Assembly: GCA_963731735.1 (NCBI GenBank)
Contig: CAVSWO010000002.1
Span: 192,875 to 256,874, forward strand
From: Candidatus Kerfeldbacteria bacterium
GTDB taxonomy: Bacteria; Patescibacteriota; Patescibacteriia; SBBC01; CAIJZX01
Direction of reading: 5' to 3'
Length of the DNA stretch: 64,000 nucleotides
Shown here: positions 1 through 64,000 of the stretch, one piece after another
Position numbering within the stretch: the stretch's first letter is position 1
How the letters are laid out: each line of letters starts with the position of its first letter
Notes under the pieces: model-generated
Database searches by the model: none
What the model saw: the letters and a program-made list of their open reading frames with translations, nothing else
Told to the model about the DNA's origin: nothing
Translations under genes and position numbers: made by a program

Positions 1-1615
1 GGTTCGTGCTCGCGCTTTGGCTTTCAAATTGTACCTTGAGGGTGGCACTTTTCGGCTGACCGAACGGTACCGCTTCCCACAAACCAACGCTCGGTGGATT
101 ATATTCAAAGTCACCGTTGCGAATCTTCGCGTCACCACCAACTTGGCGCATCAGTTGCCAAGGCAGCAATCCGCGAATGCTTGGGATACCCGGTTGATCG
201 TCCCAATTCAATCCCGCCACCACGTTCCCTGAAAGATTCGCGATTTGGCTGACTTGCAGCGGGGTTGAATATTCAACGTCCCGTTGATTGGTTAAGGCAT
301 TATTGTCTCCCGACAGATTGCAGGTTCCGCCCCCGGTGCAATCCACGCTGCTCGCGCAAAAACGCAGCGGGTCATTGTCACACTGGCCAGGCGGTAAATA
401 CGAATTGCATTGCCCGTTGGGTCCGAGACTGTTACAAGCCGATAGAGACAGACACAGGTTCTCCGGTGTCTGGCCGTCGAGCGAGACGCCTTGCAGACTG
501 GTCGCGCAACTGAGCCAGAGATTACAGCCGCGATCCTTGCGAACCTTGAGAACGGTGTTAGCGGTACATCGCGACCAGCTGGCGTAACAGACAGAGCCGG
601 CCGGCGTGGGACTGAGGAGCGCGCCATTGGCAGCGTAACAGCTGGCCGGATTGCATTGATACGGTGATCCCGTCAGCGGCGGGTCAGCCAGGCATTGACC
701 ATTACTGCCGCAGGTTTGCCCGCCGGGACAGGTAAAGCCACACTGGGCATCGCAGCGGAAGACCAGACTGCCGCCGGTTTCACAAATCGCGCCCGAGGGT
801 GAACATGAACCAATCGGCGTACCGTCGTTACAGGCGCCGGTTGAGAAGGTTCGATCTTCCGGACTTTTAGCCGTATCAAAAGTCAAATCGTCAGTAACAG
901 TCACGCCACCGGCTTGGTCCGTCGCCCGCAACCGATAATGATACGTCGATTGCGTATCAAGGGATCCGGTCGCCGGGACGTCAATCGAACGCGCGACGGT
1001 TGCATATTGTCCGACCGGTTCACCGTTGGATCCAAGCGTATAACTATCAAAGGTGCCTTTGTTTGAGACATCCCATCGGACTTGGACATTGGCCGATAGA
1101 TTGGTTGAAAAGGATACCTGACATTTTCCACCCTGGCATTGAACGCCCAACGGGGTAATCGCCAACTGACTGTTCCCGGCCGCCCCCGAGGAGGTGGTGA
1201 AAGCCCGATCAGGCGTCGTTCGATTGCCCCCGCCGCCCGGAATTCGCGTGTGGATACGGAAATGATAGGTGGTGCCGCTGGACAGATTATTTAAGGTAAT
1301 GCTGTGCGAGGTCTTATCCTGACCCGGTGAATAGTACCCGCCACCCGCCGGCTCAAAACTGCCGTAGCTCGTCGTCGTTCCATATTCAATCCGGGACTCG
1401 GCCGGCAAGTCCGTTGAGAAATCTATGCGGGCGGAAGTCGCGAAGGTCGAAACATTGACGGACGTAACCGTTGGCGCCGACCCGGCTGGAGGCGCGGCCG
1501 CTTCAGCCGGCGACTGACCCGACCACCAACCAGCCGCAAACAGCCCAGCCAACAACACCAGGCCGCTGAGCGGCAGGATGATTGGACGAAGGATGAAGGC
1601 GAGTCGACGGTTCAT
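1..1615 (-). CDS. Partial (3'-truncated at window edge) large secreted protein. It has a signal peptide, FN3/PAP-N-like repeats (TTYHFRIHT, STYHYRLRATD), a Cys-rich region and a CBM-like C-terminal part. It is paralogous in modules to the two upstream giant proteins.
   Basis: I traced an open frame by eye on the minus strand from the ATG at 1613-1615 (MNRRLAFILRPIILPLSGLVLLAGLFAAGWW...) to position 1 with no stop. It is absent from the ORF track, presumably because it runs off the window. The start lies 4 nt after the TAA of the upstream gene. Confidence 0.55.
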   Translation of the reverse strand, partial: MNRRLAFILRPIILPLSGLVLLAGLFAAGWWSGQSPAEAAAPPAGSAPTVTSVNVSTFATSARIDFSTDLPAESRIEYGTTTSYGSFEPAGGGYYSPGQDKTSHSITLNNLSSGTTYHFRIHTRIPGGGGNRTTPDRAFTTSSGAAGNSQLAITPLGVQCQGGKCQVSFSTNLSANVQVRWDVSNKGTFDSYTLGSNGEPVGQYATVARSIDVPATGSLDTQSTYHYRLRATDQAGGVTVTDDLTFDTAKSPEDRTFSTGACNDGTPIGSCSPSGAICETGGSLVFRCDAQCGFTCPGGQTCGSNGQCLADPPLTGSPYQCNPASCYAANGALLSPTPAGSVCYASWSRCTANTVLKVRKDRGCNLWLSCATSLQGVSLDGQTPENLCLSLSACNSLGPNGQCNSYLPPGQCDNDPLRFCASSVDCTGGGTCNLSGDNNALTNQRDVEYSTPLQVSQIANLSGNVVAGLNWDDQPGIPSIRGLLPWQLMRQVGGDAKIRNGDFEYNPPSVGLWEAVPFGQPKSATLKVQFESQSASTN

Positions 1616-1619
1616 ATGT

Positions 1620-4600
1620 TTAATTGGTACACAGTCCTGAAATATTACAGCTCGTTAACCGATAATGATAGAGCTGGTTCGCGTCCAGGTTGGAAATAGT
1701 CACGCTATGATTGGTTGTCAGAGCGTTTGGATCGCTCGGGTTGCCGTAGATTGGTGCGTTCGGATAGCTACAGGCGCCGCTGGGTGGGCAATTGACGGTT
1801 AGGCCGTAGTCAACTTGGGTGGTTGCCGCGTCATCGGTACACCAGGATATGACCGCCTGCCAGCATTGGGTGCCGCCGCAATTGGTAACGCCCGGCATGA
1901 TCGAAGTTTGGACATCCACCGCGCACGTCAGAACCGGATAACTATTATCATTGACCACGTTGACGGTGACTTCAGCCGGCGCGGAAAGGTTCCCGGCCGT
2001 GTCGCGCGCGACGGCTCGAATGACATACGCGCCATTGGTGGCCGAAAGCGTATTCCAGCTGGCTGAAAAGCTGCAGGTCGTGCCGGTACAAGTGGCCGGT
2101 TGATCAAGGGCCACTTGGCTGGGGTCGGCCTGTAAGAAAATCGTGACTTGCACGCTGCTGACCGATTTGTTATCAGTCGCTGAACCGGTGATCGCGACCT
2201 GCCCAATCACGTCTGCGCCGGAACTGGGCGCGGTTAGGCTGACCGTTGGAAGCACGGTGTCCGGTTCATCCAGGGTGGTGAATTGCAGATCAATGCCGCC
2301 GCTGTTGGTTGTGGCCGTGGTGCAATTCGGGGAACTTGCTTGGTCGCAGGAAATCACGCTGAAGAAGTAGGTGGTCAACGGTTGCAGCGGCTGGTAGACC
2401 AGATCATGACAGCCCGAGGTGCAATCGGTCGTATCATTCGATGTTCCCACGATAGCCGTTCGCGTACTATCGGTGAATATAACTATCGCTGAATCGGCCA
2501 ATTCATCCGTCATCCAGGTTATCCGAACGCTATTCCAGTTAGGATCAGCGGTGATGCCTGAAATGACCGGCCCGGTGGAGTCCGGATCAATGTGCAAAGC
2601 CAGGTTGGCGGTTTTGGTCAAGCTGCCCGCGACCCCGGACACCGTAACCGTGTAATCCCCGGCCGGAACGGCGCTGGTCGTTTGGATGTTGAGCGCGAAG
2701 GCGGTTCCGCTGCCGGTCGGGGTGACTTGGTTCGGGCTCAAGACAAGCGTGAGGTTCGGATCGGTCGGATTGCTGGCCACCGTCAGATCAACTTGACCGG
2801 AAAAACCATTCAGAGCTGTTACGGTTCCACCCACGCTTCCCGACTGACCGGCCGTAATGGTTTGGCTGGTTGGATTCAGTACCAAATTGAAGTCCGGCGG
2901 CGCACTAATGTTCAACGTGATTGGAACGGATTTGGTAATTCCATTGCCGACGCCCGTCACGGTCATCAGGTGCGATCCGGCCGGCGCAGTTGCTTGGGTA
3001 CTGATAGTGAGAGTTGAGGATTGGGTGCCGCTGGCGGATAGCGTTAGACTGGTCGGGCTAAATCCGCCGCCAACTCCGTTTGGTTGCCCGGTCAAACTCA
3101 AGGTTACGTCGCCCGCAAACGTCGAATTAGCCGTGGCTTGGATTTGGTAGGAGGTGCCCTGACCGCCGATCACGCTTTGGGCGGACGGAATCGCGTTCAA
3201 GCTGAAGTCAGGCGCCGGTTTGAGCGTTAAGACCACGGTGGCGGTGGCGGTTTTACTATTTCCAACGCCGGTGATGAGCATGGTAAATGTTCCGGTAGTG
3301 GTCGTATTGGTGGTGAGTGTTAGGGTAGAGACGGCTGAACCGTTGGCTGTCAGGTTGACCGGTGTGACACTAAAGTTTGGCACACTCCCGCCAGGATTGC
3401 CGGATAATGATAAATTGACTGATCCCGTGAAACCATTGACTGACGTCGCGGTGACGTCATAGGTAACGGTGTCCCCCGCATTTTTGGTTTGGGGTTGGCT
3501 GGGATTAGCGCTTAAGGTAAAGGTGGGTTCCGTATAAGTGAAGGTGCTTACCGCCGTGCCTTCGTTGCCGGCGCTATCGGTCGCAAATACGGTCACGGTG
3601 TTTGAACCAATCGTTAACGGTCCAAGCGTCCGATCCCAGGTCACGGCCGGAGCGCCAATAACCGGAACGGTCACGTTTTGACGCGGCGCGCCGTTGAGGG
3701 AATATTCAAGTTTTTCTATCCGGTTATCATCGCTGGCTGTTCCCTTGAACGCCGTCGGCGTGGCGTTGACGGTTGATCCATTCGCGGGTGCGGTAATGGT
3801 CACAGTCGGTGCCTGGGTATCGAGGATGATCGAAGTCGAGGCTGAGCTGTCTGATGAATTTTGTGAACCGTCGCTCGCCGTAGCCACAACGGTATTTGCA
3901 CCGGCTACAAGATTAACGGCGGCTGACCAATTCGTGCTCGTAGTACCCGGCACTCCCGGAGCCGTGACTTTCTGGGCGGTGCCGTTCGAAGTTACGCCGA
4001 TAGAATTCAACCGGATATTGTCACTCGCGCTGCCGCTGACTGTCACCGGCGTGGTTTTTGTGTAGAAGGGTGAGGCGGATGGATTGCTGATTGAAATATT
4101 CGGCGCGATGTTGTCGGGGGCGGTAGTTTGGAAGAAGCCAAACGTACCGGCGCTAACGCCTGAGCCCGAGGATTGAACGCTAAAGTGATAGGTTTGTCCG
4201 TAGGTTAGGCTTCCGGCTGGAAGAGCTAATGAATGAGAGTTGGTTAAAGTGGAATCATTCCAACCAGTCGCGCAGGTTCCGGGAGCTGGGTGACAATGGG
4301 AATACATTGCCACTTTTTGATTTGCCGAACCAACGAATATCCTTGATCCGTCAAGTAGAGTCAATGCATTAATTGATGCATTAACAAGATTATATGCTCC
4401 CCGAAAAAGTGTAGTATTTGAACCGTTATAATATCCAACATCCTGATTTGCAATAAACCAGAAAGTGTTCGGTGACAATAGCGAAAGATCTCCAACTGTC
4501 TGGGACGTTGTTGTTGTGATTGGATTAAATATTGTCCCTCCATCAGTTGATTTCAATATTGTTCCATTTGTTCCTGCAACCCAAATTGTTTGACCATCAA

Positions 4601-5687
4601 GAGTTGCAATACTTTCGAATCGCTCGGAAGTATTGTTGTCAACGGTCCAATTTGCGCCTGCATTTGTTGATCGAACGACTGTCCCATTTAGACCAACAGC
4701 CCATATTGATTTATTATCTATTGTCTTAATGTCATACAATGCGTTGCCCCCACTAAACTTCTGCTGCCAGGTTGTCCCATCAAAGAACAGAATCTTTCCA
4801 TCCTCCGTTGCGACCCAAACTGTTTGTTCGTCTGCCGCAGATATTCCAAAAATTCTACTACTATTACCAGTCGGCGCGGGAGAAATCCAATTTGCTCCTC
4901 CATTAACGGTTCGAATGACTTGACCGGAATCACCAGTCGCCCAAACCAGATTGCTATTCACAACATCCACACCGTAGAGCGCTCCTGATAATCCGCTTGT
5001 TTGACTAGACCATGTACCATTGACGTCTCGTTTTAGTATTACACCGGAGTATCCTACTGCCCATACGACTCCATTTTGATCTGAACTCATGCCAAGAAAG
5101 CCAAAGCCGGCTGGTACACTTTCTGTGCTCCAGGTCGGCCCCACAGTATTGTAATAAACTTTCGAATCCCCCGGAAATGTCGTTTGCCAGGAAATAGTCG
5201 CGCTATTGTCAGTAATGTCCGTAACTTGAAGATTCAAATCGGTAGGTGATTGATAACCTGGATAGGTGGTGGCTGTCTTTGAGGTCGTGGCGGTCGAGCC
5301 GTTCATATTTCCATAGACCTGCACTTGATAGGTGCGTCCGGAACGTAAACCGTTCCGTGTGATTGGAGCCGTACCGCTCGCACTTTGGCTGGTCCAAAAT
5401 GATGGTTGCGCGGTTGGATCCTGGCAAGTTATGGCGGTACCTAAACAATTCCACACGGTCCAGGTGTCTGCTCCGTCATTATTGCCGACACCAAAACTCA
5501 TTGAAGAGCTCGAGACCGATGCAGCTGATGTAGTTAGTGAGAGGCCGCCACAAATTCCTCCCGGTTGTGTACAAATTTCTCCCGCTGAACAAGCTGGACT
5601 ACAATTCGCGGCCAGCACCTGCTGTACCGCCACCAGCGTACAGGCGGCGATAACTAGGATAGCGACAAAGTAGGGAAGTTTGGCCAT
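1620..5687 (-). CDS. Giant secreted/cell-surface protein of about 1355 aa. It has a signal peptide (MAKLPYFVAILVIAACTLVAVQQVLAA), an N-terminal Cys-rich segment, a BNR/Ycf48-like beta-propeller region (repeated T/S-x-D/N-G-G-x-x-W motifs), multiple Ig-like/FN3-like domains and a C-terminal PAP-N/FN3-like Cys-rich end.
   Basis: Track ORF 1620..5729. I chose the second Met (MAKL...) as the start because it begins a classical signal peptide and sits 1 nt after the stop (5689-5691) of the upstream giant gene. Ser/Thr/Gly/Asn-rich extracellular composition. Confidence 0.75.
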   Translation of the reverse strand: MAKLPYFVAILVIAACTLVAVQQVLAANCSPACSAGEICTQPGGICGGLSLTTSAASVSSSSMSFGVGNNDGADTWTVWNCLGTAITCQDPTAQPSFWTSQSASGTAPITRNGLRSGRTYQVQVYGNMNGSTATTSKTATTYPGYQSPTDLNLQVTDITDNSATISWQTTFPGDSKVYYNTVGPTWSTESVPAGFGFLGMSSDQNGVVWAVGYSGVILKRDVNGTWSSQTSGLSGALYGVDVVNSNLVWATGDSGQVIRTVNGGANWISPAPTGNSSRIFGISAADEQTVWVATEDGKILFFDGTTWQQKFSGGNALYDIKTIDNKSIWAVGLNGTVVRSTNAGANWTVDNNTSERFESIATLDGQTIWVAGTNGTILKSTDGGTIFNPITTTTSQTVGDLSLLSPNTFWFIANQDVGYYNGSNTTLFRGAYNLVNASINALTLLDGSRIFVGSANQKVAMYSHCHPAPGTCATGWNDSTLTNSHSLALPAGSLTYGQTYHFSVQSSGSGVSAGTFGFFQTTAPDNIAPNISISNPSASPFYTKTTPVTVSGSASDNIRLNSIGVTSNGTAQKVTAPGVPGTTSTNWSAAVNLVAGANTVVATASDGSQNSSDSSASTSIILDTQAPTVTITAPANGSTVNATPTAFKGTASDDNRIEKLEYSLNGAPRQNVTVPVIGAPAVTWDRTLGPLTIGSNTVTVFATDSAGNEGTAVSTFTYTEPTFTLSANPSQPQTKNAGDTVTYDVTATSVNGFTGSVNLSLSGNPGGSVPNFSVTPVNLTANGSAVSTLTLTTNTTTTGTFTMLITGVGNSKTATATVVLTLKPAPDFSLNAIPSAQSVIGGQGTSYQIQATANSTFAGDVTLSLTGQPNGVGGGFSPTSLTLSASGTQSSTLTISTQATAPAGSHLMTVTGVGNGITKSVPITLNISAPPDFNLVLNPTSQTITAGQSGSVGGTVTALNGFSGQVDLTVASNPTDPNLTLVLSPNQVTPTGSGTAFALNIQTTSAVPAGDYTVTVSGVAGSLTKTANLALHIDPDSTGPVISGITADPNWNSVRITWMTDELADSAIVIFTDSTRTAIVGTSNDTTDCTSGCHDLVYQPLQPLTTYFFSVISCDQASSPNCTTATTNSGGIDLQFTTLDEPDTVLPTVSLTAPSSGADVIGQVAITGSATDNKSVSSVQVTIFLQADPSQVALDQPATCTGTTCSFSASWNTLSATNGAYVIRAVARDTAGNLSAPAEVTVNVVNDNSYPVLTCAVDVQTSIMPGVTNCGGTQCWQAVISWCTDDAATTQVDYGLTVNCPPSGACSYPNAPIYGNPSDPNALTTNHSVTISNLDANQLYHYRLTSCNISGLCTN

Positions 5688-5688
5688 A

Positions 5689-8600
5689 TTAATTCCCACG
5701 GAAATTAAGGGTCGGATTTGAAATATCATTGAACGGTCGGCAGCCCACTTCCGTATTCACCTGTCCATTACAGTCTTGTGAATTATCTTCAACCGTTTGT
5801 CGCAAATAGTCATATGACCGGCAACCCGGAAAACCATTGGCTTCCGTACCGTTACTATCAACGCACCTGCCACCGCCGCACTGGCTGCTGTTTTGGCAGT
5901 TTTGTCCCTGTACATTTGCCGGGCTGGATCCGTCGCAGACCGTAGGTTGGCAGCTGCCATCAACATACACTGGACTGCCGCCCTGCTGAATCAGCGGACA
6001 TTCGCTGCGGCAACCCGGTGGATCGGACGGATCGCGATATTCATTGCAGCCGTTCTGCGCATTTGGACAGGTTCCGGCCAGGTAAACGCAGGTGTTGCTG
6101 CCGGCACAGTTACTTTTCCCCGACGTGGAGTTGATCGAACATTGTCCATAAACGGTTTTGCCTTTTCCATCAACGATTTTTCCAATCAAGCTCGCGTCGC
6201 CCACACAGGTTGACCCGGGACAGTCGCCGTCACTGACGCAGGCTTTACCGACCCGTTGTCCGTCCTGACAAACCGGACTGCAGGAGGCACCGATGGGCTG
6301 ACCCTGGAGGGGCGGCGTGGTAATCGGACAACGCGAATTGGTGCCGGTGATGTACCAGGTGCCGCCAACATCCGAATCATCCGCCCGGAATTCACAGGTC
6401 TGTGAGCTCGGATCCTTGAAGAAGGCGGCCGTACCATTACTATCGGTATAGGCTTTACACGATAATTCATTCTGCAAACAAATATCTGTACTATACCGAT
6501 CTGGATTGTTTTTCAGGTAGACGGTTTGGAAGCCGGTCAGGGTATGATCGGTCGAATACACCGGCAAGCCGTATGCCTGGCATCCGAGTTGTGAAGACGC
6601 ACAGTAGGCAGCCTTATTGTTGACCACGGTTACGACTTGGTCGGCCGGCGTGAACTCATTCTTGACGGTCTGTGCAAATGGGCTGCTGCTATTCTGGGTG
6701 TCGATCATGGCTTCACAGCCGACCACTTGTTCGGAACAGATGCGGTTGAATGACTTCAGGTATTGACTCTGTCCGGCCCGATCGCGATAGGCAGCGCATC
6801 CAATTTCACTGGCTTGGCAAATCGGGACGGTCGGCTGGACTAAGTAGAGACTGTCGTTGATTTCGGTCAGCACCACGTTGTCGACGAAAGCCTCCCCGCC
6901 GCTGACGCTGATCCCGAGGCGGAAATCGCGACCGTTCAGAGCCACTGGGCCATAGGTATATTGCTGCCACTGCGGTCCGGCCGGGGTAATATTTTCGTTC
7001 CATCGCAGCGTGCCCGGATTTGTTGTCAGTGGCTGCGTCAAATCAAATCCCCCGTCGGCCATTCGCAGCGTCCGTTCGACTTCGCCGCCGAAGCCGGCGT
7101 TGATGGTCGCGCCGTCACTGGCCTGGTTGGCGGCGGCGGCATAGAAACTGACCACGTATGATTTACCGTCCGTCAGCTGGGTGTCCAGCACGGAAGCTTG
7201 GGTGTAGGCGGCGGCTTTTCCGGCTGCCCCAACGGGGATATACATCGAGTGACCGCCCAGGGTCGTGGACTCGGTCACGTTAACTCCCCCCACCCAATTG
7301 TTGGTTGTGCCGGATTCGAAGGTGTCGTTCAAAATTGCCCGCGCGGTCCGGCCGCTATTCCCGGTATAAGCGCGACACCCAGCCGCGGCGGCTGAACACG
7401 AGACGTTTTCATTGGCCGACAGGAAATATACATTGTCGTTATTATTCGGATCATTATCGTTCTGATCGGTGGTGTTCCGATATGGTGTACAAGCGGCCGT
7501 GACCGTGACGGTTTTTGAACGTAAGCGGTAATACACCTGCAATGCTGAATCATAAAATTCACCGCAATCCGGATTGGTCGCCAAGTCGGCCGCCGAACAA
7601 CTGGCAATGGTGGTTGACGTGTCGTTACAGGTCGGCGTCCCGCCAGCTGAATTTCCTGGTGTCACATTGGTACAGGGTCCGTTATTGAGGTTTGATTGCA
7701 ACAATTCATGCGCTTGCAACACGAATCCTTTTTGCGCGTTCCCAACCCAGCTGTAATAGGTGACTTGATTGGTGGCGGTTGGATCGGGCTTGACGCATTG
7801 TTTGACTGATTGGAAATATTCTTTGCCTTCGCCACCGCGCGCCACTTCATCCAGGTTAGTATATTCTTCGCACCCGACTTGTGAGGCGTTGCATTGCTGA
7901 CCCTTCGGCGCGACGATATTCGTGTATCCGCCGGCCCGGCTGATTGGCCCGGTGGTGTATGGTTCGAGGTAATAGGTCGCGCACCCAACGTCGTCGGCAC
8001 TACAGCGATTGCTGTTTCGAACTTGGCCGTTGACTACCGGGCCGCCGGCTAGCGGCGTATACGCTTCACACCCGACATCATCGGAACTGCAGGCAACTCG
8101 TTTCTTATTGAGGGCTAGGGTGTTAACCAGCCCGTAATCTTTATACTGTGATTGTCCGCCCTCTTCGACTTGAGCGCTGTCGATCACCAGACCCGCGCAG
8201 TTCCCCGGTTCAATAGTGAAGGTCAGGGCATTGCTGCTGGATGTCTGTTGATCTTCTCGTCCGATGACTAGCAAGGCACTGGCGGATCCCCAGTCCGTGC
8301 CAACCGTCACGTCTTGCGTCGTTGAGTCGACGTCAGTCGTTAGGGTTACCTTGGCCTGACATTCAGCGCTGGCCTTGGCTCGAACTGATCCGACAAAGTT
8401 TCGTTCGTAGAGGTGGTAGCCGGTATCGATGGTTGAAGAAATTGAGCCGGTCAGCGCCACCGCGGTCAGATTGCTGCCGTTAATCGCTTGGTCCGAGGCC
8501 GCCACCGCTTGCGCGCCATTTTGATTCCAGCCGGCGAAATCATCATCGGATCCATCATCAGCCTGACCGGTAAAGGTCTCGAACCCGCTGTTCGGAATCA

Positions 8601-11199
8601 GGTTTGTCCCGCCGGTTGTCCGAATAAATTTCCGGCAACCTTCACCGGAAGCGTTACAGCTTTCAACGTTCCCGGTAAACCGGACGATATCGTCACCCAC
8701 GGAACCCGGCACATCATCGACCTTGGGTTCGCTGCATTGCCAGGTTTGGGAATCCTGATTGTAGGCCGAGCAGTACCACTGGCATCCGGCCACCTCGGAG
8801 TTGCACTTTCGGAAATCCAAGGTTGAGGCCAGGTAAGAATTCTGTTGGCCGCTGGCGTCGGTGTAAGTGGTGCAGCTGGCATACTGCGCGTCGCAGCGGG
8901 TGCCGTCGAAGCGGAAGGTTTGCCGCTCTTGGACGCAGTAGCCGAAGGCGATACAGGTGCCATCCTCATTTTCGGCGATACAGGATTGTGTATCAGCACA
9001 GGTGTTAGCATTCCGACTGACGACCCAGCGTCCAATGTCAGGGCCAAAGGCACTATTCGTACAATTCGGCACATTGCTGCCCAGGGCGTTTGTATCGCTG
9101 GAACCCAGGACGTTATCTTGGTCGCAGACAAATTCCTTGGTTACAATTTCTTCGCCGGCGCCCTGTCGTCGGCAATAGGTCTGGGGAGCTTTTAAGACCC
9201 AGTTCGGATCCACTAAACCACAGTATGGACTCGGTGTGAGCTTGGCCTGACAACCTTCTCCGTCCGCGATTTGAGCTTGGGTCACTCCGCATTGGCTGTC
9301 GGCTGTGCAGGTTTGCCCGGCATTCGTGCTGCCAGCTGTACAAACTTTATCGTCAGGCGTGGCGGTATGCTGAGAGTCTTGGCCGCAGATATCATATTGC
9401 TTGATCAGATACCCAAGGCTCAAGTCACGCGGGTCAAATTCTTGACTGTAGAGAGCCGCCAACTCCCAACCCACCGGCGTGATGCGATATTTCCGGAGAT
9501 ATTGCAACGACCGGTACGAATAGCCGTTCCGTGGCTGTATTCCATTTTTATCAAAACCAAAAGTCTTGCGTGCGTCGAGCAAGCCTTGCTTGAGTGCTTC
9601 CTGGACCGTTAACTCACTGTCAATCGCGTTTCGAAACTGGGAATCAATTAATCCAGCGCTGGACAATTCGGATGTCACATCAACTTCATTGCGTCCCGGA
9701 TCGCCGGTTCGGATGTCGACTTGGCCGATTTGAGCGAATTGGAGTTGCGCGCCGGCGATACCGGTTGCGCCACCGGAGCCGAAGAGGAGCTGGCCCAGTG
9801 CCGATGTTGGGTTTGTTGGTCCGCTGCAAGCATTTGGATTTAACCCACATCGACTCTTGAAAAAATTCGTCAGGACACGACCGATTGGACTACTAATAAA
9901 GGCTGACAAGCCTTTGATGATATCGGCGCCCGGTTGACCGGTGAAAACCGCGTTGGCGTCCGACCCGCCGGTCAGCGCGCTCAATAAACTTTGTTGCCCC
10001 GCTTCACGCGGAACGAGCACCACGCCGCTGACCTTCGAGGTGCGCGGGAGTATTCCGCTGGACTGCTTGGTCTGTTCCGCTTGCACGGCTGCTTGTTGCT
10101 TTTCTCCGAGGTCCGAATAGGCCACCAATAATTTACCGATATCACTGTTGCCAACCGACAGGGAATTGGCGACCACTACCGAAGCTTCCGGCGCTTGTAA
10201 CTGACCAACCGCCGAAAAGAAGTCCGTGGCCGTCAGCTGGTTGACGGTCTGGTCGGCCAGGGCGGTTATCCCCTTACCACAATCGGTCGCACATTTACCG
10301 GCTTCCGACGCGCCTTTGCTGCGCTCGACGTTTATCGCTTCGTTCATGCGGGATTGGCAAAGGGAGGCCGACATCTTGCAGGTGTCGGCATTGGCCGTAT
10401 TGTCACAGGCGCCGGGTAAAATCCGCCACGGCACATACGAGCTGCCGACCGTTGGATCACCCGGAAATATATCCGAACAGGTAACTTCTTTATCGGGCGT
10501 CGTCCCGGCCACTTCATTAATCCCGGGATTGAGATCAACCCCGGCCAGATGATCGTAGATCAGCTGGACATTGCGCTCATGATCATTCAGCTCATTCGGG
10601 TTCGGCCGGGGTCCGAGGGCGGCATTGCTTTTTGAATCTGGAATCACGTCAATTACTCGATACAAGGTGCTGCAATCTTCCTGGCACTGCTGAACCGGTG
10701 AGCCAATTGCGGTTCGCAAAATACGGGAAATGACAAATCGCTGACGGGCATCACTGGTCGAGGTCCCGACTCCGTTTTCTCCGGTTACGCCTCGAGTGTA
10801 TTCATCAATAAAATCTCCGGCTGCACTGTTCAGCACATTCGGCCAATAATCTTTAAAGTTGGTGATAAACAGCGGCTGCTGCCCGGGACCGGTGGTGGCG
10901 ATGTCGGTTAACACCTCTTGCGCAATCCGAGCGTTATATACCTCGAGCGTGTTCTTGAAAGCGATGGCGGCCGCGCCTTTGGTGGCTTTGTCGATGCGCT
11001 CGGCTGCATTAGTAATAAAATCCGCAATCCGCCGCGGGATGTCGCCGATCGTGGTCGTTACCGAGACGGGGCTCTGCGCCAAGGCCGGTCGGGCATTGAA
11101 ACCGAACCATAGACCTGTTCCGACGACCAAAAACAAGGCCACCAAAACGTGCCGGCGGAGGCGAGATCGTGTTCGGCGTTGATGGGGATTCGGACTCAT
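5689..11199 (-). CDS. Giant (1836 aa) Cys-rich secreted protein. It has an N-terminal signal anchor/peptide (…LVALFLVVGTGLWFGFNARPALAQS), very many paired cysteines and at least two carbohydrate-binding-module-like (CBM4/9/22-like) beta-sandwich segments.
   Basis: Track ORF on the minus strand. Composition and motifs (N-x-x-FE-type CBM segments, hundreds of Cys/Gly/Thr/Asn) read directly from the sequence. Its start overlaps the stop of the upstream TSP3 gene by 4 nt (ATGA). Confidence 0.75.
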   Translation of the reverse strand: MSPNPHQRRTRSRLRRHVLVALFLVVGTGLWFGFNARPALAQSPVSVTTTIGDIPRRIADFITNAAERIDKATKGAAAIAFKNTLEVYNARIAQEVLTDIATTGPGQQPLFITNFKDYWPNVLNSAAGDFIDEYTRGVTGENGVGTSTSDARQRFVISRILRTAIGSPVQQCQEDCSTLYRVIDVIPDSKSNAALGPRPNPNELNDHERNVQLIYDHLAGVDLNPGINEVAGTTPDKEVTCSDIFPGDPTVGSSYVPWRILPGACDNTANADTCKMSASLCQSRMNEAINVERSKGASEAGKCATDCGKGITALADQTVNQLTATDFFSAVGQLQAPEASVVVANSLSVGNSDIGKLLVAYSDLGEKQQAAVQAEQTKQSSGILPRTSKVSGVVLVPREAGQQSLLSALTGGSDANAVFTGQPGADIIKGLSAFISSPIGRVLTNFFKSRCGLNPNACSGPTNPTSALGQLLFGSGGATGIAGAQLQFAQIGQVDIRTGDPGRNEVDVTSELSSAGLIDSQFRNAIDSELTVQEALKQGLLDARKTFGFDKNGIQPRNGYSYRSLQYLRKYRITPVGWELAALYSQEFDPRDLSLGYLIKQYDICGQDSQHTATPDDKVCTAGSTNAGQTCTADSQCGVTQAQIADGEGCQAKLTPSPYCGLVDPNWVLKAPQTYCRRQGAGEEIVTKEFVCDQDNVLGSSDTNALGSNVPNCTNSAFGPDIGRWVVSRNANTCADTQSCIAENEDGTCIAFGYCVQERQTFRFDGTRCDAQYASCTTYTDASGQQNSYLASTLDFRKCNSEVAGCQWYCSAYNQDSQTWQCSEPKVDDVPGSVGDDIVRFTGNVESCNASGEGCRKFIRTTGGTNLIPNSGFETFTGQADDGSDDDFAGWNQNGAQAVAASDQAINGSNLTAVALTGSISSTIDTGYHLYERNFVGSVRAKASAECQAKVTLTTDVDSTTQDVTVGTDWGSASALLVIGREDQQTSSSNALTFTIEPGNCAGLVIDSAQVEEGGQSQYKDYGLVNTLALNKKRVACSSDDVGCEAYTPLAGGPVVNGQVRNSNRCSADDVGCATYYLEPYTTGPISRAGGYTNIVAPKGQQCNASQVGCEEYTNLDEVARGGEGKEYFQSVKQCVKPDPTATNQVTYYSWVGNAQKGFVLQAHELLQSNLNNGPCTNVTPGNSAGGTPTCNDTSTTIASCSAADLATNPDCGEFYDSALQVYYRLRSKTVTVTAACTPYRNTTDQNDNDPNNNDNVYFLSANENVSCSAAAAGCRAYTGNSGRTARAILNDTFESGTTNNWVGGVNVTESTTLGGHSMYIPVGAAGKAAAYTQASVLDTQLTDGKSYVVSFYAAAANQASDGATINAGFGGEVERTLRMADGGFDLTQPLTTNPGTLRWNENITPAGPQWQQYTYGPVALNGRDFRLGISVSGGEAFVDNVVLTEINDSLYLVQPTVPICQASEIGCAAYRDRAGQSQYLKSFNRICSEQVVGCEAMIDTQNSSSPFAQTVKNEFTPADQVVTVVNNKAAYCASSQLGCQAYGLPVYSTDHTLTGFQTVYLKNNPDRYSTDICLQNELSCKAYTDSNGTAAFFKDPSSQTCEFRADDSDVGGTWYITGTNSRCPITTPPLQGQPIGASCSPVCQDGQRVGKACVSDGDCPGSTCVGDASLIGKIVDGKGKTVYGQCSINSTSGKSNCAGSNTCVYLAGTCPNAQNGCNEYRDPSDPPGCRSECPLIQQGGSPVYVDGSCQPTVCDGSSPANVQGQNCQNSSQCGGGRCVDSNGTEANGFPGCRSYDYLRQTVEDNSQDCNGQVNTEVGCRPFNDISNPTLNFRGN

Positions 11200-12041
11200 T
11201 GGTTCAAGCCTTGCAGGAATATTTGTTTGAGGGTTGCATCGTCGTAACTGGCAATGTCGCTGGCACCGACACCGCTTTGGATGAGGAGTTGGCGAATTTC
11301 GTCTCCGGACAGCTGCTGTAAATCAGTCAGTGTCAGGTCGGCCGCATTGACGTTCCCGCCTTGGGCCAAGACTTCTTGATAGATACCCAGCAACTGATCA
11401 TCCGGGATGTTATCCAGCACGCTTTGGGCGACACCGGCGTCGCGTAAAGCTTGACGCAGGAAATCAGGCGTTAACTGATCGCTGGAATTGACGATCACCC
11501 CCGCCGTAAAACCGGTGCAGCTTTTTCCAGCCGGACAGTTCGGATCGGTACCTTGACGAACCTCGGTCGCGTCATCAATCCCGTCGCTATCGGAATCTTT
11601 CAAGTAGGGACTCGTTTTGAGTTGAAAGAGCTCGGTATAATCCGACAAACCGTCCCCGTCGGTATCTTTATTCTCCAGCGCCGATAACTGTTCAACCGAA
11701 GTGTTGGTATTGGCGTTGGCGAGGAGGTTGACCGGTGCCTGCTGTCCCAGCCGATGAATGCTGGACCATATTATCCAGCCACTCAATCCAATCGCGAGCA
11801 GTCCCACTCCCAACGTGAAGGAAAAAGCCTGCTGTCGCGTTCCATCGAGTTGCCGAACTTGGCGCTGCCCGGAAATAATTCCGATCAGACCGTCGATTAC
11901 CCGCTGAAAAAAGTTTCGCAGTCTCTGAAACATGAATGAAAATGTCGAAAAAGCATCTGGTTTCGGACGATCGGTCTGCTGCATGAGGCGCTGCTGTACC
12001 GGACCCGCGAACGTGTGGAAAAATCGCGTTTGAGAAACCAA
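11196..12041 (-). CDS. Membrane-anchored protein with thrombospondin type-3-like Ca-binding repeats (DTDGDGLSDYTE / DSDSDGIDDATE). One TM segment (AFSFTLGVGLLAIGLSGWIIWSSI). The real start is possibly the internal Met (MFQRLRNF..., about 11933).
   Basis: Track ORF. DxDxDGxxD repeats and the TM helix are seen in the translation. First gene of the four-gene minus-strand cluster. Confidence 0.6.
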   Translation of the reverse strand: MVSQTRFFHTFAGPVQQRLMQQTDRPKPDAFSTFSFMFQRLRNFFQRVIDGLIGIISGQRQVRQLDGTRQQAFSFTLGVGLLAIGLSGWIIWSSIHRLGQQAPVNLLANANTNTSVEQLSALENKDTDGDGLSDYTELFQLKTSPYLKDSDSDGIDDATEVRQGTDPNCPAGKSCTGFTAGVIVNSSDQLTPDFLRQALRDAGVAQSVLDNIPDDQLLGIYQEVLAQGGNVNAADLTLTDLQQLSGDEIRQLLIQSGVGASDIASYDDATLKQIFLQGLNQ

Positions 12042-12078
12042 AAATGTACGTTTACTATAGCACAGATTGGCCCTGAAG

Positions 12079-12894
12079 TCAAAATAGCTGAGGCGCTAAT
12101 CTCACCCAATCTTCAACGCGCAATTCCTGGGCCCGAGTCGATGGATCAATTCCCTCCGTTTCTAAAATTTCCTTGATTTCTTCCTGTTTTCTGTGCAAAG
12201 CGTGAGCTAAGGTGTTATGGAGTTGTTTTCGACGACCTGAAAATCCGGCCCGAGCCACTCGAAATATTGTAGTTGCTTGCTCCTCCGGAATCGTTCGAAT
12301 GTCCGGAAAGTCAATCACGGCCGAATCAACCTTCGGGATTGGGTAGAAGCTCTGGGCCGGCACCAACTGGACGATCCGCGGTCGACTATAGAGTTGGGCC
12401 AGCAGACTCAACAGGCTCATCTGCCCCGGTTTGGCCACAATTCGCTCGGCTACCTCGCGCTGAAGCATCAAGGTCATGCGCTTGGGACGCGGTTTGAGCG
12501 TCAAGAGGTTGCGAATCAACAACGAAGTGGCACCGTACGGAAGATTGGCCACGACTTGATAGGCCCGATCGTGCAGCCTTTCATCCAAACGGACTTTGAA
12601 AACATCTCCGGGGATAATTGTTACCCGGGGATTTTCCGCGTAGTGTTTTTTCAACCAGGCTGACAAGCGCTGATCAAGTTCAACGGCCACCACCTGCGCT
12701 CCGGCCCCCAACACCGCGTCCGTCAGGATGCCAAACCCCGGCCCGACCTCAAGGACGGTTGATTCGCGCGAGACCTTGGCGGTCGCGACCATACGGTCTA
12801 CCACAGATCGGTCACACAAAAAATTTTGTCCGGCCGCGATTTGTGGCTTGAGTCCAATTTGCCGGATTAGCCGCTGGAGCGTTGTCCGATCCAT
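12079..12894 (-). CDS. rsmA: 16S rRNA (adenine1518/1519-N6)-dimethyltransferase RsmA/KsgA
   Basis: SAM-binding motif LEVGPGFGILT, conserved NLPY motif and overall KsgA architecture in the 271-aa translation. Confidence 0.9.
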   Translation of the reverse strand: MDRTTLQRLIRQIGLKPQIAAGQNFLCDRSVVDRMVATAKVSRESTVLEVGPGFGILTDAVLGAGAQVVAVELDQRLSAWLKKHYAENPRVTIIPGDVFKVRLDERLHDRAYQVVANLPYGATSLLIRNLLTLKPRPKRMTLMLQREVAERIVAKPGQMSLLSLLAQLYSRPRIVQLVPAQSFYPIPKVDSAVIDFPDIRTIPEEQATTIFRVARAGFSGRRKQLHNTLAHALHRKQEEIKEILETEGIDPSTRAQELRVEDWVRLAPQLF

Positions 12895-14055
12895 TTAGAA
12901 CAGCAAGTAGAAGAAAGAAACCAGGCCGGCCAATACGAATCCGGTGGTGAACGGAGAAAAAGTTTGAGCCGCAATCACAACCACTACCGCGATCAAAATT
13001 TTACCGATCGCGAAGCCTTGTTCTAAAAAGACCGCGCGCTCAATCACATTTTTTTCGGCCAATGCGCGTTCATACGAAATATCTGAAATGGTCACGAAGG
13101 TCGCGTTTTTTGCCACCATCCCGACGGTCGCGCTGGTAAATACCATCCCGACCGTTTTGAGCAGCGGACGGGTAAGCCAAACCAGCACCGTAATCACCGC
13201 TCCCCAGTTGAGCGTTCGTTTCCAATGCCCTTTGTCGATCGATTGACCGAACTTGAGCGTCACGATGGCCGTCAACAACGTCGCTAAGGCGATGGCGCTT
13301 CCGAGCGAGAGATAGTCTTTAAACGTCAAAGCGATAAATATCGGCCAAATAGTCATCAAAATCAGCTCCTCGCCGAAGGCCAGGTAGGCCAGGGTGGTTC
13401 GAATATGTAAGCGTCGGAACGGCATCATCAGGCTGTCCCGGTATGAAAAGCCTTGGGGAATATAGGGGATTTTCTCCATAAACAATGGCACGTTCGACAG
13501 CACAATCAGTCCGATCACCATCCCGAAAAGAATCGGGAACCCGAAAAATTTAATGATAGTTCCGCCCAGCAGCGGTCCCAGGATGTACATAACGGTCGAA
13601 ACGGACCACAGGCCCGAATACTGTTTTCCGCGTTCGCCTTGATCGGAACTTTGGATAAAATCGGTATGGTAGGCTGGCCAGTAGAACATTTTCTGGAGTG
13701 CAAAAAATATTGGAGCCACCCAAAACAAGAACGCCGCGTCCGGCAGAAAGAGTAAACTCCCATAGTAGCCGACCAACATAAAAGTGCTGATTGCAATACT
13801 GCGTTCCGGACCGCGCCGAGCCACAAATAATCCGCCTAGCGGAACCAGAAAGTAGTACACCCCGTATACCAAGACGTAGTACATCATAATGTGCTGAATG
13901 CTGTACCCAAGTTGATACAGATAGACCGGTTCGAACAGAATAACCGCCGCTAGCGCGAAATCCAGGATCGCCACCGAATAATACAATTCCTGCAGCTGAT
14001 GGCTGAAGTGCTTGCGGAAGTAGAAGGGGAAACTATGAACGAAGGGGATTCGCAT
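12895..14055 (-). CDS. Polytopic membrane transporter (MFS-like, 10-12 predicted TM segments)
   Basis: Highly hydrophobic 386-aa ORF with repeated TM helices. Its stop abuts the rsmA start. Confidence 0.6.
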   Translation of the reverse strand: MRIPFVHSFPFYFRKHFSHQLQELYYSVAILDFALAAVILFEPVYLYQLGYSIQHIMMYYVLVYGVYYFLVPLGGLFVARRGPERSIAISTFMLVGYYGSLLFLPDAAFLFWVAPIFFALQKMFYWPAYHTDFIQSSDQGERGKQYSGLWSVSTVMYILGPLLGGTIIKFFGFPILFGMVIGLIVLSNVPLFMEKIPYIPQGFSYRDSLMMPFRRLHIRTTLAYLAFGEELILMTIWPIFIALTFKDYLSLGSAIALATLLTAIVTLKFGQSIDKGHWKRTLNWGAVITVLVWLTRPLLKTVGMVFTSATVGMVAKNATFVTISDISYERALAEKNVIERAVFLEQGFAIGKILIAVVVVIAAQTFSPFTTGFVLAGLVSFFYLLF

Positions 14056-14578
14056 CGATTGCTCCGGGCCGTAAAATTTGTAGTTTGGTTTTTGTCATGC
14101 TTATAACCGTTGATGGTTTGGTGGCTCGACCGCAGTCACCAGCCATAATCAGTATACCAGGAAATGTCTGCTTCACCTTGTGGAGAGATTTGGTGGGCGC
14201 TTGCCCGGAGATGTTGGCGCTGGTAGCCGTGATCGGCGCGCCAATGTTCTTTGCGAGATTTCTCGCGCCGGCATGACGCGGGACCCGAACGCCGATGCGG
14301 CACGCGCCGAGGGCGCGCGCCGCAATCTTCGTTTTCGGTTGTAACAGTATCGTCAATGGGCCGGGCCAATACTGCTCGGCCAGTCGTTCTTCAGCCTTCG
14401 TCATGAAGAAAAACTGCTTAACTTGCAACAAATCGGCCGCTATCAGGGCGATCGGCTTGCCGGGTTCACGATGTTTCACGCGGAACAATTCTTGAATAGC
14501 TTTTGAATCAGTCGCGTCCGCACCGAGAGCGTAGAACGATTCGGTCGGGTAGGCAAAGACTGTAGGCGGGGCGGCCAT
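14033..14578 (-). CDS. tsaC: L-threonylcarbamoyladenylate synthase TsaC/YrdC family (tRNA t6A37 biosynthesis)
   Basis: YrdC-type motifs (PTESFYALGADATD, SANISG). I chose the start at MAAPP (track ORF 14033..14629 trimmed by 17 codons) so that it abuts the upstream patatin gene stop. Confidence 0.75.
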   Translation of the reverse strand: MAAPPTVFAYPTESFYALGADATDSKAIQELFRVKHREPGKPIALIAADLLQVKQFFFMTKAEERLAEQYWPGPLTILLQPKTKIAARALGACRIGVRVPRHAGARNLAKNIGAPITATSANISGQAPTKSLHKVKQTFPGILIMAGDCGRATKPSTVISMTKTKLQILRPGAIDANPLRS

Positions 14579-14579
14579 G

Positions 14580-15521
14580 TTACATTCTTTGATGGAACCA
14601 CTCGAGAGTTTTTTGCCGTGTATCTTCAAACGCTTTTTTCAATTTTTTGGCGTTTTTTGTTCCTTCGTGCAGCCCTGCGTTGGGAGGCCAGAGAAATGCG
14701 ATACGGATATTTGGATGGGGACGGCTTTCGAAGGTGGTTCGAAAAGTCGTCTTTCGTTGCACGATGTCCCAGGATTTTCGCGGGCCGAGTTGTCGCAGCG
14801 TAAGAAGTCCCGCCACATAATCCCCGAAACCGGGATGGTAATTCTTTGCGATCTCGAATGCTTGGTTGGGTAACACCAGTACATCAGTAGGATGGAACAT
14901 GGTAATCACCTTGGACATCGGCAAGGGATCGTCGAAGCCTCCGTCACAGTAGTATGTATTATTGACGGGCACCCAGGATCCAAATAATCCTGGTATGGCG
15001 ATTGAGGCCCGGATGGCCTCTAACATCCCCGGTTGTGCAGTTTTTGCGTCAAAAAGTTCCATGTGACCCTTCCGCGTGATTGCCGAAACGAAGAATTGGG
15101 ACGGATGTCGTCGAATGGCCTGGGTATTAAGCGCCTTTGGACCCCGCTTCATCCAAGTGATCAATTGATCAATATCGACAAGTTTCTTGAATCGCCAAGG
15201 ATTCATGAATGCATTGCTTGTGCATTCTTCGTAGTACAGTGAAGAACCGAGTCGGACTTGATCCTGACCGGCTAGAAAATAGGCGGCGGTCGGAGCGCCG
15301 GTAGATACTCCGACGACCACGTCAAAAACATCCCCTAACCCCAGTTCATGCAACGCCGCGGCCGAACCGGCTCCATACGGGCCGCGCATACTTCCTCCAA
15401 GAATTAATAATGCGGTTCGGGTGGTTTGATGTTCCGGTTTCTGATCGCGTCGAGCGACTAACGTAGCTACGAGATCTTTCTCAATTCTTGATGTTTCATT
15501 CAAACTCTGCTTATTGCTCAC
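14580..15521 (-). CDS. Patatin-like phospholipase
   Basis: Gly-rich oxyanion motif GGSMRGPYGAG, GxSxG nucleophile (GVSTG) and catalytic Asp in CDGGFDD. Confidence 0.75.
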   Translation of the reverse strand: MSNKQSLNETSRIEKDLVATLVARRDQKPEHQTTRTALLILGGSMRGPYGAGSAAALHELGLGDVFDVVVGVSTGAPTAAYFLAGQDQVRLGSSLYYEECTSNAFMNPWRFKKLVDIDQLITWMKRGPKALNTQAIRRHPSQFFVSAITRKGHMELFDAKTAQPGMLEAIRASIAIPGLFGSWVPVNNTYYCDGGFDDPLPMSKVITMFHPTDVLVLPNQAFEIAKNYHPGFGDYVAGLLTLRQLGPRKSWDIVQRKTTFRTTFESRPHPNIRIAFLWPPNAGLHEGTKNAKKLKKAFEDTRQKTLEWFHQRM

Positions 15522-17965
15522 ACCACAAAGTTTATCAACTTGTCTTTCACGAAAATGACCTTTTTTGGTTCGCTGGTCAGGAATTTCGCCACATTCGGTT
15601 CAGCCTTGGCTGCTTTTTCAACATGTTTTTGTTCACTCCCAATTGGTAACCATAATGTACCACGCAGTTTTCCATTAACCTGAACTGCCAAAGTGACGGT
15701 ATCTATATCAGAGATTAATTTATTATCATATGTAGGCCAGCCAGAAAGATTACTTCGTTGATGTTTTTCCAATATTTCACTTACTATATGAGGCGCAAAG
15801 GGCTTGAGAAGTAACAAAAAGTATTCAAATTCTTCTCGCGGTCGATCTGTAAGTTTATCAAAAGCATTAGCAAGTATCATTAACGAAGAAACTGCGGTGT
15901 TAAACTTGAATTCCTCAATGTCTCTAGTTACTTTTTTTATTGTTTTATGTGTCAATAGGACAACATCTGATGGACAATTTTTTGCTTGTTTTTTATTCCC
16001 TATTCGCCACACTTTCTCCAAAAATCTCCGGACGCCAACAATGCCATTCGTGTCCCACGGCTTAGCATCTTCAAACGGTCCCATGAACATCTCGTACATG
16101 CGAAGCGTATCGGCGCCAAACTTTTCAACAATCTCATCGGGATTGATGACATTCCCCCGCGACTTGGACATCTTTTCGCCGTCGGGTCCAAGAATCAGTC
16201 CTTGATTTTTTAACTTCTGGAACGGCTCATCGCCGACTTCCTTCGGAATGTGCTGCATGTCATACAACACTTTGTGCCAGAACCGCGCGTAGAGGAGATG
16301 CAAGACCGCGTGTTCCGCTCCGCCGACGTACAGATCAACCGGCAGCCAAGACTTCATCGCCTTCGCACTGGCGAATGCTTTCTCATTCTGCGGATCGGTA
16401 AACCGTAAATAGTACCAACAGCTTCCGGCCCACTGGGGCATCGTGTTCGTTTCGCGCTTGGCCGGACCGCCGCAGTTCGGGCAAGTCGTGTTAACCCAAT
16501 CATCTATGTCAGCCAACGGCGATTCGCCGGTACCGGTTGGTTCGTATTTTTCGACATCGGGCAGCAGCACCGGTAAATCCTTTTCATCAACGGGCACCAC
16601 ACCGTCTTTCGGACAATGGACCAACGGAATCGGTTCACCCCAGTAGCGCTGGCGCGAGAAGACCCAGTCGCGGAGTTTGTAGTTTACTTTGGGTTGGGCC
16701 TTGCCTTCTTTTTGTAACCATGCGACGATTTTCTTTCGAGCATCATGACTTGAAAGCCCATTAAATTTGCCTGAATTTATTAATACACCTTCACCTGACC
16801 AGACTCGCATGGGTGATTCTTTCCCTGCAGCCACATCATAAAAACCGCCGACCTCGGGCGATACAATTACTTCAATAAAACTTAAATCATGGTTCTTTGC
16901 AAAAGCAAAATCCCGCTCGTCATGCGCCGGGACGGCCATAATCGCGCCGGTGCCGTAACTCATTAATACGTAGTCAGCGATCCAGACCGGGATTTTTTCG
17001 TGATTGACTGGGTTAATCGCGTAGGCGCCAGTAAAGACACCAGTTTTTTCTTTTTCCAGCGCGGTCCGTTCGAGGTCCGACTTGGCTGCCACATCTTTCA
17101 CATATTGTTCAACTGCCTTTTTCTGGTCAGCGGTAGTAATGTCGTTCACCAACGGATGTTCTGGTGATAACACCATGTACGTCGCGCCGAATAAGGTATC
17201 GGGCCGGGTGGTAAAAACCGTGACGTTGTGGTTTTTGTCATTCCGGACTTGATCCGAAATCTCAAAAACCACTTCGGCGCCCTCAGATTTCCCAATCCAG
17301 TTGCGTTGCAGGGCCTTAATCCCCTCCGGCCAGTCAAGTTTTTCCAATCCATCGAGCAAACGATCAGCATAGTCGGTGATTTTGAGCATCCACTGCTTCA
17401 GCATTTTCTTTTCAACCGTCGTGCCGCAGCGATCACACTTGCCGTTGACGACCTCTTCATTCGCTAAGCCAGTTTTATCCTTCGGGCACCACCAAATCGG
17501 CGCTTCTTTTTCATAGGCTAACCCTTTTTTAAAAAGCTGGAGGAAAATCCACTGTGTCCACTTGTAGTATTTCGGATCCGTCGTGTTAACTTCCCTGTCC
17601 CAGTCGTAGGAAAATCCGAGCGACTGAATCTGGCGCTTGAAGTTGGCAATGTTTTGTTCGGTCACCGTTCGCGGATGAATTTTTTTCTTGATGGCCGCGT
17701 TTTCCGCCGGCAGGCCAAACGCGTCCCAGCCCATCGGGTGGAGTACTTGTATGCCTTGCATCCGGAGATAGCGAGAAAAAATATCGGTGGCGGTGTAGCC
17801 TTCGGGATGGCCGACATGGAGACCGTCTCCCGACGGATAGGGAAACATGTCCAAAACATACTGCGCGCCCGCCTTGGGTTTTTCCGGGGCGCGAAAAACA
17901 CCGGCTTCTTGCCAGCGCTGTTGCCACCGTTTTTCTATTTCTCGATGATCAAATTTATCGGACAT
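15518..17965 (-). CDS. leuS: Leucyl-tRNA synthetase (815 aa after start correction)
   Basis: HIGH-class signature (PYPSGDGLHVGHPEGYTATD), KMSKSRGN motif and LeuS editing/anticodon-binding domains. The track ORF (969 aa) begins 154 codons upstream of the conserved N-terminus MSDKFDHREIEKRWQQRWQEAGVF. The ATG at 17963-17965 is the likely start. Confidence 0.9.
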   Translation of the reverse strand: MSDKFDHREIEKRWQQRWQEAGVFRAPEKPKAGAQYVLDMFPYPSGDGLHVGHPEGYTATDIFSRYLRMQGIQVLHPMGWDAFGLPAENAAIKKKIHPRTVTEQNIANFKRQIQSLGFSYDWDREVNTTDPKYYKWTQWIFLQLFKKGLAYEKEAPIWWCPKDKTGLANEEVVNGKCDRCGTTVEKKMLKQWMLKITDYADRLLDGLEKLDWPEGIKALQRNWIGKSEGAEVVFEISDQVRNDKNHNVTVFTTRPDTLFGATYMVLSPEHPLVNDITTADQKKAVEQYVKDVAAKSDLERTALEKEKTGVFTGAYAINPVNHEKIPVWIADYVLMSYGTGAIMAVPAHDERDFAFAKNHDLSFIEVIVSPEVGGFYDVAAGKESPMRVWSGEGVLINSGKFNGLSSHDARKKIVAWLQKEGKAQPKVNYKLRDWVFSRQRYWGEPIPLVHCPKDGVVPVDEKDLPVLLPDVEKYEPTGTGESPLADIDDWVNTTCPNCGGPAKRETNTMPQWAGSCWYYLRFTDPQNEKAFASAKAMKSWLPVDLYVGGAEHAVLHLLYARFWHKVLYDMQHIPKEVGDEPFQKLKNQGLILGPDGEKMSKSRGNVINPDEIVEKFGADTLRMYEMFMGPFEDAKPWDTNGIVGVRRFLEKVWRIGNKKQAKNCPSDVVLLTHKTIKKVTRDIEEFKFNTAVSSLMILANAFDKLTDRPREEFEYFLLLLKPFAPHIVSEILEKHQRSNLSGWPTYDNKLISDIDTVTLAVQVNGKLRGTLWLPIGSEQKHVEKAAKAEPNVAKFLTSEPKKVIFVKDKLINFVV

Positions 17966-18059
17966 AGCAGAACCCAAGAGTATCAATTTTTGGCTAAGAT
18001 AACAAGATAATTGTCGCTGCTGTGATTTTTCAGCTAGTCTTAGCCAAAAAAATTTCTCG

Positions 18060-18088
18060 TTGACATGCACCTCTCCGATTGGTATGCT
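18060..18088 (+). promoter_or_regulatory. Sigma70-like promoter (TTGACA-17 bp-TATGCT) in the divergent leuS/M23-peptidase intergenic region, oriented toward the M23 peptidase gene
   Basis: Hexamers and 17-bp spacer read directly. A 12-bp inverted repeat (ttttggctaaga ... tcttagccaaaa, about 17988-18045) lies just upstream. Confidence 0.4.
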
Positions 18089-18238
18089 GATTGGCGCACA
18101 TTTGCTTTTTTCGGATTGCTCGCTCGGGCTGAAATCACTGTTGCCACCGAGTCCAGGGCGCCGAAATCTGGTTGATGACCTATTAGTACACTCTTCAAAA
18201 CCTCCATCGTTCGAATCACACTCCAGGCCCTGCGCGGC

Positions 18239-19495
18239 ATGGAGGCGCTTGGAAAAGGCGTTGGTACGGTAGTCCGATTTGCTTTCAAACCATTCGGCTG
18301 GGTCGCGCGTGGCGTATTTCGGTTTTTTATTTTCCCGCTCTACTCGTACTACACCAAGATAAAACAACGCATAAAATTCCATCCACGGATGGTTGGCATC
18401 CGTTCGGTCAGCCATTTTTTTAGCCACTACGCCGTTTATATCACCCTGGTGGTGCTCGGGGTATTTGGTCTCGGCACCAACTTATTCGCCCGGACTATTC
18501 GTCCCGACGAAGTTGGCCAAGGCGCGGCCTGGGCAACCTTCCAACAAGGCGATGGAGCCCTGATCGTCGAATCCGGCACGGGGAAACCGCCGGTCGTGGA
18601 TAACCTTACGGAAGCGGCCGTTGGCGGTCCAGCCATCGCTGAAACCAAAACCCTGATTGACACCGCCGTCTCCGCGCCAATTGATAATCTGGCGGCCGTT
18701 GGCGGAGCGAGTGAACTCGCTTCAACCAAGCGTGACACGGTCGTGCAATACACCGTCCAGGGCGGAGACACGGTCAGTACGATCGCGGCTAATTTTGGTA
18801 TCTCCTCTCAAACGATTCTCTGGGCGAATGGACTTGGGGCCGGCGATTTTATAAAACCCGGCCAAGTTTTGAAGATCCCTTCCGTGACGGGATATTTGTA
18901 TACCGTCAAGAGCGGGGATACCCTGGCGAAAATTGCCGCTACCTATAAAGGTGATCAAGATCAAATTTTGGCCGCTAATGATTTACCATTAGCGGAAGCA
19001 ATTCAAGCGGGCCAGACCATCATTATCCCTGGCGGGCAACCACCAGCGCCGCCGGCTCCGCCGAAGCAAACGATCATCGCCAGCGCGCCCACCTTCTCCG
19101 GTGGAACCCCGCCGCCTTCGATTGCGGCGACTGGCGCCAAATTTGTTTGGCCGACCGTCAGTCATCGGATCAACCAGTACTATCGTGGCCGGTACCATAC
19201 GGGCATTGATATCGACGGTGATACCGGGACGCCGGAATATGCGGCCGCGGCCGGCACCGTGACCTATGCATCGGCTGACCGCAGCGGATATGGATTGCAT
19301 GTCGTGATTGATCATGGCAATGGGTACATCACACTCTACGGCCACGCGAGTAAGCTCTATGTTCAGCGTGGTCAACATGTGAATCAAGGACAAACCATTG
19401 CCGCCATGGGCTGCACTGGCCGCTGTACCGGTCCGCACCTCCACTTCGAAATCCGATACCACGGCGGCTTCCTCAACCCCCTATCGTTCTACTAG
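18239..19495 (+). CDS. Membrane-anchored LysM-LysM-M23 family peptidoglycan endopeptidase
   Basis: Two LysM motifs (YTVQGGDTVSTIA..., YTVKSGDTLAKIA...) and M23 active-site motifs (HTGIDIDG, HxH in GPHLHFEIRYHG). N-terminal TM helix. Confidence 0.85.
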   Translation: MEALGKGVGTVVRFAFKPFGWVARGVFRFFIFPLYSYYTKIKQRIKFHPRMVGIRSVSHFFSHYAVYITLVVLGVFGLGTNLFARTIRPDEVGQGAAWATFQQGDGALIVESGTGKPPVVDNLTEAAVGGPAIAETKTLIDTAVSAPIDNLAAVGGASELASTKRDTVVQYTVQGGDTVSTIAANFGISSQTILWANGLGAGDFIKPGQVLKIPSVTGYLYTVKSGDTLAKIAATYKGDQDQILAANDLPLAEAIQAGQTIIIPGGQPPAPPAPPKQTIIASAPTFSGGTPPPSIAATGAKFVWPTVSHRINQYYRGRYHTGIDIDGDTGTPEYAAAAGTVTYASADRSGYGLHVVIDHGNGYITLYGHASKLYVQRGQHVNQGQTIAAMGCTGRCTGPHLHFEIRYHGGFLNPLSFY

Positions 19496-20998
19496 TTAAT
19501 GGAGTTGGCCGGGTGGCCGATATTGCAAAGCTTCGGCAAGGTGGGCCGTTTTGATGACGGCTGAAGTTTCTAAATCGGCAATTGTCCGGGCCACCCGAAT
19601 CACCCGATGATAAGCTCGCAGCGATAAGTGTAGGCGTTCCATTGCCTGGCGCATCAGATCCTGTTCGGAGGTTCCTAACCCGTCAATTAACTGTTGTGAA
19701 CGCCCGCGCTGATGTCCGTTGGTCATCCAATCCGACTGATAGCGCTGGTGCTGCCGGTGTCGAGCCGAGGCTATTATCGGACGCGGATCATCCGCCTGGT
19801 TATTCGCGTCAATGTCTTTCAACGGTACCCGCGGGACATGGACGAATAAATCAAATCGATCAAGGACTGGGCCGGATATTTTTCGTTGGTAGCGCTGTAT
19901 GACGGACGGTGAACAGCCGCAAGTTTTTTCCGTATCGCCAAAGTATCCGCAGGGGCACGGATTCATCGCCGCGACTAACATGCCGCCAGCCGGAAACCGG
20001 ACTGATCCGGCTACCCGATTAACGGTTACCACGCCTTCTTCCAGCGGTTGTCGGAGCGCCTCAATGTGGTCTCGTGAAAATTCCGGAAATTCGTCGAGGA
20101 ATAACACGCCGTGGTGAGCTAACGATAGTTCGCCCGGTTTGGGGATCCGCCCGCCACCAACCAGTGACGCGACCGAGGCGGTGTGATGCGGTTGGCGAAA
20201 AGGTCGATGTTGAATCAGTCCGTGAGCCGGCAACGGCTGCCCGGCCACACTGTAGATAGTCGTGACTTCTAGCGCTTCGCTCTCGGTCATGGGTGGAATC
20301 AGTTCGGCGACGGCTTTGGCAAGGAGTGTTTTGCCGGAACCAGGTGGACCAATTAGCAGCGCATTATGGTGACCGGCCGCGGCGATCTGCATCGCCCGCT
20401 TGGCCTGGACTTGGCCGATGATAGTCGGCCAAAGATTCCAGCTTGATGGGGTTGAGCGATCAAGTGGTGTCGGCGGCTGATAGGATGGCTGGCGCTGACC
20501 CATAACCAATTCGGCCACCTCGCGCAAAGTGGCAACTGGCAAAACCCGTAAGCCATGGATGAGTCCAGCTTCGGCCGCGTTATCTTTTGGAACCACCAGT
20601 ATTTTTTTCCGATCGCGAGCCAGACGCGCCATCGCAAGGACGCCATGCGTTGGACGTACTTGACCGGACAGCCGCAACTCGCCCATCACCATCCACTCGA
20701 CCGGCTGTTCCGGTACCTGTCCGGAAGCAACCAGAATCGCTAACGCGGCCGGTAAATCAAAACCGCTACCCTCTTTGCGCCAATCAGCCGGCGATAAATT
20801 CAGGCTGACATGGTGATACGGAAAATGAAAATCTGAATTTTTTATGGCCGACCGCACCCGCTCACGCGCCTCCTGGACCGCCGCGTCTGGTAAGCCCACG
20901 ATCGTGACTTTTGGTAGACCGTGATGAATATCGGCTTCGACGGTGACGGGACGGGCCTCCAGACCGTCAACTGATGCGCTCGTTACCGTGGCTGACAT
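19496..20998 (-). CDS. YifB/ComM family Mg-chelatase-like AAA+ ATPase
   Basis: N-terminal Lon-like domain, Walker A GPPGSGKT, Walker B VLFLDEFPEF, C-terminal ChlI/Mg-chelatase domain. Confidence 0.9.
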   Translation of the reverse strand: MSATVTSASVDGLEARPVTVEADIHHGLPKVTIVGLPDAAVQEARERVRSAIKNSDFHFPYHHVSLNLSPADWRKEGSGFDLPAALAILVASGQVPEQPVEWMVMGELRLSGQVRPTHGVLAMARLARDRKKILVVPKDNAAEAGLIHGLRVLPVATLREVAELVMGQRQPSYQPPTPLDRSTPSSWNLWPTIIGQVQAKRAMQIAAAGHHNALLIGPPGSGKTLLAKAVAELIPPMTESEALEVTTIYSVAGQPLPAHGLIQHRPFRQPHHTASVASLVGGGRIPKPGELSLAHHGVLFLDEFPEFSRDHIEALRQPLEEGVVTVNRVAGSVRFPAGGMLVAAMNPCPCGYFGDTEKTCGCSPSVIQRYQRKISGPVLDRFDLFVHVPRVPLKDIDANNQADDPRPIIASARHRQHQRYQSDWMTNGHQRGRSQQLIDGLGTSEQDLMRQAMERLHLSLRAYHRVIRVARTIADLETSAVIKTAHLAEALQYRPPGQLH

Positions 20999-21085
20999 AG
21001 ACTAATCTCGCGTGTTGAAAAACACCCGGAAAATTGTTTAGGTTGCTGAGACAAAAAAACTGGCCGGTCCATAGGGTTACCCGCC

Positions 21086-21113
21086 ACACAAAAACGCTGG
21101 CGGAAACGCCAGC
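21086..21113 (-). terminator. Intrinsic terminator after lspA (stem GCTGGCG/CGCCAGC, GAAA loop, then UUUUUGUGUGG on the minus strand)
   Basis: Inverted repeat and T-tract read from the sequence. Confidence 0.45.
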
Positions 21114-21125
21114 CACTCCAATAGC

Positions 21126-28468: not shown

Positions 28469-29413
28469 ATGCCGGAAACCAAAACCAATGAACTGACCCG
28501 CTGGAAGAATCGTTTTTTAAGTTACATTGAGGTTGAGCGCAACAAAAGCCTGTTAACCCGACGGAATTACGATCACTACCTGACCACCTTTATCACGGTT
28601 ACGCGCCTGACCCGCCCCGAACAAATTTCCCTGGATGACATCCGGGATTTCCGCCTTTGGCTCAATCGCCAAATTAGCGCCCGCGGTAACAGCCTGAAAA
28701 AATCTACCCAGAACTACTATTTGATCGCCTTGCGATCGTTCTTAAAGTATTTGGCCAAGCAGGATGTCAAAGCTATGGCCGCCGAGAAGATCGAACTCGC
28801 GAAAACCAGCGACCGGCAAGTCAGTTTTTTAGAGGGGGATGATCTCGAGCGATTTTTGAACGCCCCAATGCAGCCGCACGCGCAAAGCTTAGTGGCCATC
28901 CGCGATAAAGCGATTCTGGAGTTACTGTTCTCTTCCGGCCTTCGAGTTTCCGAATTAGCGAATCTCAAACAGGACAACCTTAATTTAAAAAAAGACGAAT
29001 TCACCATCCGCGGCAAAGGCGATAAACTCCGGGTGGTGTTCTTATCGTCAGCAGCCAAAAAATGGATCGCCCTATATCTGCAAAAACGGCATGATGGATC
29101 CCCGTATCTATTCGTCCGTCATGATCGGGCCGGTAAACGCACCAGCGAATCAAAGCCGCTCACGCCACGTTCAATCCAACGTCTGGTTGATCACTACACC
29201 AAAGCGGCTGGAATTACAAAAAAGGTTACTCCCCATACGTTGCGACACTCCTTCGCAACTGATCTCCTGATGAACGGAGCTGACATTCGAAGCGTTCAGG
29301 CCATGCTCGGGCACGCCTCGATCCAAACCACCCAGATCTACACCCACGTAACCAATCCACAACTCCGTGAGATTTACAAAAAGCATCACGGTAAGGGTCG
29401 GGCAGAAAACTAA
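28469..29413 (+). CDS. XerC/XerD-family tyrosine site-specific recombinase
   Basis: N-terminal SAM-like domain and C-terminal catalytic domain with R...HxxR...Y (HTLRHSFATDLLMNGADIRSVQAMLGHASIQTTQIYTHV). Confidence 0.85.
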   Translation: MPETKTNELTRWKNRFLSYIEVERNKSLLTRRNYDHYLTTFITVTRLTRPEQISLDDIRDFRLWLNRQISARGNSLKKSTQNYYLIALRSFLKYLAKQDVKAMAAEKIELAKTSDRQVSFLEGDDLERFLNAPMQPHAQSLVAIRDKAILELLFSSGLRVSELANLKQDNLNLKKDEFTIRGKGDKLRVVFLSSAAKKWIALYLQKRHDGSPYLFVRHDRAGKRTSESKPLTPRSIQRLVDHYTKAAGITKKVTPHTLRHSFATDLLMNGADIRSVQAMLGHASIQTTQIYTHVTNPQLREIYKKHHGKGRAEN

Positions 29414-29516
29414 AGAATAATTCCTCCCGCTGAATTCCATCGGTTCGGCTTGCACAAAGTTGCCATCCCCGCTAGGCTGGGGGCGGTTCTTTCCATGACT
29501 CCAAAACTCGAAGGAG

Positions 29517-30266
29517 GTGAGGCAGGTGAAACGCGGATCTGGCTGGGCGGATTGGGAAACTTTTTTCCAAGCCTTTGCCCCCGTGATTGAACAATTTCTG
29601 CTTGCCCATCATCGGCTCCCCAAGCGATCGGAAATGGCTGGGACACACCAGTATTTATTGAGTGCGGCCGACCGTCATCACGGAAGTTACACGGCTTGCC
29701 TGTGCCGGGCCGGATTTACCCCTGAGCCGTATCCCCGTCCGAAATCACCCCAGGAAAACTGGCGCGATCGAGCCGTCCAGTTGGCGTGTCTCCGACATGA
29801 TTTCCGGACTTGGACCGCCTGGGGCATCATGCCATCGCCAAACACGGTTCGGTCCATTCGCCCCGGCCTGGCAAACTTCTGGTTGAAACCACCGAGCACC
29901 TGGCAAGCGGTTGCCCGAACCTTCAACTTGGACTTGGCTTCCGTTGGTGAGACCCGGCGACGGACGGCGATGGCCATCGCGGAAACGTTGGATTTCTACG
30001 AACGCCACGGGCGTTATCCGCTGATCAGCGAGTGCCGACCGATTTTGCGGCAACGCCGGTTTCGTCGGAAAACCAGCTGGCCAACGTTTCTGACCCAAGT
30101 TGATTTTCACCCGCGAACTATTGAACATTTGCTGGCCCGCTGGAAGGCGCACTACCTGTGGTGCCACCTCCATGACGGTATTCGGATTCCCGAAATTCAG
30201 CGCACCATCAACGCGCTGCACATCAAAAAAAGTCTGCTTGAACCCTTTGGCCGCTCGTCGCCCTGA
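29517..30266 (+). CDS. Trp/Arg-rich basic hypothetical protein, no recognisable domain
   Basis: 249-aa track ORF between the recombinase and tRNA-Arg. It is followed by a textbook terminator. The start may be the internal Met (MAGTHQY). Confidence 0.45.
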   Translation: MRQVKRGSGWADWETFFQAFAPVIEQFLLAHHRLPKRSEMAGTHQYLLSAADRHHGSYTACLCRAGFTPEPYPRPKSPQENWRDRAVQLACLRHDFRTWTAWGIMPSPNTVRSIRPGLANFWLKPPSTWQAVARTFNLDLASVGETRRRTAMAIAETLDFYERHGRYPLISECRPILRQRRFRRKTSWPTFLTQVDFHPRTIEHLLARWKAHYLWCHLHDGIRIPEIQRTINALHIKKSLLEPFGRSSP

Positions 30267-30280
30267 CGAGCGGTTTTTTT
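30251..30280 (+). terminator. Rho-independent terminator (9-bp stem CCGCTCGTC/GACGAGCGG, 5-nt loop, T7 run)
   Basis: Read directly. The stop codon of the upstream ORF lies in the loop. Confidence 0.8.
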
Positions 30281-30359
30281 ACTGGCCGTACCTGGCCTTG
30301 TTGCGGCGCGAGATTTTTCGATACAAATCCGCCGTCGCGGGTCATGGCCGCCGCCAATT

Positions 30360-30435
30360 TGGAGGCCCCAAGAGGAATCGAACCTCTATAACCGGCTTAG
30401 AAGTCCGGTGTTCTATCCGTTGAACTATGGGGCCA
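30360..30435 (-). tRNA. tRNA-Arg (anticodon TCT), CCA encoded
   Basis: Cloverleaf folded by hand: acceptor GGCCCCA/TGGGGCC, D stem GTTC/GAAC, anticodon loop CTTCTAA, T arm AGAGG-TTCGATT-CCTCT. Position 31/39 is an A-G mismatch. Confidence 0.7.
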
Positions 30436-30615
30436 GGCACCTCAGGTGACTGCTTCTTTGTAGCGTACAATACCGCGTCTGGCAACCGCCGGCTGGGTTG
30501 GTCACTGGACAAAGTTCACCAGCGTGCTACTGTATGCGGTGCGTATAGTACGTCTCGAAATGTAGTCGAATTTCAATATTGCTATCGATTTAACTCAATA
30601 TAACGCTCTAGCTCC

Positions 30616-30813
30616 ATGCAAGGAACTATCAAGAAGCTGACCGATAAGAACTTCGGCTTCATCGCGGCCGAGGGACAAGAAAAAGAATTGTTCTTCCACG
30701 CGAATGAATTGGTCGGAGTCACTTTTGACCAGCTGCAAGAGGGCGATGCCGTTACCTTCGAGGTATCGGACACCCCCAAGGGCCCGGCCGCGACCAAAGT
30801 GAGTAAGGTCTAA
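30616..30813 (+). CDS. Cold-shock protein (CspA family) with a long (over 130 nt) 5' UTR
   Basis: RNP1/RNP2 motifs KNFGFI and FFHANE in a 65-aa product. Confidence 0.9.
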   Translation: MQGTIKKLTDKNFGFIAAEGQEKELFFHANELVGVTFDQLQEGDAVTFEVSDTPKGPAATKVSKV

Positions 30814-30884
30814 CCTGCCCAGGTACCAAACACCCGCCAAACGGCGGGTGTTTTGGATTCGACTGGTACGATTTGGAACGGTGC

Positions 30885-31202
30885 TTACGAACTGGTCAGG
30901 CCGAGCACCACAAAAATAATAATCGTCTCGATCACCAGCAATCCGATATTCGTACAAACCAGGCGGATCGCTTCAGTTTTTTTGCCGTTGAAAAACCAGT
31001 AGGCGGGAATCCCTACCACTAACCCGCCAACAATTGCCGCCGAAACGGTAAACAGCAGCAGGACCGCGATTGGGGTAACCCAAGTATCTTGAGTCCCGAA
31101 CCACTGATTGCCATGGCTCATCACCAACGCCACCAGACTGACGTAGGCAACTACACCAAGGGAGATGAGGAAACTTCGAATCGTAATTTGATTAGGTTTC
31201 AT
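30885..31202 (-). CDS. Small 3-TM membrane protein (start corrected to MKPNQITIRSF...)
   Basis: Track ORF 30885..31307 overlaps tRNA-His. The internal Met at 31200-31202 gives a 105-aa hydrophobic protein that clears the tRNA. Confidence 0.45.
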   Translation of the reverse strand: MKPNQITIRSFLISLGVVAYVSLVALVMSHGNQWFGTQDTWVTPIAVLLLFTVSAAIVGGLVVGIPAYWFFNGKKTEAIRLVCTNIGLLVIETIIIFVVLGLTSS

Positions 31203-31223
31203 GACGCGTTTCGTAAGTTGGTC

Positions 31224-31298
31224 TGGGGTGGCCAACGGGGATCGAACCCGTGATAAAGGCTCCACAAGCCTCTGTGTTACCACTACACCATGGCCACC
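31224..31298 (-). tRNA. tRNA-His (anticodon GTG) with encoded G-1 and CCA
   Basis: Hand-folded. G-1 pairs with C73. Anticodon loop TTGTGGA. Closely resembles E. coli hisR. Confidence 0.8.
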
Positions 31299-31312
31299 AT
31301 GATGCACCGGCG

Positions 31313-31341
31313 AGTGTAGTGAAAAATATGGGGATTGTCAA
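31313..31341 (-). promoter_or_regulatory. Consensus-like promoter for tRNA-His (TTGACA-17 bp-TACACT)
   Basis: Minus strand reads ggcgTTGACAatccccatatttttcacTACACTcgccggtgcatcat-tRNA. Confidence 0.5.
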
Positions 31342-31380
31342 CGCCAGCGGTTGCGATTGGCTGCCGGCATGCGGTACACT

Positions 31381-32091
31381 ATGGACATGAAAAAAATGGT
31401 TCGCCGACTAATCGTGACACTGTCCTTGTTTCTCGTAATACTGATTGGCGGATTGGGCTACCTGGGTTTTATTCCCGGCGTTTCGGCGCTATTTGGATCA
31501 AATCATCCGGTCGATTTAGGCACACCTTATACCGAAGCAAACCGGCTATCGGCCAATCAGAAATTCGAACAGACTTTTGTCTCCCCTTCGAACGGCGCCG
31601 ATCCCTTGGCCCTGCTTCAAGCGGCCGACACGCAAACCATTGACGACACCTTCTCGGCCCAAGAAATTGCCGCGCACATAGAAGAAACGCATCCCGTCTC
31701 GGATGTCCAGGTTCGGTTCAATGACGATGGAAGCTTTGAAGCTTCGGGGCGAATTGATAAATCGCGGATCACGTCCTTTCTTCACGCGACCGGAATTTCG
31801 AATATCGACCAGGCTGGCGTCCTGGCCACGATTGATAAATATTTGCCCGGCAATCCTCCCTTTTATCTGGCTGGCACTGGCAGTGTTACCGACCAGAAAC
31901 CTAGCCTGGAATTGACCGCCGTCAAACTCGGACGATTGCCGCTCTCTCCTGAACCCTTTGCTTCCGGCTTACGCACCTACGCGACTGCCGTCATGGATCA
32001 TGTTCCGCATTTCGATCCGGCCGCGATCACCATCGAAAATAATCAACTGCACTATGTCGGAACCGGCCCGGCAGTCGTGCCAATCTACTAA
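31381..32091 (+). CDS. N-terminally membrane-anchored exported hypothetical protein
   Basis: TM helix LIVTLSLFLVILIGGLGYLGFI followed by a soluble domain with no recognised motif. Start chosen at MDMKKMV; the track ORF starts at 31351. Confidence 0.5.
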   Translation: MDMKKMVRRLIVTLSLFLVILIGGLGYLGFIPGVSALFGSNHPVDLGTPYTEANRLSANQKFEQTFVSPSNGADPLALLQAADTQTIDDTFSAQEIAAHIEETHPVSDVQVRFNDDGSFEASGRIDKSRITSFLHATGISNIDQAGVLATIDKYLPGNPPFYLAGTGSVTDQKPSLELTAVKLGRLPLSPEPFASGLRTYATAVMDHVPHFDPAAITIENNQLHYVGTGPAVVPIY

Positions 32092-32095
32092 CTCC

Positions 32096-32566
32096 ATGAA
32101 GACGCTCCTCGTTTATGCCACCAATTCCAGCGGCACCTTCCAGGCCAGTCAAGTTATTCGCGAGCGCCTGGAACAGGCCGGCCACGCCGTAACCCTGCGG
32201 GCCGCCCAGGAAACGCAACCGGCTGATCTTAAAAAATTTCCGGTCGTTATTCTTGGCTCATGTACGTGGGAACTGTTTGTCGACGGCCAGCGTCTCGAAG
32301 GTCAGCTGCAAGAAAAGATGCATGCCTTGGTTCACTCGGCACATGATCTGAAGCTTCCCAAGACAACCTTTGCGGTTTTCGGGTTAGGTGACCGCAGTTA
32401 TACCGATTTTTGCCAGGCCGCGGATTTACTCGAAGCTTTCGTACACGATATTGGTGCGAAATGTATCGTCCCAACCTTACGCATTGATAGTTGGTTTTTT
32501 GAAATCCATCGTAACCGACAGGCGGCTGCTGAATGGGCGGAACAACTGGCCACCAAGCTGGCATGA
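32096..32566 (+). CDS. Flavodoxin-like fold protein
   Basis: N-terminus MKTLLVYATNSSGT (flavodoxin phosphate-binding loop T/S-x-T-G-x-T pattern) and a 156-aa alpha/beta pattern. Start corrected from track ORF 31958. The stop overlaps the next gene (ATGA). Confidence 0.55.
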   Translation: MKTLLVYATNSSGTFQASQVIRERLEQAGHAVTLRAAQETQPADLKKFPVVILGSCTWELFVDGQRLEGQLQEKMHALVHSAHDLKLPKTTFAVFGLGDRSYTDFCQAADLLEAFVHDIGAKCIVPTLRIDSWFFEIHRNRQAAAEWAEQLATKLA

Positions 32567-33834
32567 GGATTCTCCGCAAAGTACGAATTCCGACCGCCTA
32601 TACACGATCTGAAATTTTACGTTTCATTCCGGTCGCGCAACGCCGGCCACTCCAACGTCTGGCCCGTCAGCTCAAAGGCCAGCGGATTGTTCACGTCAAC
32701 GCGACCGCCGTCGGCGGTGGGGTGGCTGAAATCATGCAAAGTTTTGTCCCGTACTTGCGCGCCTTCGGGATCGCTTGTGATTGGTACGCCATTGATCCAA
32801 AACAGGTGCCGGCAAAATTCTTTCAATTTACCAACCGGTTACACAATGCCTTACAAGGTATTCCGGTGCGCTTCTCGGCGCGAGACTGGAGAGATTATCG
32901 TCATCTTAATCAGATCCTAGCCACGGAACTGGCCGAACTACCCTATGATGTTTTAGTCGTCAATGATCCGCAGCCGGTTTTGGCCGGTTCGTTGATTCAA
33001 GACTCGCGGCCGAAAATCTATATTAGTCATATCGACACTTCAGCCGCGCATCTCCCCGTCTGGAAAAAAATCATGCCGGCCGTTCGCGCCTACGACGCGA
33101 TCGTATTCAGCAACCGCGCATTCGTTCACCACAGCATCGGCCGCCAGAAACTGCACATCTTCACGCCCGCAATTGATCCGCTGGCGCTGAAACAACGACT
33201 GGTTCCCTCGGCCCGGGCTCGACGCCAGCTGGCCCGGTACCGCTTGCCGATCAAAGATCCCTGGGTCGTCCAGGTCTCACGGTTTGATGTTTGGAAAAAT
33301 CCGCTGGGGTTAGTCCAGGCCCATCATTACGTCCACCAAGCTATGCCCAACGTCCATACGATTTTTGTTGGTCTCAAAGAGGCTAAAGACAATCCGGAAG
33401 CGGATCGCGTGTATAAAGACGTGGTGCGGGTTGCCGAGGCACACCGGAACATCCACCTCTTCTTTGAGCCTTGGGGCATAAAGAGCATCCCCGAGTTTAC
33501 GATGCTGATCCAGAATGCCGCCGATGTGATTGTGCAAAATTCCATCAAAGAGGGATTCGGTCTGACGGTCACGGAGGCGATGTGGAAGAGCAAGCCGGTT
33601 GTTGGCGGTCCCGCCTCCGGCATTAAAAAGCAAATTCGGTCAGGAAAAAACGGTTTTATCGCGAAAGATTCCGAAGCCCTGGCGAAAACTATCATTCGAC
33701 TCTTACAAAAACCGGCCTTGCGGAGACGAATTGGCAAGTCCGCGCACGCCAGCGTCCAGCGCCATTATTTGATGTCCCGGCTGGTGCTCGACCACCTCAA
33801 GCTCTATGCCGCCGAGCTGCGTGCTCGACGTTGA
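32563..33834 (+). CDS. GT4-family (GT-B fold) glycosyltransferase
   Basis: C-terminal E-x7-E motif region KEGFGLTVTEAMWKSKPVVGGPASGIKKQI and trehalose-synthase-like N-domain HVNATAVGGGVAEI. Confidence 0.8.
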   Translation: MRILRKVRIPTAYTRSEILRFIPVAQRRPLQRLARQLKGQRIVHVNATAVGGGVAEIMQSFVPYLRAFGIACDWYAIDPKQVPAKFFQFTNRLHNALQGIPVRFSARDWRDYRHLNQILATELAELPYDVLVVNDPQPVLAGSLIQDSRPKIYISHIDTSAAHLPVWKKIMPAVRAYDAIVFSNRAFVHHSIGRQKLHIFTPAIDPLALKQRLVPSARARRQLARYRLPIKDPWVVQVSRFDVWKNPLGLVQAHHYVHQAMPNVHTIFVGLKEAKDNPEADRVYKDVVRVAEAHRNIHLFFEPWGIKSIPEFTMLIQNAADVIVQNSIKEGFGLTVTEAMWKSKPVVGGPASGIKKQIRSGKNGFIAKDSEALAKTIIRLLQKPALRRRIGKSAHASVQRHYLMSRLVLDHLKLYAAELRARR

Positions 33835-33882
33835 AATTTCCCTGAGAACTTGGTAGACTCAAGCCACTGAATTGTTACCCAC

Positions 33883-34617
33883 GTGGCTACAACCAAACGT
33901 ACATCCGCAAAACATTCGACCGCCCGACGCACGCGTCGCAGGCCGAAACATCCAACCGCCAGCGCCGGCCGGCGCCCCGTCCGCCGAGCGGCTTACCATC
34001 CCTATCACACCGGAGGCGAACTGACGCTCATTCTTTCGATGGCCTTACTTGGCATTGGTTTTTTGTTTGCCCCGCTGCCGATTCTGATTCGACTGTTTGG
34101 TTCGATTGGATTGTTTCTGGTCTTACCGGCCGTGATTTTACGGGAATATTGGCCGAAGCTGTCGCTGGCTGATCTCGGCTGGCAACATCCGGTCCATCCC
34201 CGACGTCCACACTTGTACAGCCTGGCGGCGATCGTGATTGCGTTTCTCCCGCTGGGTATTTTTTTAATTGCGCCTGACCCGAGCCACTTTGTGGCTGTTA
34301 CGCCGAGCATTGGTTGGATTGCCTGGCTGCTGGGTGAAGCAGTGGTCGCGATGCTGATTGTGAGTCAGTCGGCGTTTTTTACCGGACTGCTTCTTTTTCG
34401 ATTGACACATTTAGTCCGACCATGGGTGGCGGTCGTGCTAGTCGGGTTGATTTTGGCCATGACCCAATTGTTTATTCCCGGCATCGTTCGCTATATCGCC
34501 CTACCGTTGACCATGACCTTGGCCTGGATGGCCTGGCAAACAAAATCCTTTGTGCCGGTGGCGGTGCTCCAGATTGGCATCACCGTCTTCTACGATCTGA
34601 TTGTACGATTGACGTAA
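33883..34617 (+). CDS. Polytopic membrane protein with an Arg-rich N-terminal tail, function unknown
   Basis: 6-7 predicted TM helices. CPBP protease motifs are not convincingly present. Confidence 0.5.
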   Translation: MATTKRTSAKHSTARRTRRRPKHPTASAGRRPVRRAAYHPYHTGGELTLILSMALLGIGFLFAPLPILIRLFGSIGLFLVLPAVILREYWPKLSLADLGWQHPVHPRRPHLYSLAAIVIAFLPLGIFLIAPDPSHFVAVTPSIGWIAWLLGEAVVAMLIVSQSAFFTGLLLFRLTHLVRPWVAVVLVGLILAMTQLFIPGIVRYIALPLTMTLAWMAWQTKSFVPVAVLQIGITVFYDLIVRLT

Positions 34618-36264
34618 ATGCCGTACCTCCAAAAAGTTGCGCAGCCAAGTAACCGAAAAATGGCGGTTGAACCAAGACCGTTGAGTCCGCTGGTTGAACG
34701 CACCGTTGAGGCCTGGGTGCATTTGGCGCGTCCAAGTGACGACGCCTCGGTTCCCAAGGTTGAAGTTCACGGAACGGTCAGTAACGTGGCCTGGGCCTAT
34801 GAAAAATTGCGCCAAGCGATTGATTACCAGGACGAACATTTGCTTCGCAAAAATGCGATTCATCGGATCCTCAAACGCCGTTTGGTGGCCGGCGCAAATG
34901 CGAAAGATATTGCTGAGCCGCTGGTGGTTGAACTGATTCGTGGCCGATACTTACCAAACAATGCAGTCCCCACCACCCAAATTGACGAGACCGAAAATAT
35001 TATTAATCGGTACATTTATCTGTGGGCTAGTGTGCCGACGCTGGACGACCAAAAAGAATCCGAGCGTCTGTTCGACTGGTATCTCGATCTCGTCTCGGTT
35101 CAGCTCAACGAACTGTTCAGTCCGCCAGCTCGGGACGAATTGCTGCTGGAACTGATGCACCATATCGCCGATCGCGATGTCTCCGTGGCCAGCACCGAAA
35201 TGGACGAGCCGACCAAGGCCACCCAGCTCTATATCGCCATTCACCGGTCATTGCTGAAGTCCGACACAGCCATCATGCGCTACCATCTTTTCACTCGCAA
35301 TCATCCGGAGTGGGTCAGCGCTGATATCGATACCATCACCGTGCTGGGCGAGCATCTGCCAGAAATTCGGACGCGTATCGAACAGTCATTGTTGCACCCG
35401 GCTGGAGAACTCCTACAACGACTGATGAAGAAGTATGTCATCATATTTCAGGTATTGAACGATATAGTCGTCAAGCACGGCGAGGGCAGCGCTGCATTGT
35501 TGACGCAGCCGGAAGAATTAATCAAAGAAATCAAAGCGGCCTATTCGCATCGCCGAAAAACCGTGACCGGTCGTATAGTTCGGAGCGTTGTGCGGTCAAT
35601 CATTTACGTCTTTTTGACCAAGATGATATTGACGCTGCTGATTGAAGTCCCACTCGATCGACTGTTCTTTAGTCACAACCTGAATTACCTGCCATTGGTA
35701 ATCAACACCTCGTTCCCGCCCTTACTGCTGCTCTTTATCGGAATATCAATTCGCCCGCCCGGCAAAAAGAATGAAGAGGCGGTCATTGAAAAAGTTCAGG
35801 ACCTGGTGTATCGAGCGGATGAGCGCTATTCGGTTTTTAAACCCCGCAAGCCTATCCGCCGCAGTTCCGTCTTTACCTTCTTTTACCGAATTTTTTACGC
35901 GCTGACTTTTGTGCTCGTGTTCGGCGGCATCATCGCGCTGCTAACCCGGTTTGAATTCTCACCGGTCAGTACCTTTATCTTTATTCTATTCTTAACCATC
36001 GTGAGTTTCTTCGGTATTCGCGTTCGGTTGCTGTCGCGGGAACTGCTGGTCGTTGACCAACGGGAGAATATCTTCACGGTACTCTTTGATTTCTTCACTG
36101 TCCCCATCCTGCAAGTTGGCCGCTGGATCAGCCTGCGCGCTCCGAAAATTAATGTCTTAATTTTCTTCCTGGATGTGATTATTGAGGCGCCATTCAAGGC
36201 TTTCCTGGATGCCACCGAAGGCTTCTTCGGTTTCCTTCGGGAAAAACGCGAAGAGATTTATTAG
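34618..36264 (+). CDS. Large hypothetical protein: about 330-aa soluble N-domain plus a C-terminal multi-TM domain
   Basis: 548-aa track ORF starting immediately after the upstream stop. No motif I can name with confidence. Confidence 0.5.
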   Translation: MPYLQKVAQPSNRKMAVEPRPLSPLVERTVEAWVHLARPSDDASVPKVEVHGTVSNVAWAYEKLRQAIDYQDEHLLRKNAIHRILKRRLVAGANAKDIAEPLVVELIRGRYLPNNAVPTTQIDETENIINRYIYLWASVPTLDDQKESERLFDWYLDLVSVQLNELFSPPARDELLLELMHHIADRDVSVASTEMDEPTKATQLYIAIHRSLLKSDTAIMRYHLFTRNHPEWVSADIDTITVLGEHLPEIRTRIEQSLLHPAGELLQRLMKKYVIIFQVLNDIVVKHGEGSAALLTQPEELIKEIKAAYSHRRKTVTGRIVRSVVRSIIYVFLTKMILTLLIEVPLDRLFFSHNLNYLPLVINTSFPPLLLLFIGISIRPPGKKNEEAVIEKVQDLVYRADERYSVFKPRKPIRRSSVFTFFYRIFYALTFVLVFGGIIALLTRFEFSPVSTFIFILFLTIVSFFGIRVRLLSRELLVVDQRENIFTVLFDFFTVPILQVGRWISLRAPKINVLIFFLDVIIEAPFKAFLDATEGFFGFLREKREEIY

Positions 36265-36314
36265 CCCTGGTCGGGTTATCAGCCTGGGCTAAAATCGGGG
36301 TAACCTGAACGTTT

Positions 36315-36608
36315 TTGCCCCTCGCCCGCCCGAACGAAACCTGGTATACTCGCCACATGGAAAATCTTACCTTCGATCTCAATAATGTCTATCGGGAAAT
36401 TCTGACCCGGATGGAAGAACAGGGATCCTTTACCCAACAGGCCTATTTTGATTTAGTCGAAGAGGTTTTGGAGGAGAAACGTGAAATCGGGGAACTCGAT
36501 GACGATGCCAATATTGAGGAGTATGAAGATAAACTGCGGCATCGCTGGGATGAGGCTCGAACCGCTTTCGAGTCCGGTCATAATAAGGACGTCTTAGATC
36601 AAGAATGA
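36315..36608 (+). CDS. Small acidic protein, unknown function
   Basis: 97-aa Glu/Asp-rich ORF. Its stop overlaps the start of the ferredoxin gene. Confidence 0.4.
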   Translation: MPLARPNETWYTRHMENLTFDLNNVYREILTRMEEQGSFTQQAYFDLVEEVLEEKREIGELDDDANIEEYEDKLRHRWDEARTAFESGHNKDVLDQE

Positions 36609-36847
36609 GTGCTGATACATCTCCGGTTATCGAGAAGATTGAAATCGACCGTGAACTCTGCATCGGCGCGGCATCTTGTGTCGCTATCGCGCCTGAAATT
36701 TTTGAGCTCGATGAAGAAAATAAAGCGATCGCGAAGCCGGCCGCCGGGGCTGATCACAAACTGATCCTCGAGGCGGCTAAATCTTGTCCCGTCGCGGCAA
36801 TTTACCTGACCGGCCAAGCCGGCCGTCGAATCTACCCGGAACCTTAG
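36605..36847 (+). CDS. Single-cluster [3Fe-4S]/[4Fe-4S] ferredoxin
   Basis: Cys ligand pattern C-x5-C ... C-P (ELCIGAASCVAIAP ... KSCPVAAI) in 80 aa. Confidence 0.75.
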   Translation: MSADTSPVIEKIEIDRELCIGAASCVAIAPEIFELDEENKAIAKPAAGADHKLILEAAKSCPVAAIYLTGQAGRRIYPEP

Positions 36848-36906
36848 TTGCACGAAACACCTGATTCATATATACTACACATCGTAGTAGACTTATCCCC
36901 ACGCCT

Positions 36907-37671
36907 ATGGAATCATCCAAACCCACGAGTATCTGGCAAGGCACCACGCCACAGCTCGCTTTTATTTTTGGTGTCATCGCCGGTATCGCCGTCACTGTTT
37001 TAGTGATCATGGTGATCGGTACGCCGATTAAGCGGACCACCACTTCGGCCTCCGGCACGCCCACCGTCACAAACACTAATACCACCGCCGACAGCGGCAG
37101 CCAGACGTATGGTGACGTCAAAGCGGTGTCAGACAGTGACTATATCCGGGGCGCAACCAACCCAAAAGTTACACTGGTTGAATATTCCGATTATGAATGC
37201 CCGTACTGCAAGAGTTTCCAACCGACCCTGCAGCGCATCATGCAAGACTACTCGAATGATGTGGCTTGGGTCTATCGCCAGTTCCCATTAAGCTTCCACG
37301 CCAACGCCCAAAAAGAATCCGAAGCTGGCCTCTGCGTCGGTAAACTCGGCGGTAATGACGCCTTCTGGAAATTCAGCGACACGATTTTCGAACGGACCAC
37401 GTCAAACGGCTATGGATTCTCGTTAGATAATCTCGGGCCGCTAGCCAAAGAGGTTGGCGTCGACCAGGCCAAGTTTCAATCTTGTCTCGATGGCGGAGAT
37501 ATGACATCGCAGGTTGCGGCTGATACGGCTGACGGAACCGGAGCCGGCGCGAGCGGCACCCCGACCACCTTCATTGTTGATCAAAACGGCAAAACGCTCA
37601 GTGTGATTCCCGGCGCCCTGCCGTACGATCAAGTCAAAGCACAACTCGATCAGGCTTTAGCCTCAATCTAG
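36907..37671 (+). CDS. Membrane-anchored DsbA-like thiol:disulfide oxidoreductase (thioredoxin fold, CPYC active site)
   Basis: TM anchor, then TLVEYSDYECPYCKSF and a DsbA-type helical insertion. Confidence 0.85.
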   Translation: MESSKPTSIWQGTTPQLAFIFGVIAGIAVTVLVIMVIGTPIKRTTTSASGTPTVTNTNTTADSGSQTYGDVKAVSDSDYIRGATNPKVTLVEYSDYECPYCKSFQPTLQRIMQDYSNDVAWVYRQFPLSFHANAQKESEAGLCVGKLGGNDAFWKFSDTIFERTTSNGYGFSLDNLGPLAKEVGVDQAKFQSCLDGGDMTSQVAADTADGTGAGASGTPTTFIVDQNGKTLSVIPGALPYDQVKAQLDQALASI

Positions 37672-37680
37672 CTAGCCGAA

Positions 37681-37716
37681 AAAACTCCTCGCTCAACCCG
37701 GGGAGTTTTTATTTTT
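37681..37716. terminator. Bidirectional intrinsic terminator between convergent genes (AAAACTCC...GGAGTTTT flanked by A- and T-tracts)
   Basis: Read directly between the dsbA-like stop (37671) and the minus-strand gene stop (37709). Confidence 0.6.
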
Positions 37717-37972
37717 CGTCCGAAGTAAACCAGGATCGCAAGCGTGTCGATACGATCACGATTGCGATAGTCACCAGGATGGCATATCCAAATTTATACA
37801 ACACGCCATGGCCTTGTGGGAAAAGCGTTTCGAAAAAGCTCCGGACGGCATCATTCCAAGCCAAAGCGGCGACCAGTCCGAGGCCGCTCAAGAGCAGGGT
37901 GATGGTTTGCTGCCGGACTTCGGATCGCAGCGAAGCCGGTGATTTTTTTGTTTGGGTGTTGGGAGTGGGCAT
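37709..37972 (-). CDS. Small 2-TM membrane protein (DUF5654-like)
   Basis: 87-aa ORF with two hydrophobic helices. Convergent with the dsbA-like gene. Confidence 0.5.
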   Translation of the reverse strand: MPTPNTQTKKSPASLRSEVRQQTITLLLSGLGLVAALAWNDAVRSFFETLFPQGHGVLYKFGYAILVTIAIVIVSTRLRSWFTSDEK

Positions 37973-38048
37973 ACATCTAGTCTACGCCGTGATTGACGCA
38001 CCGTCAAAGCGGTGGTAGGCTGAAAGCATCAGTCACTCATGTTGAGCT

Positions 38049-39110
38049 ATGGCGACAAACGAAAAATCAAAATTCATCGATAAAATTTTTCAAACCGCGG
38101 TTGAATCCAGCGCCTCCGACGTACACTTGGTGGCCGGTTTACCGCCGATGCTCCGCATCAACGGTGAGTTAAAACCCCTGAAAGATTACAAGGCCATGAC
38201 GGCTCACGATACGGCCGAGGCCTGTTATTCGATTCTGACCGACCAACAACGGGAGATTTACGATACCGAACGCGAACTCGACCTGGGATACGAACTGGCC
38301 GGACTCTCTCGGTTCCGCGTCAACTTGCATTGGGAAAAGAACAATGCCGGCATGGTGGCTCGCGTCATTTCGAATAAAATCCCGTCGATGGAAGACCTCG
38401 GGATGCCGCCGATCACGTACGACCTGATCCGCCTCAAACAGGGATTGATTCTCGTTACCGGTCCAACCGGAATGGGAAAATCAACCACCCTGGCGGCCAT
38501 GATCGAATTGGTCAATCGCGAACGAAGCGCGAATATCATCACCCTGGAAGATCCGATCGAATTCGTTTATGAGCCAAAAAAGTCGATTATCAAGCAGCGG
38601 CAGCTCGGCACCGACATGATGTCGTTCGCGCAGGGGTTGAAACACGTACTCCGTCAAGATCCGAACGTGATTTTGGTTGGTGAAATGCGTGACTTGGAAA
38701 CTATCGCTTCGACGATTACCTTAGCCGAAACCGGGCACCTGGTCCTCGCTACCCTCCATACGCTCAACGCCGCCCAAACCGTTGATCGTATCATTGATGT
38801 CTTCCCGCCCTATCAACAATCTCAAGTCCGTCTGCAAATTTCACTATTCTTAAAGGGCATTATTTCACAGCAGCTTTTGCCGTCAGCCCAGGGCGGCCGA
38901 GTAGCTTCGCGCGAAGTGCTGATAAACACCCCGGCGATCGCCAACCTCATCCGCGAAAATAAGATCGCTCAGGTGAAAACCGCCATTCAAACCAGCGCCG
39001 AAGAGGGTATGTTCACCATGGATCAAAATATCAAGAAGATGTTTCTGGATGGAGTCATTTCTGAAGAAACAGCCTTGGCGTACATGACAAACCCGAGCGA
39101 ATTGAAATAG
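38049..39110 (+). CDS. pilT: Type IV pilus retraction ATPase PilT
   Basis: Walker A GPTGMGKST, Asp box, Walker B ILVGEMRD, His box and the PilT-specific AIRNLIRE-like motif (AIANLIREN). Confidence 0.9.
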   Translation: MATNEKSKFIDKIFQTAVESSASDVHLVAGLPPMLRINGELKPLKDYKAMTAHDTAEACYSILTDQQREIYDTERELDLGYELAGLSRFRVNLHWEKNNAGMVARVISNKIPSMEDLGMPPITYDLIRLKQGLILVTGPTGMGKSTTLAAMIELVNRERSANIITLEDPIEFVYEPKKSIIKQRQLGTDMMSFAQGLKHVLRQDPNVILVGEMRDLETIASTITLAETGHLVLATLHTLNAAQTVDRIIDVFPPYQQSQVRLQISLFLKGIISQQLLPSAQGGRVASREVLINTPAIANLIRENKIAQVKTAIQTSAEEGMFTMDQNIKKMFLDGVISEETALAYMTNPSELK

Positions 39111-39128
39111 TTTTTCAAAGGACGTTTC

Positions 39129-39160
39129 GGCCGGCCGCCCTTGCGGCCGGCGGTTTGTAT
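39129..39160 (+). terminator. GC-rich hairpin (GGCCGGCCGC-cctt-GCGGCCGGC) followed by TTTGTAT. A second hairpin follows (AACCGC...GCGGTT).
   Basis: Read directly downstream of the pilT stop. Confidence 0.45.
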
Positions 39161-39196
39161 AAAAAAACCGCAGGGCATCCCGCGGTTGTCTGGTTT

Positions 39197-39463
39197 TTAA
39201 ACCGTTTTTCGTAAAGTGCGCACGACATGCATAAATGGCCACCCGCCGAGCATCGCCAGCAAGCCAGCCCCGACCCAAACCAGCGGATCCGCCGGCCAAC
39301 TGTAGCAAAGCCACAGCGCCCAGAACCAGAACAAACAGGCAACTCCCAGACTCGCCAGCCAGTAGCGTTGCATAGATTGAGACAGAACGAACCACCACCC
39401 GACAACTTGCAGCCAAAGATCGCCGACCGGTCGCACGACCACCTCCGAATAAACGTACACCAC
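39197..39463 (-). CDS. Small Trp-rich membrane protein, hypothetical
   Basis: 88-aa ORF with 2-3 TM helices. Several overlapping alternative ORFs exist here, so confidence is low. Confidence 0.35.
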   Translation of the reverse strand: MVYVYSEVVVRPVGDLWLQVVGWWFVLSQSMQRYWLASLGVACLFWFWALWLCYSWPADPLVWVGAGLLAMLGGWPFMHVVRTLRKTV

Positions 39464-39512
39464 AAGACAGCCGGGGAAAACCGACTCAGTCTATCTGACC
39501 GCCCGATGTTTG

Positions 39513-39959
39513 TCAACTATGAAACCAATCGGGTTCGGGAAAGCGCAATTCCCATTGTTCCCAGGGCTGAACATTCATATCAATGTAGCGCAGCCAGGTT
39601 GGAGTAATTCGGAAGAAAATACTGCCCTCAACGAGTTGGTCGGTCATGCTCGGATGTTTCTTCGCAAACAAGGCTTTGGCTTGGTTGACTTCCTCGCCAC
39701 CCAGGGGTTCGGCATAACCGTGATACTGAACCGCGCGCAAATCTTTGGTCATGGCCAGGGCGACTTTGGGGTTCTCCACGAGATTCTCGTATTTTTTGGT
39801 CGGATGTGTCCCGAATAGCAAAGTTAAATTATCGACTTCGGCAAACAAAATCACCGCCGCCGCGGGATTGCCTTTCTTATCAGCGGTGGCAATCACTGCG
39901 GTCGGGTGTTCCGACAGGAAGGTCAGGAGGAGTTGGCGACGTTGGCTGGCTTGATCCAT
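39513..39959 (-). CDS. Pyridoxamine 5'-phosphate oxidase-like FMN-binding split-barrel protein
   Basis: Track ORF 39513..40280 trimmed to the Met (MDQASQRRQLL...) because the upstream part runs across tRNA-Arg and its repeat. PNPOx-like motifs (VIATADKKGNPAAAVILFAEVD, FGTHPTKKYENL). Confidence 0.65.
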   Translation of the reverse strand: MDQASQRRQLLLTFLSEHPTAVIATADKKGNPAAAVILFAEVDNLTLLFGTHPTKKYENLVENPKVALAMTKDLRAVQYHGYAEPLGGEEVNQAKALFAKKHPSMTDQLVEGSIFFRITPTWLRYIDMNVQPWEQWELRFPEPDWFHS

Positions 39960-39988
39960 ATTTCGTAGTCTAGCAAAAATGCCGCCAG

Positions 39989-40017
39989 TTGTCAGATACG
40001 ACCAAATGTGGTAGGTT
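39989..40017 (+). promoter_or_regulatory. Promoter for tRNA-Arg(TCG): TTGTCA-17 bp-TAGGTT
   Basis: Read directly. The -10 box ends about 11 nt before the tRNA 5' end. Confidence 0.4.
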
Positions 40018-40028
40018 CTAGCCTGCTT

Positions 40029-40105
40029 GCGCCCGTAGCTCAGTGGATTAGAGCATTTGGCTTCGGACCAAAGGGTCGGGGGTTCGAGTCCCTCCGGGCG
40101 CACCA
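40029..40105 (+). tRNA. tRNA-Arg (anticodon TCG), CCA encoded
   Basis: Hand-folded: acceptor GCGCCCG/CGGGCGC, D stem GCTC/GAGC, anticodon stem TTTGG/CCAAA with loop CTTCGGA, T arm GGGGG-TTCGAGT-CCCTC. Confidence 0.8.
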
Positions 40106-40236
40106 AATAGGTCGCGAAGCGAATCATAAACATTACCCGAAGAGGGACGAGAAGGGTTGCAGCGCACGAGTCGAGCCGTGCTCGACGAAGCTCGCGATCG
40201 ACGAGTTGCCAGCGGCAAGTCGTCGCAACCCAGGAC

Positions 40237-40258
40237 TCGAGTCCCTCCGGGCGCACCA
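40237..40258 (+). repeat. Exact 22-nt direct repeat (tcgagtccctccgggcgcacca) of the tRNA-Arg(TCG) 3' end (40084-40105), 131 bp downstream
   Basis: Both copies read directly. The intervening 131 bp is GC-rich with nested hairpins (GGGTTGC...GCAACCC, TCGAGC-cgt-GCTCGA). Confidence 0.85.
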
Positions 40259-40291
40259 CTGAACTTTGTTTCACCGACAATTTAATTCACT

Positions 40292-40747
40292 ATGTCATCA
40301 CATATGACGCACAAACCTTTGGCGGTCATGATGCTATATTTGTCCGGACTCGGAGCTATCCTGTCCGGCTACTTATCGTATCAGACACTTTTTCAAACTC
40401 TCGGCTGCGGGCAGTCCTTGATTACCTGCGGCGGAGACCCGGTCCGATTTTTTGGGATTCCGCAATGCGTACTCGGATTCGTGGCTTTCGTAGCGGTCTT
40501 CCTGGTGGCCGGCTTGCTGATCAAATCTTCCGCCCCAAAAAAGTTACTGAATATCCAGTTTTGGTTGAGTCTAGCCGGAACCCTGTTTGCCGGTGGGTTG
40601 TCGTACTATGAACTTTGGATCAAGCTCCCGGCGCCGACAGTCATGCCGGCTTGTGTGTATGGATTCTTCCTGTTTATCGGTGCTGGGCTGGCAGCCTGGT
40701 TGGCGCGGCGCGCACAGCCGGTCCAACCTTCAGCCAGACTAGTCTGA
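40292..40747 (+). CDS. Small 4-TM Cys-containing membrane protein, possibly VKOR/DsbB-like thiol-disulfide oxidoreductase
   Basis: 151-aa ORF. Periplasmic-loop Cys pair CGQSLITC and further conserved-looking Cys (IPQC, PAC). The functional assignment is tentative. Confidence 0.45.
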   Translation: MSSHMTHKPLAVMMLYLSGLGAILSGYLSYQTLFQTLGCGQSLITCGGDPVRFFGIPQCVLGFVAFVAVFLVAGLLIKSSAPKKLLNIQFWLSLAGTLFAGGLSYYELWIKLPAPTVMPACVYGFFLFIGAGLAAWLARRAQPVQPSARLV

Positions 40748-40814
40748 ATCTTGTTTTCCGGCTCTACCTATGGTAGCCTTCGTGCGAAACCACTCGTCTT
40801 TGTGATGCAAAAAT

Positions 40815-40890
40815 CGGGGCGTGGCGCAGTTGGTAGCGCGCCTGCTTTGGGAGCAGGAGGTCGCTGGTTCGAGTCCAGTCGCCCCGACCA
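40815..40890 (+). tRNA. tRNA-Pro (anticodon TGG), CCA encoded
   Basis: Hand-folded: acceptor CGGGGCG/CGCCCCG, anticodon stem CCTGC/GCAGG with loop TTTGGGA, T arm GCTGG-TTCGAGT-CCAGT. Confidence 0.8.
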
Positions 40891-40906
40891 AATACGTTTA
40901 TAACGC

Positions 40907-40932
40907 GCCACGCCTGCTCTGCAGCAGGCGTG
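40907..40932 (-). terminator. Perfect 11-bp hairpin (CCACGCCTGCT-ctgc-AGCAGGCGTGG) downstream of the minus-strand DUF378 gene. Weak U-tract.
   Basis: Inverted repeat read directly. Confidence 0.35.
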
Positions 40933-40959
40933 GATGTCATTCGAAAAAACTGATCGCGA

Positions 40960-41208
40960 TTACACGGTCGGTTGGTTCGGCATTGAAGGCGCAGCCGGTG
41001 CTTTCGAGCCACCACCCATGGTGAAGGCGCGAACGAGCGACCACAGCGCGGCTAAGCCGACGATGTCGTAGACGATACGAGCGAGGGTTGAGCCTTCGCC
41101 AAAGATCGAGTCGACCAAATTATATTGGAAGAAACCAACGAGACCCCAGTTGAGGCCACCGATGATGATGAGGATCATAACGATCCAGTCCATAGCGTTC
41201 ATTTTCAC
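40960..41208 (-). CDS. DUF378-family small membrane protein
   Basis: Signature MxxxDWIVMILIIIGGLNWGLVGFFQYNLV typical of the DUF378 family. Confidence 0.6.
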   Translation of the reverse strand: MKMNAMDWIVMILIIIGGLNWGLVGFFQYNLVDSIFGEGSTLARIVYDIVGLAALWSLVRAFTMGGGSKAPAAPSMPNQPTV

Positions 41209-41300
41209 GTGTTGTCACCCCCTTTCCTTGTTCGCGGATTCTGAACTTCAGTATACCACAAAAGCGGCAAAAACTGCTGTTGAAAAGTTTGTTCCAGAAA

Positions 41301-43037
41301 CTATTGAAGAGGCACGACCGTGCACTTGCCGTCTTGCGAACAGGCTAAGCCTGGCGATGCACCGCTGCCGAAGGTCGCCGCGTAGACGCGGGCTCCGCCA
41401 TTCGGAAAGCTCAAAGTTACCTGATGTTCGCCTGGACTGCCAAAATTTGCGATTTGGTAAATGGTCGGTTCATCAATACTGGCGGCGCTGATCGCATATT
41501 GCGCGCCTGATTGTCCGTCAATCGTTACATTCAGCGGTACGGTGGCCTTGACCGCGCTCATAACCACGTACACCTGTTGTGCTTGAATGTGCAGGTCAAG
41601 ACTCGCCCTTGGCTCGGCCTGACTATATTCGGGTTGCACGGTCCAGGCACCTTGCAGGGTCCAAGCATGCAATGCTAGGTTCGCGTTGGGTGTGTACTCG
41701 TGCAATTGGCCGGTAACTAATCCGTTACCTGGCACGAAGCGTTCAGCTCGGTCGGATCCAAAATAGGTTTCCGGGGTTTGTCCAGCCACATAGGGAACCT
41801 GGGCTGAAGCTAAAACATCGCGACTGACCGCATGACCGGCTTCACGCAGCAACTGCTGTATTGCCTTTTCGGTCGTGTCATACTCACCTTCCCCAAAGTG
41901 CGTATACCGGATATGCCCCCGCGCATCAATCAAATATTCGGCTGGCCAGTAGTGATTTTGGTAGGCCGTCCAAGTTCCGTAATTCGGATCGAGGGCGACC
42001 GGATAGGTAATCTGAAAATCTTTGACGGCTTTTTCAACATTGGCCGGTACTTTTTCAAATTCAAATTCCGGCGTATGAACCGCCAGAATGGTAAATCCCT
42101 GATCATGATAGGTGTCATACCAGGACTGCACATAGGGCAGCGTCCGGATGCAGTTGATGCATGAGTAGGTCCAGAATTTGATGAGCACCACCTGGCCTCG
42201 CAAATCAGCCAAACTGGTCGGTTGGCTATTAATCCAACCGGTGATGCCTGTTAATTCTGGAGCGACGCCCAAATCCTTTAAACTCGAACTATTTTCCGTG
42301 GCGGTTTGGCTGGCAGTATGCAAATCGACCTGATCTTCAAATTTTTGCAAATTCGGCAGCCAGTTTGGGGTGCGTTGGATCAGCCAGCTTTGAAAATTCC
42401 GATCCGAGCCCGTCAGCATCAAAAGCGCCAGACCGATCAATAAAACGCCGAAAATTTGTTGCACCCGATTCAGGCGTCGGTTTAGCCACCGAACCCGATC
42501 CAAAATTCGTTGCCCCAGGGCCGCAATTAAACCCATCGGCAAAGCGGCGCCGATCGCGTAGGCGATCGTGACGGCCGTTAAGCGGCCGTCGACCTGCCCG
42601 GTCTGCGCCGCCGCCACCACGCTGGCTAAAATCGGGCCGGCGCATGGCGTCCAAACCGCGCCCAAGGATATGCCGAGAATAAATCCGCCGGCAAAACCGG
42701 GACGACTGGATTGTCCTGAATGACTGAGCTTGGCGCTCATCCAGCCTTCAAACTTGTCGAGGGCGTTGGGAATCAGGAATAGTATGCCCAGCCCGGCTAA
42801 TACCGCGATGCCGAAATTTCGGGCAAAGTTTGGCGACAGGCCAAGTTGCTGAACGGCCCAGGACAGCGCCAACGTAAATACGGAAAAAGACAGAACCACG
42901 CCCAGGATGATCCCCCAGGGTCGCGCTTTGCCTTGGACCGCACCGCCCGACAAGACAATCGGCAACACCGGCAATATACACGGCGCTAATATCGTTACCA
43001 GGCCGGCCGCGAAGGCAAATAGGAGAATCAACAACAT
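41301..43037 (-). CDS. Fusion protein: CcdA/DsbD-like transmembrane electron-transfer domain plus periplasmic TlpA/ResA-like thioredoxin domain plus C-terminal beta-rich domain
   Basis: CcdA-type motif WTPCAGPILASV in the TM domain. Thioredoxin-fold WTYSCINCIRTLPYVQSWYD...ILAVHTPEFEFEK. Confidence 0.75.
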   Translation of the reverse strand: MLLILLFAFAAGLVTILAPCILPVLPIVLSGGAVQGKARPWGIILGVVLSFSVFTLALSWAVQQLGLSPNFARNFGIAVLAGLGILFLIPNALDKFEGWMSAKLSHSGQSSRPGFAGGFILGISLGAVWTPCAGPILASVVAAAQTGQVDGRLTAVTIAYAIGAALPMGLIAALGQRILDRVRWLNRRLNRVQQIFGVLLIGLALLMLTGSDRNFQSWLIQRTPNWLPNLQKFEDQVDLHTASQTATENSSSLKDLGVAPELTGITGWINSQPTSLADLRGQVVLIKFWTYSCINCIRTLPYVQSWYDTYHDQGFTILAVHTPEFEFEKVPANVEKAVKDFQITYPVALDPNYGTWTAYQNHYWPAEYLIDARGHIRYTHFGEGEYDTTEKAIQQLLREAGHAVSRDVLASAQVPYVAGQTPETYFGSDRAERFVPGNGLVTGQLHEYTPNANLALHAWTLQGAWTVQPEYSQAEPRASLDLHIQAQQVYVVMSAVKATVPLNVTIDGQSGAQYAISAASIDEPTIYQIANFGSPGEHQVTLSFPNGGARVYAATFGSGASPGLACSQDGKCTVVPLQ

Positions 43038-43039
43038 GG

Positions 43040-43570
43040 CTAGATCAATTCTCCCGCGATGGCCGCCGCGTCAGTTGAGCCGCTCCAAAGTTTCATAGTA
43101 TTCCCGGCGCTATCAACTTGCACGAAGGTGTGCTGATACGTAATACCATACCGCTGCTTCAAGGCAGTGGCCGTATCATAATCAACTTTCAGAATCGTCA
43201 GTCCGGCCGGCAAACTCGACAAATGTTGGCGAATGCTCGGTTCAAGCGCCTGGCAAATTGGGCACCAGTCGGCGTGGAAATACAAAACGGTTTGTCCGGG
43301 CTCGCTTTCCGCCTTGGTTAACGCTGCCGGCGTGTACTCCACATATCTGGCCGATGGGAGCGTGGCCGACGTGTCCTGATTGTTTGCGTTCGTCCCTGCG
43401 TGAATATCCGACGGACCGGGATCGACAATATTCTTATCCGACGGCAACTGATACTGGTTAGTGTTTGCATTGTGTTGTGTCGCTGGCCGTTCACGCGTCA
43501 TCCCATAGGCGATGAGACTACCAATCATCAGCACCGCGACAACCAAGGCTATAATGTATTTTGATTTCAT
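43040..43570 (-). CDS. Membrane-anchored thioredoxin-like protein (WCPIC active site)
   Basis: N-terminal TM anchor. VLYFHADWCPICQALEP thioredoxin motif. Confidence 0.75.
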   Translation of the reverse strand: MKSKYIIALVVAVLMIGSLIAYGMTRERPATQHNANTNQYQLPSDKNIVDPGPSDIHAGTNANNQDTSATLPSARYVEYTPAALTKAESEPGQTVLYFHADWCPICQALEPSIRQHLSSLPAGLTILKVDYDTATALKQRYGITYQHTFVQVDSAGNTMKLWSGSTDAAAIAGELI

Positions 43571-43583
43571 AATATGCTGATGA

Positions 43584-43943
43584 TTAATGATGACGCTGAC
43601 TGAACCAACGGCCGGCTAGTTTACCGATGACCAGGGCGGCCATGGTGACTACTGTCCACGGTTCGACGTTCCGGGATATGGTTTGATACAGCAAAATGCC
43701 GGTTAACGCCGCCGCCACGGACAGAAAGGCCACGTGGCTGGAACGATAATGAATCATTTCGTCGCGTTCATCCGGGTGCGGTTTTTCAAACAGGGCAACC
43801 GCCACCAAGATAACCGCCACCATGCCGAAGGCGAGGCTCCAAACATCCGGCAAGTGCATGCTCGGCACCTCCATGGCCAAGAGTTCCATTCCGATTGCGC
43901 CAATTGTAACCACAATGTATTTCCGCATACGCGTTATTTCCAA
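43584..43943 (-). CDS. Small 3-4 TM membrane protein of the type usually paired with XRE regulators (DUF2178-like)
   Basis: 119-aa hydrophobic ORF whose start overlaps the XRE gene stop. Confidence 0.5.
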   Translation of the reverse strand: MEITRMRKYIVVTIGAIGMELLAMEVPSMHLPDVWSLAFGMVAVILVAVALFEKPHPDERDEMIHYRSSHVAFLSVAAALTGILLYQTISRNVEPWTVVTMAALVIGKLAGRWFSQRHH

Positions 43944-44137
43944 TAAAATAATCCTTCCACCTGTGTTTGGAAGATTTTGGCCGCCTCCAGGGCCAGGGCG
44001 ACCGACGGTGTGTAGTTTCCCTTTTCAATCGCCACCACCGTTTGGCGGCTGACGCCCAAGTGTTCGGCCAAGGTGTCTTGGGTCATTCCCCGGGCTTCAC
44101 GGAATTCGCGGATGCGACTCATAAACATACGGGCCAT
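43934..44137 (-). CDS. XRE-family helix-turn-helix transcriptional regulator (Cro/CI-type)
   Basis: HTH LTQDTLAEHLGVSRQTVVAIEKG in a 67-aa product. Confidence 0.8.
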   Translation of the reverse strand: MARMFMSRIREFREARGMTQDTLAEHLGVSRQTVVAIEKGNYTPSVALALEAAKIFQTQVEGLFYWK

Positions 44138-44189
44138 AGATCTAGTCTATGGCGAATGCGTTATGATGTCAAGTTAACTTGACAGGCGA

Positions 44190-45464
44190 TTATCGCAAAT
44201 AGGTCAGATAAACGTAGCCGGTGCAAAGCAGCAGGCCCACGGCCGTGATCGGTACCGCCACCTTCAGGTATTCCATAAAACTGATTGGGTGACCTTCGCG
44301 ATGGGCTATCCCGCTGACCACCACGTTGGCAGAAGCGCCGACGATTGTGGCGTTGCCGCCAATGTCGGCACCCAACGCCAGCGCCCACCATAGCGGCGTC
44401 AGCGACAAGTGTGACAAGGAACCTAAATTCTGAATCAAAGGAATCATGGTAGCTACGAACGGAATATTATCAACGATGGCTGATAAGAAGGCTGAACCCC
44501 AAAGCACCGTCAGCGTCGTCGGGACCTGCGCACCACCGGTCAGGTGCAGCAAACCTTCGGCCATCATCTTAATCGCTCCGACGTGTTCCAAGCCGGTCAC
44601 CAGTACAAACAACCCGGTGAAGAAAAATATGGTGGTCCATTCAACTTCTCGCAGGTGATGTTCCGGGTCATTCAGCGTCAGCAGGAACATTAAAGCGGCG
44701 CCGGCTAAGGCAATCGTGGCGCCTTCCAAATGCGTCAGGTTGTGGGTCACAAATCCGGCCAGCACTAAACCGATCGTGATTAATGATTTGACTAATAATT
44801 TCTTGTCGGTGATGGCTTCACGTGGATTAAATTTCATGATCGTTTCTGATGCGCCGGGATGCATTACCATGCTTTTGCGGTACCATAGCCACAGCATGCC
44901 CAGCGTCGCAGCGGTGACGAGCAAAGAAATCGGCGCCAGGTGGATCAAAAAATCATTAAACGTTAAGTCCGCCGCGCTGCCAATCAAAATATTCGGCGGG
45001 TCACCGATTAAGGTAGCTGTTCCCCCGATGTTGGAAAGTAGGATCGTCCCGATTAGGAAGGGTTTAGGATTGAGGCGCAGGTTGTTGGCGATCACGAACG
45101 TAACCGGCACCATCAGCAGCACGGTGGTGACGTTGTCGAGCAAGGCCGAAAATAATGCCACCGTCAGGCCCAGCAATAAAAAAATTGGAACCGGTTTTCC
45201 CTTGCCAACGCGCGATACCCAAATTGCCACCGCCTGGAACATGCCCGAATCTTTGGCAATCCCGACAATCACCATCATCCCGATTAACAACCCTAAGGTG
45301 TTAAAATCTATGCCGGCAATCGCCGCTTCCTGATGCACGATGCCAAGCAGAATCATCAACATCGCGCCGGTCAGGGCGATAACGGTCCGGTGAATACGTT
45401 CGGAAATAATGATGACGTAGGACGCCAGAAAGACGCCAACCGCCACCCAGAACAGGGGGCTCAT
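44190..45464 (-). CDS. ArsB/NhaD-superfamily ion transporter (anion permease / Na+-H+ antiporter-like)
   Basis: 424 aa, about 12 TM, with duplicated halves carrying LDNVTT and VDNIP motifs and the IGDPPN loop characteristic of this superfamily. Confidence 0.7.
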   Translation of the reverse strand: MSPLFWVAVGVFLASYVIIISERIHRTVIALTGAMLMILLGIVHQEAAIAGIDFNTLGLLIGMMVIVGIAKDSGMFQAVAIWVSRVGKGKPVPIFLLLGLTVALFSALLDNVTTVLLMVPVTFVIANNLRLNPKPFLIGTILLSNIGGTATLIGDPPNILIGSAADLTFNDFLIHLAPISLLVTAATLGMLWLWYRKSMVMHPGASETIMKFNPREAITDKKLLVKSLITIGLVLAGFVTHNLTHLEGATIALAGAALMFLLTLNDPEHHLREVEWTTIFFFTGLFVLVTGLEHVGAIKMMAEGLLHLTGGAQVPTTLTVLWGSAFLSAIVDNIPFVATMIPLIQNLGSLSHLSLTPLWWALALGADIGGNATIVGASANVVVSGIAHREGHPISFMEYLKVAVPITAVGLLLCTGYVYLTYLR

Positions 45465-45471
45465 GAAAAGT

Positions 45472-45948
45472 TTACTTGGGTTTGATTACAAAAACGTCGT
45501 GAATCGCTTGTTTCAGGTTGGTTCGGCCGATGTACCCGATCAGTTTGCCATCATCGTCCACGACTGGGAGTTGATTTATCCCGTGTTCAGTCAACAAGGT
45601 CGCGGCTTCAATCAGGGTGTGTTTCACACCAATGGTTTTGACGTCTTTGGTCATCGATTGACTGACCGGATCGTCGGCAATCGCCTGAACCCGGCGCACA
45701 AAAACGTTGCGGGCCTCAAACGCCGCGACATGTTTATCCGTTTCGAGGTAATCTGGCACGATGTATTTGACGATGTCGATCGTCGATAACATACCTTTCA
45801 CCCGTTGCTGCGCATCCACGACTACCAGACTGTTGGTTCGGGTTTCAAGAAACTTTGCGATTGCATCGCGCGTCGTGGCCTGTTCATTGATGGTGACCAC
45901 CACCCGCTGCATGTAATTTTCAACCGTATAGCGTTCGGAACCTGGCAT
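45472..45948 (-). CDS. CBS-pair domain protein
   Basis: Two CBS motifs (VVTINEQATTRDAI... and VKTIGVKHTLIEAATLLTEHGINQLPVVDDDGKLIGYI). Track ORF 45472..46125 begins with TTG; I trimmed it to Met60 by arithmetic. Confidence 0.6.
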   Translation of the reverse strand: MPGSERYTVENYMQRVVVTINEQATTRDAIAKFLETRTNSLVVVDAQQRVKGMLSTIDIVKYIVPDYLETDKHVAAFEARNVFVRRVQAIADDPVSQSMTKDVKTIGVKHTLIEAATLLTEHGINQLPVVDDDGKLIGYIGRTNLKQAIHDVFVIKPK

Positions 45949-46409
45949 AAAAAATAGAAATTCGGATTTCCGGTCAGACCGGATTCGGAAGTATACTCGG
46001 TCGCATTGCCTTTGGCAAGGGCTCGGATACTCCGGTCCACAACCTAAAGAAAAAAGCGCACAAATATTCATGTGCGCTTCGGACGGAGTGAGCTGCGGCC
46101 CAAAATTGACGGGCGGCAGTGACAATGGGGATTGGTGCAGACTTCAGCGTGCTTGAGATGGCTGCCGGTTTCACCGGTTCGCGCTTCGCGATCGATATCG
46201 CTGCGCAATTCGGCTTCGGTCGGACAATCCGGTCCAAGTCCCGGGCACTTCCCTGCTTCGGCCATGGGTCCCTCCAACGGGAAAAATGAGCAGCTGGCGC
46301 AAAAGGTAACGGCAACTTTAGCGCGATGGCGTGAATTTGTCAATCCTTCAGGCGCGACCGGTAGCCAGACCGTGATATACTGTTGGACAGAACACGTTTA
46401 TTTGCCTCT

Positions 46410-46763
46410 ATGCCCCGCGGACAGAATCTCTACTTTCGCATCTACGGTGCGGTGCGCCGTATCCCGAAAGGCAAGGTTGCAACCTATGGACAAATTGCTG
46501 CTATGATTCAAGCTCCCCGCTCAGCTAGAATTGTCGGCTGGGCTTTACGCGCGCTCAAACCCGAGAGCCGCATACCATGGCATCGCGTCCTCAATAAGGA
46601 CGGGATGATCTCGATTGAAAATATGCGCACACCGAAGTCTCTCCAGGCAGAACTCTTGAAGCAGGAAGGTGTAACTGTCGACTTTCGAGATGGGAATTTT
46701 TGGGTGGACTTGAAAAAGTTTGGCTTGGGCGGTAGAGTAGAGCCGCCTGCGGGTATCGTATAA
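46410..46763 (+). CDS. Alkyltransferase-like protein (MGMT DNA-binding domain with Trp replacing the active-site Cys: PWHRV; YbaZ/Atl-like)
   Basis: YGQIA...PRSARIVGWAL...IPWHRVLN. The 3' end of the ORF runs about 15 nt into the tRNA-Gly(TCC) gene. Confidence 0.6.
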   Translation: MPRGQNLYFRIYGAVRRIPKGKVATYGQIAAMIQAPRSARIVGWALRALKPESRIPWHRVLNKDGMISIENMRTPKSLQAELLKQEGVTVDFRDGNFWVDLKKFGLGGRVEPPAGIV

Positions 46764-46822
46764 TGGTAATACCTCAGCTTTCCAAGCTGATGCCGGGGGT
46801 TCGATTCCCCCTACCCGCTCCA
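46749..46822 (+). tRNA. tRNA-Gly (anticodon TCC), CCA encoded
   Basis: Hand-folded; near-identical architecture to E. coli glyT (GCGGGTATCGTATAATGG...CCTCAGCTTTCCAAGCTGA...). Anticodon loop TTTCCAA. Confidence 0.8.
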
Positions 46823-46958
46823 AATAGCTTTATAAGTCTTCCAAGCAAGGAAGACAACATTGTCATTGACGTCGAGGAATCGAACGGGCCGAGGACGGCT
46901 GCCGGCGGCAGGCGACCACCGGCCCAGGCCCGAACCGCCGTGGAGTAACGGTGAGCGG

Positions 46959-46980
46959 TCGATTCCCCCTACCCGCTCCA
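46959..46980 (+). repeat. Exact 22-nt direct repeat (tcgattccccctacccgctcca) of the tRNA-Gly(TCC) 3' end (46801-46822), 136 bp downstream
   Basis: Both copies read directly. The intervening sequence is GC-rich with palindromic segments (ctgccggcggcag). Confidence 0.85.
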
Positions 46981-47065
46981 ACCCAAGGTATGCCGGTGTA
47001 GCTGGCTGGTTTTTCGATACCGGAAGCGTTATACTTCTGGTATCATCAAGTAACAGTGCGGCCCC

Positions 47066-47878
47066 ATGCCCGACCATACAAAAAATTCTGACTTGCTTGA
47101 TTTATCAACCAAGGTCGCGATTGTCACCGGTGGCGCGGTTGGCATTGGCCAGGGTATCGCGTCACGGCTGGCCGAGGCCGGCGCCCAGGTGGTGATTGCC
47201 GATCGAGATGGTGAGGCCGCCGAGCAAGCTGCAGCCGAATTAACCGCGCGCGGTTGGCAGGCCAAGGCGATCGTGGCCGATGTGGCCGATGAAGCTTCGG
47301 TCAAGAATCTCGTTGATCAAACGGTGGCTACTTTTGGGGAAGTCGATATTTTGGTGAATAATGCCGGCATCTATCCGAATATCATGGTCATGAACATGAC
47401 TCCGGAGGATTTTGATCGCGTGCTGGACGTGAATCTGCGCAGCGTCTTCCTCTGCACCAAAGCCGTAGCTAGCCGGATGATTGAACGGAAGCGAGGCGGA
47501 CGGATCATCAATATCACGTCCATCGACGCGCTGCACCCGTCATCGGCCGGGCTGGCGCACTACGACGCCTCCAAGCATGGCGTCTTCGGGTTTACAAAAA
47601 ACGTCGCGCTCGAACTTGCCCCGCATAAGATTTGGGTTAACGCGGTCGCCCCCGGCGGCATTGCCACTCCCGGCGCTCAGGCCGCGCAAAAAAATATCCA
47701 GGTGCCGAAAGGCGTGGACATGCAAAAAATGTTGGCGGCGTTCATGGCCCGGATTCCGATGGGTCGGATGGGCGAGCCCGATGATATTGGCAAGGCGGTG
47801 TTATTCCTGGCTTCCGATATGTCCTCCTACATGACTGGCACGCAAATCGTGGTTGACGGCGGTGTCCTGCTAAGTTAA
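47066..47878 (+). CDS. Short-chain dehydrogenase/reductase (FabG-like)
   Basis: TGGAVGIGQGIA cofactor motif, NNAG, catalytic YDASK. Confidence 0.85.
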   Translation: MPDHTKNSDLLDLSTKVAIVTGGAVGIGQGIASRLAEAGAQVVIADRDGEAAEQAAAELTARGWQAKAIVADVADEASVKNLVDQTVATFGEVDILVNNAGIYPNIMVMNMTPEDFDRVLDVNLRSVFLCTKAVASRMIERKRGGRIINITSIDALHPSSAGLAHYDASKHGVFGFTKNVALELAPHKIWVNAVAPGGIATPGAQAAQKNIQVPKGVDMQKMLAAFMARIPMGRMGEPDDIGKAVLFLASDMSSYMTGTQIVVDGGVLLS

Positions 47879-47880
47879 GG

Positions 47881-48606
47881 ATGCCGGAATTTTACTTTCC
47901 CCTCAAAGCCCGTCATCAGGTCTGCGAGGGAACAATGGCTTTTGTGTTTGATACGAACGGCCAAAATTTTTCATTTGAGGCTGGACAAAACATTGATGTC
48001 TTCCTACCCGAGGCGCCCGAATCCGGTGCAACCAGCGCGCAGATGCATACCTTCTCGTTCGCCAGCGCACCGCAACATCAAGATTTCTTCATGATCACGA
48101 CGCGGATGCGTGATTCAAAATATAAAAAGACGCTCAAAACGCTACCGCTCGGCACAAAATTGCGGTGCCTCGGACCGAACGGCAATCTGGTCCTGCATGA
48201 GGACTCGAGTAAACCGGCGGTTTTTTTGTCAGGTGGAATTGGTATTACGCCGTTTCGCAGCTTGATTGAGTCCAGCATCCTCGGCAACCTTCCGCACTCG
48301 ATCCATGTATTTTACTCGAATCGTACCATTGAGGTGGCCGCCTTTCATGATGAGTTCGAGCGCTGGGCAACCCAGCATCCGCAGTTTCATTATCATCCAA
48401 CTCTGACCCAAGCCTTGCCAGCCGATTGGAAATATCGCAGCGGAAAAATTGACGCCACTATGATCAGGCAACAATTTGGTGCGCTGAACGATGCTGTGTT
48501 CTATGTCGCCGGACCGGAGGGCATGGTCTCGGCCATGCGATCCCTCTTGATCGACGCGGGAGTCAGTCGTGATGCGATCCGGTTGGAATCGTTCAGCGGA
48601 TATTAA
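47881..48606 (+). CDS. Ferredoxin-NADP+ reductase-like FAD/NAD(P)-binding oxidoreductase (soluble)
   Basis: FAD motif HTFSFASAP (R/HxxS), NAD-binding GGIGITPF. Confidence 0.7.
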   Translation: MPEFYFPLKARHQVCEGTMAFVFDTNGQNFSFEAGQNIDVFLPEAPESGATSAQMHTFSFASAPQHQDFFMITTRMRDSKYKKTLKTLPLGTKLRCLGPNGNLVLHEDSSKPAVFLSGGIGITPFRSLIESSILGNLPHSIHVFYSNRTIEVAAFHDEFERWATQHPQFHYHPTLTQALPADWKYRSGKIDATMIRQQFGALNDAVFYVAGPEGMVSAMRSLLIDAGVSRDAIRLESFSGY

Positions 48607-48666
48607 TTCGGGTTGACAGGAACCGACAAACGATTACAATCAGAATCGGTTCTTTTGTGATGCATT

Positions 48667-48906
48667 GTGTGCCTGATTCCGCGTTGCGGTCCCCCTCACA
48701 CCGGAGGATGTGTGCCGAAATCTGAACGGATTCGGAAAACTCTGACGCTGGCGTCAACGCTCGTTGTAGTCTTTGGTTTCTTTAGCGTGACTGGTGCGTG
48801 CTGGGTCCGTGATCATTTGCACCTGGCCCACACGGCTACCTGTCTATTTTATGGCGGTTTTGGAGCGATGTTGATCGGCTGCGGAACCTGCATTAAATGC
48901 AATTAG
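48667..48906 (+). CDS. Possible small Cys-rich 2-TM protein (C-terminal CGTCIKCN). Weak.
   Basis: 79-aa track ORF in an otherwise empty 300-bp gap. No RBS seen. Confidence 0.25.
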   Translation: MCLIPRCGPPHTGGCVPKSERIRKTLTLASTLVVVFGFFSVTGACWVRDHLHLAHTATCLFYGGFGAMLIGCGTCIKCN

Positions 48907-48993
48907 CCGACCCTGGTGCCATTCCCCGTCTCTTCGAGACGGGGATTTTCCATGAAACAAAGAGTATCATTTTGGCGTACTATACATATACCT

Positions 48994-49509
48994 ATGAAAA
49001 AGTTTCTACTGGCCGGAACGGTGATTGTAGGGTTCATTGTCTACGCCTTGCGACAACAATCGATTCCTCCCGCCATACCGATCGCCAACACGCAAACCAC
49101 CCAATCAATCGACCAACTCCCATCGGCAACCAGCGCCGGCAGTCCAGCGTCCGACACGCCGCCGTCGAATCCATCCGGTTCCGATAATTCTGGGGGGCAG
49201 ATGATGAATGGTCAGGGGATGATGGGCAAGTACCGCGACGGCACCTATACCGGAAACCCGGCTGATGCTTACTACGGCTATATTCAAGTGCAGGTGGCAG
49301 TACAGAATGGTCAAATATCTGATGTTCAATTCCTACGTTATCCAAATGACCGCTCGACCTCAATCGCCATTAACCGCCAAGCTATGCCTTACCTGCGGAC
49401 CGAAGCAATCCAGGCACAAAGCGCCAATGTGAATATTGTTTCCGGCGCAACTGACAGCAGCTTAGCTTTTCGCCAATCAATGCAATCGGCGCTGTCACAG
49501 GCCCAGTAA
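48994..49509 (+). CDS. Exported FMN-binding domain protein (flavinylation substrate type)
   Basis: N-terminal TM/signal (MKKFLLAGTVIVGFIVYAL), then an FMN_bind-like domain (YRDGTYTGNPADAYYGYIQVQVAVQNGQISDVQF...SGATDSS). Start corrected from track ORF 48916. Confidence 0.65.
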   Translation: MKKFLLAGTVIVGFIVYALRQQSIPPAIPIANTQTTQSIDQLPSATSAGSPASDTPPSNPSGSDNSGGQMMNGQGMMGKYRDGTYTGNPADAYYGYIQVQVAVQNGQISDVQFLRYPNDRSTSIAINRQAMPYLRTEAIQAQSANVNIVSGATDSSLAFRQSMQSALSQAQ

Positions 49510-49518
49510 TGTAAACCA

Positions 49519-50253
49519 ATGCGGATTGAGCGCGAGTTGATGGGGATGCCGATCGTGATCGAGGTGTTGGGTTCAAATCCGGCCGCACATATTGCAGCGG
49601 TCTTTGATTTTCTCACCTACGTCGATCAAACGTTTAGTACCTACAAACCCACCAGCGATATCATGCGGTTGAATCGCGGTGAATTATCGTTCGCTCAGGC
49701 GAATCCGGATGTGCGGGAAATTTTTTCGCTGGCCGATCGGACGAAGCGGGAGACTGACGGCTATTTTGATATCCGTCACCGAGGCCAGTTTGACCCGTCG
49801 GGGGTCGTTAAAGGTTGGGCGATTGAACGGGCCGGGCAGATGCTTCGCGCCGCTGGGTATCAAAATTTCTTTGTCGAGGCCGGCGGCGACATCGTCGCCG
49901 CCGGTCAGAACGCCTTGGGCCAAGCCTGGTCGGTTGGTATCCGCAATCCCTTTCATCCAGGCGAGATTGTCAAAGTCTTGCGAATTTCCGACGGGGCCGT
50001 TGCCACTTCCGGCACGACTGAACGCGGGCAGCACATATACAACCCGCACCAGCCGGGACAGGCCCTGGAAACCATCGTCAGTTTGACCGTGGTTGGTCCG
50101 TCAATCCTGGACGCGGACAGGTTTGCGACCGCGGCTTTCGCCATGGGTTCAAATGGGATACACTTTATTGAGCGGCTGGAAGGCTTTGAGGGATACAGTA
50201 TAGATCGCCACGGCCAAGCTACATTGACGACAAATTTCACTCGATTTCTGTAA
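49519..50253 (+). CDS. apbE: ApbE-family FAD:protein FMN transferase
   Basis: ApbE motifs (DGYFDIRHRGQFDPSGVVKGWAIERA, GDIVAAG, VATSGTTERGQH). Confidence 0.85.
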   Translation: MRIERELMGMPIVIEVLGSNPAAHIAAVFDFLTYVDQTFSTYKPTSDIMRLNRGELSFAQANPDVREIFSLADRTKRETDGYFDIRHRGQFDPSGVVKGWAIERAGQMLRAAGYQNFFVEAGGDIVAAGQNALGQAWSVGIRNPFHPGEIVKVLRISDGAVATSGTTERGQHIYNPHQPGQALETIVSLTVVGPSILDADRFATAAFAMGSNGIHFIERLEGFEGYSIDRHGQATLTTNFTRFL

Positions 50254-50255
50254 TC

Positions 50256-51779
50256 ATGATTTCCGTGCTTGATCGTTTCCTCGACCGAATCACCATGTAC
50301 CGCTTGGTGATCTACGTTTTGTTGGCCTATCTCGGTGCCGCCGCGTCGCTTGGGGTTGTCGGTCAGCTCGCCTTCAGTGGATCGGCCATTATCCTAACCG
50401 CTGGCGCGATTGTTGGATTGGCCTGGATCACGAATCATCTGTTCGCAAAGGTTTATCGGGCGCCGGTCCATAGTGAATCAGCCATCATTACCGGCCTGAT
50501 CTTGGTGCTTATCGTTTCACCCTATCAATCCGGACACGGAATTGGGTTAATCTTTTGGGCGCCGGTTTTGGCCATTGCCGGCAAGTACATCTTGGCCTGG
50601 CATAAACAACATATCTGGAATCCGGCCGCGATCGCGGTTGCGATTACGGCGTTGTTTTTGCAGCAATCTGCCAGTTGGTGGGTCGGAACGAGTACACTGT
50701 TACCGATTGTCGTGATTGGTGGATGGTTGATCGTAAAAAAACAGCGCCGGTGGGAAGTGGTTTGGACCTTCTTTCTGGTGGCCGGGTTGGGGATTGTGGC
50801 GGCCGGCCTAATCCGGCAAACCAGCGTCTGGGAAAGTTTACGGCACCTAGCGCTCAATTCGCCGGCTATCTTTTTTGCCACCATCATGTTGACTGAACCG
50901 CTGACCATGCCTCCCGGCCAACGGCAGCGCATCGCCTATGCCGCAACAATCGGCCTGCTGTTTATTCCGCAACTACATCTTGGCAACACCTATAGTACGC
51001 CCGAATTGGCCCTGGTGCTTGGCAATACGTTGTTTTTCGGACTGGCTGGGCGGGCGCGTTATATCCTGACCCTGACCCAAAAAATTCGGTTAGCCCCGCA
51101 GACGTACGAATTTGTCTTTACTTCGGCTGACCGTCCGGATTGGATCGCCGGACAATATTTTGAATGGACCTTGGGCCATCCGCAATCCGATCAACGCGGA
51201 CAGCGGCGTTATTTTACAGTGGCTTCGTCACCCAGCGAGCCGCACGTTCGTTTAGGGATAAAATTTGCGTCCGAGCGCCTGAGCAGTTTTAAACAATCGA
51301 TGTTAGCGATGCGAGCCGGTGATTCCATCGTTGCCGGTCAACGCGATGGGGATTTTACCTTACCGAAAGATCCAAACCAAAAGCTGGTATTTATTGCCGG
51401 TGGCATCGGCGTTACCCCGTTTCGGAGCATGATTCAGTGGTTGGTTGATCAGCAACAACCTCGCGATATCGCCCTGATCTACGCCGCCAATAGCGTCAAG
51501 GAATTTGTCTATACGAACATCTTTAACCAGGCCGAAACCGCCATTCGGCTCCGAACCTTGTACCTGATCGCGGATCCGAAGCGCGCGCCGGCCAACTGGT
51601 CAGGGTTAACCGGATATTTGACGCCGGAAATTATTCAGCAACAGTTACCGGATTACGCAGAACGCACCTTCTATTTGTCTGGGCCCCAGGCGATGGTCAA
51701 TGCATACGAAGCGGTGTTGAAAAAACTTGATCTGCCACGTCGGCAAATCAAAACTGATTACTTTCCGGGTTTTGCTTAA
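50256..51779 (+). CDS. Membrane-bound oxidoreductase: N-terminal polytopic membrane domain of about 270 aa fused to a C-terminal FNR-like FAD/NAD(P)-binding domain
   Basis: 6-8 TM helices, then RRYFTVASSPSE (RxYS FAD motif) and FIAGGIGVTPFRSM (NAD motif). Confidence 0.75.
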   Translation: MISVLDRFLDRITMYRLVIYVLLAYLGAAASLGVVGQLAFSGSAIILTAGAIVGLAWITNHLFAKVYRAPVHSESAIITGLILVLIVSPYQSGHGIGLIFWAPVLAIAGKYILAWHKQHIWNPAAIAVAITALFLQQSASWWVGTSTLLPIVVIGGWLIVKKQRRWEVVWTFFLVAGLGIVAAGLIRQTSVWESLRHLALNSPAIFFATIMLTEPLTMPPGQRQRIAYAATIGLLFIPQLHLGNTYSTPELALVLGNTLFFGLAGRARYILTLTQKIRLAPQTYEFVFTSADRPDWIAGQYFEWTLGHPQSDQRGQRRYFTVASSPSEPHVRLGIKFASERLSSFKQSMLAMRAGDSIVAGQRDGDFTLPKDPNQKLVFIAGGIGVTPFRSMIQWLVDQQQPRDIALIYAANSVKEFVYTNIFNQAETAIRLRTLYLIADPKRAPANWSGLTGYLTPEIIQQQLPDYAERTFYLSGPQAMVNAYEAVLKKLDLPRRQIKTDYFPGFA

Positions 51780-51804
51780 GCTATCGTCATGATTAACTGA
51801 TGGC

Positions 51805-52143
51805 ATGCACCAAGAGTTGACGAAGCTGAAATGCGTTGCCTGCGCGAATGGGGAACCGCCGTTGAGCGCGGCTGCCATCAAACGTTTTCAACCCCAAGTA
51901 GCTGATTGGAAAGTCCATACGGTTGATGGACACCCGTCGCTTGGAAAAGTATTTCGTTTCAACGATTTTGTCGGCTCGATAGATTTTGTCAACCAGGTCA
52001 AAGATTTGGCCGAAGCCGAAGGGCACCATCCCGATTTGCATATTCATTGGAATACCGTCCGCGTTGAAAATTGGACGCACGCAACCGGTGGCTTGCACCA
52101 AAATGATTTTGTGTTAGCCGCAAAAATCAACCGACTCGTTTAG
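51805..52143 (+). CDS. Pterin-4a-carbinolamine dehydratase (PCD/DCoH)
   Basis: Signature AEAEGHHPDLHIHWNTVRVE. Confidence 0.85.
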   Translation: MHQELTKLKCVACANGEPPLSAAAIKRFQPQVADWKVHTVDGHPSLGKVFRFNDFVGSIDFVNQVKDLAEAEGHHPDLHIHWNTVRVENWTHATGGLHQNDFVLAAKINRLV

Positions 52144-52191
52144 CTGGATTGACAAACTTCTTCGGAAAGCGTACAAAACCGGGTACGCTCA

Positions 52192-52518
52192 TTGCAGATA
52201 TCCGCCCACCGGGAGGTCAGGTTGGAAAAACGTTGGAGAATTCTTCAAGGTCCTAAGGTGGGACCGAATAAACCAGCGGCCATCACCGTCACCGTCTGCA
52301 GCCAAGCCCGCGGCGCCGTTCGGCAGTTTACGATCGAGGTCACCATCTGGCGAACCGCATTAGACCCGAAGGGAAGTTACTACTACACCGGCATCGTACA
52401 GACGAAGCCTCGGACATGGACAACGGTGTATGGTGTTTACGAACAAGGCCGCGGCGCGCTGTATCTTGGAGAAACCCACCGTTCACGCCAGGAGGCAATT
52501 GATGGCGATCGCGCCTGA
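52192..52518 (+). CDS. Hypothetical protein
   Basis: Track ORF. It overlaps the next plus-strand ORF by 17 nt in another frame. No motif. Confidence 0.3.
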   Translation: MQISAHREVRLEKRWRILQGPKVGPNKPAAITVTVCSQARGAVRQFTIEVTIWRTALDPKGSYYYTGIVQTKPRTWTTVYGVYEQGRGALYLGETHRSRQEAIDGDRA

Positions 52519-52780
52519 ACACCTCAAGTTGTCCGTTGAGGATTTTGGCGGGCTGGCTCAGCTGCAAGATCAGATTGATCGGCACCTGTTCCAGTTTAAG
52601 GATATTCGGAAACCGCGTGATCCCTTTACGTGCACCCTGGACCGTTCGTATTCGCCGGCCGTCATCTCGGCCACCCAAGAAATCTACCGTCGCCTGGGCT
52701 GGCAGGTAACCCTCAGTCAATCGCCCCAGTCGGTCCAACTGCTGGTCCGACCCAAGCCGCCGGTGCCTGAAAAAACCTAG
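52502..52780 (+). CDS. Hypothetical protein (start at MAIAPEHL)
   Basis: Track ORF 52430..52780 trimmed. A strong terminator follows it, supporting plus-strand transcription. Confidence 0.4.
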   Translation: MAIAPEHLKLSVEDFGGLAQLQDQIDRHLFQFKDIRKPRDPFTCTLDRSYSPAVISATQEIYRRLGWQVTLSQSPQSVQLLVRPKPPVPEKT

Positions 52781-52793
52781 CTCTGTTTGTACC

Positions 52794-52820
52794 GCCTGTG
52801 CCCCGCACAGGCTTTTTTCT
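52794..52820 (+). terminator. Rho-independent terminator (GCCTGTG-ccccg-CACAGGC followed by TTTTTT)
   Basis: Read directly. Confidence 0.7.
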
Positions 52821-52847
52821 TGCCGATGTTCATGGTATTCTTCATTC

Positions 52848-53384
52848 ATGCCGGATGCAAAAACGTATCGACCAAATTGGGATGACTACTTTATGGCCAT
52901 GGCCCGAGTGGTCGCCACTCGGAGTACCTGTGATCGGCTTGAGGCCGGAGCTGTATTAGTAAAACATAACCGAATTATTTCAACTGGCTACAATGGTTCG
53001 CCGCCCGGATTACCGCATTGTTCGGAGGTCGGTCATTTGATGGAAGAGGGGCACTGTGTTCGAACCATTCACGGCGAGCACAATGCTCTGCTTCAAGCCG
53101 CCACCATTCCGGGCGCCTCGACTGAGGGTTCGACCATGTATACGAAGTATACTTTTTGCATTCACTGTGCTAAGTATATTGTTGCGGCCGGAGTAAAGCG
53201 GGTGGTCTATGGAAAAGTGTATCGCAACAAAAAATCGTTGGACTACTTGCGACAAGCTGGATTAGAAGTCGTTGCATACCAGTCGAACCCGGACTGGAAC
53301 GCCAGGCTCTCAAGCAAATTTTCTGGAGACATTGAAGAGCGGATCGCGCCTGAAGGTAACGTTAAACTTGAAGGTCAGCACTAA
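52848..53384 (+). CDS. dCMP deaminase (ComEB-type cytidine/deoxycytidylate deaminase)
   Basis: Zinc-binding HGEHNALL (HAE) and FCIHCAKYIVAAG (PCxxC-type) motifs. Confidence 0.85.
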   Translation: MPDAKTYRPNWDDYFMAMARVVATRSTCDRLEAGAVLVKHNRIISTGYNGSPPGLPHCSEVGHLMEEGHCVRTIHGEHNALLQAATIPGASTEGSTMYTKYTFCIHCAKYIVAAGVKRVVYGKVYRNKKSLDYLRQAGLEVVAYQSNPDWNARLSSKFSGDIEERIAPEGNVKLEGQH

Positions 53385-53402
53385 TCACTTAGCCATTCCT
53401 GC

Positions 53403-54035
53403 ATGTTCGATTTAGAAACGTTAATCACGACGGTTGGCTTGCTCGGTGTAGCCGGAATTATTTTTGCCGAGACCGGCTTACTGATCGGATTCTTTTTGCC
53501 TGGGGATTCATTACTGTTTACCGCCGGGTTTTTAGCTTCCCAAGGGTTTGCCAGTATTGGTTGGCTGATGATCCTGGCTTTCATTGGGGCGGTGGCCGGA
53601 AATTCCACCGGTTACGCGATCGGTCATCGCTACGGACGAAAACTGTTCCAGCGACCTGACTCGCGCTGGTTCAAGCATGAAAACCTCGAGCAGGCCGAAG
53701 CCTTTTACGCCAAGCACGGCGCCAAAACGATCATCTTGGCCCAGTTCATTCCGATTGTTCGAACCTTTGCGCCGGTCATCGCCGGGATTGGCAGTATGTC
53801 GTACCCGAAATTTATCGCCTACAATATTATTGGCGCGGTTTTTTGGGCTGGTGGCGTGCCGATGCTCGGTTATTGGCTCGGCAGTAAGATTCCGGGGATT
53901 GATCGGTATCTCTTGCCGGTCATCGCCTTGATAATTCTCCTGTCAATCATGCCCGGCATCCTGCATTTTCTCCGCCAACCCACCCAACGACAAAATTTGT
54001 GGCGTTGGCTTCGGTCATTCGGAAAAAAGTCATAA
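53403..54035 (+). CDS. DedA-family membrane protein (second copy in the window)
   Basis: VTT-domain motif LLIGFFLPGDSLLFTAGFL. Confidence 0.8.
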   Translation: MFDLETLITTVGLLGVAGIIFAETGLLIGFFLPGDSLLFTAGFLASQGFASIGWLMILAFIGAVAGNSTGYAIGHRYGRKLFQRPDSRWFKHENLEQAEAFYAKHGAKTIILAQFIPIVRTFAPVIAGIGSMSYPKFIAYNIIGAVFWAGGVPMLGYWLGSKIPGIDRYLLPVIALIILLSIMPGILHFLRQPTQRQNLWRWLRSFGKKS

Positions 54036-54793
54036 TGCGGATTACGTTCCTCGGCCAACCTGACCCGGTTCGCTACGCGGCGGTGGCGGCATTCCAAACC
54101 GGCGCGGTCGTCAATGTCATCACTTGGGCGCCGGCCGCAAATGCCGGGAGCTTAATTGCTTTTGCCGAGTTTCCGATTACCCTGCATGTGATTGAACAAA
54201 CCGGTGAGCATTTCCAGCTATCGCGCGCTCAGTTCAATCAGGCTATGCAACACGCCATGAGTGAAAGTGATCTGGTCGTGTTACTGCCTGGGGCTTGGTC
54301 AGCAGTTGAGGCGGCAACCTGGCGCTGGATGCAATCCGAGCTTGGGACTCACCTGGCGGCCGTCGTCTCGTTGGAAACCGTGCAGGCCGGACCCGCGGAT
54401 TGGCCAGAAATGCTGTTTGTGGTCGAAGCGACGAAGCCAGCTGATCCGGATCATTCCAGTTTGGCCATGTCTCGGGCAGCAGCTGAGCGTGGGGCGAATG
54501 AAGTAATATGGCTTGGGCCAACCGGACCAAATTTTGTGTTTGATGCAGATGGGAATGACGGATTTGATATTCCAACCTACCCGCTCAAGGGCCAGGCCGA
54601 CCACGGCAGTCCAGAAACGGGAGTCGGCGCCTACCTAACGGAACGCTTACGAACGGATAATCCGTTTCGGGCCGGCAAGTTCGCGCGCCTGGCGGTAGCA
54701 CTCAAATATCGGGCCGAAGGTCCATTGCAGGAGACGGCCGAACGGATTGGCCAACTCTTGGACGAAATCGAAAATCCAGGCGTCTCCGGATAG
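54035..54793 (+). CDS. Hypothetical protein (start MRITFLGQ overlaps the DedA stop: TAATG)
   Basis: Track ORF 53999..54793 trimmed. Alpha/beta-like composition, no recognised motif. Confidence 0.45.
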   Translation: MRITFLGQPDPVRYAAVAAFQTGAVVNVITWAPAANAGSLIAFAEFPITLHVIEQTGEHFQLSRAQFNQAMQHAMSESDLVVLLPGAWSAVEAATWRWMQSELGTHLAAVVSLETVQAGPADWPEMLFVVEATKPADPDHSSLAMSRAAAERGANEVIWLGPTGPNFVFDADGNDGFDIPTYPLKGQADHGSPETGVGAYLTERLRTDNPFRAGKFARLAVALKYRAEGPLQETAERIGQLLDEIENPGVSG

Positions 54794-54799
54794 CCCCGA

Positions 54800-54828
54800 T
54801 TGACAAAAAAGAGGCCCTATGCTAGCAT
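54800..54828 (+). promoter_or_regulatory. Sigma70-like promoter TTGACA-17 bp-TAGCAT, followed by an about 145-nt hairpin-rich leader before the 3D-domain gene
   Basis: Read directly. Leader hairpins CCTTAGT...ACTAAGG and GCAACCC...GGGTTGC. Confidence 0.45.
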
Positions 54829-54972
54829 CTGGCTTCCAGGATCCTTAGTTGTCACTAAGGTGATTTTTGGCTGCAACCCCGACCTGGCGATGGGTTGCCC
54901 CGTTCTCTGACAATCACGGTCGCTTGTCCCGCTGACCATTCTGAAACGGACTTATTCATTGACAGCCGGTGC

Positions 54973-55476
54973 ATGTTTCGACGTCGCACGGTCCGGCGAT
55001 TCAAGCGCTATGTAGCGCTAAGTGTTATCGCCGTGTTCCTGAATCTGACGTTACCAACACCAACACACGCTGCCAACGCAACAGCGCAAAACGAAATACC
55101 TTCCAACTCGATTGTGACGCAAGCCATTGACGCGACGCTGCCGCCCGGTCTCCCGACCGTGCCGGACAAGCCGCGCCCGGTCGCCAAGCGCGTCCTGACC
55201 CTTCGCTCAAGTGCCTACAGTTCCACCGTTGATCAAACTGACGGTGACCCGTTCACGACTGCCTCGGGGACGCAAGTCCATCCTGGCACCGTGGCGACCA
55301 ACTGTCTGCCCTTCGGCACCCAGATCCGAATTCCCGATTATTTCGGTGATCAGATCTTCACGGTCGAGGACCGCATGAGCTCCCGCTGGGGCTGCGGTAA
55401 AATGGATATCTGGATGTCCACCCGAGCCGATGCGCTCAACTGGGGTGTTCGGACCATTACCATCGAAATTATCTAA
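54973..55476 (+). CDS. 3D-domain (MltA-like) cell-wall-binding protein with an N-terminal TM anchor
   Basis: C-terminal 3D domain with the conserved Asp residues (TVDQTDGDPFTTASGT ... TVATNCLPFGT ... GCGKMDIWM). Start corrected from 54895. Confidence 0.7.
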   Translation: MFRRRTVRRFKRYVALSVIAVFLNLTLPTPTHAANATAQNEIPSNSIVTQAIDATLPPGLPTVPDKPRPVAKRVLTLRSSAYSSTVDQTDGDPFTTASGTQVHPGTVATNCLPFGTQIRIPDYFGDQIFTVEDRMSSRWGCGKMDIWMSTRADALNWGVRTITIEII

Positions 55477-55533
55477 CGGACAAATACCCTCGTCATACTG
55501 ACGGGGGTGTTTGCTATAGGCGTCGCTGCTTGG

Positions 55534-55562
55534 TTGAACAAACGCGAAAATCATGGTACAGT
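55534..55562 (+). promoter_or_regulatory. Promoter for tRNA-Cys: TTGAAC-17 bp-TACAGT
   Basis: Read directly, about 15 nt upstream of the tRNA. Confidence 0.4.
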
Positions 55563-55576
55563 CTATTCCGATTTTC

Positions 55577-55651
<75 letters not shown>

Positions 55652-55657
55652 GGTCAA

Positions 55658-55686
55658 TTGACAACTTAAGAAACAACCGTTATAAA
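55658..55686 (+). promoter_or_regulatory. Promoter for tRNA-Gly(GCC): TTGACA-17 bp-TATAAA
   Basis: Read directly between tRNA-Cys and tRNA-Gly. Confidence 0.45.
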
Positions 55687-55698
55687 CTAGTGGTCTCG

Positions 55699-55772
<74 letters not shown>

Positions 55773-55779
55773 GATTGTC

Positions 55780-56202
55780 ATGAAGAAAGTAATTCAGAAA
55801 TTTGAGGTAAGTATCAAAGCCATGCTTTTCCGTGATGGGGGCGTGTTGATGGTTCAAAACCCTAAATCTAAAACTTGGGAATTTCCGGGCGGCCGAATTG
55901 ATGTTGGTGAGGAGAGATATGCACCAGAAGATATTCTAAAGCGAGAACTAAATGAGGAGTTGGGAGAACATATTCAATTTCAAGTTCAGGGTCTTCAAGC
56001 TTCTTGGATAATTCCATTTCGTTCGCCGCGTCTTGGTGAATACATTTATGTAACTGCTTACCTGTGTAATTTTCTAGGCGGCCAAATTACACTCAGCCCA
56101 GAACATTCGAGATTTCGATGGATAACGGCAGAAACGATAAAAGAAATTGAGTTAGTCACCGGGTATCAAAGAGTCCTAGAGAATTTCTGGAAAAACCAAT
56201 AA
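55780..56202 (+). CDS. NUDIX hydrolase, AT-rich gene embedded between tRNA-Gly and tRNA-Leu
   Basis: Nudix box GGRIDVGEERYAPEDILKRELNEELG. The start is 8 nt after tRNA-Gly and tRNA-Leu begins 12 nt after the stop. Codon usage is visibly AT-biased relative to its neighbours. Confidence 0.8.
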   Translation: MKKVIQKFEVSIKAMLFRDGGVLMVQNPKSKTWEFPGGRIDVGEERYAPEDILKRELNEELGEHIQFQVQGLQASWIIPFRSPRLGEYIYVTAYLCNFLGGQITLSPEHSRFRWITAETIKEIELVTGYQRVLENFWKNQ

Positions 56203-56213
56203 AGTAACCAATG

Positions 56214-56299
56214 GCCGGAGTGGCGGAATGGTATACGCAGGGGACTTAAAATCCCCCGCCCGTAAGGGATTGAGAGTTCGATTCTCTCCTCCGGCACCA
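56214..56299 (+). tRNA. tRNA-Leu (anticodon TAA), long variable arm, CCA encoded
   Basis: Hand-folded: acceptor GCCGGAG/CTCCGGC, anticodon stem GGGGA/TCCCC with loop CTTAAAA, long variable arm, T arm GAGAG-TTCGATT-CTCTC. Confidence 0.8.
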
Positions 56300-56357
56300 G
56301 CTTGAATAAATCAAGCTAGTTATATGTTGAATGTGGAATGGGATTATTTTTTTCGTT

Positions 56358-56741
56358 CTATGTATTTTGCTGTAAATCGAGCTCGATGCGGGTGATGATG
56401 GTTTCGAGCTTGGTCAGCATTTTGACATAGTACTGCCGAACACCAAATTTCAAGTATTTATTAATGATGTCCGGACTGACAGTATTGGTTACGAGATAAA
56501 TTGGAATATTGTCCCAGGCTGAGTTTTTCCTGACCGCCTCCATAAAATCTAATCCCGTTTTTTCTGGCATAAAGTGATCGAGCCAGATGGCGTCCAGTTT
56601 TTCAATATTTTGCAAAAAGTCCAACCCTTGTTCAACGCCCCGGGCTCCGGCCACCAAAAAGCCGTCTCGTTCCAACTTAGACTTAATCACTTCTTGGAGA
56701 AGTTCTTCGTCTTCGACTACCAGGATAGAGCGCTTGGCCAT
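56358..56741 (-). CDS. Single-domain response regulator (CheY-like receiver)
   Basis: ILVVEDEELL ... phospho-acceptor region AIWLDHFMPEKTG ... conserved K (YLKFGVRQYYVK). Confidence 0.85.
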   Translation of the reverse strand: MAKRSILVVEDEELLQEVIKSKLERDGFLVAGARGVEQGLDFLQNIEKLDAIWLDHFMPEKTGLDFMEAVRKNSAWDNIPIYLVTNTVSPDIINKYLKFGVRQYYVKMLTKLETIITRIELDLQQNT

Positions 56742-56742
56742 A

Positions 56743-58506
56743 TTAACTCTGGTTAGGGGTTAGCAGCGCCAAATGACGAGTGCCGGATTTAGCCTTCATG
56801 CCGCTCCGCGGGTAGGTAATCTGGAAGGTTGTCCCGCGGCCTTCAGCTGAATTAAATGTAATGCTCCCACCCGTGACGTCAAGGATAGACTTCGTAATAT
56901 ACATCCCGAGGCCGATACCTTCCGGCATCATTCGGGTCGCGTTAGGTGCCCGGTAAAACTTGGAAAATATGTGATCTCGTGACCCAACCGGAATACCAAT
57001 TCCGGTATCCGAGACTTCGATGATGATACTCTGATTATTATATTTCAACCGCAGCCAAATTTGACCGCCATCTGGCGTATAGCGTACCGCATTGGTCAAT
57101 AGGTTTTGAATTACCGTCCGGAGCATGGTTGAATCAACCGCCAGCGTGGGAGCGTCCTGGGCATACTCTTCGGTCAGCGTCACCTTATGCATCGGCTTGG
57201 TCATTACCTCGTTGGCAATTTCATGGAGCAATGGTTCGAGGTCCATTTTTTCGGGCGTAATCATTACTGTCCCAACTTCCAGGCGACTGGTATTCAGTAA
57301 AGCATTCACCAGCTCAACCATTCGTTGATTACTGCGATCGATTTTTTCCACTAAATCTAGTTGTCGTTTACTGAGTTTTCCCGCCACGTTATCCGTCAGC
57401 GCTTCAGTTAGCCAGCCAATAGTCGCGATCGGTGTTTGTAATTGATGCGAAGCGATTGATAGAAATTCAGTTTTCGCCTCTTCAACTTCCTTTTCGCGCG
57501 TTATATCTTCTTCAACGCCAACAAAAAATACAACGTCATTATTTTTATCGAGGATGGGGTTGATCAATATTTTCGCGACGTATTGTTGCCCGTCTTTGCG
57601 GTGATTGGTAACTTCACCAGAAAACGGTTTACGATCGTGCTTAATTACCCGCCACATCGTTTGATAAAATTCAGCCGGCATCAGCCCGCCCCATAATTTT
57701 TTTGTCCCGGCTTTTTGGCCGAGAATTTCGTTTGGTTTCCAGCCGGTCAGGTGTTCAGTCGCCGGGTTGGCATAAATTATCGTGCCGTCCGGTTCGGTAA
57801 TAACAACCTGGTCAGATACTGCGTCGACCGCCATTTTGAATTTGTGAAATTCGTTTTCGAGCTTCCGCTCATGTTCCATTTCAGTATAGGTCCGTTTTAG
57901 CTGAGCGGTATATTGCAAACTCCGTATCCATGACAAACTGACGAAAAATGCGAACAACACGAGAAACGAAGTGTTCAAACCTGGTTCATAAGGTAAATTG
58001 ACCAGGCCAAAGGCGCTGGCAATATTTACCAGGATAATCCATCCAACCATCACCAGCGACCAAAACTTTCCTTGCCGATGGCCGAGCAAAAAGAAAATAA
58101 TTATGGGATAGGGCAACATCCAAAAACGCCCGGCCTGACTGATGCCGCCCGAAACATAAGTCCACGCCACGCCGAAGGTCACGAGCCCACTCAGCACATA
58201 CACCGCAATTTTCGGCCGCCAGCGATAGACTAGAAGGTTCAATAATGTCAACAAGCTAATCAGGATTCCCATACCGCTTAACGCTTCATCTCTGGCGGCG
58301 GCGCGCCACAATAAAATTACCAGGAGTATAACGAGCAGCAAACTAAAGAGCACAAATAAATCAACCACCCGGCCTTGGCCAATTTCAATCCGGTGGGGAA
58401 TGCGGCGTTCAGGATCTATAGTGTAGGGTGTTTGTTGTTTGTTCTGTATACTCGGCATAGCCAAATTTTGCCCCTCCAGTATACCTATTTTTTCCGTACC
58501 TGACAA
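56743..58506 (-). CDS. Membrane sensor histidine kinase with PAS domain
   Basis: N-terminal multi-TM sensor, PAS-like segment, H-box LSIASHQLQTPIATI, N/G boxes (LLTNAVRYT, DTGIGIP, GIGLGMYITKSI). Confidence 0.85.
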   Translation of the reverse strand: MSGTEKIGILEGQNLAMPSIQNKQQTPYTIDPERRIPHRIEIGQGRVVDLFVLFSLLLVILLVILLWRAAARDEALSGMGILISLLTLLNLLVYRWRPKIAVYVLSGLVTFGVAWTYVSGGISQAGRFWMLPYPIIIFFLLGHRQGKFWSLVMVGWIILVNIASAFGLVNLPYEPGLNTSFLVLFAFFVSLSWIRSLQYTAQLKRTYTEMEHERKLENEFHKFKMAVDAVSDQVVITEPDGTIIYANPATEHLTGWKPNEILGQKAGTKKLWGGLMPAEFYQTMWRVIKHDRKPFSGEVTNHRKDGQQYVAKILINPILDKNNDVVFFVGVEEDITREKEVEEAKTEFLSIASHQLQTPIATIGWLTEALTDNVAGKLSKRQLDLVEKIDRSNQRMVELVNALLNTSRLEVGTVMITPEKMDLEPLLHEIANEVMTKPMHKVTLTEEYAQDAPTLAVDSTMLRTVIQNLLTNAVRYTPDGGQIWLRLKYNNQSIIIEVSDTGIGIPVGSRDHIFSKFYRAPNATRMMPEGIGLGMYITKSILDVTGGSITFNSAEGRGTTFQITYPRSGMKAKSGTRHLALLTPNQS

Positions 58507-58531
58507 AGTTGAAATCGGAGGAATACCCAGC

Positions 58532-59098
58532 TCAACCTACTTTTTTCAAGACCAAGGGAATTTTTTGAAAATCATACAAAAGCGTTTTTCGCATGCCGCC
58601 ATTGTAGAGGGCGGCGGCCGGGTGGTAGAGCGGCAGCACAATTCGATTCCGAACCCGTTTGGGCTGGCCATGGACTTGGCTGATCCGCATTTCCGGCGGC
58701 AGAAATAATCCCATCGAATGCCGCCCCAGCGTTACGATCAATTTCGGCGCAATGATGTTGATTTGGTGCCAGAGAAACAAATCCGTACAAGTTCGGATTT
58801 CATCCGGCTCCGGGTCGCGATTCTCTGGCGGACGGCATTTGACCACGTTGGTAATAAACACCGCCGCTCGCGTGAGCTGGATGCTGGTTAGCATTTCATC
58901 CAAAAATTTCCCGGCCGCGCCGACGAAAGGCAGGCCTTGTTCGTCTTCTTTTTTACCTGGTCCTTCGCCCACAAATAGAATATCGGCTTTCGGATTCCCG
59001 CTGCCCGGCACGGCCGTCAGCCGTCCGGCCGCCAGCGGACAGGCCGTGCAGTCGTGCACCGCTCGGGCGATCGCTCCGATGGAAAGGAACTCGCTCAT
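58532..59098 (-). CDS. Family-4 uracil-DNA glycosylase (UDG superfamily, Fe-S type)
   Basis: CTACPL Cys cluster, GEGPG motif (ILFVGEGPGKKEDEQGLPFVGAAGKFLD), HPAAALY. Confidence 0.8.
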   Translation of the reverse strand: MSEFLSIGAIARAVHDCTACPLAAGRLTAVPGSGNPKADILFVGEGPGKKEDEQGLPFVGAAGKFLDEMLTSIQLTRAAVFITNVVKCRPPENRDPEPDEIRTCTDLFLWHQINIIAPKLIVTLGRHSMGLFLPPEMRISQVHGQPKRVRNRIVLPLYHPAAALYNGGMRKTLLYDFQKIPLVLKKVG

Positions 59099-60009
59099 GG
59101 GCCAGCGTTGGTTACAACCAAAAATGCGCCGACCAAGATGATCACCGAGGCCAGTACTTTCTGGGCCAGGTTATGTTCATGAAAAAACTTTCCGCCGATA
59201 ATCACATCAATCAAAACGGCTAGCCGCTTGATAGCGATGACCAGTCCGGCCGCCGCTAAGCCAAAGGCCTGGGCCATTGAAAGATGTGAAGCCAAATGCA
59301 ATCCGGCGATAATGAAAATCAATACCAACATATACCCATGCCCCGAACGTAAAATTTGCAGAGGTTTGCGTTGTACCGAAAAGACCATCAAATACAAGGC
59401 GACGCTGACGGACAGGGTGTAGGCGAGGTAGGTGGTCACCGGGACCTGCTGTAAGACATGCCGGTCAACCACGTTGGCTAACGAAAAAAACGTCAGGCCG
59501 GCGATCGCGAAGTACCCGCCTCGTCTTTTCACGATCGCCACAAACGGGTCAAACATCCGCCGCGGATTCTGACGGACCTCCCGCCACCAACCGGTAGAAT
59601 AGTGTCGCAGTTCAAGCACATAGGTCCCAATCAACATCAAGGCTAAACCAATCAATTGAAAACTCCGGATGGTTTCGCCCAGCAAAACCAGGGCCAGCAG
59701 CGCGGTCAACCCGGGGTCGAGTGATAAAACCGGCAAAACCGTTGAAATTTCCAGTCGTCGCATGGCTTTGGCGATGGAAAAAAAGGCGGTAGCCGTCAAC
59801 GTTCCGGACACCACCAGCAGCACAAACTGGGTCTGCGAAACCGACCATTGAATGGTTGGAAAAAATAAAACCAAGAAGATCGCTAACTTTAAGACACCAA
59901 AAACCGTGACGTATTCCATGGTGTGTTCATGCTGCAGCGTGCGCTTTTGCAACAATCCGACAATCGCAATCGCCAGCGCTGAAAGAAGGGCGTATCCGTA
60001 CCAGGGCAT
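59095..60009 (-). CDS. DMT-superfamily (EamA-like) transporter
   Basis: 304 aa, 10 TM in two repeated halves. Confidence 0.65.
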   Translation of the reverse strand: MPWYGYALLSALAIAIVGLLQKRTLQHEHTMEYVTVFGVLKLAIFLVLFFPTIQWSVSQTQFVLLVVSGTLTATAFFSIAKAMRRLEISTVLPVLSLDPGLTALLALVLLGETIRSFQLIGLALMLIGTYVLELRHYSTGWWREVRQNPRRMFDPFVAIVKRRGGYFAIAGLTFFSLANVVDRHVLQQVPVTTYLAYTLSVSVALYLMVFSVQRKPLQILRSGHGYMLVLIFIIAGLHLASHLSMAQAFGLAAAGLVIAIKRLAVLIDVIIGGKFFHEHNLAQKVLASVIILVGAFLVVTNAGP

Positions 60010-60011
60010 GC

Positions 60012-60506
60012 TCAGAGCGTTACTTCTTCAAAATTACAGGTCATGGTCGCCAAATCCACAACGGCGAAGGACGGGTATTGAAACATGCCGCCGGCGGTGC
60101 CGGGATTGAGGAGCATGGCGGAGCCAAAGGGTTCCCAACGTTTGAGGTGCGTATGCCCATGACAGGCCAAATCGACAGCCCCGCCGGCGGCATCCTGCTC
60201 GGCCACCTTGGGAAAATGATTAAACGTAATCCGGCGATCCTGGATTGTCAGCTGACCATGGTCACCGTGATGGGTAACGTTCGCCAGGCCACTCGCGACC
60301 TTGGCTTCAAGTTCCCGATCCGCCACGTTGCCAAACACGGTATGGAGTTGCCCGGCAAAACTTTCCGCCATCGTCTGGAGCATGGCCGGTGCGGCCGTAT
60401 CGCCGCAATTGATCAGCGTTTGAATAGATTGTTCCGCGAGGAACATTGCAATCCGCTCCCAGGCTTTGACGTTATCGTGCAAATCTGACATGACGACGAT
60501 GCGCAT
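60012..60506 (-). CDS. YfcE-like metallophosphoesterase (calcineurin-like)
   Basis: Motifs MSDLHD, GD, GNxD (GNVAD), GHTH. Start corrected to MRIVVMSDLH. Confidence 0.75.
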   Translation of the reverse strand: MRIVVMSDLHDNVKAWERIAMFLAEQSIQTLINCGDTAAPAMLQTMAESFAGQLHTVFGNVADRELEAKVASGLANVTHHGDHGQLTIQDRRITFNHFPKVAEQDAAGGAVDLACHGHTHLKRWEPFGSAMLLNPGTAGGMFQYPSFAVVDLATMTCNFEEVTL

Positions 60507-60539
60507 AGCCTTAGTGTAGCACACGAGCGTCGATCCGGA

Positions 60540-61169
60540 TTAGAGGTAGCCGCGCGTCCAATAATAGAGAATTGCGCCGTATTCACGTACAACGGATCGG
60601 AAATTAATCCAACGTTCATACAAGCTCCCATGATCGTCGAGCGGAGCGGCAATGCACGTCGTCTGTATTTCAAGCTTGCGAAATAGCCGACAGCCGCGCC
60701 AGGTGTGATAGCTGCTGGTAACTACAATCGCCGTATCCCAATCATTGGCCTGCATAATGGCGTAGCTATTGGCCGCGTTTTGATAGGTATCCAGCGATTG
60801 ATTTTCTTCAATAATCTTCGACTCGGGCACGCCGAGGCTGGCTAAAAACGGTTTCATATACTTCGATTCAATTTTTTCGGTGTGACGACTAAACCCGCCG
60901 GCCACGATCACGACCGGCGCGTACTCGGCATCCCACAGCTGCTTGGCTGTCCGGAGGCGGTCTTGGGCTTGGGGCGGTAATGAGACCGGATTTTTTCTGG
61001 TACCGGCTCCAAGCACCACCAGCACATCCGCGGCTTGGGGTGTCTCATGGACGGTCAACGGCCAAGCCAGCGCCTGGGTTGGCCAGGGGGTGGCAACCAC
61101 TAACACCAACCACAGCAGGACCGAACCCGCTAAGCTCCACCAGACCTGACGTCCCAACCGAGGCCTCAT
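60540..61169 (-). CDS. DUF218 (YdcF/ElyC/SanA-like) domain protein with an N-terminal TM segment
   Basis: VLVVLGAG...VIVAGG...SSYHTWR pattern typical of DUF218. Confidence 0.6.
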   Translation of the reverse strand: MRPRLGRQVWWSLAGSVLLWLVLVVATPWPTQALAWPLTVHETPQAADVLVVLGAGTRKNPVSLPPQAQDRLRTAKQLWDAEYAPVVIVAGGFSRHTEKIESKYMKPFLASLGVPESKIIEENQSLDTYQNAANSYAIMQANDWDTAIVVTSSYHTWRGCRLFRKLEIQTTCIAAPLDDHGSLYERWINFRSVVREYGAILYYWTRGYL

Positions 61170-62011
61170 GTGCGCAGCCGTTTTAAGGTGGTAATGTCCT
61201 TGGGGAGCTGGTCATCCCAGGGGGTTTCCAGCGCCATGTTTATTTTTTTCAATTTTGGATGATTGACGATCGCTCGGAACCCCGCCAGGCCAATTTTGCC
61301 TTTCCCGATATGCTCGTGGCGGTCCTTGTGTTCGCCCAGCCCGGCTTTCGAGTCGTTCCCATGAAAGAATGTAAGGCGAGGCAGTCCAAACGTTTTGTCT
61401 ATCTGCTTGACGGTGGCCTGGACCGCCGCCGGCGTCCGAATATCATAGCCGGCCGCGAACAGGTGACAGGTGTCCAGACAGACCCCGATTTTTCCCCGAT
61501 ATGGTTTTTTCGTTTCGGCGTGCTTGATCAGCGAAGCAAGTTCTTCAAAACTTCCACCGGTTGATGAACCCGCGCCGGCAGAAATTTCAAGGGTCAGTTG
61601 GCAACTTCCCGTGTAGCCATCCAGGACACGCTGAATCGCCCGCCAAGTTTTATGAAATCCAAGTTTTGGTCCGGCGTCCTTGGTTGAACCGAGGTGGGTC
61701 GTGATGTATTTGAAACCAAGTTGAGAACCGCGTTCCAATTCTTCACGCACGATCTTAATCGAACCGTAACGAATCGGGGGTTTTGTAGACGCGAAGTTTA
61801 TGAAATACGGGGTGTGGATATAGTATTCCGTAAATTTGTGCTTTTTCACTTCAGCCTTGAAGTGCTCAATGATGGATGGGGTTAACTTGGGAGCCGGCCC
61901 GCCTTGGGGCGGTCGGCTAAAGACCTGAAAAACTTCGCAACCAATTTTGGCGGCGTTTCCTGGGGCATTGAAGATGCCGCCTGCGGCGGATACGTGCGCA
62001 CCGAATTTCAT
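61166..62011 (-). CDS. nfo: Endonuclease IV (AP endonuclease, TIM barrel)
   Basis: MKFGAHVSAAGG N-terminus and Zn-binding His/Glu/Asp pattern (HGNDSKAGLGEHKDRHEHIGKGKIG). Confidence 0.9.
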   Translation of the reverse strand: MKFGAHVSAAGGIFNAPGNAAKIGCEVFQVFSRPPQGGPAPKLTPSIIEHFKAEVKKHKFTEYYIHTPYFINFASTKPPIRYGSIKIVREELERGSQLGFKYITTHLGSTKDAGPKLGFHKTWRAIQRVLDGYTGSCQLTLEISAGAGSSTGGSFEELASLIKHAETKKPYRGKIGVCLDTCHLFAAGYDIRTPAAVQATVKQIDKTFGLPRLTFFHGNDSKAGLGEHKDRHEHIGKGKIGLAGFRAIVNHPKLKKINMALETPWDDQLPKDITTLKRLRT

Positions 62012-62077
62012 GTCCGTATTGTACCATAAAGAAAAACCCGCCGGTCAGGCGGGATTTTTCTTGGACGCGGCGCAGGA

Positions 62078-63364
62078 TTAGGCCGCCACCGCCCACGCCT
62101 TGAGTTTGCCCACCACTTTGCGATTGGTCAGCATGACTTTGGCGAAGTCCCGATAATCATCGGATTCGATCTGGGCCTTGAGGTCCGGGTATTGTTCATA
62201 CGTTTTGAGCGCCTGCTGCACCTCGGCGTCAATTTCCGCCGGATCAACGCCGATGTTCTCGGCCTTGGCTATGGCCCGCAAGAGCAACGCGGACTTGACC
62301 CGTTTCTCAGCTTGGGGTTTGAATTCCTTGAGTAAATCTTCTTCCGATTTCTTGATGCTTTGCAGGTAGTCCGGAAATTTTAAGCCCCGGCGCTCAACTT
62401 CTTCAGCCAGTTCATGGCGCATTTTATGCACTTCATTTTCGATCAGCATTTCCGGAAGTTCTCCGAATTTCGTTTCCGCAATCAGTTTATCAATGATCGC
62501 TAATTCGTGTTTGCGATCGGCAGCTTGGTCAGCCTCGTCGGCCAAATTTTTCTCAATTTGTTGCTTCAGTTCGGCCAGGGTTTGATACTTGCTGGCTTGT
62601 TTGGCGAATGCGTCATCAAGCGCCGGTTTCTCAACCTGTAAAACCGATTTCACGTCAACCGCAAAGTGCCCGGTTTTCCCCGCCACGTCCGGATTGTGAT
62701 AGTCTTTCGGAAATTGGAGATCGAATTCTTTGTGGTCACCGGGTTTCGTCCCAACCAGCTGGTCTTCGAAGCCCGGGATAAACTGCCCGCCGCCAATCGT
62801 GACCGGATGCTGCTTGCTCGACCCGCCTTCAACCGGCTGACCGTCCATCGTGAGGGCAAAATCGACCTCAACTTTGTCTCCCGATTGGGCCGGTCGATCC
62901 GCGGCTGCTTCCTTAGCGAACATTTGTTGTAAATCGCTGAGTGCTTTCTCGATCTGTTCGGGCTTGACCGGGTTGACGTCCTTGGCCACTTTAACCTTTT
63001 GATATTCACCGAGTTTTATCTCAGGCATCGTCGCTACTTCAGCCTGATACGAGAACGGATTGTCCGGCGCTAAGGTGTGAACGGATATTTTCGGTGAGCC
63101 GACACTTTGGATATTTTGCTGCTTGATTGCCTCCGGATACGATTTGCGGACGGCAATTTCAGCTGCCTGCTCCCAGACTGCCGCGGCGCCAAGTTTCTGC
63201 ATCACAATCCCCAGGCTGGCTTTGCCCGGACGAAATCCTTCAATCTTATGTTGTTTTGACAAGGCTTCAGCCGCCCGTTCGAGATACGGCTGCATTTCAT
63301 CAACCGAAAGCTCGACCGTAAGCTTGAGAAGTGACTTGGGAAGTTTTTCGACGGAGACATTCAT
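62078..63364 (-). CDS. tig: Trigger factor
   Basis: Ribosome-binding signature GFRPGKA in the N-domain, central FKBP-like PPIase domain, C-terminal arm domain. 428 aa. Confidence 0.9.
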   Translation of the reverse strand: MNVSVEKLPKSLLKLTVELSVDEMQPYLERAAEALSKQHKIEGFRPGKASLGIVMQKLGAAAVWEQAAEIAVRKSYPEAIKQQNIQSVGSPKISVHTLAPDNPFSYQAEVATMPEIKLGEYQKVKVAKDVNPVKPEQIEKALSDLQQMFAKEAAADRPAQSGDKVEVDFALTMDGQPVEGGSSKQHPVTIGGGQFIPGFEDQLVGTKPGDHKEFDLQFPKDYHNPDVAGKTGHFAVDVKSVLQVEKPALDDAFAKQASKYQTLAELKQQIEKNLADEADQAADRKHELAIIDKLIAETKFGELPEMLIENEVHKMRHELAEEVERRGLKFPDYLQSIKKSEEDLLKEFKPQAEKRVKSALLLRAIAKAENIGVDPAEIDAEVQQALKTYEQYPDLKAQIESDDYRDFAKVMLTNRKVVGKLKAWAVAA

Positions 63365-63398
63365 ACGGGGTGATGCCGATAATCAATAGAACTTGGCT

Positions 63399-63427
63399 AG
63401 CCTATCGAGTTTATACTCGTTTGTCAA
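63399..63427 (-). promoter_or_regulatory. Promoter for tig: TTGACA-17 bp-TAGGCT, about 30-nt 5' UTR
   Basis: Minus strand reads gggTTGACAaacgagtataaactcgaTAGGCTagccaag... Confidence 0.45.
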
Positions 63428-63441
63428 CCCGAAAAGAAAAA

Positions 63442-63461
63442 CCGCCATCTAGCGATGGCGG
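63442..63461 (-). terminator. Intrinsic terminator hairpin (CCGCCATC-tagc-GATGGCGG) followed on the minus strand by UUUUUCUUUUC
   Basis: Read directly. It overlaps the stop of the weak ORF 63449..63790. Confidence 0.5.
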
Positions 63462-63790
63462 CGGGAACGGGTGATGACTCCATGCTGGGGGCGCGCTTCA
63501 CGGATCTGGCAAACGGCCGTCCGCCGCAACGAATTATTCTCCGTCTTCAGACCTTGCCAGAGAACTTTAGAACACGGCAGCGGGCCGGTCCAGGTGACGC
63601 GCCGCTCCGGCTGCAGCGACTCCACTAAAACCACCCGCAGGCCAAGGTTAGTCTGCCACACCTGACCGGTCAGCAGCAGGTCTTTGGGACCGAGCGGGAG
63701 TGGTAAGGCCACCACCTGATCCGCCTGCAATTCAGCCTCACACACATATCGCCGATTGGCGATGTGCATCAAAAACTGGATCTTCATCAA
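63449..63790 (-). CDS. Hypothetical protein. Weak call.
   Basis: 113-aa track ORF with no motif. Its C-terminus is translated through the terminator stem. Confidence 0.3.
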   Translation of the reverse strand: MMKIQFLMHIANRRYVCEAELQADQVVALPLPLGPKDLLLTGQVWQTNLGLRVVLVESLQPERRVTWTGPLPCSKVLWQGLKTENNSLRRTAVCQIREARPQHGVITRSRRHR

Positions 63791-63918
63791 ACCCTCCTTG
63801 GAATGAGCCGTCTGCCGTCACCCTACGAGCCGATATCCGTCTTGTCAAATGTTGGGTACCGGCGTAGTTTACCTATAGTCTCTCGTCCTTTTCCACCCTC
63901 TTACGTCGCGGAGGAGCT

Positions 63919-64000
63919 ATGCGCCATTGGATGGTGCTTGGTTTCGGCACCGCTCTTCAGGTTGGCTTGATTTTCGGGTTGGCCGTGATCGTCCGGCCCC
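63919..64000 (+). CDS. 5' end of a membrane-protein gene (MRHWMVLGFGTALQVGLIFGLAVIVRP...) running off the window
   Basis: ATG preceded by GGAGGAG. Hydrophobic N-terminus. A candidate promoter TTGTCA-17-TAGTTT lies upstream. Confidence 0.4.
   Translation, partial: MRHWMVLGFGTALQVGLIFGLAVIVRP

Follow-up and report, generated by a model that had tools for sequence, protein, structure and literature searches.

A conserved gene string for a TSP3 membrane protein and giant cysteine-rich proteins is a candidate surface module of a type IV secretion system in Candidatus Kerfeldbacteria

Results

We examined a DNA stretch of 64,000 nt (here called the window) from a contig of 822,872 bp that belongs to Candidatus Kerfeldbacteria (CPR, class ABY1). 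The initial annotation, made from the sequence alone, had guessed at an episymbiotic bacterium with a small genome, and both the contig and the homologs of the encoded proteins, which are named Candidatus Kerfeldbacteria, agree with this. At the start of the window lie four minus-strand genes, here named g1 to g4, in which the first junction is an overlap of 4 nt and the next two are gaps of 1 nt and 4 nt; the ORF coordinates and junctions of this tightly packed string were confirmed, and the four genes are translationally coupled. The longest ORF of g1 spans positions 11196..12041, and a start at the ATG at 11933 yields a protein of 245 amino acids that aligns end to end with an ortholog of 244 amino acids (51% identity). 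The ATG of g2 (5689..11199, minus strand; 1,836 amino acids) overlaps the g1 stop codon by 4 nt, and g3 (1620..5687, minus strand), read from its second ATG, encodes 1,355 amino acids and starts 1 nt past the g2 stop, as do its orthologs at a distance of 1 to 2 nt. The last gene, g4 (1..1615, minus strand), starts 4 nt past the g3 stop. Stop codons had been considered as a possible objection to this partial ORF, and it reads open over 538 codons up to the window edge.

Just upstream of g1, at the end of ksgA, we found a putative sigma-70-like promoter (12054..12082, minus strand; TTGACT, 17 nt, TG-n-TATAGT). With 10/12 matches plus an extended -10 element, it is the strongest among 17 sites in positions 1..13500, as a match to the consensus only, and from this we infer a promoter function. 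Tandem Repeats Finder detected no DNA repeats in positions 1..12500, an Rfam scan of the window returned only tRNAs, all outside the g1-g4 region, and PADLOC gave no defence-system match.

The product of g1 (11196..11933, minus strand) is a bitopic membrane protein of 245 amino acids, as judged from Pfam, hydrophobicity, and the ortholog alignment. Behind one transmembrane helix, it carries Ca-binding repeats of the bacterial TSP3 type on the extracellular side, and its C-terminal region is helical and conserved. The repeats match TSP3_bac (PF18884) in two stretches with 36.9 bits, above the gathering cut-off of 25. An assignment as MtsD or CglD was rejected, with both equivalog scores far under their cut-offs.

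The second gene encodes a predicted secreted protein with a signal peptide (residues 1-41), an alpha-helical N-terminal region (residues ~45-640), and an all-beta, Cys-rich region (residues 641-1836). Two jelly-roll sandwiches were identified in the latter. Sandwich 1 (8140..8622, minus strand; residues ~860-1020) is CBM4-like according to AlphaFold2 (AF2), Foldseek, and profile searches: it forms a confident part of the AF2 model, its Foldseek matches are CBM4/16/22 domains, and in a search of the g2 family profile against the PDB it weakly matched the CBM4 domain of laminarinase 16A (E = 0.0064). Sandwich 2 (7021..7338, minus strand; residues 1288-1393) matches Pfam CBM_4_9 (PF02018) marginally, with 26.3 bits versus a cut-off of 25.9, and has a weak CBM22 match in the PDB profile search as well as support from AF2 and Foldseek. 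The modeled sandwiches show the jelly-roll fold of CBM_4_9 and resemble CBM4/16/22 structures. Based on these models, g2 appears to carry two CBM4/22-like sandwiches, for which sugar binding is predicted at most. They are the least conserved blocks of g2. As a whole, the AF2 models of g2 are poor, with a mean pLDDT of 56 for residues 40-640 and 57 for residues 641-1836. A Foldseek search with the N-terminal model (residues 40-640) gave no match (best E, 0.49), leaving the fold of this helical region of ~600 amino acids unrecognised, and a PDB sequence search with g2 returned nothing.

The product of g3 is a predicted secreted Ig/FN3 stalk protein. Pfam and NCBIfam searches revealed, in this order, a signal peptide, FN3 (fn3), a BNR/Ycf48-like beta-propeller, Big_7 Ig domains (61.3 bits), four repeated Ig-like modules, and FN3 modules of the PAP-N type (Pur_ac_phosph_N, 30.9 bits). 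The propeller head (4248..5120, minus strand; residues ~190-480) matches PSII_BNR with 39.1 bits versus a cut-off of 27. It can be assigned to the propeller class only; a Ycf48 ortholog was rejected, as the NCBIfam Ycf48 equivalog scored 36.9 against a cut-off of 326. The head is anomalous in codon composition, with a GC3 of 0.23-0.40 versus 0.55-0.75 in the remainder of g2-g4. The remainder of g3 has other best relatives than the head. The whole protein shares 42% identity with its ortholog, and g3 occurs only in split loci of the Kerfeldbacteria type.

The 538 codons of g4 in the window encode a signal/anchor segment and two PAP-N/FN3 modules (Pfam Pur_ac_phosph_N and fn3), followed by a Cys-rich region that is homologous to the C-terminal half of fused giant proteins. 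A word-indexed homolog search with the fragment retrieved mostly generic FN3 proteins plus the full-length product of its own genome (P0024), and a PDB sequence search gave one weak FN3 match (5j7k_A, E = 0.047). This full product has 798 amino acids versus 1,310-2,003 in the orthologs, and g4 of this genome may be split or damaged. With these results, all of the domains initially named for the four proteins (TSP3, CBM-like, BNR/Ycf48-like propeller, Ig/FN3, and PAP-N-like FN3) were reproduced by profile search.

Sequence comparison furthermore shows that g2 and g4 correspond to the two halves of an ancestral giant protein, which other CPR lineages encode as one polypeptide. In the fused protein of locus L008 (2,923 amino acids), residues 1-1754 correspond to g2 and residues 1754-2859 to g4 residues 319-1280, and P0022 has the same fused build. 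Elsewhere in CPR, the fused protein has a length of 2,500-4,000 amino acids. With 1302 representatives at E <= 1e-3, mostly of 2500-4000 amino acids, the family amounts to ~1,300 clusters at 50% identity.

A high cysteine content had been attributed to all three giant proteins. This holds for g2 (77 Cys, 4.2%) and the g4 fragment (23 Cys, 4.3%), while g3 (23 Cys) reaches just 1.7%; the background in the 43 other ORFs of the window with at least 150 amino acids is 0.66%. The "hundreds" of paired cysteines claimed initially were an overstatement, with a total of 123 in the part of g2-g4 covered by the window. In g2, 75 of the 77 cysteines are conserved across 19 or more of 21 homologs sharing 34-57% identity with it, and the motif C-x6-C-x2-[YFWM] is present in 12 copies, where 0.23 would be expected. 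Low-complexity artefacts, which domain searches might have exposed, did not emerge from them, and such an origin was ruled out because the cysteines are conserved and the g2 homologs, labelled Candidatus Kerfeldbacteria, are full length.

Each of the four proteins has one N-terminal hydrophobic segment, with A-x-A sites assigned by eye, and the view that they are secreted or surface proteins is supported. A DsbA-like oxidoreductase is encoded at 36907..37671 (plus strand; PF01323, 71.3 bits) and probably catalyses disulfide formation in g2 and g4. In a related genome (L013), a DsbA gene lies inside its type IV secretion system (T4SS) locus. The predicted set of thiol-disulfide exchange genes in the window, DsbA-like, CcdA-TlpA, and thioredoxin, was recovered as DsbA-like, DsbD/CcdA-redoxin, and thioredoxin. 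A DsbB/VKOR-type oxidant had been declared missing, with the ORF at 40292..40747 (plus strand) as a tentative exception. It is this ORF that does match VKOR, as a VKOR-like membrane protein (PF07884, E = 2.4e-5), at 24.9 bits below the cut-off of 27.5. It is a candidate for re-oxidising DsbA, and since it matches VKOR, albeit under the cut-off, a DsbA oxidant is probably present in the window.

We also searched for hallmarks of known adhesins and enzymes. No C-terminal LPxTG motif was found in g2, g3, g4, or their orthologs, by which a sortase-anchored adhesin was rejected. The same applies to an RTX-like or "Ca_tandemer" adhesin (22 bits versus a cut-off of 50), and no Pfam or NCBIfam match to PrgB adhesin domains was seen in g1-g4. 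Pfam, NCBIfam, PDB profile, and Foldseek searches revealed no catalytic domain in g2-g4.

Conservation of the four-gene order had been proposed as a check, and the same string was indeed found in orthologous loci, where it runs on into T4SS genes. Past g4 follow genes for a polytopic VirB6/TrbL-like membrane protein (g5), three unknown proteins, PrgI/VirB3, TrsD, a VirB4 ATPase, two small proteins, and a Cys-rich VirB2-like pilin. This synteny was seen in L001/L003, L004-L007, L013, L014, L019, and L020. Among the related genomes examined, the string of g1 and giant genes leads into T4SS genes except in L016, where no VirB6-like gene adjoins ksgA, g1, and the giant protein; in L012, g1, the giant protein, and the VirB6-like gene stand together as a triad, but away from virB4. 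In an unbiased sample of six loci, chosen through the giant protein, a g1-type gene lies directly upstream of the giant protein in all six and a VirB6-like gene downstream in five. The position between a gene for a g1-type TSP3 membrane protein and a VirB6-like gene recurs for the giant protein in many lineages. Genes g4 and g5 overlap by 4 nt in L001; in L004, L005, and L007, they overlap or are spaced by 1-2 nt.

The identities of VirB4, PrgI, TrsD, and the VirB6-like protein were established in orthologous loci only. VirB4 of L003 (17001-18926) scored 347 bits versus the cut-off of 325 of NCBIfam conju_CD1110; VirB4 proteins of L005-L007 are 83-85% identical, and VirB4 is present in L013 and L014 too. 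Matches were also obtained in orthologous loci for PrgI (PF12666, 3.6e-11), T4SS_pilin (2.1e-8), and a 242-amino-acid protein beside VirB4 (NCBIfam TrsD, 2.7e-6; VirB4_plasma, 5.7e-11). The g5 protein has ~8 hydrophobic segments and a C-terminal extension of ~550 amino acids. It has no Pfam or PDB sequence match itself. Its homologs P0068 and P0095 score 28.8 and 29.0 bits against Pfam TrbL, above the cut-off of 25.9. An ortholog of g5 (P0091) is encoded on the same 822,872-bp contig as g1-g4. Neither a relaxase nor a coupling protein was seen in the orthologous T4SS loci, and VirB5, VirB8, and VirB9 were not recognised in these loci, which have VirB2-like pilins. The cytoplasmic and membrane proteins of the T4SS contain 0 Cys, the pilin-like protein 5.6%.

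By synteny and by the g5 ortholog on the same contig, g1-g4 would form the 5' part of a T4SS locus of ~14 genes, with the secretion genes starting shortly beyond the window edge. The dedicated cell-surface adhesion apparatus proposed for g1-g4 at the outset thus stands as far as surface proteins are concerned, but is not self-contained. Uhrbacteria and Falkowbacteria (ABY1) keep the VirB6-like protein, PrgI, TrsD, and VirB4 without homologs of g2-g4, and these proteins are therefore accessory to the core T4SS.

Discussion

We propose that g1-g4 encode the extracellular surface module, for adhesion or docking and stabilised by disulfides and Ca, of a monoderm, MPF-FATA-like Patescibacteria T4SS, and assign a probability of roughly 0.6 to this reading. 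The four genes would open the T4SS operon and be transcribed with it, and g2, g3, and g4 would be exported by Sec via their N-terminal signal peptides. DsbA and its VKOR-like partner would then oxidise the exported proteins into rigid, disulfide-stapled stalks. The bitopic Ca-binding protein g1 is proposed to hold g2-g4 at the membrane beside the VirB6 channel, as these three lack an LPXTG sortase signal. The sandwiches of g2 and the propeller of g3 on its Ig/FN3 stalk may bind host glycans or surface proteins, and this binding would dock the secretion channel and the pilus onto the host cell. Sandwiches and propeller are the most variable parts of g2-g4, as expected if they serve host-specific recognition.

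The locus L016, in which ksgA, g1, and the giant protein occur without an adjoining VirB6-like gene, speaks for general surface or envelope adhesins (for instance an S-layer-like coat) whose action does not depend on the T4SS and that are its neighbours merely as highly expressed envelope genes downstream of ksgA near the origin. Giant proteins with adhesion domains are also common in CPR epibionts, with no T4SS link stated (PMC13059738), and ksgA and other origin-proximal genes are frequent near virB4. However, the stop/start coupling of g4 or the fused giant gene to the VirB6-like gene recurs where the other flanks differ, and the intact L012 triad, with virB4 elsewhere, links the giant protein with VirB6 and not with a chromosomal position. 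We therefore regard T4SS-independent adhesins as rather unlikely.

The same tight coupling to VirB6 would also be expected of structural parts of the conduit, in the form of a stalk that spans the wall or is extracellular, or of a complex at the base or tip of the pilus, that replaces the missing VirB7/9/10 core or VirB5 and is no adhesin. The rigid architecture of disulfide-stapled repeats, the long, conserved, helical N-terminal region of g2, and the presence of VirB2-like pilins without a recognised VirB5, VirB8, or VirB9 fit such a role. A universal structural role is unlikely, though, since the core T4SS of the ABY1 relatives Uhrbacteria and Falkowbacteria lacks g2-g4 homologs, and CBM-like and propeller modules typically serve in ligand binding. 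We consider a purely structural function improbable; it overlaps with the docking module, and both may be true together. Secreted polysaccharide-degrading or nutrient-harvesting enzymes, in which CBMs are joined to catalytic domains, would account for the CBM_4_9-type modules and for a weak match of the g3 propeller to the F510_1955 glycosylhydrolase family, but this match (39 bits) is far under the family cut-off of 175, and a role as glycoside hydrolase or in polysaccharide utilisation was rejected because no catalytic domain was found, which makes such enzymes highly implausible.

The surface-module reading can be carried further. In Southlakia epibionticum, the T4SS genes SEML1_0006-0019 are essential (Wang et al. 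2023, PMC10633639), and the T4SS and several adhesins are essential for its epibiotic growth (PMC10633639). The role of the T4SS and its route to the host have been described as unknown (PMC11665869). It is conceivable, if doubtful at present, that an extracellular bridge for docking or feeding, specific to CPR, is built from the TSP3 anchor, the giant disulfide-stapled protein (here g2, g3, and g4), and the extended VirB6 and joins the T4SS channel to the host envelope, which would explain why the T4SS is essential for epibiotic life, with swappable CBM and propeller heads setting the host range. In any case, the giant Cys-rich family, located between a Ca-binding membrane anchor and a VirB6-like gene, provides concrete candidates for the host-contact part of the T4SS and suggests what may determine host specificity. 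Cultivable lineages would allow tests of this family, provided that they possess orthologs or analogs. If the bridge exists, this family of >1,000 clusters would be a major undescribed class of T4SS components.

In the conjugation operon of the Enterococcus plasmid pCF10, the surface adhesin genes prgA, prgB, and prgC precede the channel genes prgD-L. As in this prg operon, g1-g4 place large Sec-exported surface proteins at the 5' end of a monoderm T4SS operon, and these presumably make the cell-cell contact that monoderm systems cannot make via an outer-membrane complex. The proteins described here show neither sequence or domain homology to PrgB nor an LPXTG motif; they are instead disulfide-rich, bear CBM and propeller modules, and are accompanied by a dedicated TSP3 membrane protein. 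That surface adhesin genes lead such conjugation operons is a general point cited elsewhere (PMC12102498).

A second parallel is the extended VirB6 of Rickettsiales, with VirB6-4 of Anaplasma reaching 4,322 amino acids (PMC7648143; reviewed in PMC12857230). Here as there, a very large hydrophilic mass is tied genetically or physically to VirB6 in a host-dependent bacterium with a small genome, and the VirB6-like protein of our loci is itself extended by ~550 amino acids. The extension lies within the VirB6 polypeptide in Rickettsiales, whereas separate Sec-exported proteins are found here. Epibionts among the Absconditicoccaceae, for example Strigamonas and Vampirococcus, possess surface proteins of >1,500 amino acids that combine signal peptides with adhesion domains of the FN3, Ca-stabilised, or lectin type and have been proposed to act in host recognition (PMC13059738). 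Compared by description, these giants differ from g2-g4, as their description includes neither a link to a T4SS nor a Cys-rich scaffold or TSP3 partner.

The closest comparison is with the T4SS of Patescibacteria, for which the survey by Quinonero-Coronel et al. (2025; PMC12102498) reported no adhesin in the phylum. The parts of this survey considered here describe neither a TSP3 protein nor a giant Cys-rich family, which in our loci lie directly upstream of the VirB6-like gene. Otherwise, the orthologous loci resemble the MPF-FATA-like T4SS of this phylum closely: downstream of g4, they contain the same core set of genes in the same order, and they are chromosomal and located next to ksgA.

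Gene organization and protein features of g1 to g4

Positions 1 to 12041 had been described in the initial annotation as four coupled minus-strand genes (g1 to g4) with a 4-nt overlap, a 1-nt gap, and a 4-nt gap, and we found the junctions to be exactly so. The longest open reading frame (ORF) of g1 spans 11196..12041 (minus strand), and since an end-to-end alignment with a 244-aa ortholog begins at the ATG at 11933, its product is probably 245 aa long, starting from that codon. The stop codon of g1 overlaps the ATG of g2 (5689..11199, minus strand, 1836 aa) by 4 nt; 1 nt separates the g2 stop from the g3 ATG at 5687, the second ATG of the longest ORF (1620..5729, minus strand), which yields a protein of 1355 aa; and 4 nt lie between the g3 stop and the g4 ATG at 1615. 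From there, the partial g4 frame (1..1615, minus strand) stays open over 538 codons up to the window edge. The strongest promoter-like site in 1..13500 (12082..12054, minus strand; TTGACT, 17 nt, TG-n-TATAGT), identified by consensus match only, is located shortly before g1, where ksgA ends.

All of the domains proposed earlier were reproduced with Pfam, namely, TSP3_bac in g1; CBM_4_9 in g2; Big_7, PSII_BNR, Pur_ac_phosph_N, and fn3 in g3; and Pur_ac_phosph_N and fn3 in g4. All four proteins carry one N-terminal hydrophobic segment; that of g1 is internal, and a bitopic topology is therefore predicted. No LPXTG signal was found in g2 to g4. The description of three Cys-rich giants with hundreds of cysteines had to be corrected: g2 (77 Cys, 4.2%) and the g4 fragment (23 Cys, 4.3%) are strongly Cys-rich compared to a background of 0.66% in the 43 other window ORFs of at least 150 aa, but g3 reaches only 1.7% (23 Cys), and the total is 123. 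Of the 77 cysteines in g2, 75 are shared by 19 or more of the 21 homologs (34 to 57% identity to g2), and the motif C-x6-C-x2-[YFWM] occurs 12 times in this protein versus 0.23 times expected from shuffling. Judged from their sequences, these proteins are real and under constraint and are presumably disulfide bonded. Two small ORFs of the minus strand also have a very high cysteine content, 39115..39516 (133 aa, 12 Cys, including CxxC pairs) and 46068..46343 (91 aa, 7 Cys), and may not be real genes.

A word-indexed search returned 23 homologs of g2, 21 of them full length. Those bearing names belong to Candidatus Kerfeldbacteria, placed in the CPR class ABY1 in a published dataset (PMC12102498), in agreement with the proposed episymbiotic, small-genome host.

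Structure of g2 and variation in g3 and g4

AF2 models of g2, computed with family alignments of 22 to 23 sequences, were poor overall. Residues 40 to 640 were predicted mostly as long helices (mean pLDDT, 56), and the model of this part had no Foldseek match (best E value, 0.49). Residues 641 to 1836 were predicted as all-beta (mean pLDDT, 57), the confident parts being two jelly-roll sandwiches (~860 to 1020 and 1290 to 1450) that match CBM4, CBM16, and CBM22 modules as well as the receptor-binding domains of Cry and CDTb toxins in Foldseek. The family profile also gave weak PDB matches to the laminarinase 16A CBM4 and the xylanase C CBM22, and no catalytic domain was detected in Pfam, NCBIfam, PDB profile, or Foldseek searches. 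Within the Cys-rich part, conservation is lowest in the two sandwiches, with 28 to 47% column identity to the reference versus 56 to 76% in the Cys scaffolds.

The beta-propeller part of g3 (4248..5120, codons ~190 to 480) shows a GC3 of 0.23 to 0.40, compared to 0.55 to 0.75 in the rest of g2 to g4, with GC unchanged at codon positions 1 and 2. Its closest relatives are in loci L007 and L005, whereas those of the rest of g3 are in a second Kerfeldbacteria genome (K genome, JACPSJ010000001.1) and locus L020. The propeller thus looks like a head module recently exchanged from a lower-GC donor. Furthermore, the full g4 product of the window genome (P0024) has only 798 aa versus 1310 to 2003 aa in its orthologs, which it follows to about residue 776 before diverging and stopping; this g4 may be split, damaged, or affected by an assembly frameshift.

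A fused g2-g4 protein is the common form of the family

In 'Parcubacteria GWA2_48_9' (L008), a single protein of 2923 aa sits between homologs of g1 and g5, the latter being a VirB6/TrbL-like polytopic membrane protein gene. Its residues 1 to 1754 correspond to g2 and residues 1754 to 2859 to residues 319 to 1280 of g4, a build shared by a second protein of 2875 aa (P0022). A HMMER scan with g2 residues 641 to 1836 yielded 1302 cluster representatives at an E value of ≤1e-3 and 1045 at ≤1e-30. Because most of them measure 2500 to 4000 aa, the fused giant is the common form of the family. In the Kerfeldbacteria arrangement, the protein is split: g3 lies between the two halves, and g4 has FN3 modules and a predicted signal peptide of its own. 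The C-terminal residues of g2, '...GCRPFND.S.P.LNFRG[QEN]' (window about 5692..5720), are near-invariant in split-form homologs, and in fused proteins this point runs straight into the g4-like part; the g2 C terminus may be a contact point with g4.

Synteny with type IV secretion genes

The four-gene order is kept in other genomes, but it is not self-contained, running on into genes of a type IV secretion system (T4SS). In JACPSJ010000001.1, the order is Sua5/YrdC, MFS, KsgA, g1 (244 aa), g2 (1861 aa), g3 (1366 aa), and g4 (1310 aa), and the next gene overlaps g4 by 4 nt. Followed past g4 through L003, the string comprises g5 (967 aa, polytopic); three proteins that lack known domains (231, 110, and 564 aa); PrgI/VirB3 (PF12666, 3.6e-11); a TrsD-like protein; a VirB4 ATPase (347 bits with NCBIfam conju_CD1110, versus a cutoff of 325); two small proteins; and a Cys-rich T4SS_pilin-domain protein. 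The string from g2 through g5 to VirB4 recurs in L004 to L007, L014, and L020, with overlaps or gaps of 1 to 6 nt. While g5 itself has no Pfam match, its homologs P0068 and P0095 score above the TrbL/VirB6 cutoff, and 'type IV secretion system protein' is the name given to some members of the family. By gene content, the string corresponds to the MPF-FATA-like T4SS described for Patescibacteria, for which ksgA was often noted as a neighbor (PMC12102498). The window genome carries its g5 ortholog (P0091, 927 aa, with a membrane domain 52% identical) on the same 822,872-bp contig as g1 to g4. In L003, cysteine is absent from the cytoplasmic and membrane T4SS parts and makes up 5.6% of the pilin-like protein; in this lineage, it seems to be concentrated in exported proteins of the locus.

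We examined six loci chosen via the giant protein and not via g5 (L001 and L015 to L019). A g1-type protein directly precedes the giant in all six, and ksgA was confirmed just before g1 in five, with a 299-aa gene at this position in L019. A g5-type gene lies directly downstream in five of the six, in L019 with an IS200-type Y1 transposase gene (10778..11443) inserted between the giant and VirB6-like genes; L016 has no such neighbor. In L012 the triad of g1, giant, and g5 is intact though virB4 is not nearby. One main alternative to a T4SS surface module is that g1 to g4 are envelope adhesins independent of the T4SS that merely sit near it; L016 favors this reading, and the conserved coupling to VirB6 argues against it. 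A second main alternative, that the proteins are structural parts of the conduit instead of adhesins, could hold alongside a surface role. A universal structural role is opposed by other ABY1 T4SS loci: those of Uhrbacteria and Falkowbacteria contain g5, PrgI, TrsD, and VirB4 without g2-to-g4 homologs, and the module is therefore accessory to the core machine.

Several neighboring genes were also noted. A gene for a LysM-LysM-Peptidase_M23 protein (18239..19495, plus strand) is located ~6 kb upstream of g1 and is conserved at the corresponding site of the K genome (L001 1..633); as M23/LysM proteins are counted among VirB1-like wall hydrolases in the T4SS survey (PMC12102498), its product may open the cell wall for the system. 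A patatin-like phospholipase gene (14580..15521, minus strand) lies between LeuRS and Sua5/YrdC, a position held by an APH-type kinase in the K genome and therefore variable; the enzyme is possibly directed at host membranes. The window LeuRS has 969 aa. In one assembly of the K genome, it is annotated at 1306 aa with internal Ham1p-like and NUDIX matches (L002 691..4611), but the NCBI record lists a fragment of 522 aa (L001 3043..4611), which could reflect an insertion or a gene-calling artifact.

Redox genes

The window encodes a DsbA-like protein (36907..37671), a DsbD_TM-redoxin-Thioredoxin_10 fusion with a CcdA-like membrane domain (41301..43037, minus strand), and, immediately upstream of the latter, a thioredoxin (43040..43570, minus strand). 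The fusion and the thioredoxin are assigned by sequence to a reducing or isomerizing branch alongside DsbA. A DsbB/VKOR-type oxidant had not been recognized before, with 40292..40747 as a tentative candidate. This ORF (plus strand, 151 aa), flanked by tRNA-Arg (40029..40105) and tRNA-Pro (40815..40890), does match VKOR (E = 2.4e-5), although its 24.9 bits fall below the Pfam cutoff of 27.5; its product is likely the DsbA oxidant. In L013, a DsbA/Thioredoxin_4 gene (22363..22992) lies between pilin genes within the T4SS locus.

Discussion

The best-supported reading, drawn from gene context and folds, is that g1 to g4 form a surface module of the T4SS. It is grounded in the coupling of the genes, their conserved synteny with the T4SS, the fusion of g2 and g4 in other lineages, a signature of extracellular, disulfide-bonded proteins, and the binding-type folds. 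The large proteins would be exported by Sec and oxidized by DsbA with the VKOR-like protein; g1, as a Ca-binding bitopic protein, would retain them near VirB6; and the CBM-like sandwiches and g3 propeller would bind the host surface.

Patescibacteria T4SSs are already known, with an essential one in S. epibionticum (PMC10633639), as are giant surface proteins resembling adhesins in CPR epibionts (PMC13059738); the phylum-wide T4SS survey detected no adhesins (PMC12102498). In open-access papers, we found no description of a triad in which a TSP3 protein and a giant Cys-rich protein accompany VirB6.

On plasmid pCF10, the adhesin genes prgA/B/C head a monoderm conjugation operon, and g1 to g4 may, by analogy, work in a similar manner. 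Since they show neither homology nor an LPXTG signal, they are not members of the prgA/B/C adhesin family. They may likewise be compared with rickettsial VirB6 proteins, whose giant hydrophilic extensions they recall (PMC7648143, PMC12857230).

Follow-up and report, generated by a model that had tools for sequence, protein, structure and literature searches.

Introduction

The T-loop, as a sublocation of integration into tRNA and tmRNA genes, was reportedly set apart in a classification by Williams in 2002. CIMEs, which also concern us here, derive by deletion from a known parent ICE and still bear genes. Insertion at the T-loop with 20-bp repeats of the 3′-end, tandem islands and islands without an integrase have all been documented, and the ssrA islands of Dehalococcoides are associated with the serine recombinase DsiB (PMC3146451). 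The integrating element carries the part of the gene that extends from the crossover to the 3′-end (Islander, PMC4383910). A different design of attachment site is known from CTXphi, in which two inverted dif-like sites approx. 90 nt apart pair in the single-stranded genome to form a 150-nt forked hairpin. This hairpin is the actual att site, and after integration a single functional dif remains together with two copies that are non-functional (PMC3089051).

Here we analyze a duplicated tRNA-Arg(TCG) 3′-end in a Kerfeldbacteria-like CPR bacterium. The window (the whole stretch of DNA that was analyzed, 64,000 nt) contains eight tRNA genes. The tRNA-Arg duplication looks like one copy of a recurring non-coding module of approx. 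150 bases, located behind tRNA and tmRNA genes of very different bacteria.

Results

The duplicated 3′-end of tRNA-Arg(TCG)

The initial annotation of this DNA reported an exact 22-nt duplication of the tRNA-Arg(TCG) 3′-end, 131 nt downstream of the gene. We confirmed that the sequence TCGAGTCCCTCCGGGCGCACCA occurs exactly twice in the window (40084-40105 and 40237-40258), both times on the plus strand; shuffled sequences gave 0.00 expected matches to this 22-mer, even with 3 mismatches allowed. The features of the locus, referred to as element E1, are as follows.

40029-40105, plus strand: intact tRNA-Arg(TCG) (ARAGORN; Rfam RF00005, 71 bits), T-arm GGGGG-TTCGAGT-CCCTC
40084-40105, plus strand: direct repeat copy 1, an exact 22-mer equal to nt 55-76 of the tRNA (from T55 in the T-loop to CCA)
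40106-40124, plus strand: left end of the E1 body, AATAG followed by the small hairpin TCGC-GAA-GCGA (from the sequence)
40136-40151, plus strand: IR-L, CCCG-AA-GAGGGAC-GAG, which copies tRNA nt ~57-69 in inverted, degenerate form (MFE folds as RNA and DNA)
40154-40231, plus strand: GC-rich core, outer stem GGGTTGC/GCAACCC around two hairpins (folds)
40170-40186, plus strand: core hairpin 1, GTCGAGC-CGT-GCTCGAC (folds)
40199-40225, plus strand: core hairpin 2, CGACGAGTTGCC-AGC-GGCAAGTCGTCG (folds)
40237-40258, plus strand: direct repeat copy 2, an exact 22-mer, the displaced tRNA-Arg 3′-end

In the MFE folds, of RNA and DNA alike, the partner of IR-L is repeat copy 2 (CTC-GA-GTCCCTC-CGGG). Position 54 of this copy is C, not T, which generates a 12-nt palindrome, GGACTCGAGTCC, at 40233-40244. 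The tips of the body read AATAGGTCG... on the left and ...CCCAGGAC on the right, and the flank that would directly follow the CCA of tRNA-Arg at an empty site is CTGAACTTTG.

The spacer (40106-40236, 131 nt) had been described as GC-rich and folded. Its folding is pronounced (-50.5 kcal/mol, z = -3.7, with none of 200 shuffles as stable), and it is only moderately GC-rich (58.8% vs 53.0% for the window). The left-end hairpin is not followed by a U-tract, and no intrinsic terminator was predicted between positions 39900 and 40400; E1 therefore does not have the form of a trailer composed of a GC-rich hairpin and a U-tract.

An ORF of 255 aa on the minus strand (39513-40280), which reads the heptapeptide VRPEGLE twice, had been regarded as spurious, and rightly so. 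It is an artefact that arises from over-extending a PNPOx-family gene. The gene itself begins at 39962, and its product matches Pfam on residues 13-127 of the 149-aa form. E1 is placed between housekeeping genes, with PNPOx on its left and a gene for a VKOR-like membrane protein starting 34 nt past copy 2.

A second element at tRNA-Gly(TCC)

The 3′-ends of all eight tRNAs of the window were checked for second copies. The tRNA-Gly(TCC) gene, 6.7 kb away, proved to be arranged like tRNA-Arg; this arrangement (46749-46980, element E2) had been missed by the initial annotation.

46749-46822, plus strand: intact tRNA-Gly(TCC), host of E2 (ARAGORN; Rfam 66 bits), T-arm GGGGG-TTCGATT-CCCCC
46801-46822, plus strand: repeat copy 1, the last 22 nt of tRNA-Gly (exact repeat)
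46823-46958, plus strand: E2 body of 136 nt, beginning with AATAG (sequence and folds)
46836-46855, plus strand: left hairpin (folds)
46874-46883, plus strand: IR-L, GAGGAATCGA (folds)
46886-46925, plus strand: hairpin H1, apex CTGCC-GGC-GGCAG (folds)
46935-46958, plus strand: hairpin H2 (folds)
46959-46980, plus strand: direct repeat of tRNA-Gly nt 55-76, TCGATTCCCCCTACCCGCTCCA, an exact 22-mer in the same T55-to-CCA register as in E1
46992-47014, plus strand: terminator-like hairpin and T-run past the displaced copy (terminator prediction)

As in E1, the base preceding the second copy is not T. The terminator-like hairpin past the displaced tRNA-Gly copy is what would be expected if insertion of the module had separated the tRNA body from its native terminator. 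Beyond AATAG and the hairpin apex TGCC-RGY-GGCA the two elements have little primary sequence in common, which means that neither is a recent copy of the other. Neither body (131 nt and 136 nt) contains an ORF. In E2, the hexamer GAGCGG that directly precedes the repeat is the complement of CCGCTC, with which the repeat ends.

The T-arm motif GGGGG-TTCGAKT-CCCYC is present in two tRNAs of the window, both of which bear an element, vs none of the six tRNAs without the motif. The tmRNA described below has the same T-arm as these two tRNAs, and a putative target bias (or rule) of the elements for the T-arm GGGGGTTCGAKTCCCYC is counted in favour of the family.

The trailer of tRNA-Pro(TGG), at 40891-40933 of the window, opens with AATAC, which resembles the AATAG seen in the elements, and contains no copy of the tRNA 3′-end. 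It does contain GCGCCACGCC, 10 nt that are the reverse complement of tRNA-Pro nt 4-13 (chance approx. 0.03, a rough estimate) and that provide the 5′ arm for an 11-bp hairpin, CCACGCCTGCT-CTGC-AGCAGGCGTGG.

Members of the family outside the window

A generic pattern, which picks up both E1 and E2, was used to scan 241 million metagenome records. It asked for no more than a T-loop block, CCA and AATAG and, after a gap of 105-135 nt, any base except T, another T-loop block and another CCA. The two matches obtained, contigs L022 and L023, are both true members: they show IR-L, two hairpins, and repeats identical at all bases left free by the pattern. In L022 (element E3), two 149-bp units stand in tandem behind a tmRNA 3′-end (Rfam, 95.5 bits); these units are 94% identical and 6% different. 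L023 (element E4) contains tRNA-Leu(TAG), a 131-nt body and a 22-nt repeat. Judging from the flanking proteins, the hosts of both are Lachnospiraceae-like Firmicutes.

The tmRNA array of L022 comprises 2.06 units, stopping 9-10 nt into the third. Its last repeat is cut to TCGATTCCC (L022, 552-560) or TCGATTCCCC (L044, 52-61) and is joined to TGGCTGATTC...; next come a small hairpin (AAAACAG-TTG-CTGTTTT) and, beyond it, kinase, NUDIX and MerR genes. Since contig L044, from a second sample, has the same right-hand junction, the array is not an assembly artefact. At approx. 380-424 of L022, the heptamer GAGGTGG directly ahead of H2 is the complement of CCACCTC, the acceptor 3′ strand within the repeat; together with the IR-L pairing this may give a pseudoknot.

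The truncated last repeat is not predicted by a simple integrase model and is counted against the insertion reading that we favour below. It is what might be expected if full-length islands of one family had carried, close to the end next to the tRNA, an internal target-like site paired with IR-L, and if recombination of this site with attR had removed the cargo and the integrase, leaving the left-end module and a full repeat as a dead end that is not mobile. Such a collapse would explain the constant size of the bodies and the absence of a recombinase, and the module of L022/L044 that ends in TCGATTCCC(C) and runs directly into genes would be the uncollapsed left end. However, the right-hand genes of L044 (a kinase, a NUDIX protein, a MerR-type regulator and a GH36 fragment) look chromosomal, with no integrase seen among them, and neither a full-length relative nor a parent element of the CIME type was found in viral contigs, phages or plasmids. 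We consider this origin unlikely.

The array of 2.06 units, stopping 9-10 nt into the third, would also suit a small circular or concatemeric RNA or ssDNA with a site complementary to the tRNA 3′-end, copied by reverse transcription or a rolling-circle process from a CCA-OH primer, the resulting chimera then recombining into the gene. The body begins exactly past the CCA, and its far end is formed by the 22 terminal nt of the tRNA, so that the 22-mer of the minus strand would be the primer-binding site. This route leaves IR-L unexplained, however, and neither a reverse transcriptase nor an HUH gene was found in the window. We know of no precedent in bacteria for tRNA-primed copying followed by recombination into a gene, and we regard such an origin as extremely improbable.

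Members of this kind are few (four or five loci) and scattered. None of 126 other tRNA and tmRNA genes in the sequence gathered had a nearby downstream copy of its own 3′-end, no orphan foldback modules beyond the known members were detected in all 450 kb gathered, and other Lachnospiraceae tRNA-Leu loci lack the element, which reveals a sporadic distribution. Searches of viral contigs with the 22-mer retrieved only phage tRNAs or unrelated prophage ends; four generic architecture patterns matched only phage tRNA arrays or AT-rich/GC-rich chance sequences there, and a fifth gave no match; none of these six scans yielded a true member. BLAST comparisons of E1, E3 and E4 with phages, and of E3 and E4 with plasmids, gave no match. 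Rfam, to which the initial annotation had pointed for the 131-bp spacer, returned no match in any spacer (E <= 10 for E1 and E2; E <= 1 for L022 and L023), and we found no description of such a module in the literature.

We also used the kinase gene to look for an empty site around L022; of the contigs retrieved, the closest (L044) breaks off within the array, and remoter homologues are placed in other contexts. Because no empty site, excised circle or larger recombinase-bearing relative was found, the mobility of the elements is something that we infer.

A large serine recombinase beside E4

The ORF just past the displaced tRNA-Leu copy in L023 (2777-4537) encodes a large serine recombinase of 569 aa with a DUF4368 domain, and adjoins sigma-70 r4 and HTH_16 genes. 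The element to which it belongs is very abundant in gut Clostridia. Its insertion point, ...GCACCA followed by TGGCGAGTG, lies at the very 3′-end of several distinct tRNA-Leu genes, and in many contigs (the set of L028-L043, L057 and L058) its end reads TGGCGAGTG..., a terminator and the recombinase gene.

A link between this recombinase and E4 was considered and rejected, since many further contigs have the same element directly beside unremarkable tRNA-Leu ends (...GCACCA followed by TGGCGAG) that lack a module of the E1-E4 type; its own terminator serves as the tRNA terminator. Its sequence context indicates that it is a separate element, which landed on the displaced copy in L023. A displaced copy can thus act as an attachment site, because the serine-recombinase element sits exactly at its CCA.

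In L057, at approx. 2430-2460 (minus strand of the locus), we identified a 23-nt tRNA-Leu fragment, TTCGAGTCCTGTACCGCGCACCA, with the serine-recombinase element directly on its right. Only AT-rich sequence lies to its left, with no tRNA and no foldback of the E1-E4 type, and the fragment has the appearance of an attR belonging to a conventional T-loop island, arranged in tandem. This conventional displaced fragment indicates that pieces extending from the T-loop to CCA are ordinary integration products in these communities. In L028, at approx. 5760-5850 (minus strand of the locus), the end of the serine-recombinase element abuts an apparent tRNA-Leu 3′ half, from an anticodon-loop-like region to CCA; it was not called by ARAGORN and may be another displaced fragment.

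Common anatomy of the elements

E1-E4 share one layout: an intact tRNA or tmRNA, CCA, AATAG (imposed by the search pattern in E3 and E4) with a hairpin, IR-L, two GC-rich hairpins, and a direct repeat ending at a second CCA, past which an unrelated flank resumes. The repeats comprise 22 nt, from T55 to CCA, and all complete ones are identical at 22/22 positions. The spacer measures 127-136 nt at four independent tRNA or tmRNA genes in three organisms.

IR-L is an inverted copy of the cognate T-loop and of the 3′ strand of the T-stem, and so tracks the host gene: (i) in E2 (Gly), GGAATCGA pairs with TCGATTCC, (ii) in E3 (tmRNA), GGGAATCGA pairs with TCGATTCCC, and (iii) in E4 (Leu), TGGTG-T-ACAGGACTCGA pairs with TCGAGTCCTGT...CACCA. 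The pairing between IR-L and the repeat begins at T55 in E2-E4 and at approx. nt 57 in E1. IR-L is found at spacer position 49-54 in E2-E4, its end 67-72 nt ahead of the repeat; E1, with a distance of 85 nt and weak pairing, is the most deviant member. All four elements thus contain an inverted target-like pair that forms a hairpin, with approx. 67-85 nt between its halves. This interval encloses the two GC-rich hairpins, one of which in most cases combines a 3-nt loop with the apex TGCC-RGY-GGCA.

The observed complementarity was equalled by 908, 323, 97 and 0 of 5000 shuffles for E1, E2, E3 and E4, respectively. The best exact complement to the repeat in E1 is 7 nt long, which alone is not significant (908/5000 shuffles); the complementarity is significant for E1-E4 as a set, though not for E1 alone. 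The foldbacks gave z-scores of -2.2 to -7.1 with DNA parameters. Between the tandem tmRNA units, a G-C pair has flipped to C-G, a compensatory change by which the H2 pairing is kept.

These data bear directly on the earlier interpretation of the tRNA-Arg locus as an att-like scar, the remnant of an excised or decayed element. The att-like nature of the repeat is a reasonable proposal, considering its T55-to-CCA register. An integrase-bearing island or prophage might have entered tRNA-Arg and lost all but 131 bp by ordinary deletion, given that this register is typical of T-loop integration (PMC3146451, PMC4383910) and that conventional displaced fragments, such as that of L057 with no tRNA and no E1-E4-type structure on its left, occur in the same communities. 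Random decay, however, would not yield a recurring body with the same internal geometry: bodies of 127-136 nt with an inverted target copy in the same place and two GC-rich hairpins would have had to arise four times independently. Nor would it produce a compensatory change between tandem copies, or complete repeats that are all 22/22 identical. A remnant left by chance deletion is therefore a very unlikely explanation, and the other suggestion of the initial annotation, an unusual miniature element, fits the recurrence of a fixed body and geometry at four tRNA and tmRNA genes better.

The same annotation had named a conserved structured element as part of what would speak against insertion, and a conserved structure is indeed present at all four loci. 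It could be maintained by the host as a tRNA trailer acting in termination or processing, as an RNA mimic or pairing partner of the tRNA 3′ half, or as a spare attB that diverts integrating elements. The conserved fold with its compensatory change would agree with this, as would the use of the displaced copy in L023 by the large-serine-recombinase element at its CCA and the left ends of E3 and E4, which are perfect bidirectional terminators (AATAGAAAAG...CTTTTCTATT).

However, these terminators cover only the first ~36 nt, and their position between the tRNA and the foldback would block co-transcription of the latter. No promoter was predicted inside any of the elements and, as stated above, Rfam recognizes none of them. 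The plus and minus strands fold about equally well, which suggests DNA palindromes at least as readily as a single RNA strand. The structure is also rare and sporadic, with 2 pattern matches in 241 million records and no counterpart at other tRNA-Leu genes of related bacteria. Selection by the host is, in our opinion, improbable, if still worth serious consideration.

Recombinases and neighbourhood

The initial annotation had advised looking for integrases, and one candidate is present in the window.

28469-29413, plus strand: Xer-type tyrosine recombinase, given as context (Pfam Phage_integrase and a SAM-like N-terminal domain; NCBIfam XerA_Arch, 231.9 bits vs a cutoff of 220)

This gene scores below the XerC and XerD cutoffs and above that of the archaeal XerA/integron-integrase model. 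It is the only recombinase among the 47 window ORFs scanned with Pfam and lies 10.6 kb away, outside the repeats; there is no recombinase, transposase or reverse transcriptase gene within 10 kb of E1 or E2. It is located approx. 1 kb from tRNA-Arg(TCT), which has no element. The Pfam scans of the 47 ORFs revealed no transposase and no reverse transcriptase.

E1 and E2 are flanked by PNPOx, VKOR, MGMT-like and SDR genes. A synteny search with the flanking VKOR gene retrieved one genome (Kerfeldbacteria, 61% identity) and metagenome homologues, all with other neighbours and no tRNA-Arg. The closest relatives in collections share <=66% identity in a flanking protein, with no synteny, and exact-protein look-ups of the window genes gave no match. 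Elsewhere in the window (1620-11199, minus strand) we noted two very large adjacent ORFs of 1369 aa and 1836 aa.

Discussion

The spacer and second 22-mer may well represent a family of miniature non-coding site-specific insertion elements, with a functional foldback and with the stretch from the T-loop to the 3′-end of tRNA and tmRNA genes as their target; our confidence and our doubt in this reading are evenly balanced. Several signs of insertion are counted in its favour: the terminator-like hairpin past the displaced tRNA-Gly copy, the tandem tmRNA units, and the sporadic distribution across CPR bacteria and Firmicutes. Two further origins were rejected, (i) a tandem-inversion duplication, given that the hairpin core is not tRNA-derived and the flanks after the two copies differ, and (ii) CRISPR homing spacers, on anatomy.

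An element of this family would enter by site-specific recombination, with the crossover at or just after T54/T55. It would supply a replacement 3′-end (repeat copy 1 in E1, 40084-40105) and, in Firmicutes, also a terminator, so that the tRNA would stay functional, and the native 3′-end would be pushed downstream. The foldback between IR-L and the repeat would be the att site of the element, the folded single strand reconstituting a duplex copy of the target, and a recombinase would act in trans. A double-stranded circle of 150 bp is a poor recombination substrate, and for this reason a single-strand or other route has to be assumed. Our confidence in the single-strand or Xer details of this mechanism is much lower than in the existence of an inserted element family.

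A bolder version can be formulated, which we offer as a speculation that is unlikely to hold in full. The elements might constitute an att-only class of approx. 150 nt, consisting of a replacement tRNA 3′-end, a terminator and a foldback att, that integrates as a folded single strand into the T-loop by means of a host recombinase (e.g. the single Xer of CPR bacteria). They would be the tRNA-targeted counterpart of Xer-exploiting elements and the smallest site-specific integrative elements known, ranging from CPR bacteria to gut Firmicutes, and as a side effect would leave spare attachment sites used by others, as in L023.

If the family is real, site-specific integration into tRNA genes is not confined to gene-bearing islands and prophages, and a non-coding module of approx. 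150 nt with a conserved foldback can occupy the same target in bacteria as distant as CPR and Lachnospiraceae. It would define a minimal att architecture and offer a route to a recombinase that recognizes T-arm DNA. It would also account for some of the pseudo-tRNA fragments and spurious ORFs that annotations contain, the 255-aa ORF described above among them, and displaced 3′-end copies could be extra landing sites for other mobile elements. Resting as it does on the sequence of four or five loci, this is a well-defined lead and not an established class.

Comparison with known systems

The elements resemble MITEs and the palindrome-associated elements derived from IS200/IS605 in being small, non-coding, hairpin-rich and non-autonomous. 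They are nevertheless not MITEs: the tips AATAGGTCG... and ...CCCAGGAC are not inverted repeats, the duplication consists of 22 nt of a specific tRNA gene rather than of a short, generic target, and no cognate transposase was seen.

With CIMEs they share att sites at both ends, the lack of recombination and transfer genes, and the presumed reliance on the integrase of a related element for movement. In contrast to CIMEs, they have no known parent, and their size and structure are conserved across phyla.

Genomic islands of tRNA and tmRNA genes provide a closer parallel: an intact gene and a displaced 3′ fragment form direct repeats (as found in E1 and E2), the 3′-end is replaced, tandem arrays occur, and some islands lack an integration module. 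Such islands, however, are gene-bearing and kilobases long, whereas the elements described here are non-coding, measure 127-136 nt, contain no integrase gene and have a conserved foldback.

In CTXphi attP(+) and integron attC (PMC3089051, PMC4792948), as in our elements, inverted target-like sequences tens of nucleotides apart can pair into a hairpin that restores a duplex copy of the target, and integration leaves a single functional target beside target-like copies that do not function. In our elements, by contrast, the target is a tRNA T-arm, not dif or attI, and there are no phage or cassette genes. An identity with attC was rejected, since no ORF is present and the R''/R' consensus (RYYYAAC/GTTRRRY) was not found: IR-L reads ..ATCGAAC or ..CTCGAAC, and the right junction is V followed by TCGA, without GTT. 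The closest analogue in design is CTXphi. The T-loop register of the repeats is already known; what is new is a size of 127-136 nt without genes, together with the conserved foldback.

Follow-up and report, generated by a model that had tools for sequence, protein, structure and literature searches.

In a genome of Candidatus Kerfeldbacteria bacterium, the 3′ end of the tRNA-Gly(TCC) gene occurs a second time 136 bp downstream of the gene, which raises the question of what kind of DNA lies between the two copies and how it came to be there. The locus was analyzed within a stretch of 64,000 nucleotides, here called the window (GenBank assembly GCA_963731735.1, contig CAVSWO010000002.1, positions 192,875 to 256,874 of the forward strand). 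An earlier note on this DNA had described the duplication together with a similar one at tRNA-Arg(TCG), and had offered two explanations, namely recurrent integration and excision at tRNA genes or a class of tiny elements that target tRNAs.

The repeated block of the glycine locus, TCGATTCCCCCTACCCGCTCCA, extends from T55 of the T-loop to the CCA and is found without mismatch at both positions given in Table 1. No third site was found in the window with up to three mismatches allowed, and 0 sites were expected from 100 shuffles, so that the duplication is exact, unique in the window and not due to chance. Its identity extends to 23 nt, with an A as the next base after both copies. The identical structure is present in the independent Logan assembly L001, which speaks against an assembly artefact.

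The spacer between the copies (46823-46958, 136 nt) has a GC content of 60% overall, with 30-50% in the first 60 nt and 63-85% in the remainder. It contains hairpins and folds more stably than shuffled sequence (z = -2.2), in agreement with the GC-rich palindromic segments noticed before. Its linker resembles the trailer of tRNA-Pro in the same genome (AATAnnTTTATAA ... TGTCATT). The hairpin and T-run directly behind the second copy is probably the original terminator of tRNA-Gly, and a promoter candidate lies 5′ of the tRNA in a region where the consensus scan gave 7 sites against 5.6 expected. The ATL-like ORF (PF01035, 46383-46763) indeed runs into tRNA-Gly with its last 15 nt. About 83% of this ORF is covered by homologues, and its C-terminal stretch, including the overlap with the tRNA, has no counterpart in them.

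Table 1. Positions of the features at the tRNA-Gly(TCC) and tRNA-Arg(TCG) loci in the window.
Feature	Position	Strand	Remark
tRNA-Arg(TCG)	40029-40105	+	first 22-nt block at 40084-40105
Inverted T-arm copy of the Arg element, GAGGGAC-GAG	40142-40151	+	pairs with CTC-GA-GTCCCTC of the second copy
GC-rich branched hairpin domain of the Arg element, GGGTTGC...GCAACCC, then AGGAC	40154-40231	+	
tRNA-Arg 3′ block, second copy	40237-40258	+	
Sigma-70-like promoter candidate TTGAAA-17-TAGAGT, 5′ of tRNA-Gly, within the end of the ATL-like ORF	46710-46738	+	consensus match only
tRNA-Gly(TCC), intact, CCA encoded	46749-46822	+	ARAGORN and Rfam tRNA, 66 bits
22-nt block copy 1, T55 of the T-loop to CCA, within the functional tRNA	46801-46822	+	
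AT-rich linker	46823-46875	+	with small hairpin GTCTTCC-AAGCAA-GGAAGAC (46836-46855)
Inverted T-loop copy GGAATCGAAC	46876-46885	+	reverse complement of GTTCGATTCC; 5′ strand of P1
Hairpin P2, GGGCC-GAGGACG-GCTGCC-GGC-GGCAG-GCGACC-..GGCCC	46886-46925	+	
Hairpin P3, variable	46927-46958	+	ends GAGCGG at the junction with the second copy
22-nt block copy 2	46959-46980	+	first 8 nt form the 3′ strand of P1
Terminator-like hairpin and T-run, directly 3′ of the second copy	46992-47017	+	

The second structure of this kind lies at tRNA-Arg(TCG), where the 3′ block TCGAGTCCCTCCGGGCGCACCA is repeated behind a spacer of 131 nt (fold z = -4.2 against shuffled sequence). As had been reported, the window thus contains two tRNAs followed by a short spacer and a repeat of the 3′ end, one for glycine (136 nt) and one for arginine (131 nt). 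Both repeats extend from T55 of the T-loop through the CCA, and both spacers are AT-rich over the first 40-50 nt and GC-rich thereafter. They have this architecture in common but not the sequence, since the two spacers are not alignable (score 63.5 against 59.7 +/- 7.3 for shuffles). The six remaining tRNAs of the window have no flanking fragment, leaving two of eight with a duplication. Both spacers begin with AATAG directly after the CCA, to which attention had been drawn before, but this start is not specific to them, as tRNA-Pro in the same genome is followed by AATAC and tRNA-Arg(TCT) by AATTG. AATAG was therefore ruled out as the end or signature of an element and is a common trailer start in this genome.

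Both spacers also hold an inverted copy of the T-loop of their own tRNA, located 83-95 nt before the second block copy. Palindromic segments of the glycine spacer had been recognized in the earlier note, whereas these inverted copies had been missed. In the predicted fold of the glycine element, GGAATCGAAC pairs with the first 8 nt of the second block copy to form helix P1, which encloses two GC-rich hairpins, P2 and P3, and leaves the last 14 nt of that copy (acceptor 3′ strand and CCA) unpaired. In the arginine element the inverted T-arm match comprises 7 nt.

Related loci could be added by scanning metagenomes with a conserved stretch of the gene for tRNA-Gly, which yielded 53 loci, and by additional contigs found via ATL homologues; loci are given here by their L numbers. 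The same architecture with a different spacer sequence is present at tRNA-Gly in L136/L149 (spacer 141 nt), and it recurs at tRNA-Gly of L129 (163 nt), L162 (135 nt) and L174, at tRNA-Leu(GAG) of L148 (168 nt) and at another tRNA at the end of L149. A close homologue of the glycine element of the window stands in L174, and L162 holds a more distant one. In L174 the module of tRNA and element is inverted as a whole relative to the ATL gene; the linker is unrelated to that of the window, and the hairpin module is about 85% identical over its first 60 nt as judged by eye. A P2 core, GAGGACGRCTGCC-N5-CAGKCGACC, is common to the window glycine element, L174 and the element behind a different tRNA in L149, and the left junction CCCAGGAC/TCGA is identical in the arginine element of the window and the tRNA-Gly element of L136. 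Tandem units behind a single tRNA were found in L148 and L149. Over all loci collected, 11 of 306 tRNAs have an exact copy of their 3′ end of at least 12 nt within 450 nt downstream, and about 9 of 129 non-redundant tRNAs of the clade carry 3′-end duplications 88-264 nt apart. A BLAST search with both spacers and their flanks against all collected loci returned the window itself and L001 only.

These relatives bear on a purely local origin, in which a tandem duplication, a template switch or a gutted copy of tRNA-Gly would have produced the structure with no mobile DNA involved. Inverted repeats can arise via template switching at palindromes, such as the T-arm, and the junction GGTGAGCGG in front of the second copy is similar to a stretch of L112 in which the leader GGTGA runs into the first four bases of the tRNA. 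A tandem event would, however, have repeated the spacer after the second copy, where it is absent, and simple tandem duplication was rejected for this reason. Moreover, the hairpin module resembles no other part of the tRNA and stands behind different tRNAs in different organisms. A local error is thus highly improbable and the least likely of the rival explanations.

The inverted copy tracks the local tRNA, being GGAATCGAA at tRNA-Gly, GGACTCGAACC at tRNA-Leu, GACTCGAA at the tRNA of L149 and GAGGGAC at tRNA-Arg. Five of the 11 exact 3′ duplications among the 306 tRNAs have an inverted T-arm copy of 10-13 nt, 79-118 nt before the second copy, for which we estimate a chance rate of about 0.002 per case. 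RNAalifold recovered P1-P3 from an alignment of the elements of window Gly, L174 and L162 (A3), and both partners differ in 5 of the 29 pairs. Based on the same three elements, a covariance model also matches those of L149, L129 and L136, and in the resulting six-element alignment, which is fitted to this model, 93% of the cells pair and 14 of 29 pairs have double changes. This level was reached by none of 500 shuffles, and pairing in slid controls did not exceed 47%. Watson-Crick pairs make up almost all of the helices, since G-U accounts for 0-3 of 29-41 pairs in six of the seven folded elements and for 5 of 29 in the seventh (L133). Fold stability is similar on both strands, the plus strand being more stable in six of seven elements. 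Watson-Crick helices and similar strand stability fit palindromes acting at the DNA level, and are also compatible with RNA.

Whether the structure was inserted can be read from close relatives. The locus L111 is syntenic with the window (T2SSE, Arg/Pro, ATL-tRNA-Gly-reductase, Cys-Gly-Leu, response regulator, kinase), and its tRNA-Gly is directly followed by GCGCGTCATCGCGC... with no duplicate. In L162 the tRNA is followed by the 135-nt spacer and the second copy, and only then by the flank GCGCGTCATCGCGC..., which amounts to about 156 extra nt compared with L111. The element is lacking at tRNA-Gly in L110 (ATL 80% identical to that of the window) and L111 (75%) and present in L174 (79%) and L162 (57%), so that its distribution among close relatives is patchy. 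Based on these empty sites, the glycine structure is an insertion with presence/absence variation. Of the two explanations offered before, the first is supported as far as an insertion is concerned, whereas no evidence of excision was found and no integrase lies between or beside the repeats. The class of tiny tRNA-targeting elements is the better-fitting alternative, as homologous hairpin modules occur at different tRNAs and in different organisms and none of the duplications is of kilobase scale. Directly observed were the repeat together with the inverted repeat, a fold that is conserved, sites that are empty in relatives and a recurrence that spans several tRNAs and lineages. The elements form a previously undescribed family of small tRNA-gene insertions in the ultra-small Patescibacteria; the literature searched contained no description of hairpin insertions or of nested tRNA-in-tRNA arrays.

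The conserved fold could also belong to a structured RNA that is co-transcribed with the tRNA as a 3′ external spacer RNA. In that case the duplication would be a feature of its design and not a footprint, and a three-helix RNA with a tRNA-like NCCA tail would be freed when the 3′ end of the tRNA is processed and would influence tRNA metabolism or serve as a decoy, an explanation which we regard as quite improbable in all its parts. It agrees with the position of the element in the window, L129 and L162, where it follows the tRNA and precedes a terminator-like site, which in the latter two is a hairpin after the second copy, with the promoter-like site 5′ of the tRNA, with a fold that is conserved with covariation, and with the more stable plus strand in six of seven elements and its few G-U pairs. 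On the other hand, G-U pairs are rare throughout, and no Rfam family was matched, as only tRNAs were found at E <= 1 in the window and at E <= 5 in four related loci. Additionally, the tRNA and the hairpin module are separated by a strong terminator in L148 and by a weak terminator-like hairpin in L174. Only two of the eight window tRNAs carry an element, and the patchy distribution and tandem copies fit a selfish insertion better than a housekeeping RNA.

Homologues of DipZ and ATL assign the window, which is part of a contig of 822,872 bp, to Patescibacteria. No gene that could move the elements lies next to them. The genes around both loci encode T2SSE, PNPOx, VKOR, DipZ, thioredoxin, a CitMHS transporter, a CBS protein, ATL, SDR and an FAD/NAD reductase, followed downstream among others by a NUDIX protein, a response regulator, a histidine kinase and UDG, and these surroundings are all housekeeping. 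DipZ relatives had at most 44% identity among the matches listed, and the DipZ neighborhoods in closer relatives are not syntenic with the window. Neither an integrase nor a transposase, recombinase, phage or plasmid gene was found in or beside either element. The sole tyrosine recombinase of the window is encoded by an Xer-type gene (28469-29413), 11-17 kb from the elements, and an integron integrase was not detected (TIGR02249 scores 128 bits against a cutoff of 265).

In the viral database IMG/VR, the glycine 22-mer was found only in whole phage tRNAs and never outside a tRNA called by ARAGORN. The arginine 22-mer likewise matched whole tRNAs, except in L097, L100 and L107, which ARAGORN did not call; in these, tRNA-like sequence lies upstream of the 22-mer, with the match of L100 at the start of the locus. 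The P2 core is absent from IMG/VR. A gapped scan for an inverted T-loop, a gap and a T-loop gave 9 matches, about as many as we expect by chance, and of these L181 and L184 were informative. L181, an unrelated phage, has the inverted T-loop GGGGAATCGA, a hairpin and then the 3′ part of tRNA-Gly, GGGTTCGATTCCCATCACCCGCTCCA, between endolysin/holin genes and HNH and tyrosine-integrase genes. This is the position and form expected of an attP, but the match could be due to chance and is no more than suggestive. In L184, three tandem units of 145 nt with the same design abut a gene for a large serine recombinase.

Several other types of RNA or element were considered and dropped. For antisense tRNA, tmRNA, Y-RNA-like RNA, hammerhead or other ribozymes, a retron and IS200/IS605 or IS110 guide RNAs, either the defining motifs or a neighboring reverse transcriptase, transposase or recombinase are missing. 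A primer-binding site was likewise dropped, because the minus strand is complementary to the tRNA 3′ end in any such repeat and there is no reverse transcriptase context.

The repeats might also be decayed att scars of a kilobase-scale prophage or island with its own tyrosine integrase, streamlined down to attL and attR. The anatomy of the repeat is that of an integrase att site, the attP layout of the phage L181 is similar, and the genomes of Patescibacteria are strongly reduced. Furthermore, displaced fragments in relatives have compensatory differences in T-stem and acceptor (Arg and Pro in L112). This points to an origin in other functional alleles, which is the expected outcome if the 3′ end is exchanged for that of an incoming attP. 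What makes this origin unlikely is the size and preservation of the structures. No intermediate was found, neither an integrase pseudogene nor a duplication of more than 450 nt; beyond this distance no 15-nt copy of a 3′ end was present, although the sequence downstream reached 2 kb or more for 77 tRNAs and 5 kb or more for 38. A length of 130-170 nt recurs at independent loci, the second copies match exactly and compensatory changes preserve the fold, whereas neutral scars should decay and differ widely in size.

The explanation we favor, and to which we give about an even chance, is that site-specific integration at the T-loop produced the structure, a miniature, non-autonomous element that would bring a new 3′ end for the tRNA. 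For such an element, the mechanism and enzyme of recombination, a free form and present mobility are inferred. The genes for tRNA-Gly(TCC) and tRNA-Arg(TCG) would each, independently, have received inserted DNA in the part that encodes the T-loop. At the glycine locus, the inserted DNA would comprise about 158 bp, consisting of the replacement 3′ end (T55 to CCA), a trailer or linker and a hairpin module of 85-105 nt that opens with the inverted T-loop copy. Integration would thereby keep the tRNA intact and push the original 3′ end downstream beside the terminator of the gene itself, although the two 22-mers are identical and sequence alone does not tell which of them is the original. The inverted copy would pair with the displaced T-loop as P1 and close the three-helix fold, and in a free circular or single-stranded form this fold would rebuild the duplex of the target site. 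The element would then resemble an attP without cargo, moved in trans by a site-specific recombinase encoded elsewhere. Its excision would give the empty site ...GCTCCA/ACCCAAGG and the circle junction ...GGTGAGCGG/TCGATTCCCCCTACCCGCTCCA/AATAGC....

The exact repeats from T-loop to CCA at two tRNAs favor this integrase-type att reading, as such an identity block is said to be what Williams in 2002 classed as the classical sublocation of tyrosine-integrase att sites in tRNA genes. Tandem units, as in L148 and L149, are expected from repeated integration, and the order of inverted T-loop, hairpin and tRNA-Gly 3′ part beside the integrase in L181 is as expected of an attP. Against integration of a miniature element count the missing recombinase, phage or plasmid genes beside the elements and the fact that IMG/VR yielded no free or viral copy of the 22-mers in a non-tRNA context and none of the P2 core. 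In addition, unrelated linkers next to similar hairpin modules in the window and L174 are unexpected if the whole 158 bp move as a unit, a circle of double-stranded DNA is mechanically awkward at about 158 bp, and the covariation, with the element located between tRNA and terminator, fits a functional RNA equally well.

Site-specific integration of a miniature element can be compared with several known systems. The att sites of tyrosine integrases (P4-like and those of many prophages and islands) share with the elements the direct repeat from T-loop to 3′ end, the intact tRNA at one junction with the displaced 3′ fragment at the other, and the empty sites in relatives. They differ in that here only 131-136 bp lie between the repeats, without integrase or cargo, and that an inverted core copy 80-120 nt away closes a three-helix fold. 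In IMEX of the CTX-phi type, a folded single-stranded attP integrates by the host XerCD. There as here, a pair of inverted copies of the target-like site, spaced by about 90 nt, folds into a hairpin imitating the chromosomal target, and a host Xer-type recombinase, such as the one encoded in the window, is a candidate enzyme. However, the target here is a tRNA T-loop instead of dif, no dif-like site being involved at the window elements, and the element body has about 50 nt and not the size of a phage genome. What the two have in common is limited to the logic of a folded hairpin.

Integron attC sites are likewise imperfect palindromes (57-141 nt) recognized as a folded strand, with the crossover at the start of the right-hand box. 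By inspection, their boxes RYYYAAC and GTTRRRY compare with ATCGAAC and GTTCGAT here, with six of seven positions matching in each. In contrast to integrons, there is no integron integrase, attI or cassette array, and the position of the junction varies by 1-2 nt. MITEs and the CIMEs of streptococcal ICEs are also short, without genes, presumably moved in trans, and form families with a conserved internal module at many sites. Unlike MITEs, the elements have neither terminal inverted repeats nor a short target-site duplication (2-10 bp): the spacer ends AATAGC... and ...GAGCGG are not inverted repeats, the duplication has 22 nt, and the inverted repeat pairs an internal site with the tRNA block. 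From the CIMEs described, the elements differ in being far smaller. Finally, the published work nearest to these structures, besides that on the tRNA-dependent lysogeny discussed below, deals with group I introns at position 35/36 of Patescibacteria tRNAs (10.1101/2025.07.03.662931), whereas tRNA-Gly here is contiguous and intact, with no group I core and no match to RF00028 in the window.

A different kind of arrangement was observed in relatives, where the tRNA loci of the clade are crowded with fragments of other functional alleles that have their breaks at the D-, anticodon- and T-loops. In L116, an older tRNA-Cys encloses an intact one, which is flanked by perfectly complementary leader and trailer sequences of 14 nt; the 5′ part (1-37) and the 3′ part (56-76) of the older tRNA still match each other. 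Two nested layers with the homologous flanks TCCCGC... and ...GCGGGAC surround tRNA-Gly in L112, and the same nesting was found at tRNA-Pro in L136 and L144. To these nested arrays, the tRNA-dependent lysogeny of mycobacteriophages is relevant, in which an integrating element interferes with a host tRNA gene and brings its replacement (PMC10865867). There, however, a whole phage carries the tRNA, whereas the units here have 150-300 bp.

A more far-reaching explanation, conceivable and in our view rather unlikely, is that the clade harbors dedicated parasites of tRNA genes of two kinds, the hairpin element of about 150 nt and a complete tRNA cassette. The first would carry the inverted T-loop copy as a built-in guide or mimic of its target and would invade as folded single-stranded DNA via a host recombinase of the Xer type or some other recombinase. 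The second, a tRNA cassette with inverted leader and trailer flanks, would insert into the loops of the resident copy, and its insertions would leave nested arrays of a tRNA within a tRNA.

A duplicated tRNA 3′ end is the textbook sign of an integrated island, and islands are normally kilobases long and encode an integrase. The DNA enclosed by this sign here measures only about 135 bp and is a conserved, covarying three-helix hairpin around an inverted copy of the target T-loop, and this hairpin insertion recurs at several tRNAs in several lineages of genome-reduced bacteria. Island finders based on tRNAs will call false islands at such loci, and fragment arrays of this kind may confuse tRNA annotation and assembly. 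If the elements are mobile, hardly any known site-specific integrative element would be smaller, and a target mimic carried within the element itself would be a rare feature; they would also help to explain the heavy rearrangement of tRNA loci in the relatives sampled. Should the parasite explanation be true, the tRNA genes of these bacteria would be continually replaced by selfish turnover and not passively inherited.

The structure at tRNA-Gly(TCC) has a twin in the window at tRNA-Arg(TCG), where the 22-nt 3′ block is found again after 131 nt. This Arg element contains an inverted T-arm copy and a GC-rich branched hairpin, and it shares its left junction (CCCAGGAC|TCGA) exactly with the tRNA-Gly element of L136, one of the loci compared with the window. 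The positions of all features are listed in the table.

Positions of tRNA-associated elements and neighboring genes in the window and in the compared loci (L-numbers)
Feature	Locus	Position	Strand
Twin element, tRNA-Arg(TCG)	window	40029-40258	
Inverted T-arm copy, Arg element	window	40142-40151	
GC-rich branched hairpin, Arg element	window	40154-40231	
tRNA-Pro trailer	window	40891-40950	
ATL-like ORF	window	46383-46763	
Linker behind first tRNA-Gly copy	window	46823-46870	
Region compared with L174	window	46749-46990	
Inverted tRNA-Gly module	L174	536-760	
Nested tRNA array	L116	about 17540-17700	minus
Nested tRNA arrays	L112	10330-11100 and 19650-20339	minus
Nested tRNA array	L136	3480-3700	
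Nested tRNA array	L144	about 13100-13650	
TCCGGCGGRGCCGGATCWGGCTYCGCC.TGAC hairpin sites	L112	about 10540-10575, about 300-330, about 19990-20025	minus
GIY-YIG nuclease ORF	L112	6801-7052	
GIY-YIG nuclease ORF	L114	13261-13533	
tRNA 5′-fragment repeat	L011	2770-3020	minus
tRNA 5′-fragment repeat	L024	16836-17060	minus
CCA on displaced fragment only	L129	9930-10185	
CCA on displaced fragment only	L136	2646-2830	
CCA on displaced fragment only	L111	4380-4644	minus
tRNA-Leu(GAG) with tandem units	L148	13520-13900	
Xer-type tyrosine recombinase	window	28469-29413	
ORF 3′ of Xer-type gene	window	29517-30266	
attP-like region	L181	3640-3890	
ORFs noted with attP-like region	L181	3889-4440, 4437-5201	minus
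Serine recombinase ORF	L184	3132-4751	
Tandem 145-nt units	L184	4691-5112	

The linker behind the first tRNA-Gly copy (AATAGCTTTATAA, a hairpin and TGTCATT) resembles the trailer of the window's tRNA-Pro (AATACGTTTATAA, a hairpin and TGTCATT), although tRNA-Pro carries no duplicated 3′ end. In L174, the entire module of tRNA-Gly, linker, hairpin element and second copy is inverted with respect to the ATL gene, and the 3′ end of the latter adjoins the second copy (TTTGGTTGG|AGCGGG). A short motif behind the second tRNA-Gly copy of the window (CCAACCCAAGG) is similar to this junction motif. The ATL-like ORF of the window (MGMT DNA-binding domain) overlaps tRNA-Gly over 15 nt and is annotated in the source in a 117-aa version. 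Compared by eye with its relatives (...AAATTTGGTTGGGACGATACACTCTAG), it appears to contain a 1-nt insertion (TTTGGCTTGGG), which would shift the frame and lengthen the C-terminus.

Relatives also contain nested arrays of as many as two or three layers, in which a complete tRNA is nested within an earlier copy of that tRNA and still flanked by the 5′ and 3′ parts of this older copy. The inner tRNA has a complementary leader and trailer of 10-19 nt. Inner and outer alleles differ by compensatory changes in some loci (the Cys array of L116) and are identical in others (the Pro array of L136). In L112, a hairpin some 31-33 nt long (TCCGGCGGRGCCGGATCWGGCTYCGCC.TGAC, with GGATC at its center) is inserted into displaced tRNA fragments: in those of tRNA-Gly and tRNA-Pro it separates T55 from C56, and in one of tRNA-Gly(GCC) it lies in the D-loop. 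The nested units there are also flanked by GCGGGATCCCGC-type palindromes. Small GIY-YIG nuclease ORFs (83-90 aa) are located close to rearranged tRNA clusters of relatives; L114 has one copy beside tRNA-Leu, but no such ORF was called at the equivalent position of L112.

A mirror image was observed in unrelated Patescibacteria, where a second copy of a 5′ tRNA fragment precedes the gene. The Lys case comprises 18 nt up to the D-loop, located 176 nt upstream and followed by a perfect 24-nt palindrome. In the Thr case, the repeated fragment extends as far as the anticodon loop (about 40 nt) and lies 145 nt upstream. At three loci, CCA terminates the displaced downstream fragment while the intact upstream gene does not encode it; the opposite case, CCA on the intact gene only, was not seen. 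In L148, tRNA-Leu(GAG) is followed by two tandem units, each beginning with a bidirectional terminator and then TGGTGAAGGCAAGGAAGGACTCGAACC, which on the minus strand resembles a tRNA 3′ end with terminal ACCA.

With regard to recombinases, the window encodes a Xer-type tyrosine recombinase, which reaches the cutoff of NF040815 (XerA/integron-integrase-like) and stays under those for XerC, XerD and integron integrase. The ORF 3′ of it weakly matches an HNH-associated repeat and lies about 100 nt from tRNA-Arg(TCT). The phage contig L181 has an attP-like region consisting of an inverted T-loop, a hairpin and a tRNA-Gly 3′ part, with lysis genes on one side and HNH and tyrosine-integrase genes on the other. 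The IMG/VR contig L184 contains 2.9 tandem copies (96% identical) of a 145-nt unit built from a terminator, an inverted T-loop, a hairpin and a direct T-loop. A large serine recombinase gene with Resolvase, Recombinase and Zn_ribbon_recom domains directly adjoins this array with its 3′ end.

Follow-up and report, generated by a model that had tools for sequence, protein, structure and literature searches.

Méheust et al. (2021, eLife; PMC8238504) gave the name NQR/RNF-like to a flavinylation system in which an NqrB/RnfD-like domain is fused to a PF00175 domain and encoded beside apbE and a gene for a membrane-anchored FMN_bind protein. Its proposed role is electron transfer from NAD(P)H to an FMN outside the cytosol, and a model of the system for Ktedonobacter racemifer was built by Huang et al. 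(2024; PMC10979944). As these papers describe it, the other Nqr and Rnf subunits are absent, the membrane domain lacks the flavinylated threonine of NqrB and RnfD, and the system is reported mainly from CPR bacteria and Actinobacteria. The papers found contain no experimental test of any member.

We analysed a window of 64,000 nucleotides (the whole stretch of DNA considered here) from a Candidatus Kerfeldbacteria bacterium. The original prediction had placed in it a minimal four-gene, ApbE-dependent module, related to Rnf and Nqr, for transmembrane electron transfer. Each of the four plus-strand ORFs exists at its given coordinates and has the predicted Pfam domains, and domains, folds and synteny agree with the flavinylation logic. 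The conserved unit, however, consists of three genes rather than four (Table 1), and these form a three-gene NQR/RNF-like flavinylation system as set out in PMC8238504 and PMC10979944. What is new here is one more member of a described system and not a new architecture, a point that the original prediction had not recognised. The taxon fits the reported distribution: the DNA had been taken to come from a CPR genome, and all of the named relatives of its PNPase belong to Kerfeldbacteria or other Patescibacteria (62-69% identity).

Table 1. Features of the locus and its surroundings, in window coordinates.
Feature	Coordinates	Strand	Basis
DsbA-like	36907-37671		Family scan
VKOR	40292-40747		Family scan
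DsbD_TM-AhpC-Thioredoxin_10	41301-43037	-	Family scan
Thioredoxin	43040-43570	-	Family scan
SDR	47066-47878		Pfam
FNR/Fre-like reductase (FNR241), stand-alone, 241 aa	47881-48606	+	FAD_binding_6, E 1e-4; NAD_binding_1, E 1.5e-17
Cassette leader	48607-48993	+	Promoter/terminator scan
FMN_bind protein, membrane-anchored, NqrC/RnfG-like	48994-49509	+	Pfam FMN_bind, E 4e-7
ApbE-type FAD:protein FMN transferase, 244 aa	49519-50253	+	Pfam ApbE, 143 bits
RnfD/NqrB-like + NqrF-like FAD/NAD fusion, 507 aa	50256-51779	+	PF03116, PF00175
Pterin-4a-carbinolamine dehydratase (PCD), 112 aa	51805-52143	+	Pfam Pterin_4a, E 1e-27

Gene content and relation to described systems

A single protein of 507 residues combines an N-terminal PF03116 with a C-terminal PF00175 domain, and directly 5' of its gene are those for FMN_bind and ApbE; ApbE begins 9 nt past the FMN_bind stop codon and the second gap is 2 nt. 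When the neighbours of the triad in the window were scanned for families (SDR, FNR-like gene, pterin dehydratase, dCMP deaminase, VTT protein, CitMHS transporter and CBS protein), no Nqr or Rnf family was found among them. We compared 81 distinct related loci, and 56 of them have the genes in the order FMN_bind, ApbE, fusion, with spacings of a few nucleotides within the triad. These loci represent at least four phyla (Patescibacteria, Chloroflexota, Alphaproteobacteria and Spirochaetota), the majority being Patescibacteria. The original prediction had staked itself on such synteny and on an ApbE target motif in the FMN-binding protein, and both are present, the motif as VNIVSGAT.

Several properties set this member, or the family as seen here, apart from the published accounts. 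In the database searched, no homologue of the fusion protein exceeds 54% identity, and the homologues form more than 5,200 protein clusters compared with the 127 reported (PMC8238504/PMC10979944); at least 445 matches come from species-representative genomes. Three further features are not raised in what those papers say of the system: an ApbE that is uniformly signal-less, a subgroup with an SGSS-type anchor protein, and recurrent Nramp and P-type ATPase neighbours.

With Na+-NQR (NqrA-F) and Rnf (RnfA-E and G) the module shares an RnfD/NqrB fold in its membrane domain (TM-score about 0.6-0.7), an FNR domain that has the FAD/NAD domains of NqrF among its closest solved relatives and, as predicted here, an ApbE-attached covalent FMN on an NqrC/RnfG-type domain. 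It is nevertheless not a canonical six-subunit complex, since it holds parts of only three subunits (the RnfD-like domain, FMN_bind and the FNR domain) and is without NqrD/E, RnfA/E, Fe-S centres, NqrA, RnfB and RnfC. Its membrane domain is some 80-140 residues shorter than RnfD/NqrB and carries no flavinylation motif. Electron flow would presumably be one-way and outward instead of semicircular, and we see no evidence of ion pumping.

Fusions of MsrQ-like or PepSY-like conduits to NAD domains, and ferric reductases of the NOX/FRE type, likewise join a cytoplasmic FNR-type domain to a membrane conduit that serves an extracytosolic acceptor; these systems are described as often associated with flavinylation and as linked to iron uptake via VIT1 (PMC8238504). 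Their conduits are di-haem cytochromes, whereas that of the module has the RnfD/NqrB fold, without haem-ligand motifs known for that fold, and presumably carries flavins. Listeria FLEET (Ndh2, DmkA/B, EetA/B, PplA, FmnA/B) also has NAD(P)H as the ultimate donor and an ApbE-type enzyme, FmnB, which flavinylates an extracellular FMN_bind protein serving external acceptors. It differs in its quinone pool, its type II NADH dehydrogenase and its FmnB, which is secreted as a lipoprotein. In the cluster we found no gene specific to FLEET (Ndh2, DmkA/B, EetA/B, PplA); the only match with the NCBIfam PplA model scores 18.5 bits, far below the cut-off of 325.

Proposed electron path

The fusion protein divides into an RnfD/NqrB-like domain of about ten helices (residues 1 to ~265) and an NqrF/FNR-like domain for FAD and NAD(P)H (residues ~268-507). 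The first scores 27.8 bits with NQR2_RnfD_RnfE (PF03116) against a cut-off of 27.7, and its profile matches RnfD 8ahx_D with an E-value of 0.003. An AF2 model of residues 1-272 (pLDDT 92) was compared with PDB chains at E < 0.01, and RnfD (TM-score 0.68-0.71) and NqrB (0.59-0.64) were its only matches. With the Pfam score at threshold, it is mainly the predicted fold that points to homology of the membrane domain with RnfD/NqrB. The full-length model has a pLDDT of 90 and a pTM of 0.84. The C-terminal domain matches NAD_binding_1 (PF00175) with an E-value of 4e-16 and the NqrF FAD/NAD domains, which are among the closest FNR-type reductases, with target-normalised TM-scores of 0.70-0.72. It carries RYFTVAS (318-324), GGIGVTP (382-388), SGP (475-477) and a C-terminal aromatic residue, F506, and the FNR motifs are invariant in 77 homologues. 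The motif of the flavinylated threonine in RnfD and NqrB, [ST]G[AS][ST], is absent from the 507-residue protein and occurs only twice, by chance, among the 77 homologues.

The motif is found instead in the FMN_bind protein, where Thr153 (codon 49450-49452) is predicted to bear the FMN; 46 of 47 relatives carry it, typically in a C-terminal VD(I/L)(I/V)SGAT. The best solved relative is the FMN-binding domain 8p2a_A (E 1e-10), with SGAT aligned. The ORF extends over 48916-49509, but translation probably starts at ATG 48994 (MKKFLL..., 171 aa) because the relatives begin with MKK and a membrane helix and because a 10-bp GC-rich hairpin with a T-run occupies 48923-48945, just 5' of this start. The protein then consists of an N-terminal MKK signal anchor, a linker rich in Ser, Thr and Pro, and the FMN_bind domain. 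Export was judged by the MKK sequence, the hydrophobic helix and the charge distribution of the family. In 43 of 53 relatives the charge bias places the N-terminus inside and the C-terminus outside (positive-inside). Some relatives have a lipobox (VVTGC in locus L074, LMVGC in L052) and others an apparently cleavable signal peptide (L049, L051 and L071), and the FMN_bind domain is accordingly predicted to face outside. A second subgroup has an anchor protein with an SGSS-type motif at its C-terminus, and one representative has no Pfam FMN_bind match.

We consider it likely that two of the three gene products make up an NQR/RNF-like transmembrane electron-transfer complex, that the third is its flavin transferase, and that the system probably passes electrons from cytoplasmic NAD(P)H to a flavin protein outside. 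NAD(P)H would be oxidized at the cytoplasmic FAD domain of the fusion protein, and electrons would cross the membrane through one or more non-covalent flavins that we infer in the RnfD/NqrB-like domain. They would then reach the FMN held covalently on Thr153 at the outer face, attached by ApbE with FAD as donor. PMC10979944 presents an AlphaFold-multimer model in which the FMN site of the NqrC-like subunit abuts the NqrB-like flavin pocket, and states that the threonine of NqrB is not conserved; both would suit such a route.

From Thr153 electrons would pass to an external acceptor, most plausibly Fe(III) or another metal, with soluble oxidants or a partner reductase as alternatives. There is no acceptor gene beside the cassette in the window. 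A hint of metal reduction comes from related loci, in which an Nramp gene lies 21-136 nt 3' of the triad (three loci), VIT1 is nearby (four) or a P-type ATPase is nearby (five). That this association is limited to about ten of the 81 loci counts against the metal reading.

Placement of the flavin transferase

The ApbE protein belongs to its family by match and by motif. It scores well above the PF02424 cut-off of 25.6 bits and aligns to the solved ApbE 5mgy_H (E 6e-17), lacking some 50 internal residues and having no N-terminal extension. KGWA, ATSG, QHIYNP and DADRFAT all align with the corresponding ApbE motifs; ATSG, H172 (of QHIYNP) and D198xxxT202 align with those of 5mgy and 3pnd, which in this family are known to bind FAD and Mg2+.

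It lacks the N-terminal signal expected of an extracytosolic ApbE, lipoprotein or secreted, of the kind found in NQR, Rnf and FLEET. No signal peptide, lipobox or membrane helix was detected in the window protein, the N-terminus of which is not hydrophobic, and an in-frame stop 9 nt before the ATG makes an upstream extension of the ORF impossible. The same short form is found in 58 of 58 relatives, none with an export signal or lipobox, and in most of these the alignment to the window protein starts no more than a few residues from the earliest possible start codon. A signal-less ApbE whose target domain is predicted to be exported counts against our best explanation, which leaves this step of biogenesis unaccounted for.

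We tentatively suggest, as a possibility somewhat short of even, that ApbE acts in the cytoplasm across the whole system and places FMN on the C-terminal SGAT before the domain crosses the membrane. The suggestion is made because ApbE is uniformly signal-less at the very loci where the presumed target carries lipoprotein or apparently cleavable signals. As a variant, the short ApbE may do another cytoplasmic job for the complex. If true, cytoplasmic flavinylation would offer a route to extracytosolic covalent flavoproteins without export of FAD, which would suit genome-reduced Patescibacteria.

The lack of export signals would also fit an inward-facing, minimal NAD(P)H:quinone (or other membrane-acceptor) oxidoreductase that delivers nothing outside the cell, with ApbE in the same compartment as its target. 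Electrons would run from FAD to FMN, to the flavin of the NqrB-like domain and on to quinone. Na+-NQR ends in this way, with its last flavins and its site for quinone both on NqrB. The occurrence of the system in Mesorhizobium, Ktedonobacteria and Actinobacteria, taxa known for making quinones, is in keeping with this. We nonetheless find such an enzyme improbable, given the N-in signal anchor of the FMN_bind protein and the lipoboxes or apparently cleavable signal peptides of some relatives, which suggest that the domain is exported. Most of the loci, moreover, are from Patescibacteria, a group that to our knowledge is generally without quinone biosynthesis and respiratory chains. The multimer model as published also puts the FMN domain opposite the NAD domain (PMC10979944).

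Flanking genes and insertion of the triad

The fourth gene of the original prediction encodes the stand-alone reductase FNR241, which has HTFSFAS replacing RxYS, GGIGITP and a C-terminal Tyr. It belongs to a separate family of proteins of about 240 residues (1,371 matches) and shares no more than 25% identity with the fusion protein's FNR domain. In the three closest relatives (loci L083, L085 and L086) a Pterin_4a gene lies directly 3' of the FNR241 homologue, and the window PCD is 71, 65 and 66% identical to these genes, respectively. The triad is therefore a ~3.2 kb insertion between FNR241 and PCD. Starting at the CitMHS gene, locus L083 and the window are colinear (CitMHS 93%, FNR241 64%, PCD 71% and VTT 64% identity), but L083 is without the triad, so the position of the triad in the window is secondary. 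Judged by family and gene order, FNR241 is not part of the module but forms a conserved pair with the PCD gene in a neighbouring pterin-related operon, and by ancestry PCD is not part of it either.

Four genes that are contiguous on one strand, with PCD only 25 nt past the fusion gene, might still be read as one module in which FNR241 feeds or receives electrons and the SDR and PCD are accessories; PCD may indeed be co-transcribed with the triad in this genome. Synteny has already largely refuted this reading, which we regard as very improbable: no separate FNR241, SDR or PCD homologue lies beside the triad in any of the 81 loci, and in the window a 387-nt spacer containing a promoter-like site and the hairpin separates FNR241 from FMN_bind. 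The SDR and PCD genes do lie nearby as predicted. The ferredoxin named with them was not found: the ORFs scanned gave no Fe-S family match and no plausible ORF of the window has a 4Fe-4S Cys motif.

Least probable of all is that the extracytoplasmic thiol-disulfide machinery encoded upstream draws its reducing power from the module: the DsbD_TM-AhpC-thioredoxin fusion, thioredoxin, VKOR and DsbA genes do exist in the window, and flavinylation clusters with DsbD-like proteins are described elsewhere (PMC8238504), but the genes are not adjacent as had been supposed, lying 5-11 kb off, the nearest on the opposite strand, with six ORFs and a tRNA-Gly between them and the SDR gene, no Dsb or thioredoxin family recurs beside the triad in the 81 loci, and the triad came to its place by secondary insertion.

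The leader of the cassette has no Rfam match. It contains an orphan ORF (48667-48906, 79 aa) with no Pfam match and no real homologue in either the related loci or a set of 1.8 billion representatives. A near-consensus promoter-like site, TTGACA-16-TACAAT, lies at 48613-48640, and the leader RNA folds with a z-score of -2.2.

Composition of the cassette and nature of the fusion protein

The four plus-strand ORFs in which the original prediction saw a minimal flavinylation module are real, and Pfam confirms the domains proposed for them (see table). The SDR and pterin dehydratase expected nearby flank these ORFs, the latter as a pterin-4a-carbinolamine dehydratase (PCD); no ferredoxin, which had also been expected, was found in the window. 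The kind of system was recognized correctly and its boundaries were not. The module has three genes, namely those for the FMN_bind protein, ApbE and the 507-residue fusion protein (the triad), since FNR241, the separate FNR-like reductase, is not beside the triad at any of 81 related loci; nor is a copy of the SDR or PCD. FNR241 shares only 25% identity with the FNR domain of the fusion protein and belongs to its own family of proteins of about 240 residues. A role in supplying the adjacent thiol–disulfide machinery had also been proposed. Those genes lie 5–11 kb upstream, the nearest of them on the opposite strand, with six ORFs and a tRNA-Gly gene between them and the SDR gene, and no link was found. 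Genes for tRNA-Arg and tRNA-Pro are scattered among them.

Features of the window and groups of related loci
Feature	Position	Size	Remarks
Two adjacent very large ORFs	1620-11199	1,369 and 1,836 aa	Minus strand
Tyrosine recombinase	28469-29413		Phage_integrase and SAM-like N-terminal domains
tRNA-Arg	30360-30434
tRNA-His	31224-31297
Extracytoplasmic thiol-disulfide cluster	36907-43570		DsbA-like, VKOR, 578-aa DsbD_TM-AhpC/TSA-Thioredoxin_10 fusion, thioredoxin
SDR	47066-47878
FNR241	47881-48606	241 aa	FAD_binding_6 and NAD_binding_1 (Pfam)
Promoter-like site	48613-48640		Near-consensus
Orphan ORF	48667-48906	79 aa	Cys-rich, two hydrophobic stretches
Hairpin and T-run	48923-48945	10 bp	GC-rich, about 50 nt 5' of FMN_bind start
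FMN_bind	48994-49509	171 aa	Signal anchor, Ser/Thr/Pro-rich linker, FMN_bind domain with VNIVSGATDSS at its end
ApbE	49519-50253	244 aa	Pfam ApbE, 143 bits
Fusion protein	50256-51779	507 aa	NQR2_RnfD_RnfE at threshold level (27.8 bits, cut-off 27.7), then NAD_binding_1
PCD	51805-52143
PCD to dCMP deaminase	52144-52847	about 700 nt	ORFs without family match only, both strands
Second-subgroup loci			L028, L042, L044, L046, L050, L053, L054, L056, L057, L060, L066, L070, L073, L074
Loci with metal-transporter or two-component neighbours			L056 and L060 8512-9798; L010; L037 8630-9364; L036, L041, L047

More than 5,200 homologues share the length and architecture of the fusion protein, the closest being 54% identical. 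Its full-length AF2 model is of high quality (pLDDT 90, pTM 0.84). Among solved structures, the C-terminal half comes closest to FNR-type reductases, NqrF FAD/NAD domains among them; R318-x-F-T321-x-x-S324, G382-G-x-G-x-T-P388 and S475-G-P show little or no variation among 77 homologues, and the C-terminal aromatic residue is F506. Since Foldseek returned only FNR-type matches to the full-length model, residues 1–272 were modelled separately (pLDDT 92). The sole matches to this model with E < 0.01 were RnfD (TM-score 0.68–0.71) and NqrB (0.59–0.64), urea transporters being far weaker. A sequence profile of the domain likewise gave a single PDB match, RnfD chain 8ahx_D (E = 0.003), in which MLTEPLT of the fusion protein is paired with IATDPVT. 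The flavinylation motif [ST]G[AS][ST] does not occur in the fusion protein, in agreement with the loss of the NqrB/RnfD threonine described for the NQR/RNF-like family in section 8 of Huang et al. (2024; PMC10979944), where the system is modelled as a two-subunit complex.

The triad falls within the operational definition of an 'NQR/RNF-like' system set out in section 13 of Méheust et al. (2021; PMC8238504) and is a further member of this already described kind. The absence of the other subunits, of any Fe–S centre and of a flavinylated RnfD sets it apart from canonical Rnf and NQR complexes, and it differs from FLEET. The same section reports 127 NQR/RNF-like clusters, most of them in Actinobacteria and CPR, and proposes that electrons run in one direction, from NAD(P)H to extracytosolic FMN. 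Our literature search found no experimental study of such a system. In the best-supported path, NAD(P)H would reduce the FAD of the cytoplasmic FNR domain, from which electrons would pass through one or more non-covalent flavins in the RnfD/NqrB-like domain to covalent FMN on Thr153 of the FMN_bind protein, at the outer side of the membrane, and would finally depart to an external acceptor.

The putative flavinylated subunit and the location of ApbE

For the FMN_bind gene the most likely start codon is ATG 48994. This start is preferred because its relatives uniformly open with MKK and a hydrophobic helix, and because the strong hairpin and T-run fall within the longer ORF. The flavinylation motif anticipated in the product is present as SGAT; Thr153 aligns with the SGAT of the FMN-binding domain in chain 8p2a (E = 1e-10), and 46 of 47 relatives carry the motif. 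In 43 of 53 relatives the charges on either side of the anchor point to an N-in, C-out topology, and some relatives have a lipobox (L074 and L052) or an apparently cleavable signal peptide (L049, L051 and L071). The flavin domain is therefore predicted to be exported.

The 387-nt leader (48607–48993) holds the promoter-like site, the orphan ORF and the hairpin, which could act in attenuation or be the remnant of a terminator. A riboswitch was rejected, as there was no Rfam match at E ≤ 1 and the fold z-score was merely −2.2. The orphan ORF was likewise dismissed as a fourth subunit: it has no Pfam match and no homologue in related loci, and a search of 1.8 billion representatives gave only three weak partial matches, to much longer proteins.

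Alignment to solved ApbE structures shows that the window ApbE retains ATSG, the His motif and DxxxT and is missing about 50 internal residues. It carries no export signal: signal peptides, lipoboxes and membrane segments were absent from the window protein and from ApbE at 58 related loci (0/58). The ApbE of the system is uniformly short, about 245–310 residues at these loci (for example L034, L049, L052 and L071; at L074 the ApbE-like stretch, 6567–6893, was not separated as an ORF of its own), and it is also signal-less at loci that make the target subunit as a lipoprotein or with an apparently cleavable signal. The descriptions of the system in the cited sections of PMC8238504 and PMC10979944 do not mention a short, signal-less ApbE. 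Cytoplasmic ApbE proteins are known for cytoplasmic targets only (PMC12052999).

The most economical idea is that flavinylation would take place in the cytoplasm before export, which would explain a signal-less ApbE. A fusion of ApbE to the FMN_bind protein by stop-codon readthrough or frameshifting, which would carry ApbE across the membrane, was rejected: the two genes share a frame in the window, but no more than about 10 of 53 relatives have them in frame. Export by the Tat route of an FMN_bind protein flavinylated beforehand fails as a general mechanism, since the relatives begin with MKK and have no RR, an RR-type signal being confined to L071, and the SRRGF of the longest window ORF is upstream of the likely start, 20 residues off the helix. 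The uniformly signal-less ApbE poses a concrete question as to how extracytosolic flavoproteins are made.

Distribution and genomic neighbours of the triad

A synteny scan with one genome per species gave at least 80 loci. Carriers include Patescibacteria of many classes, Ktedonobacteria and other Chloroflexota, Mesorhizobium, Kaistia and other Alphaproteobacteria, Spirochaetota, and Actinobacteria (Agreia and Schumannella). Synteny, the second point on which the prediction had rested, is kept: the order FMN_bind, ApbE, fusion gene recurs with gaps of a few nucleotides at 56 of 81 distinct loci. The NQR/RNF-like system is widespread: its protein clusters number over 5,200, and its carriers span four or more phyla.

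A second subgroup, from Saccharibacteria, Uhrbacteria, Agreia and others, has the same gene order, and its ApbE, of about 290 residues, is more divergent. A membrane-anchored protein of about 160–210 residues ending in (V/I)SGSSLT(P/S)xGF replaces the recognizable FMN_bind protein. In the single representative scanned (L046) it gave no match to Pfam FMN_bind, and domain-based surveys may therefore overlook this subgroup.

The commonest neighbours are OmpR-type two-component systems, with histidine kinases (22 ORFs) at about 20 loci and response regulators at 12; in about half of the loci having them they immediately adjoin the triad. Nramp lies 21–136 nt 3' of the triad at three loci, VIT1 is near it at four and a P-type ATPase at five. 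Such surroundings suggest that in some members of the family the function is inducible and related to metals, in extension of the published VIT1 hint. For Patescibacteria, which are regarded as fermentative and devoid of respiratory chains, a self-contained path taking electrons from NAD(P)H out of the cell would be one of the few options to shed reducing equivalents or to reduce metals for uptake. With three-gene boundaries, a defined target in Thr153 and cultivable carriers (Dictyobacter, Ktedonospora, Mesorhizobium and Agreia), the system is directly testable.

Assemblies labelled 'uncultured Gammaproteobacteria' also carry the cassette (GCA_964383765.1 with L007 and L086; L013, L028, L042, L050, L065 and L081). 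GCA_964383765.1 in addition keeps the window gene order around FNR241 and PCD, with 50–77% protein identity. The public taxon labels of these assemblies may be wrong. For the window itself every named relative of its PNPase is from Kerfeldbacteria or other Patescibacteria (62–69% identity), so that the CPR assignment is reasonable.

Proposed insertion of the cassette between FNR241 and PCD

In the three closest relatives of FNR241 with usable context (L083, L085 and L086), Pterin_4a follows directly. The L083 order is that of the window, with CitMHS, CBS, MGMT-like, SDR, FNR241, PCD, VTT, two unnamed ORFs and NUDIX (identities: CitMHS 93%, FNR241 64%, PCD 71%, VTT 64%), and the triad is absent from this colinear locus. 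L086 has MGMT-like, FNR241, PCD, dCMP deaminase and VTT genes in common with the window, and in its assembly the triad sits on a different contig (L007). On the simplest view, a segment of about 3.2 kb (48607–51804), comprising the promoter-like site, orphan ORF, hairpin and triad, would have been inserted between FNR241 and PCD in the window lineage. SDR, FNR241 and PCD make up a conserved unit, split here by the flavinylation cassette. Two candidate marks of insertion were discarded: matches of only about 11–30 nt flank the borders, none pairing both as a direct or inverted repeat, and the GC and GC3 of the cassette resemble those of its neighbours.

The best NCBIfam match of FNR241 is the reductase half of flavohaemoprotein; this resemblance and the pairing with a dehydratase suggest that FNR241 and PCD may be a pterin-recycling pair of quinonoid dihydropterin reductase and dehydratase. 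At L083 the stretch between PCD and the dCMP deaminase gene, and that gene itself, are missing and VTT follows PCD directly. Elsewhere in the window, the tyrosine recombinase near the tRNA-Arg and tRNA-His genes could be XerC/D or mark the edge of an integrated element, and two very large ORFs lie adjacent on the minus strand.
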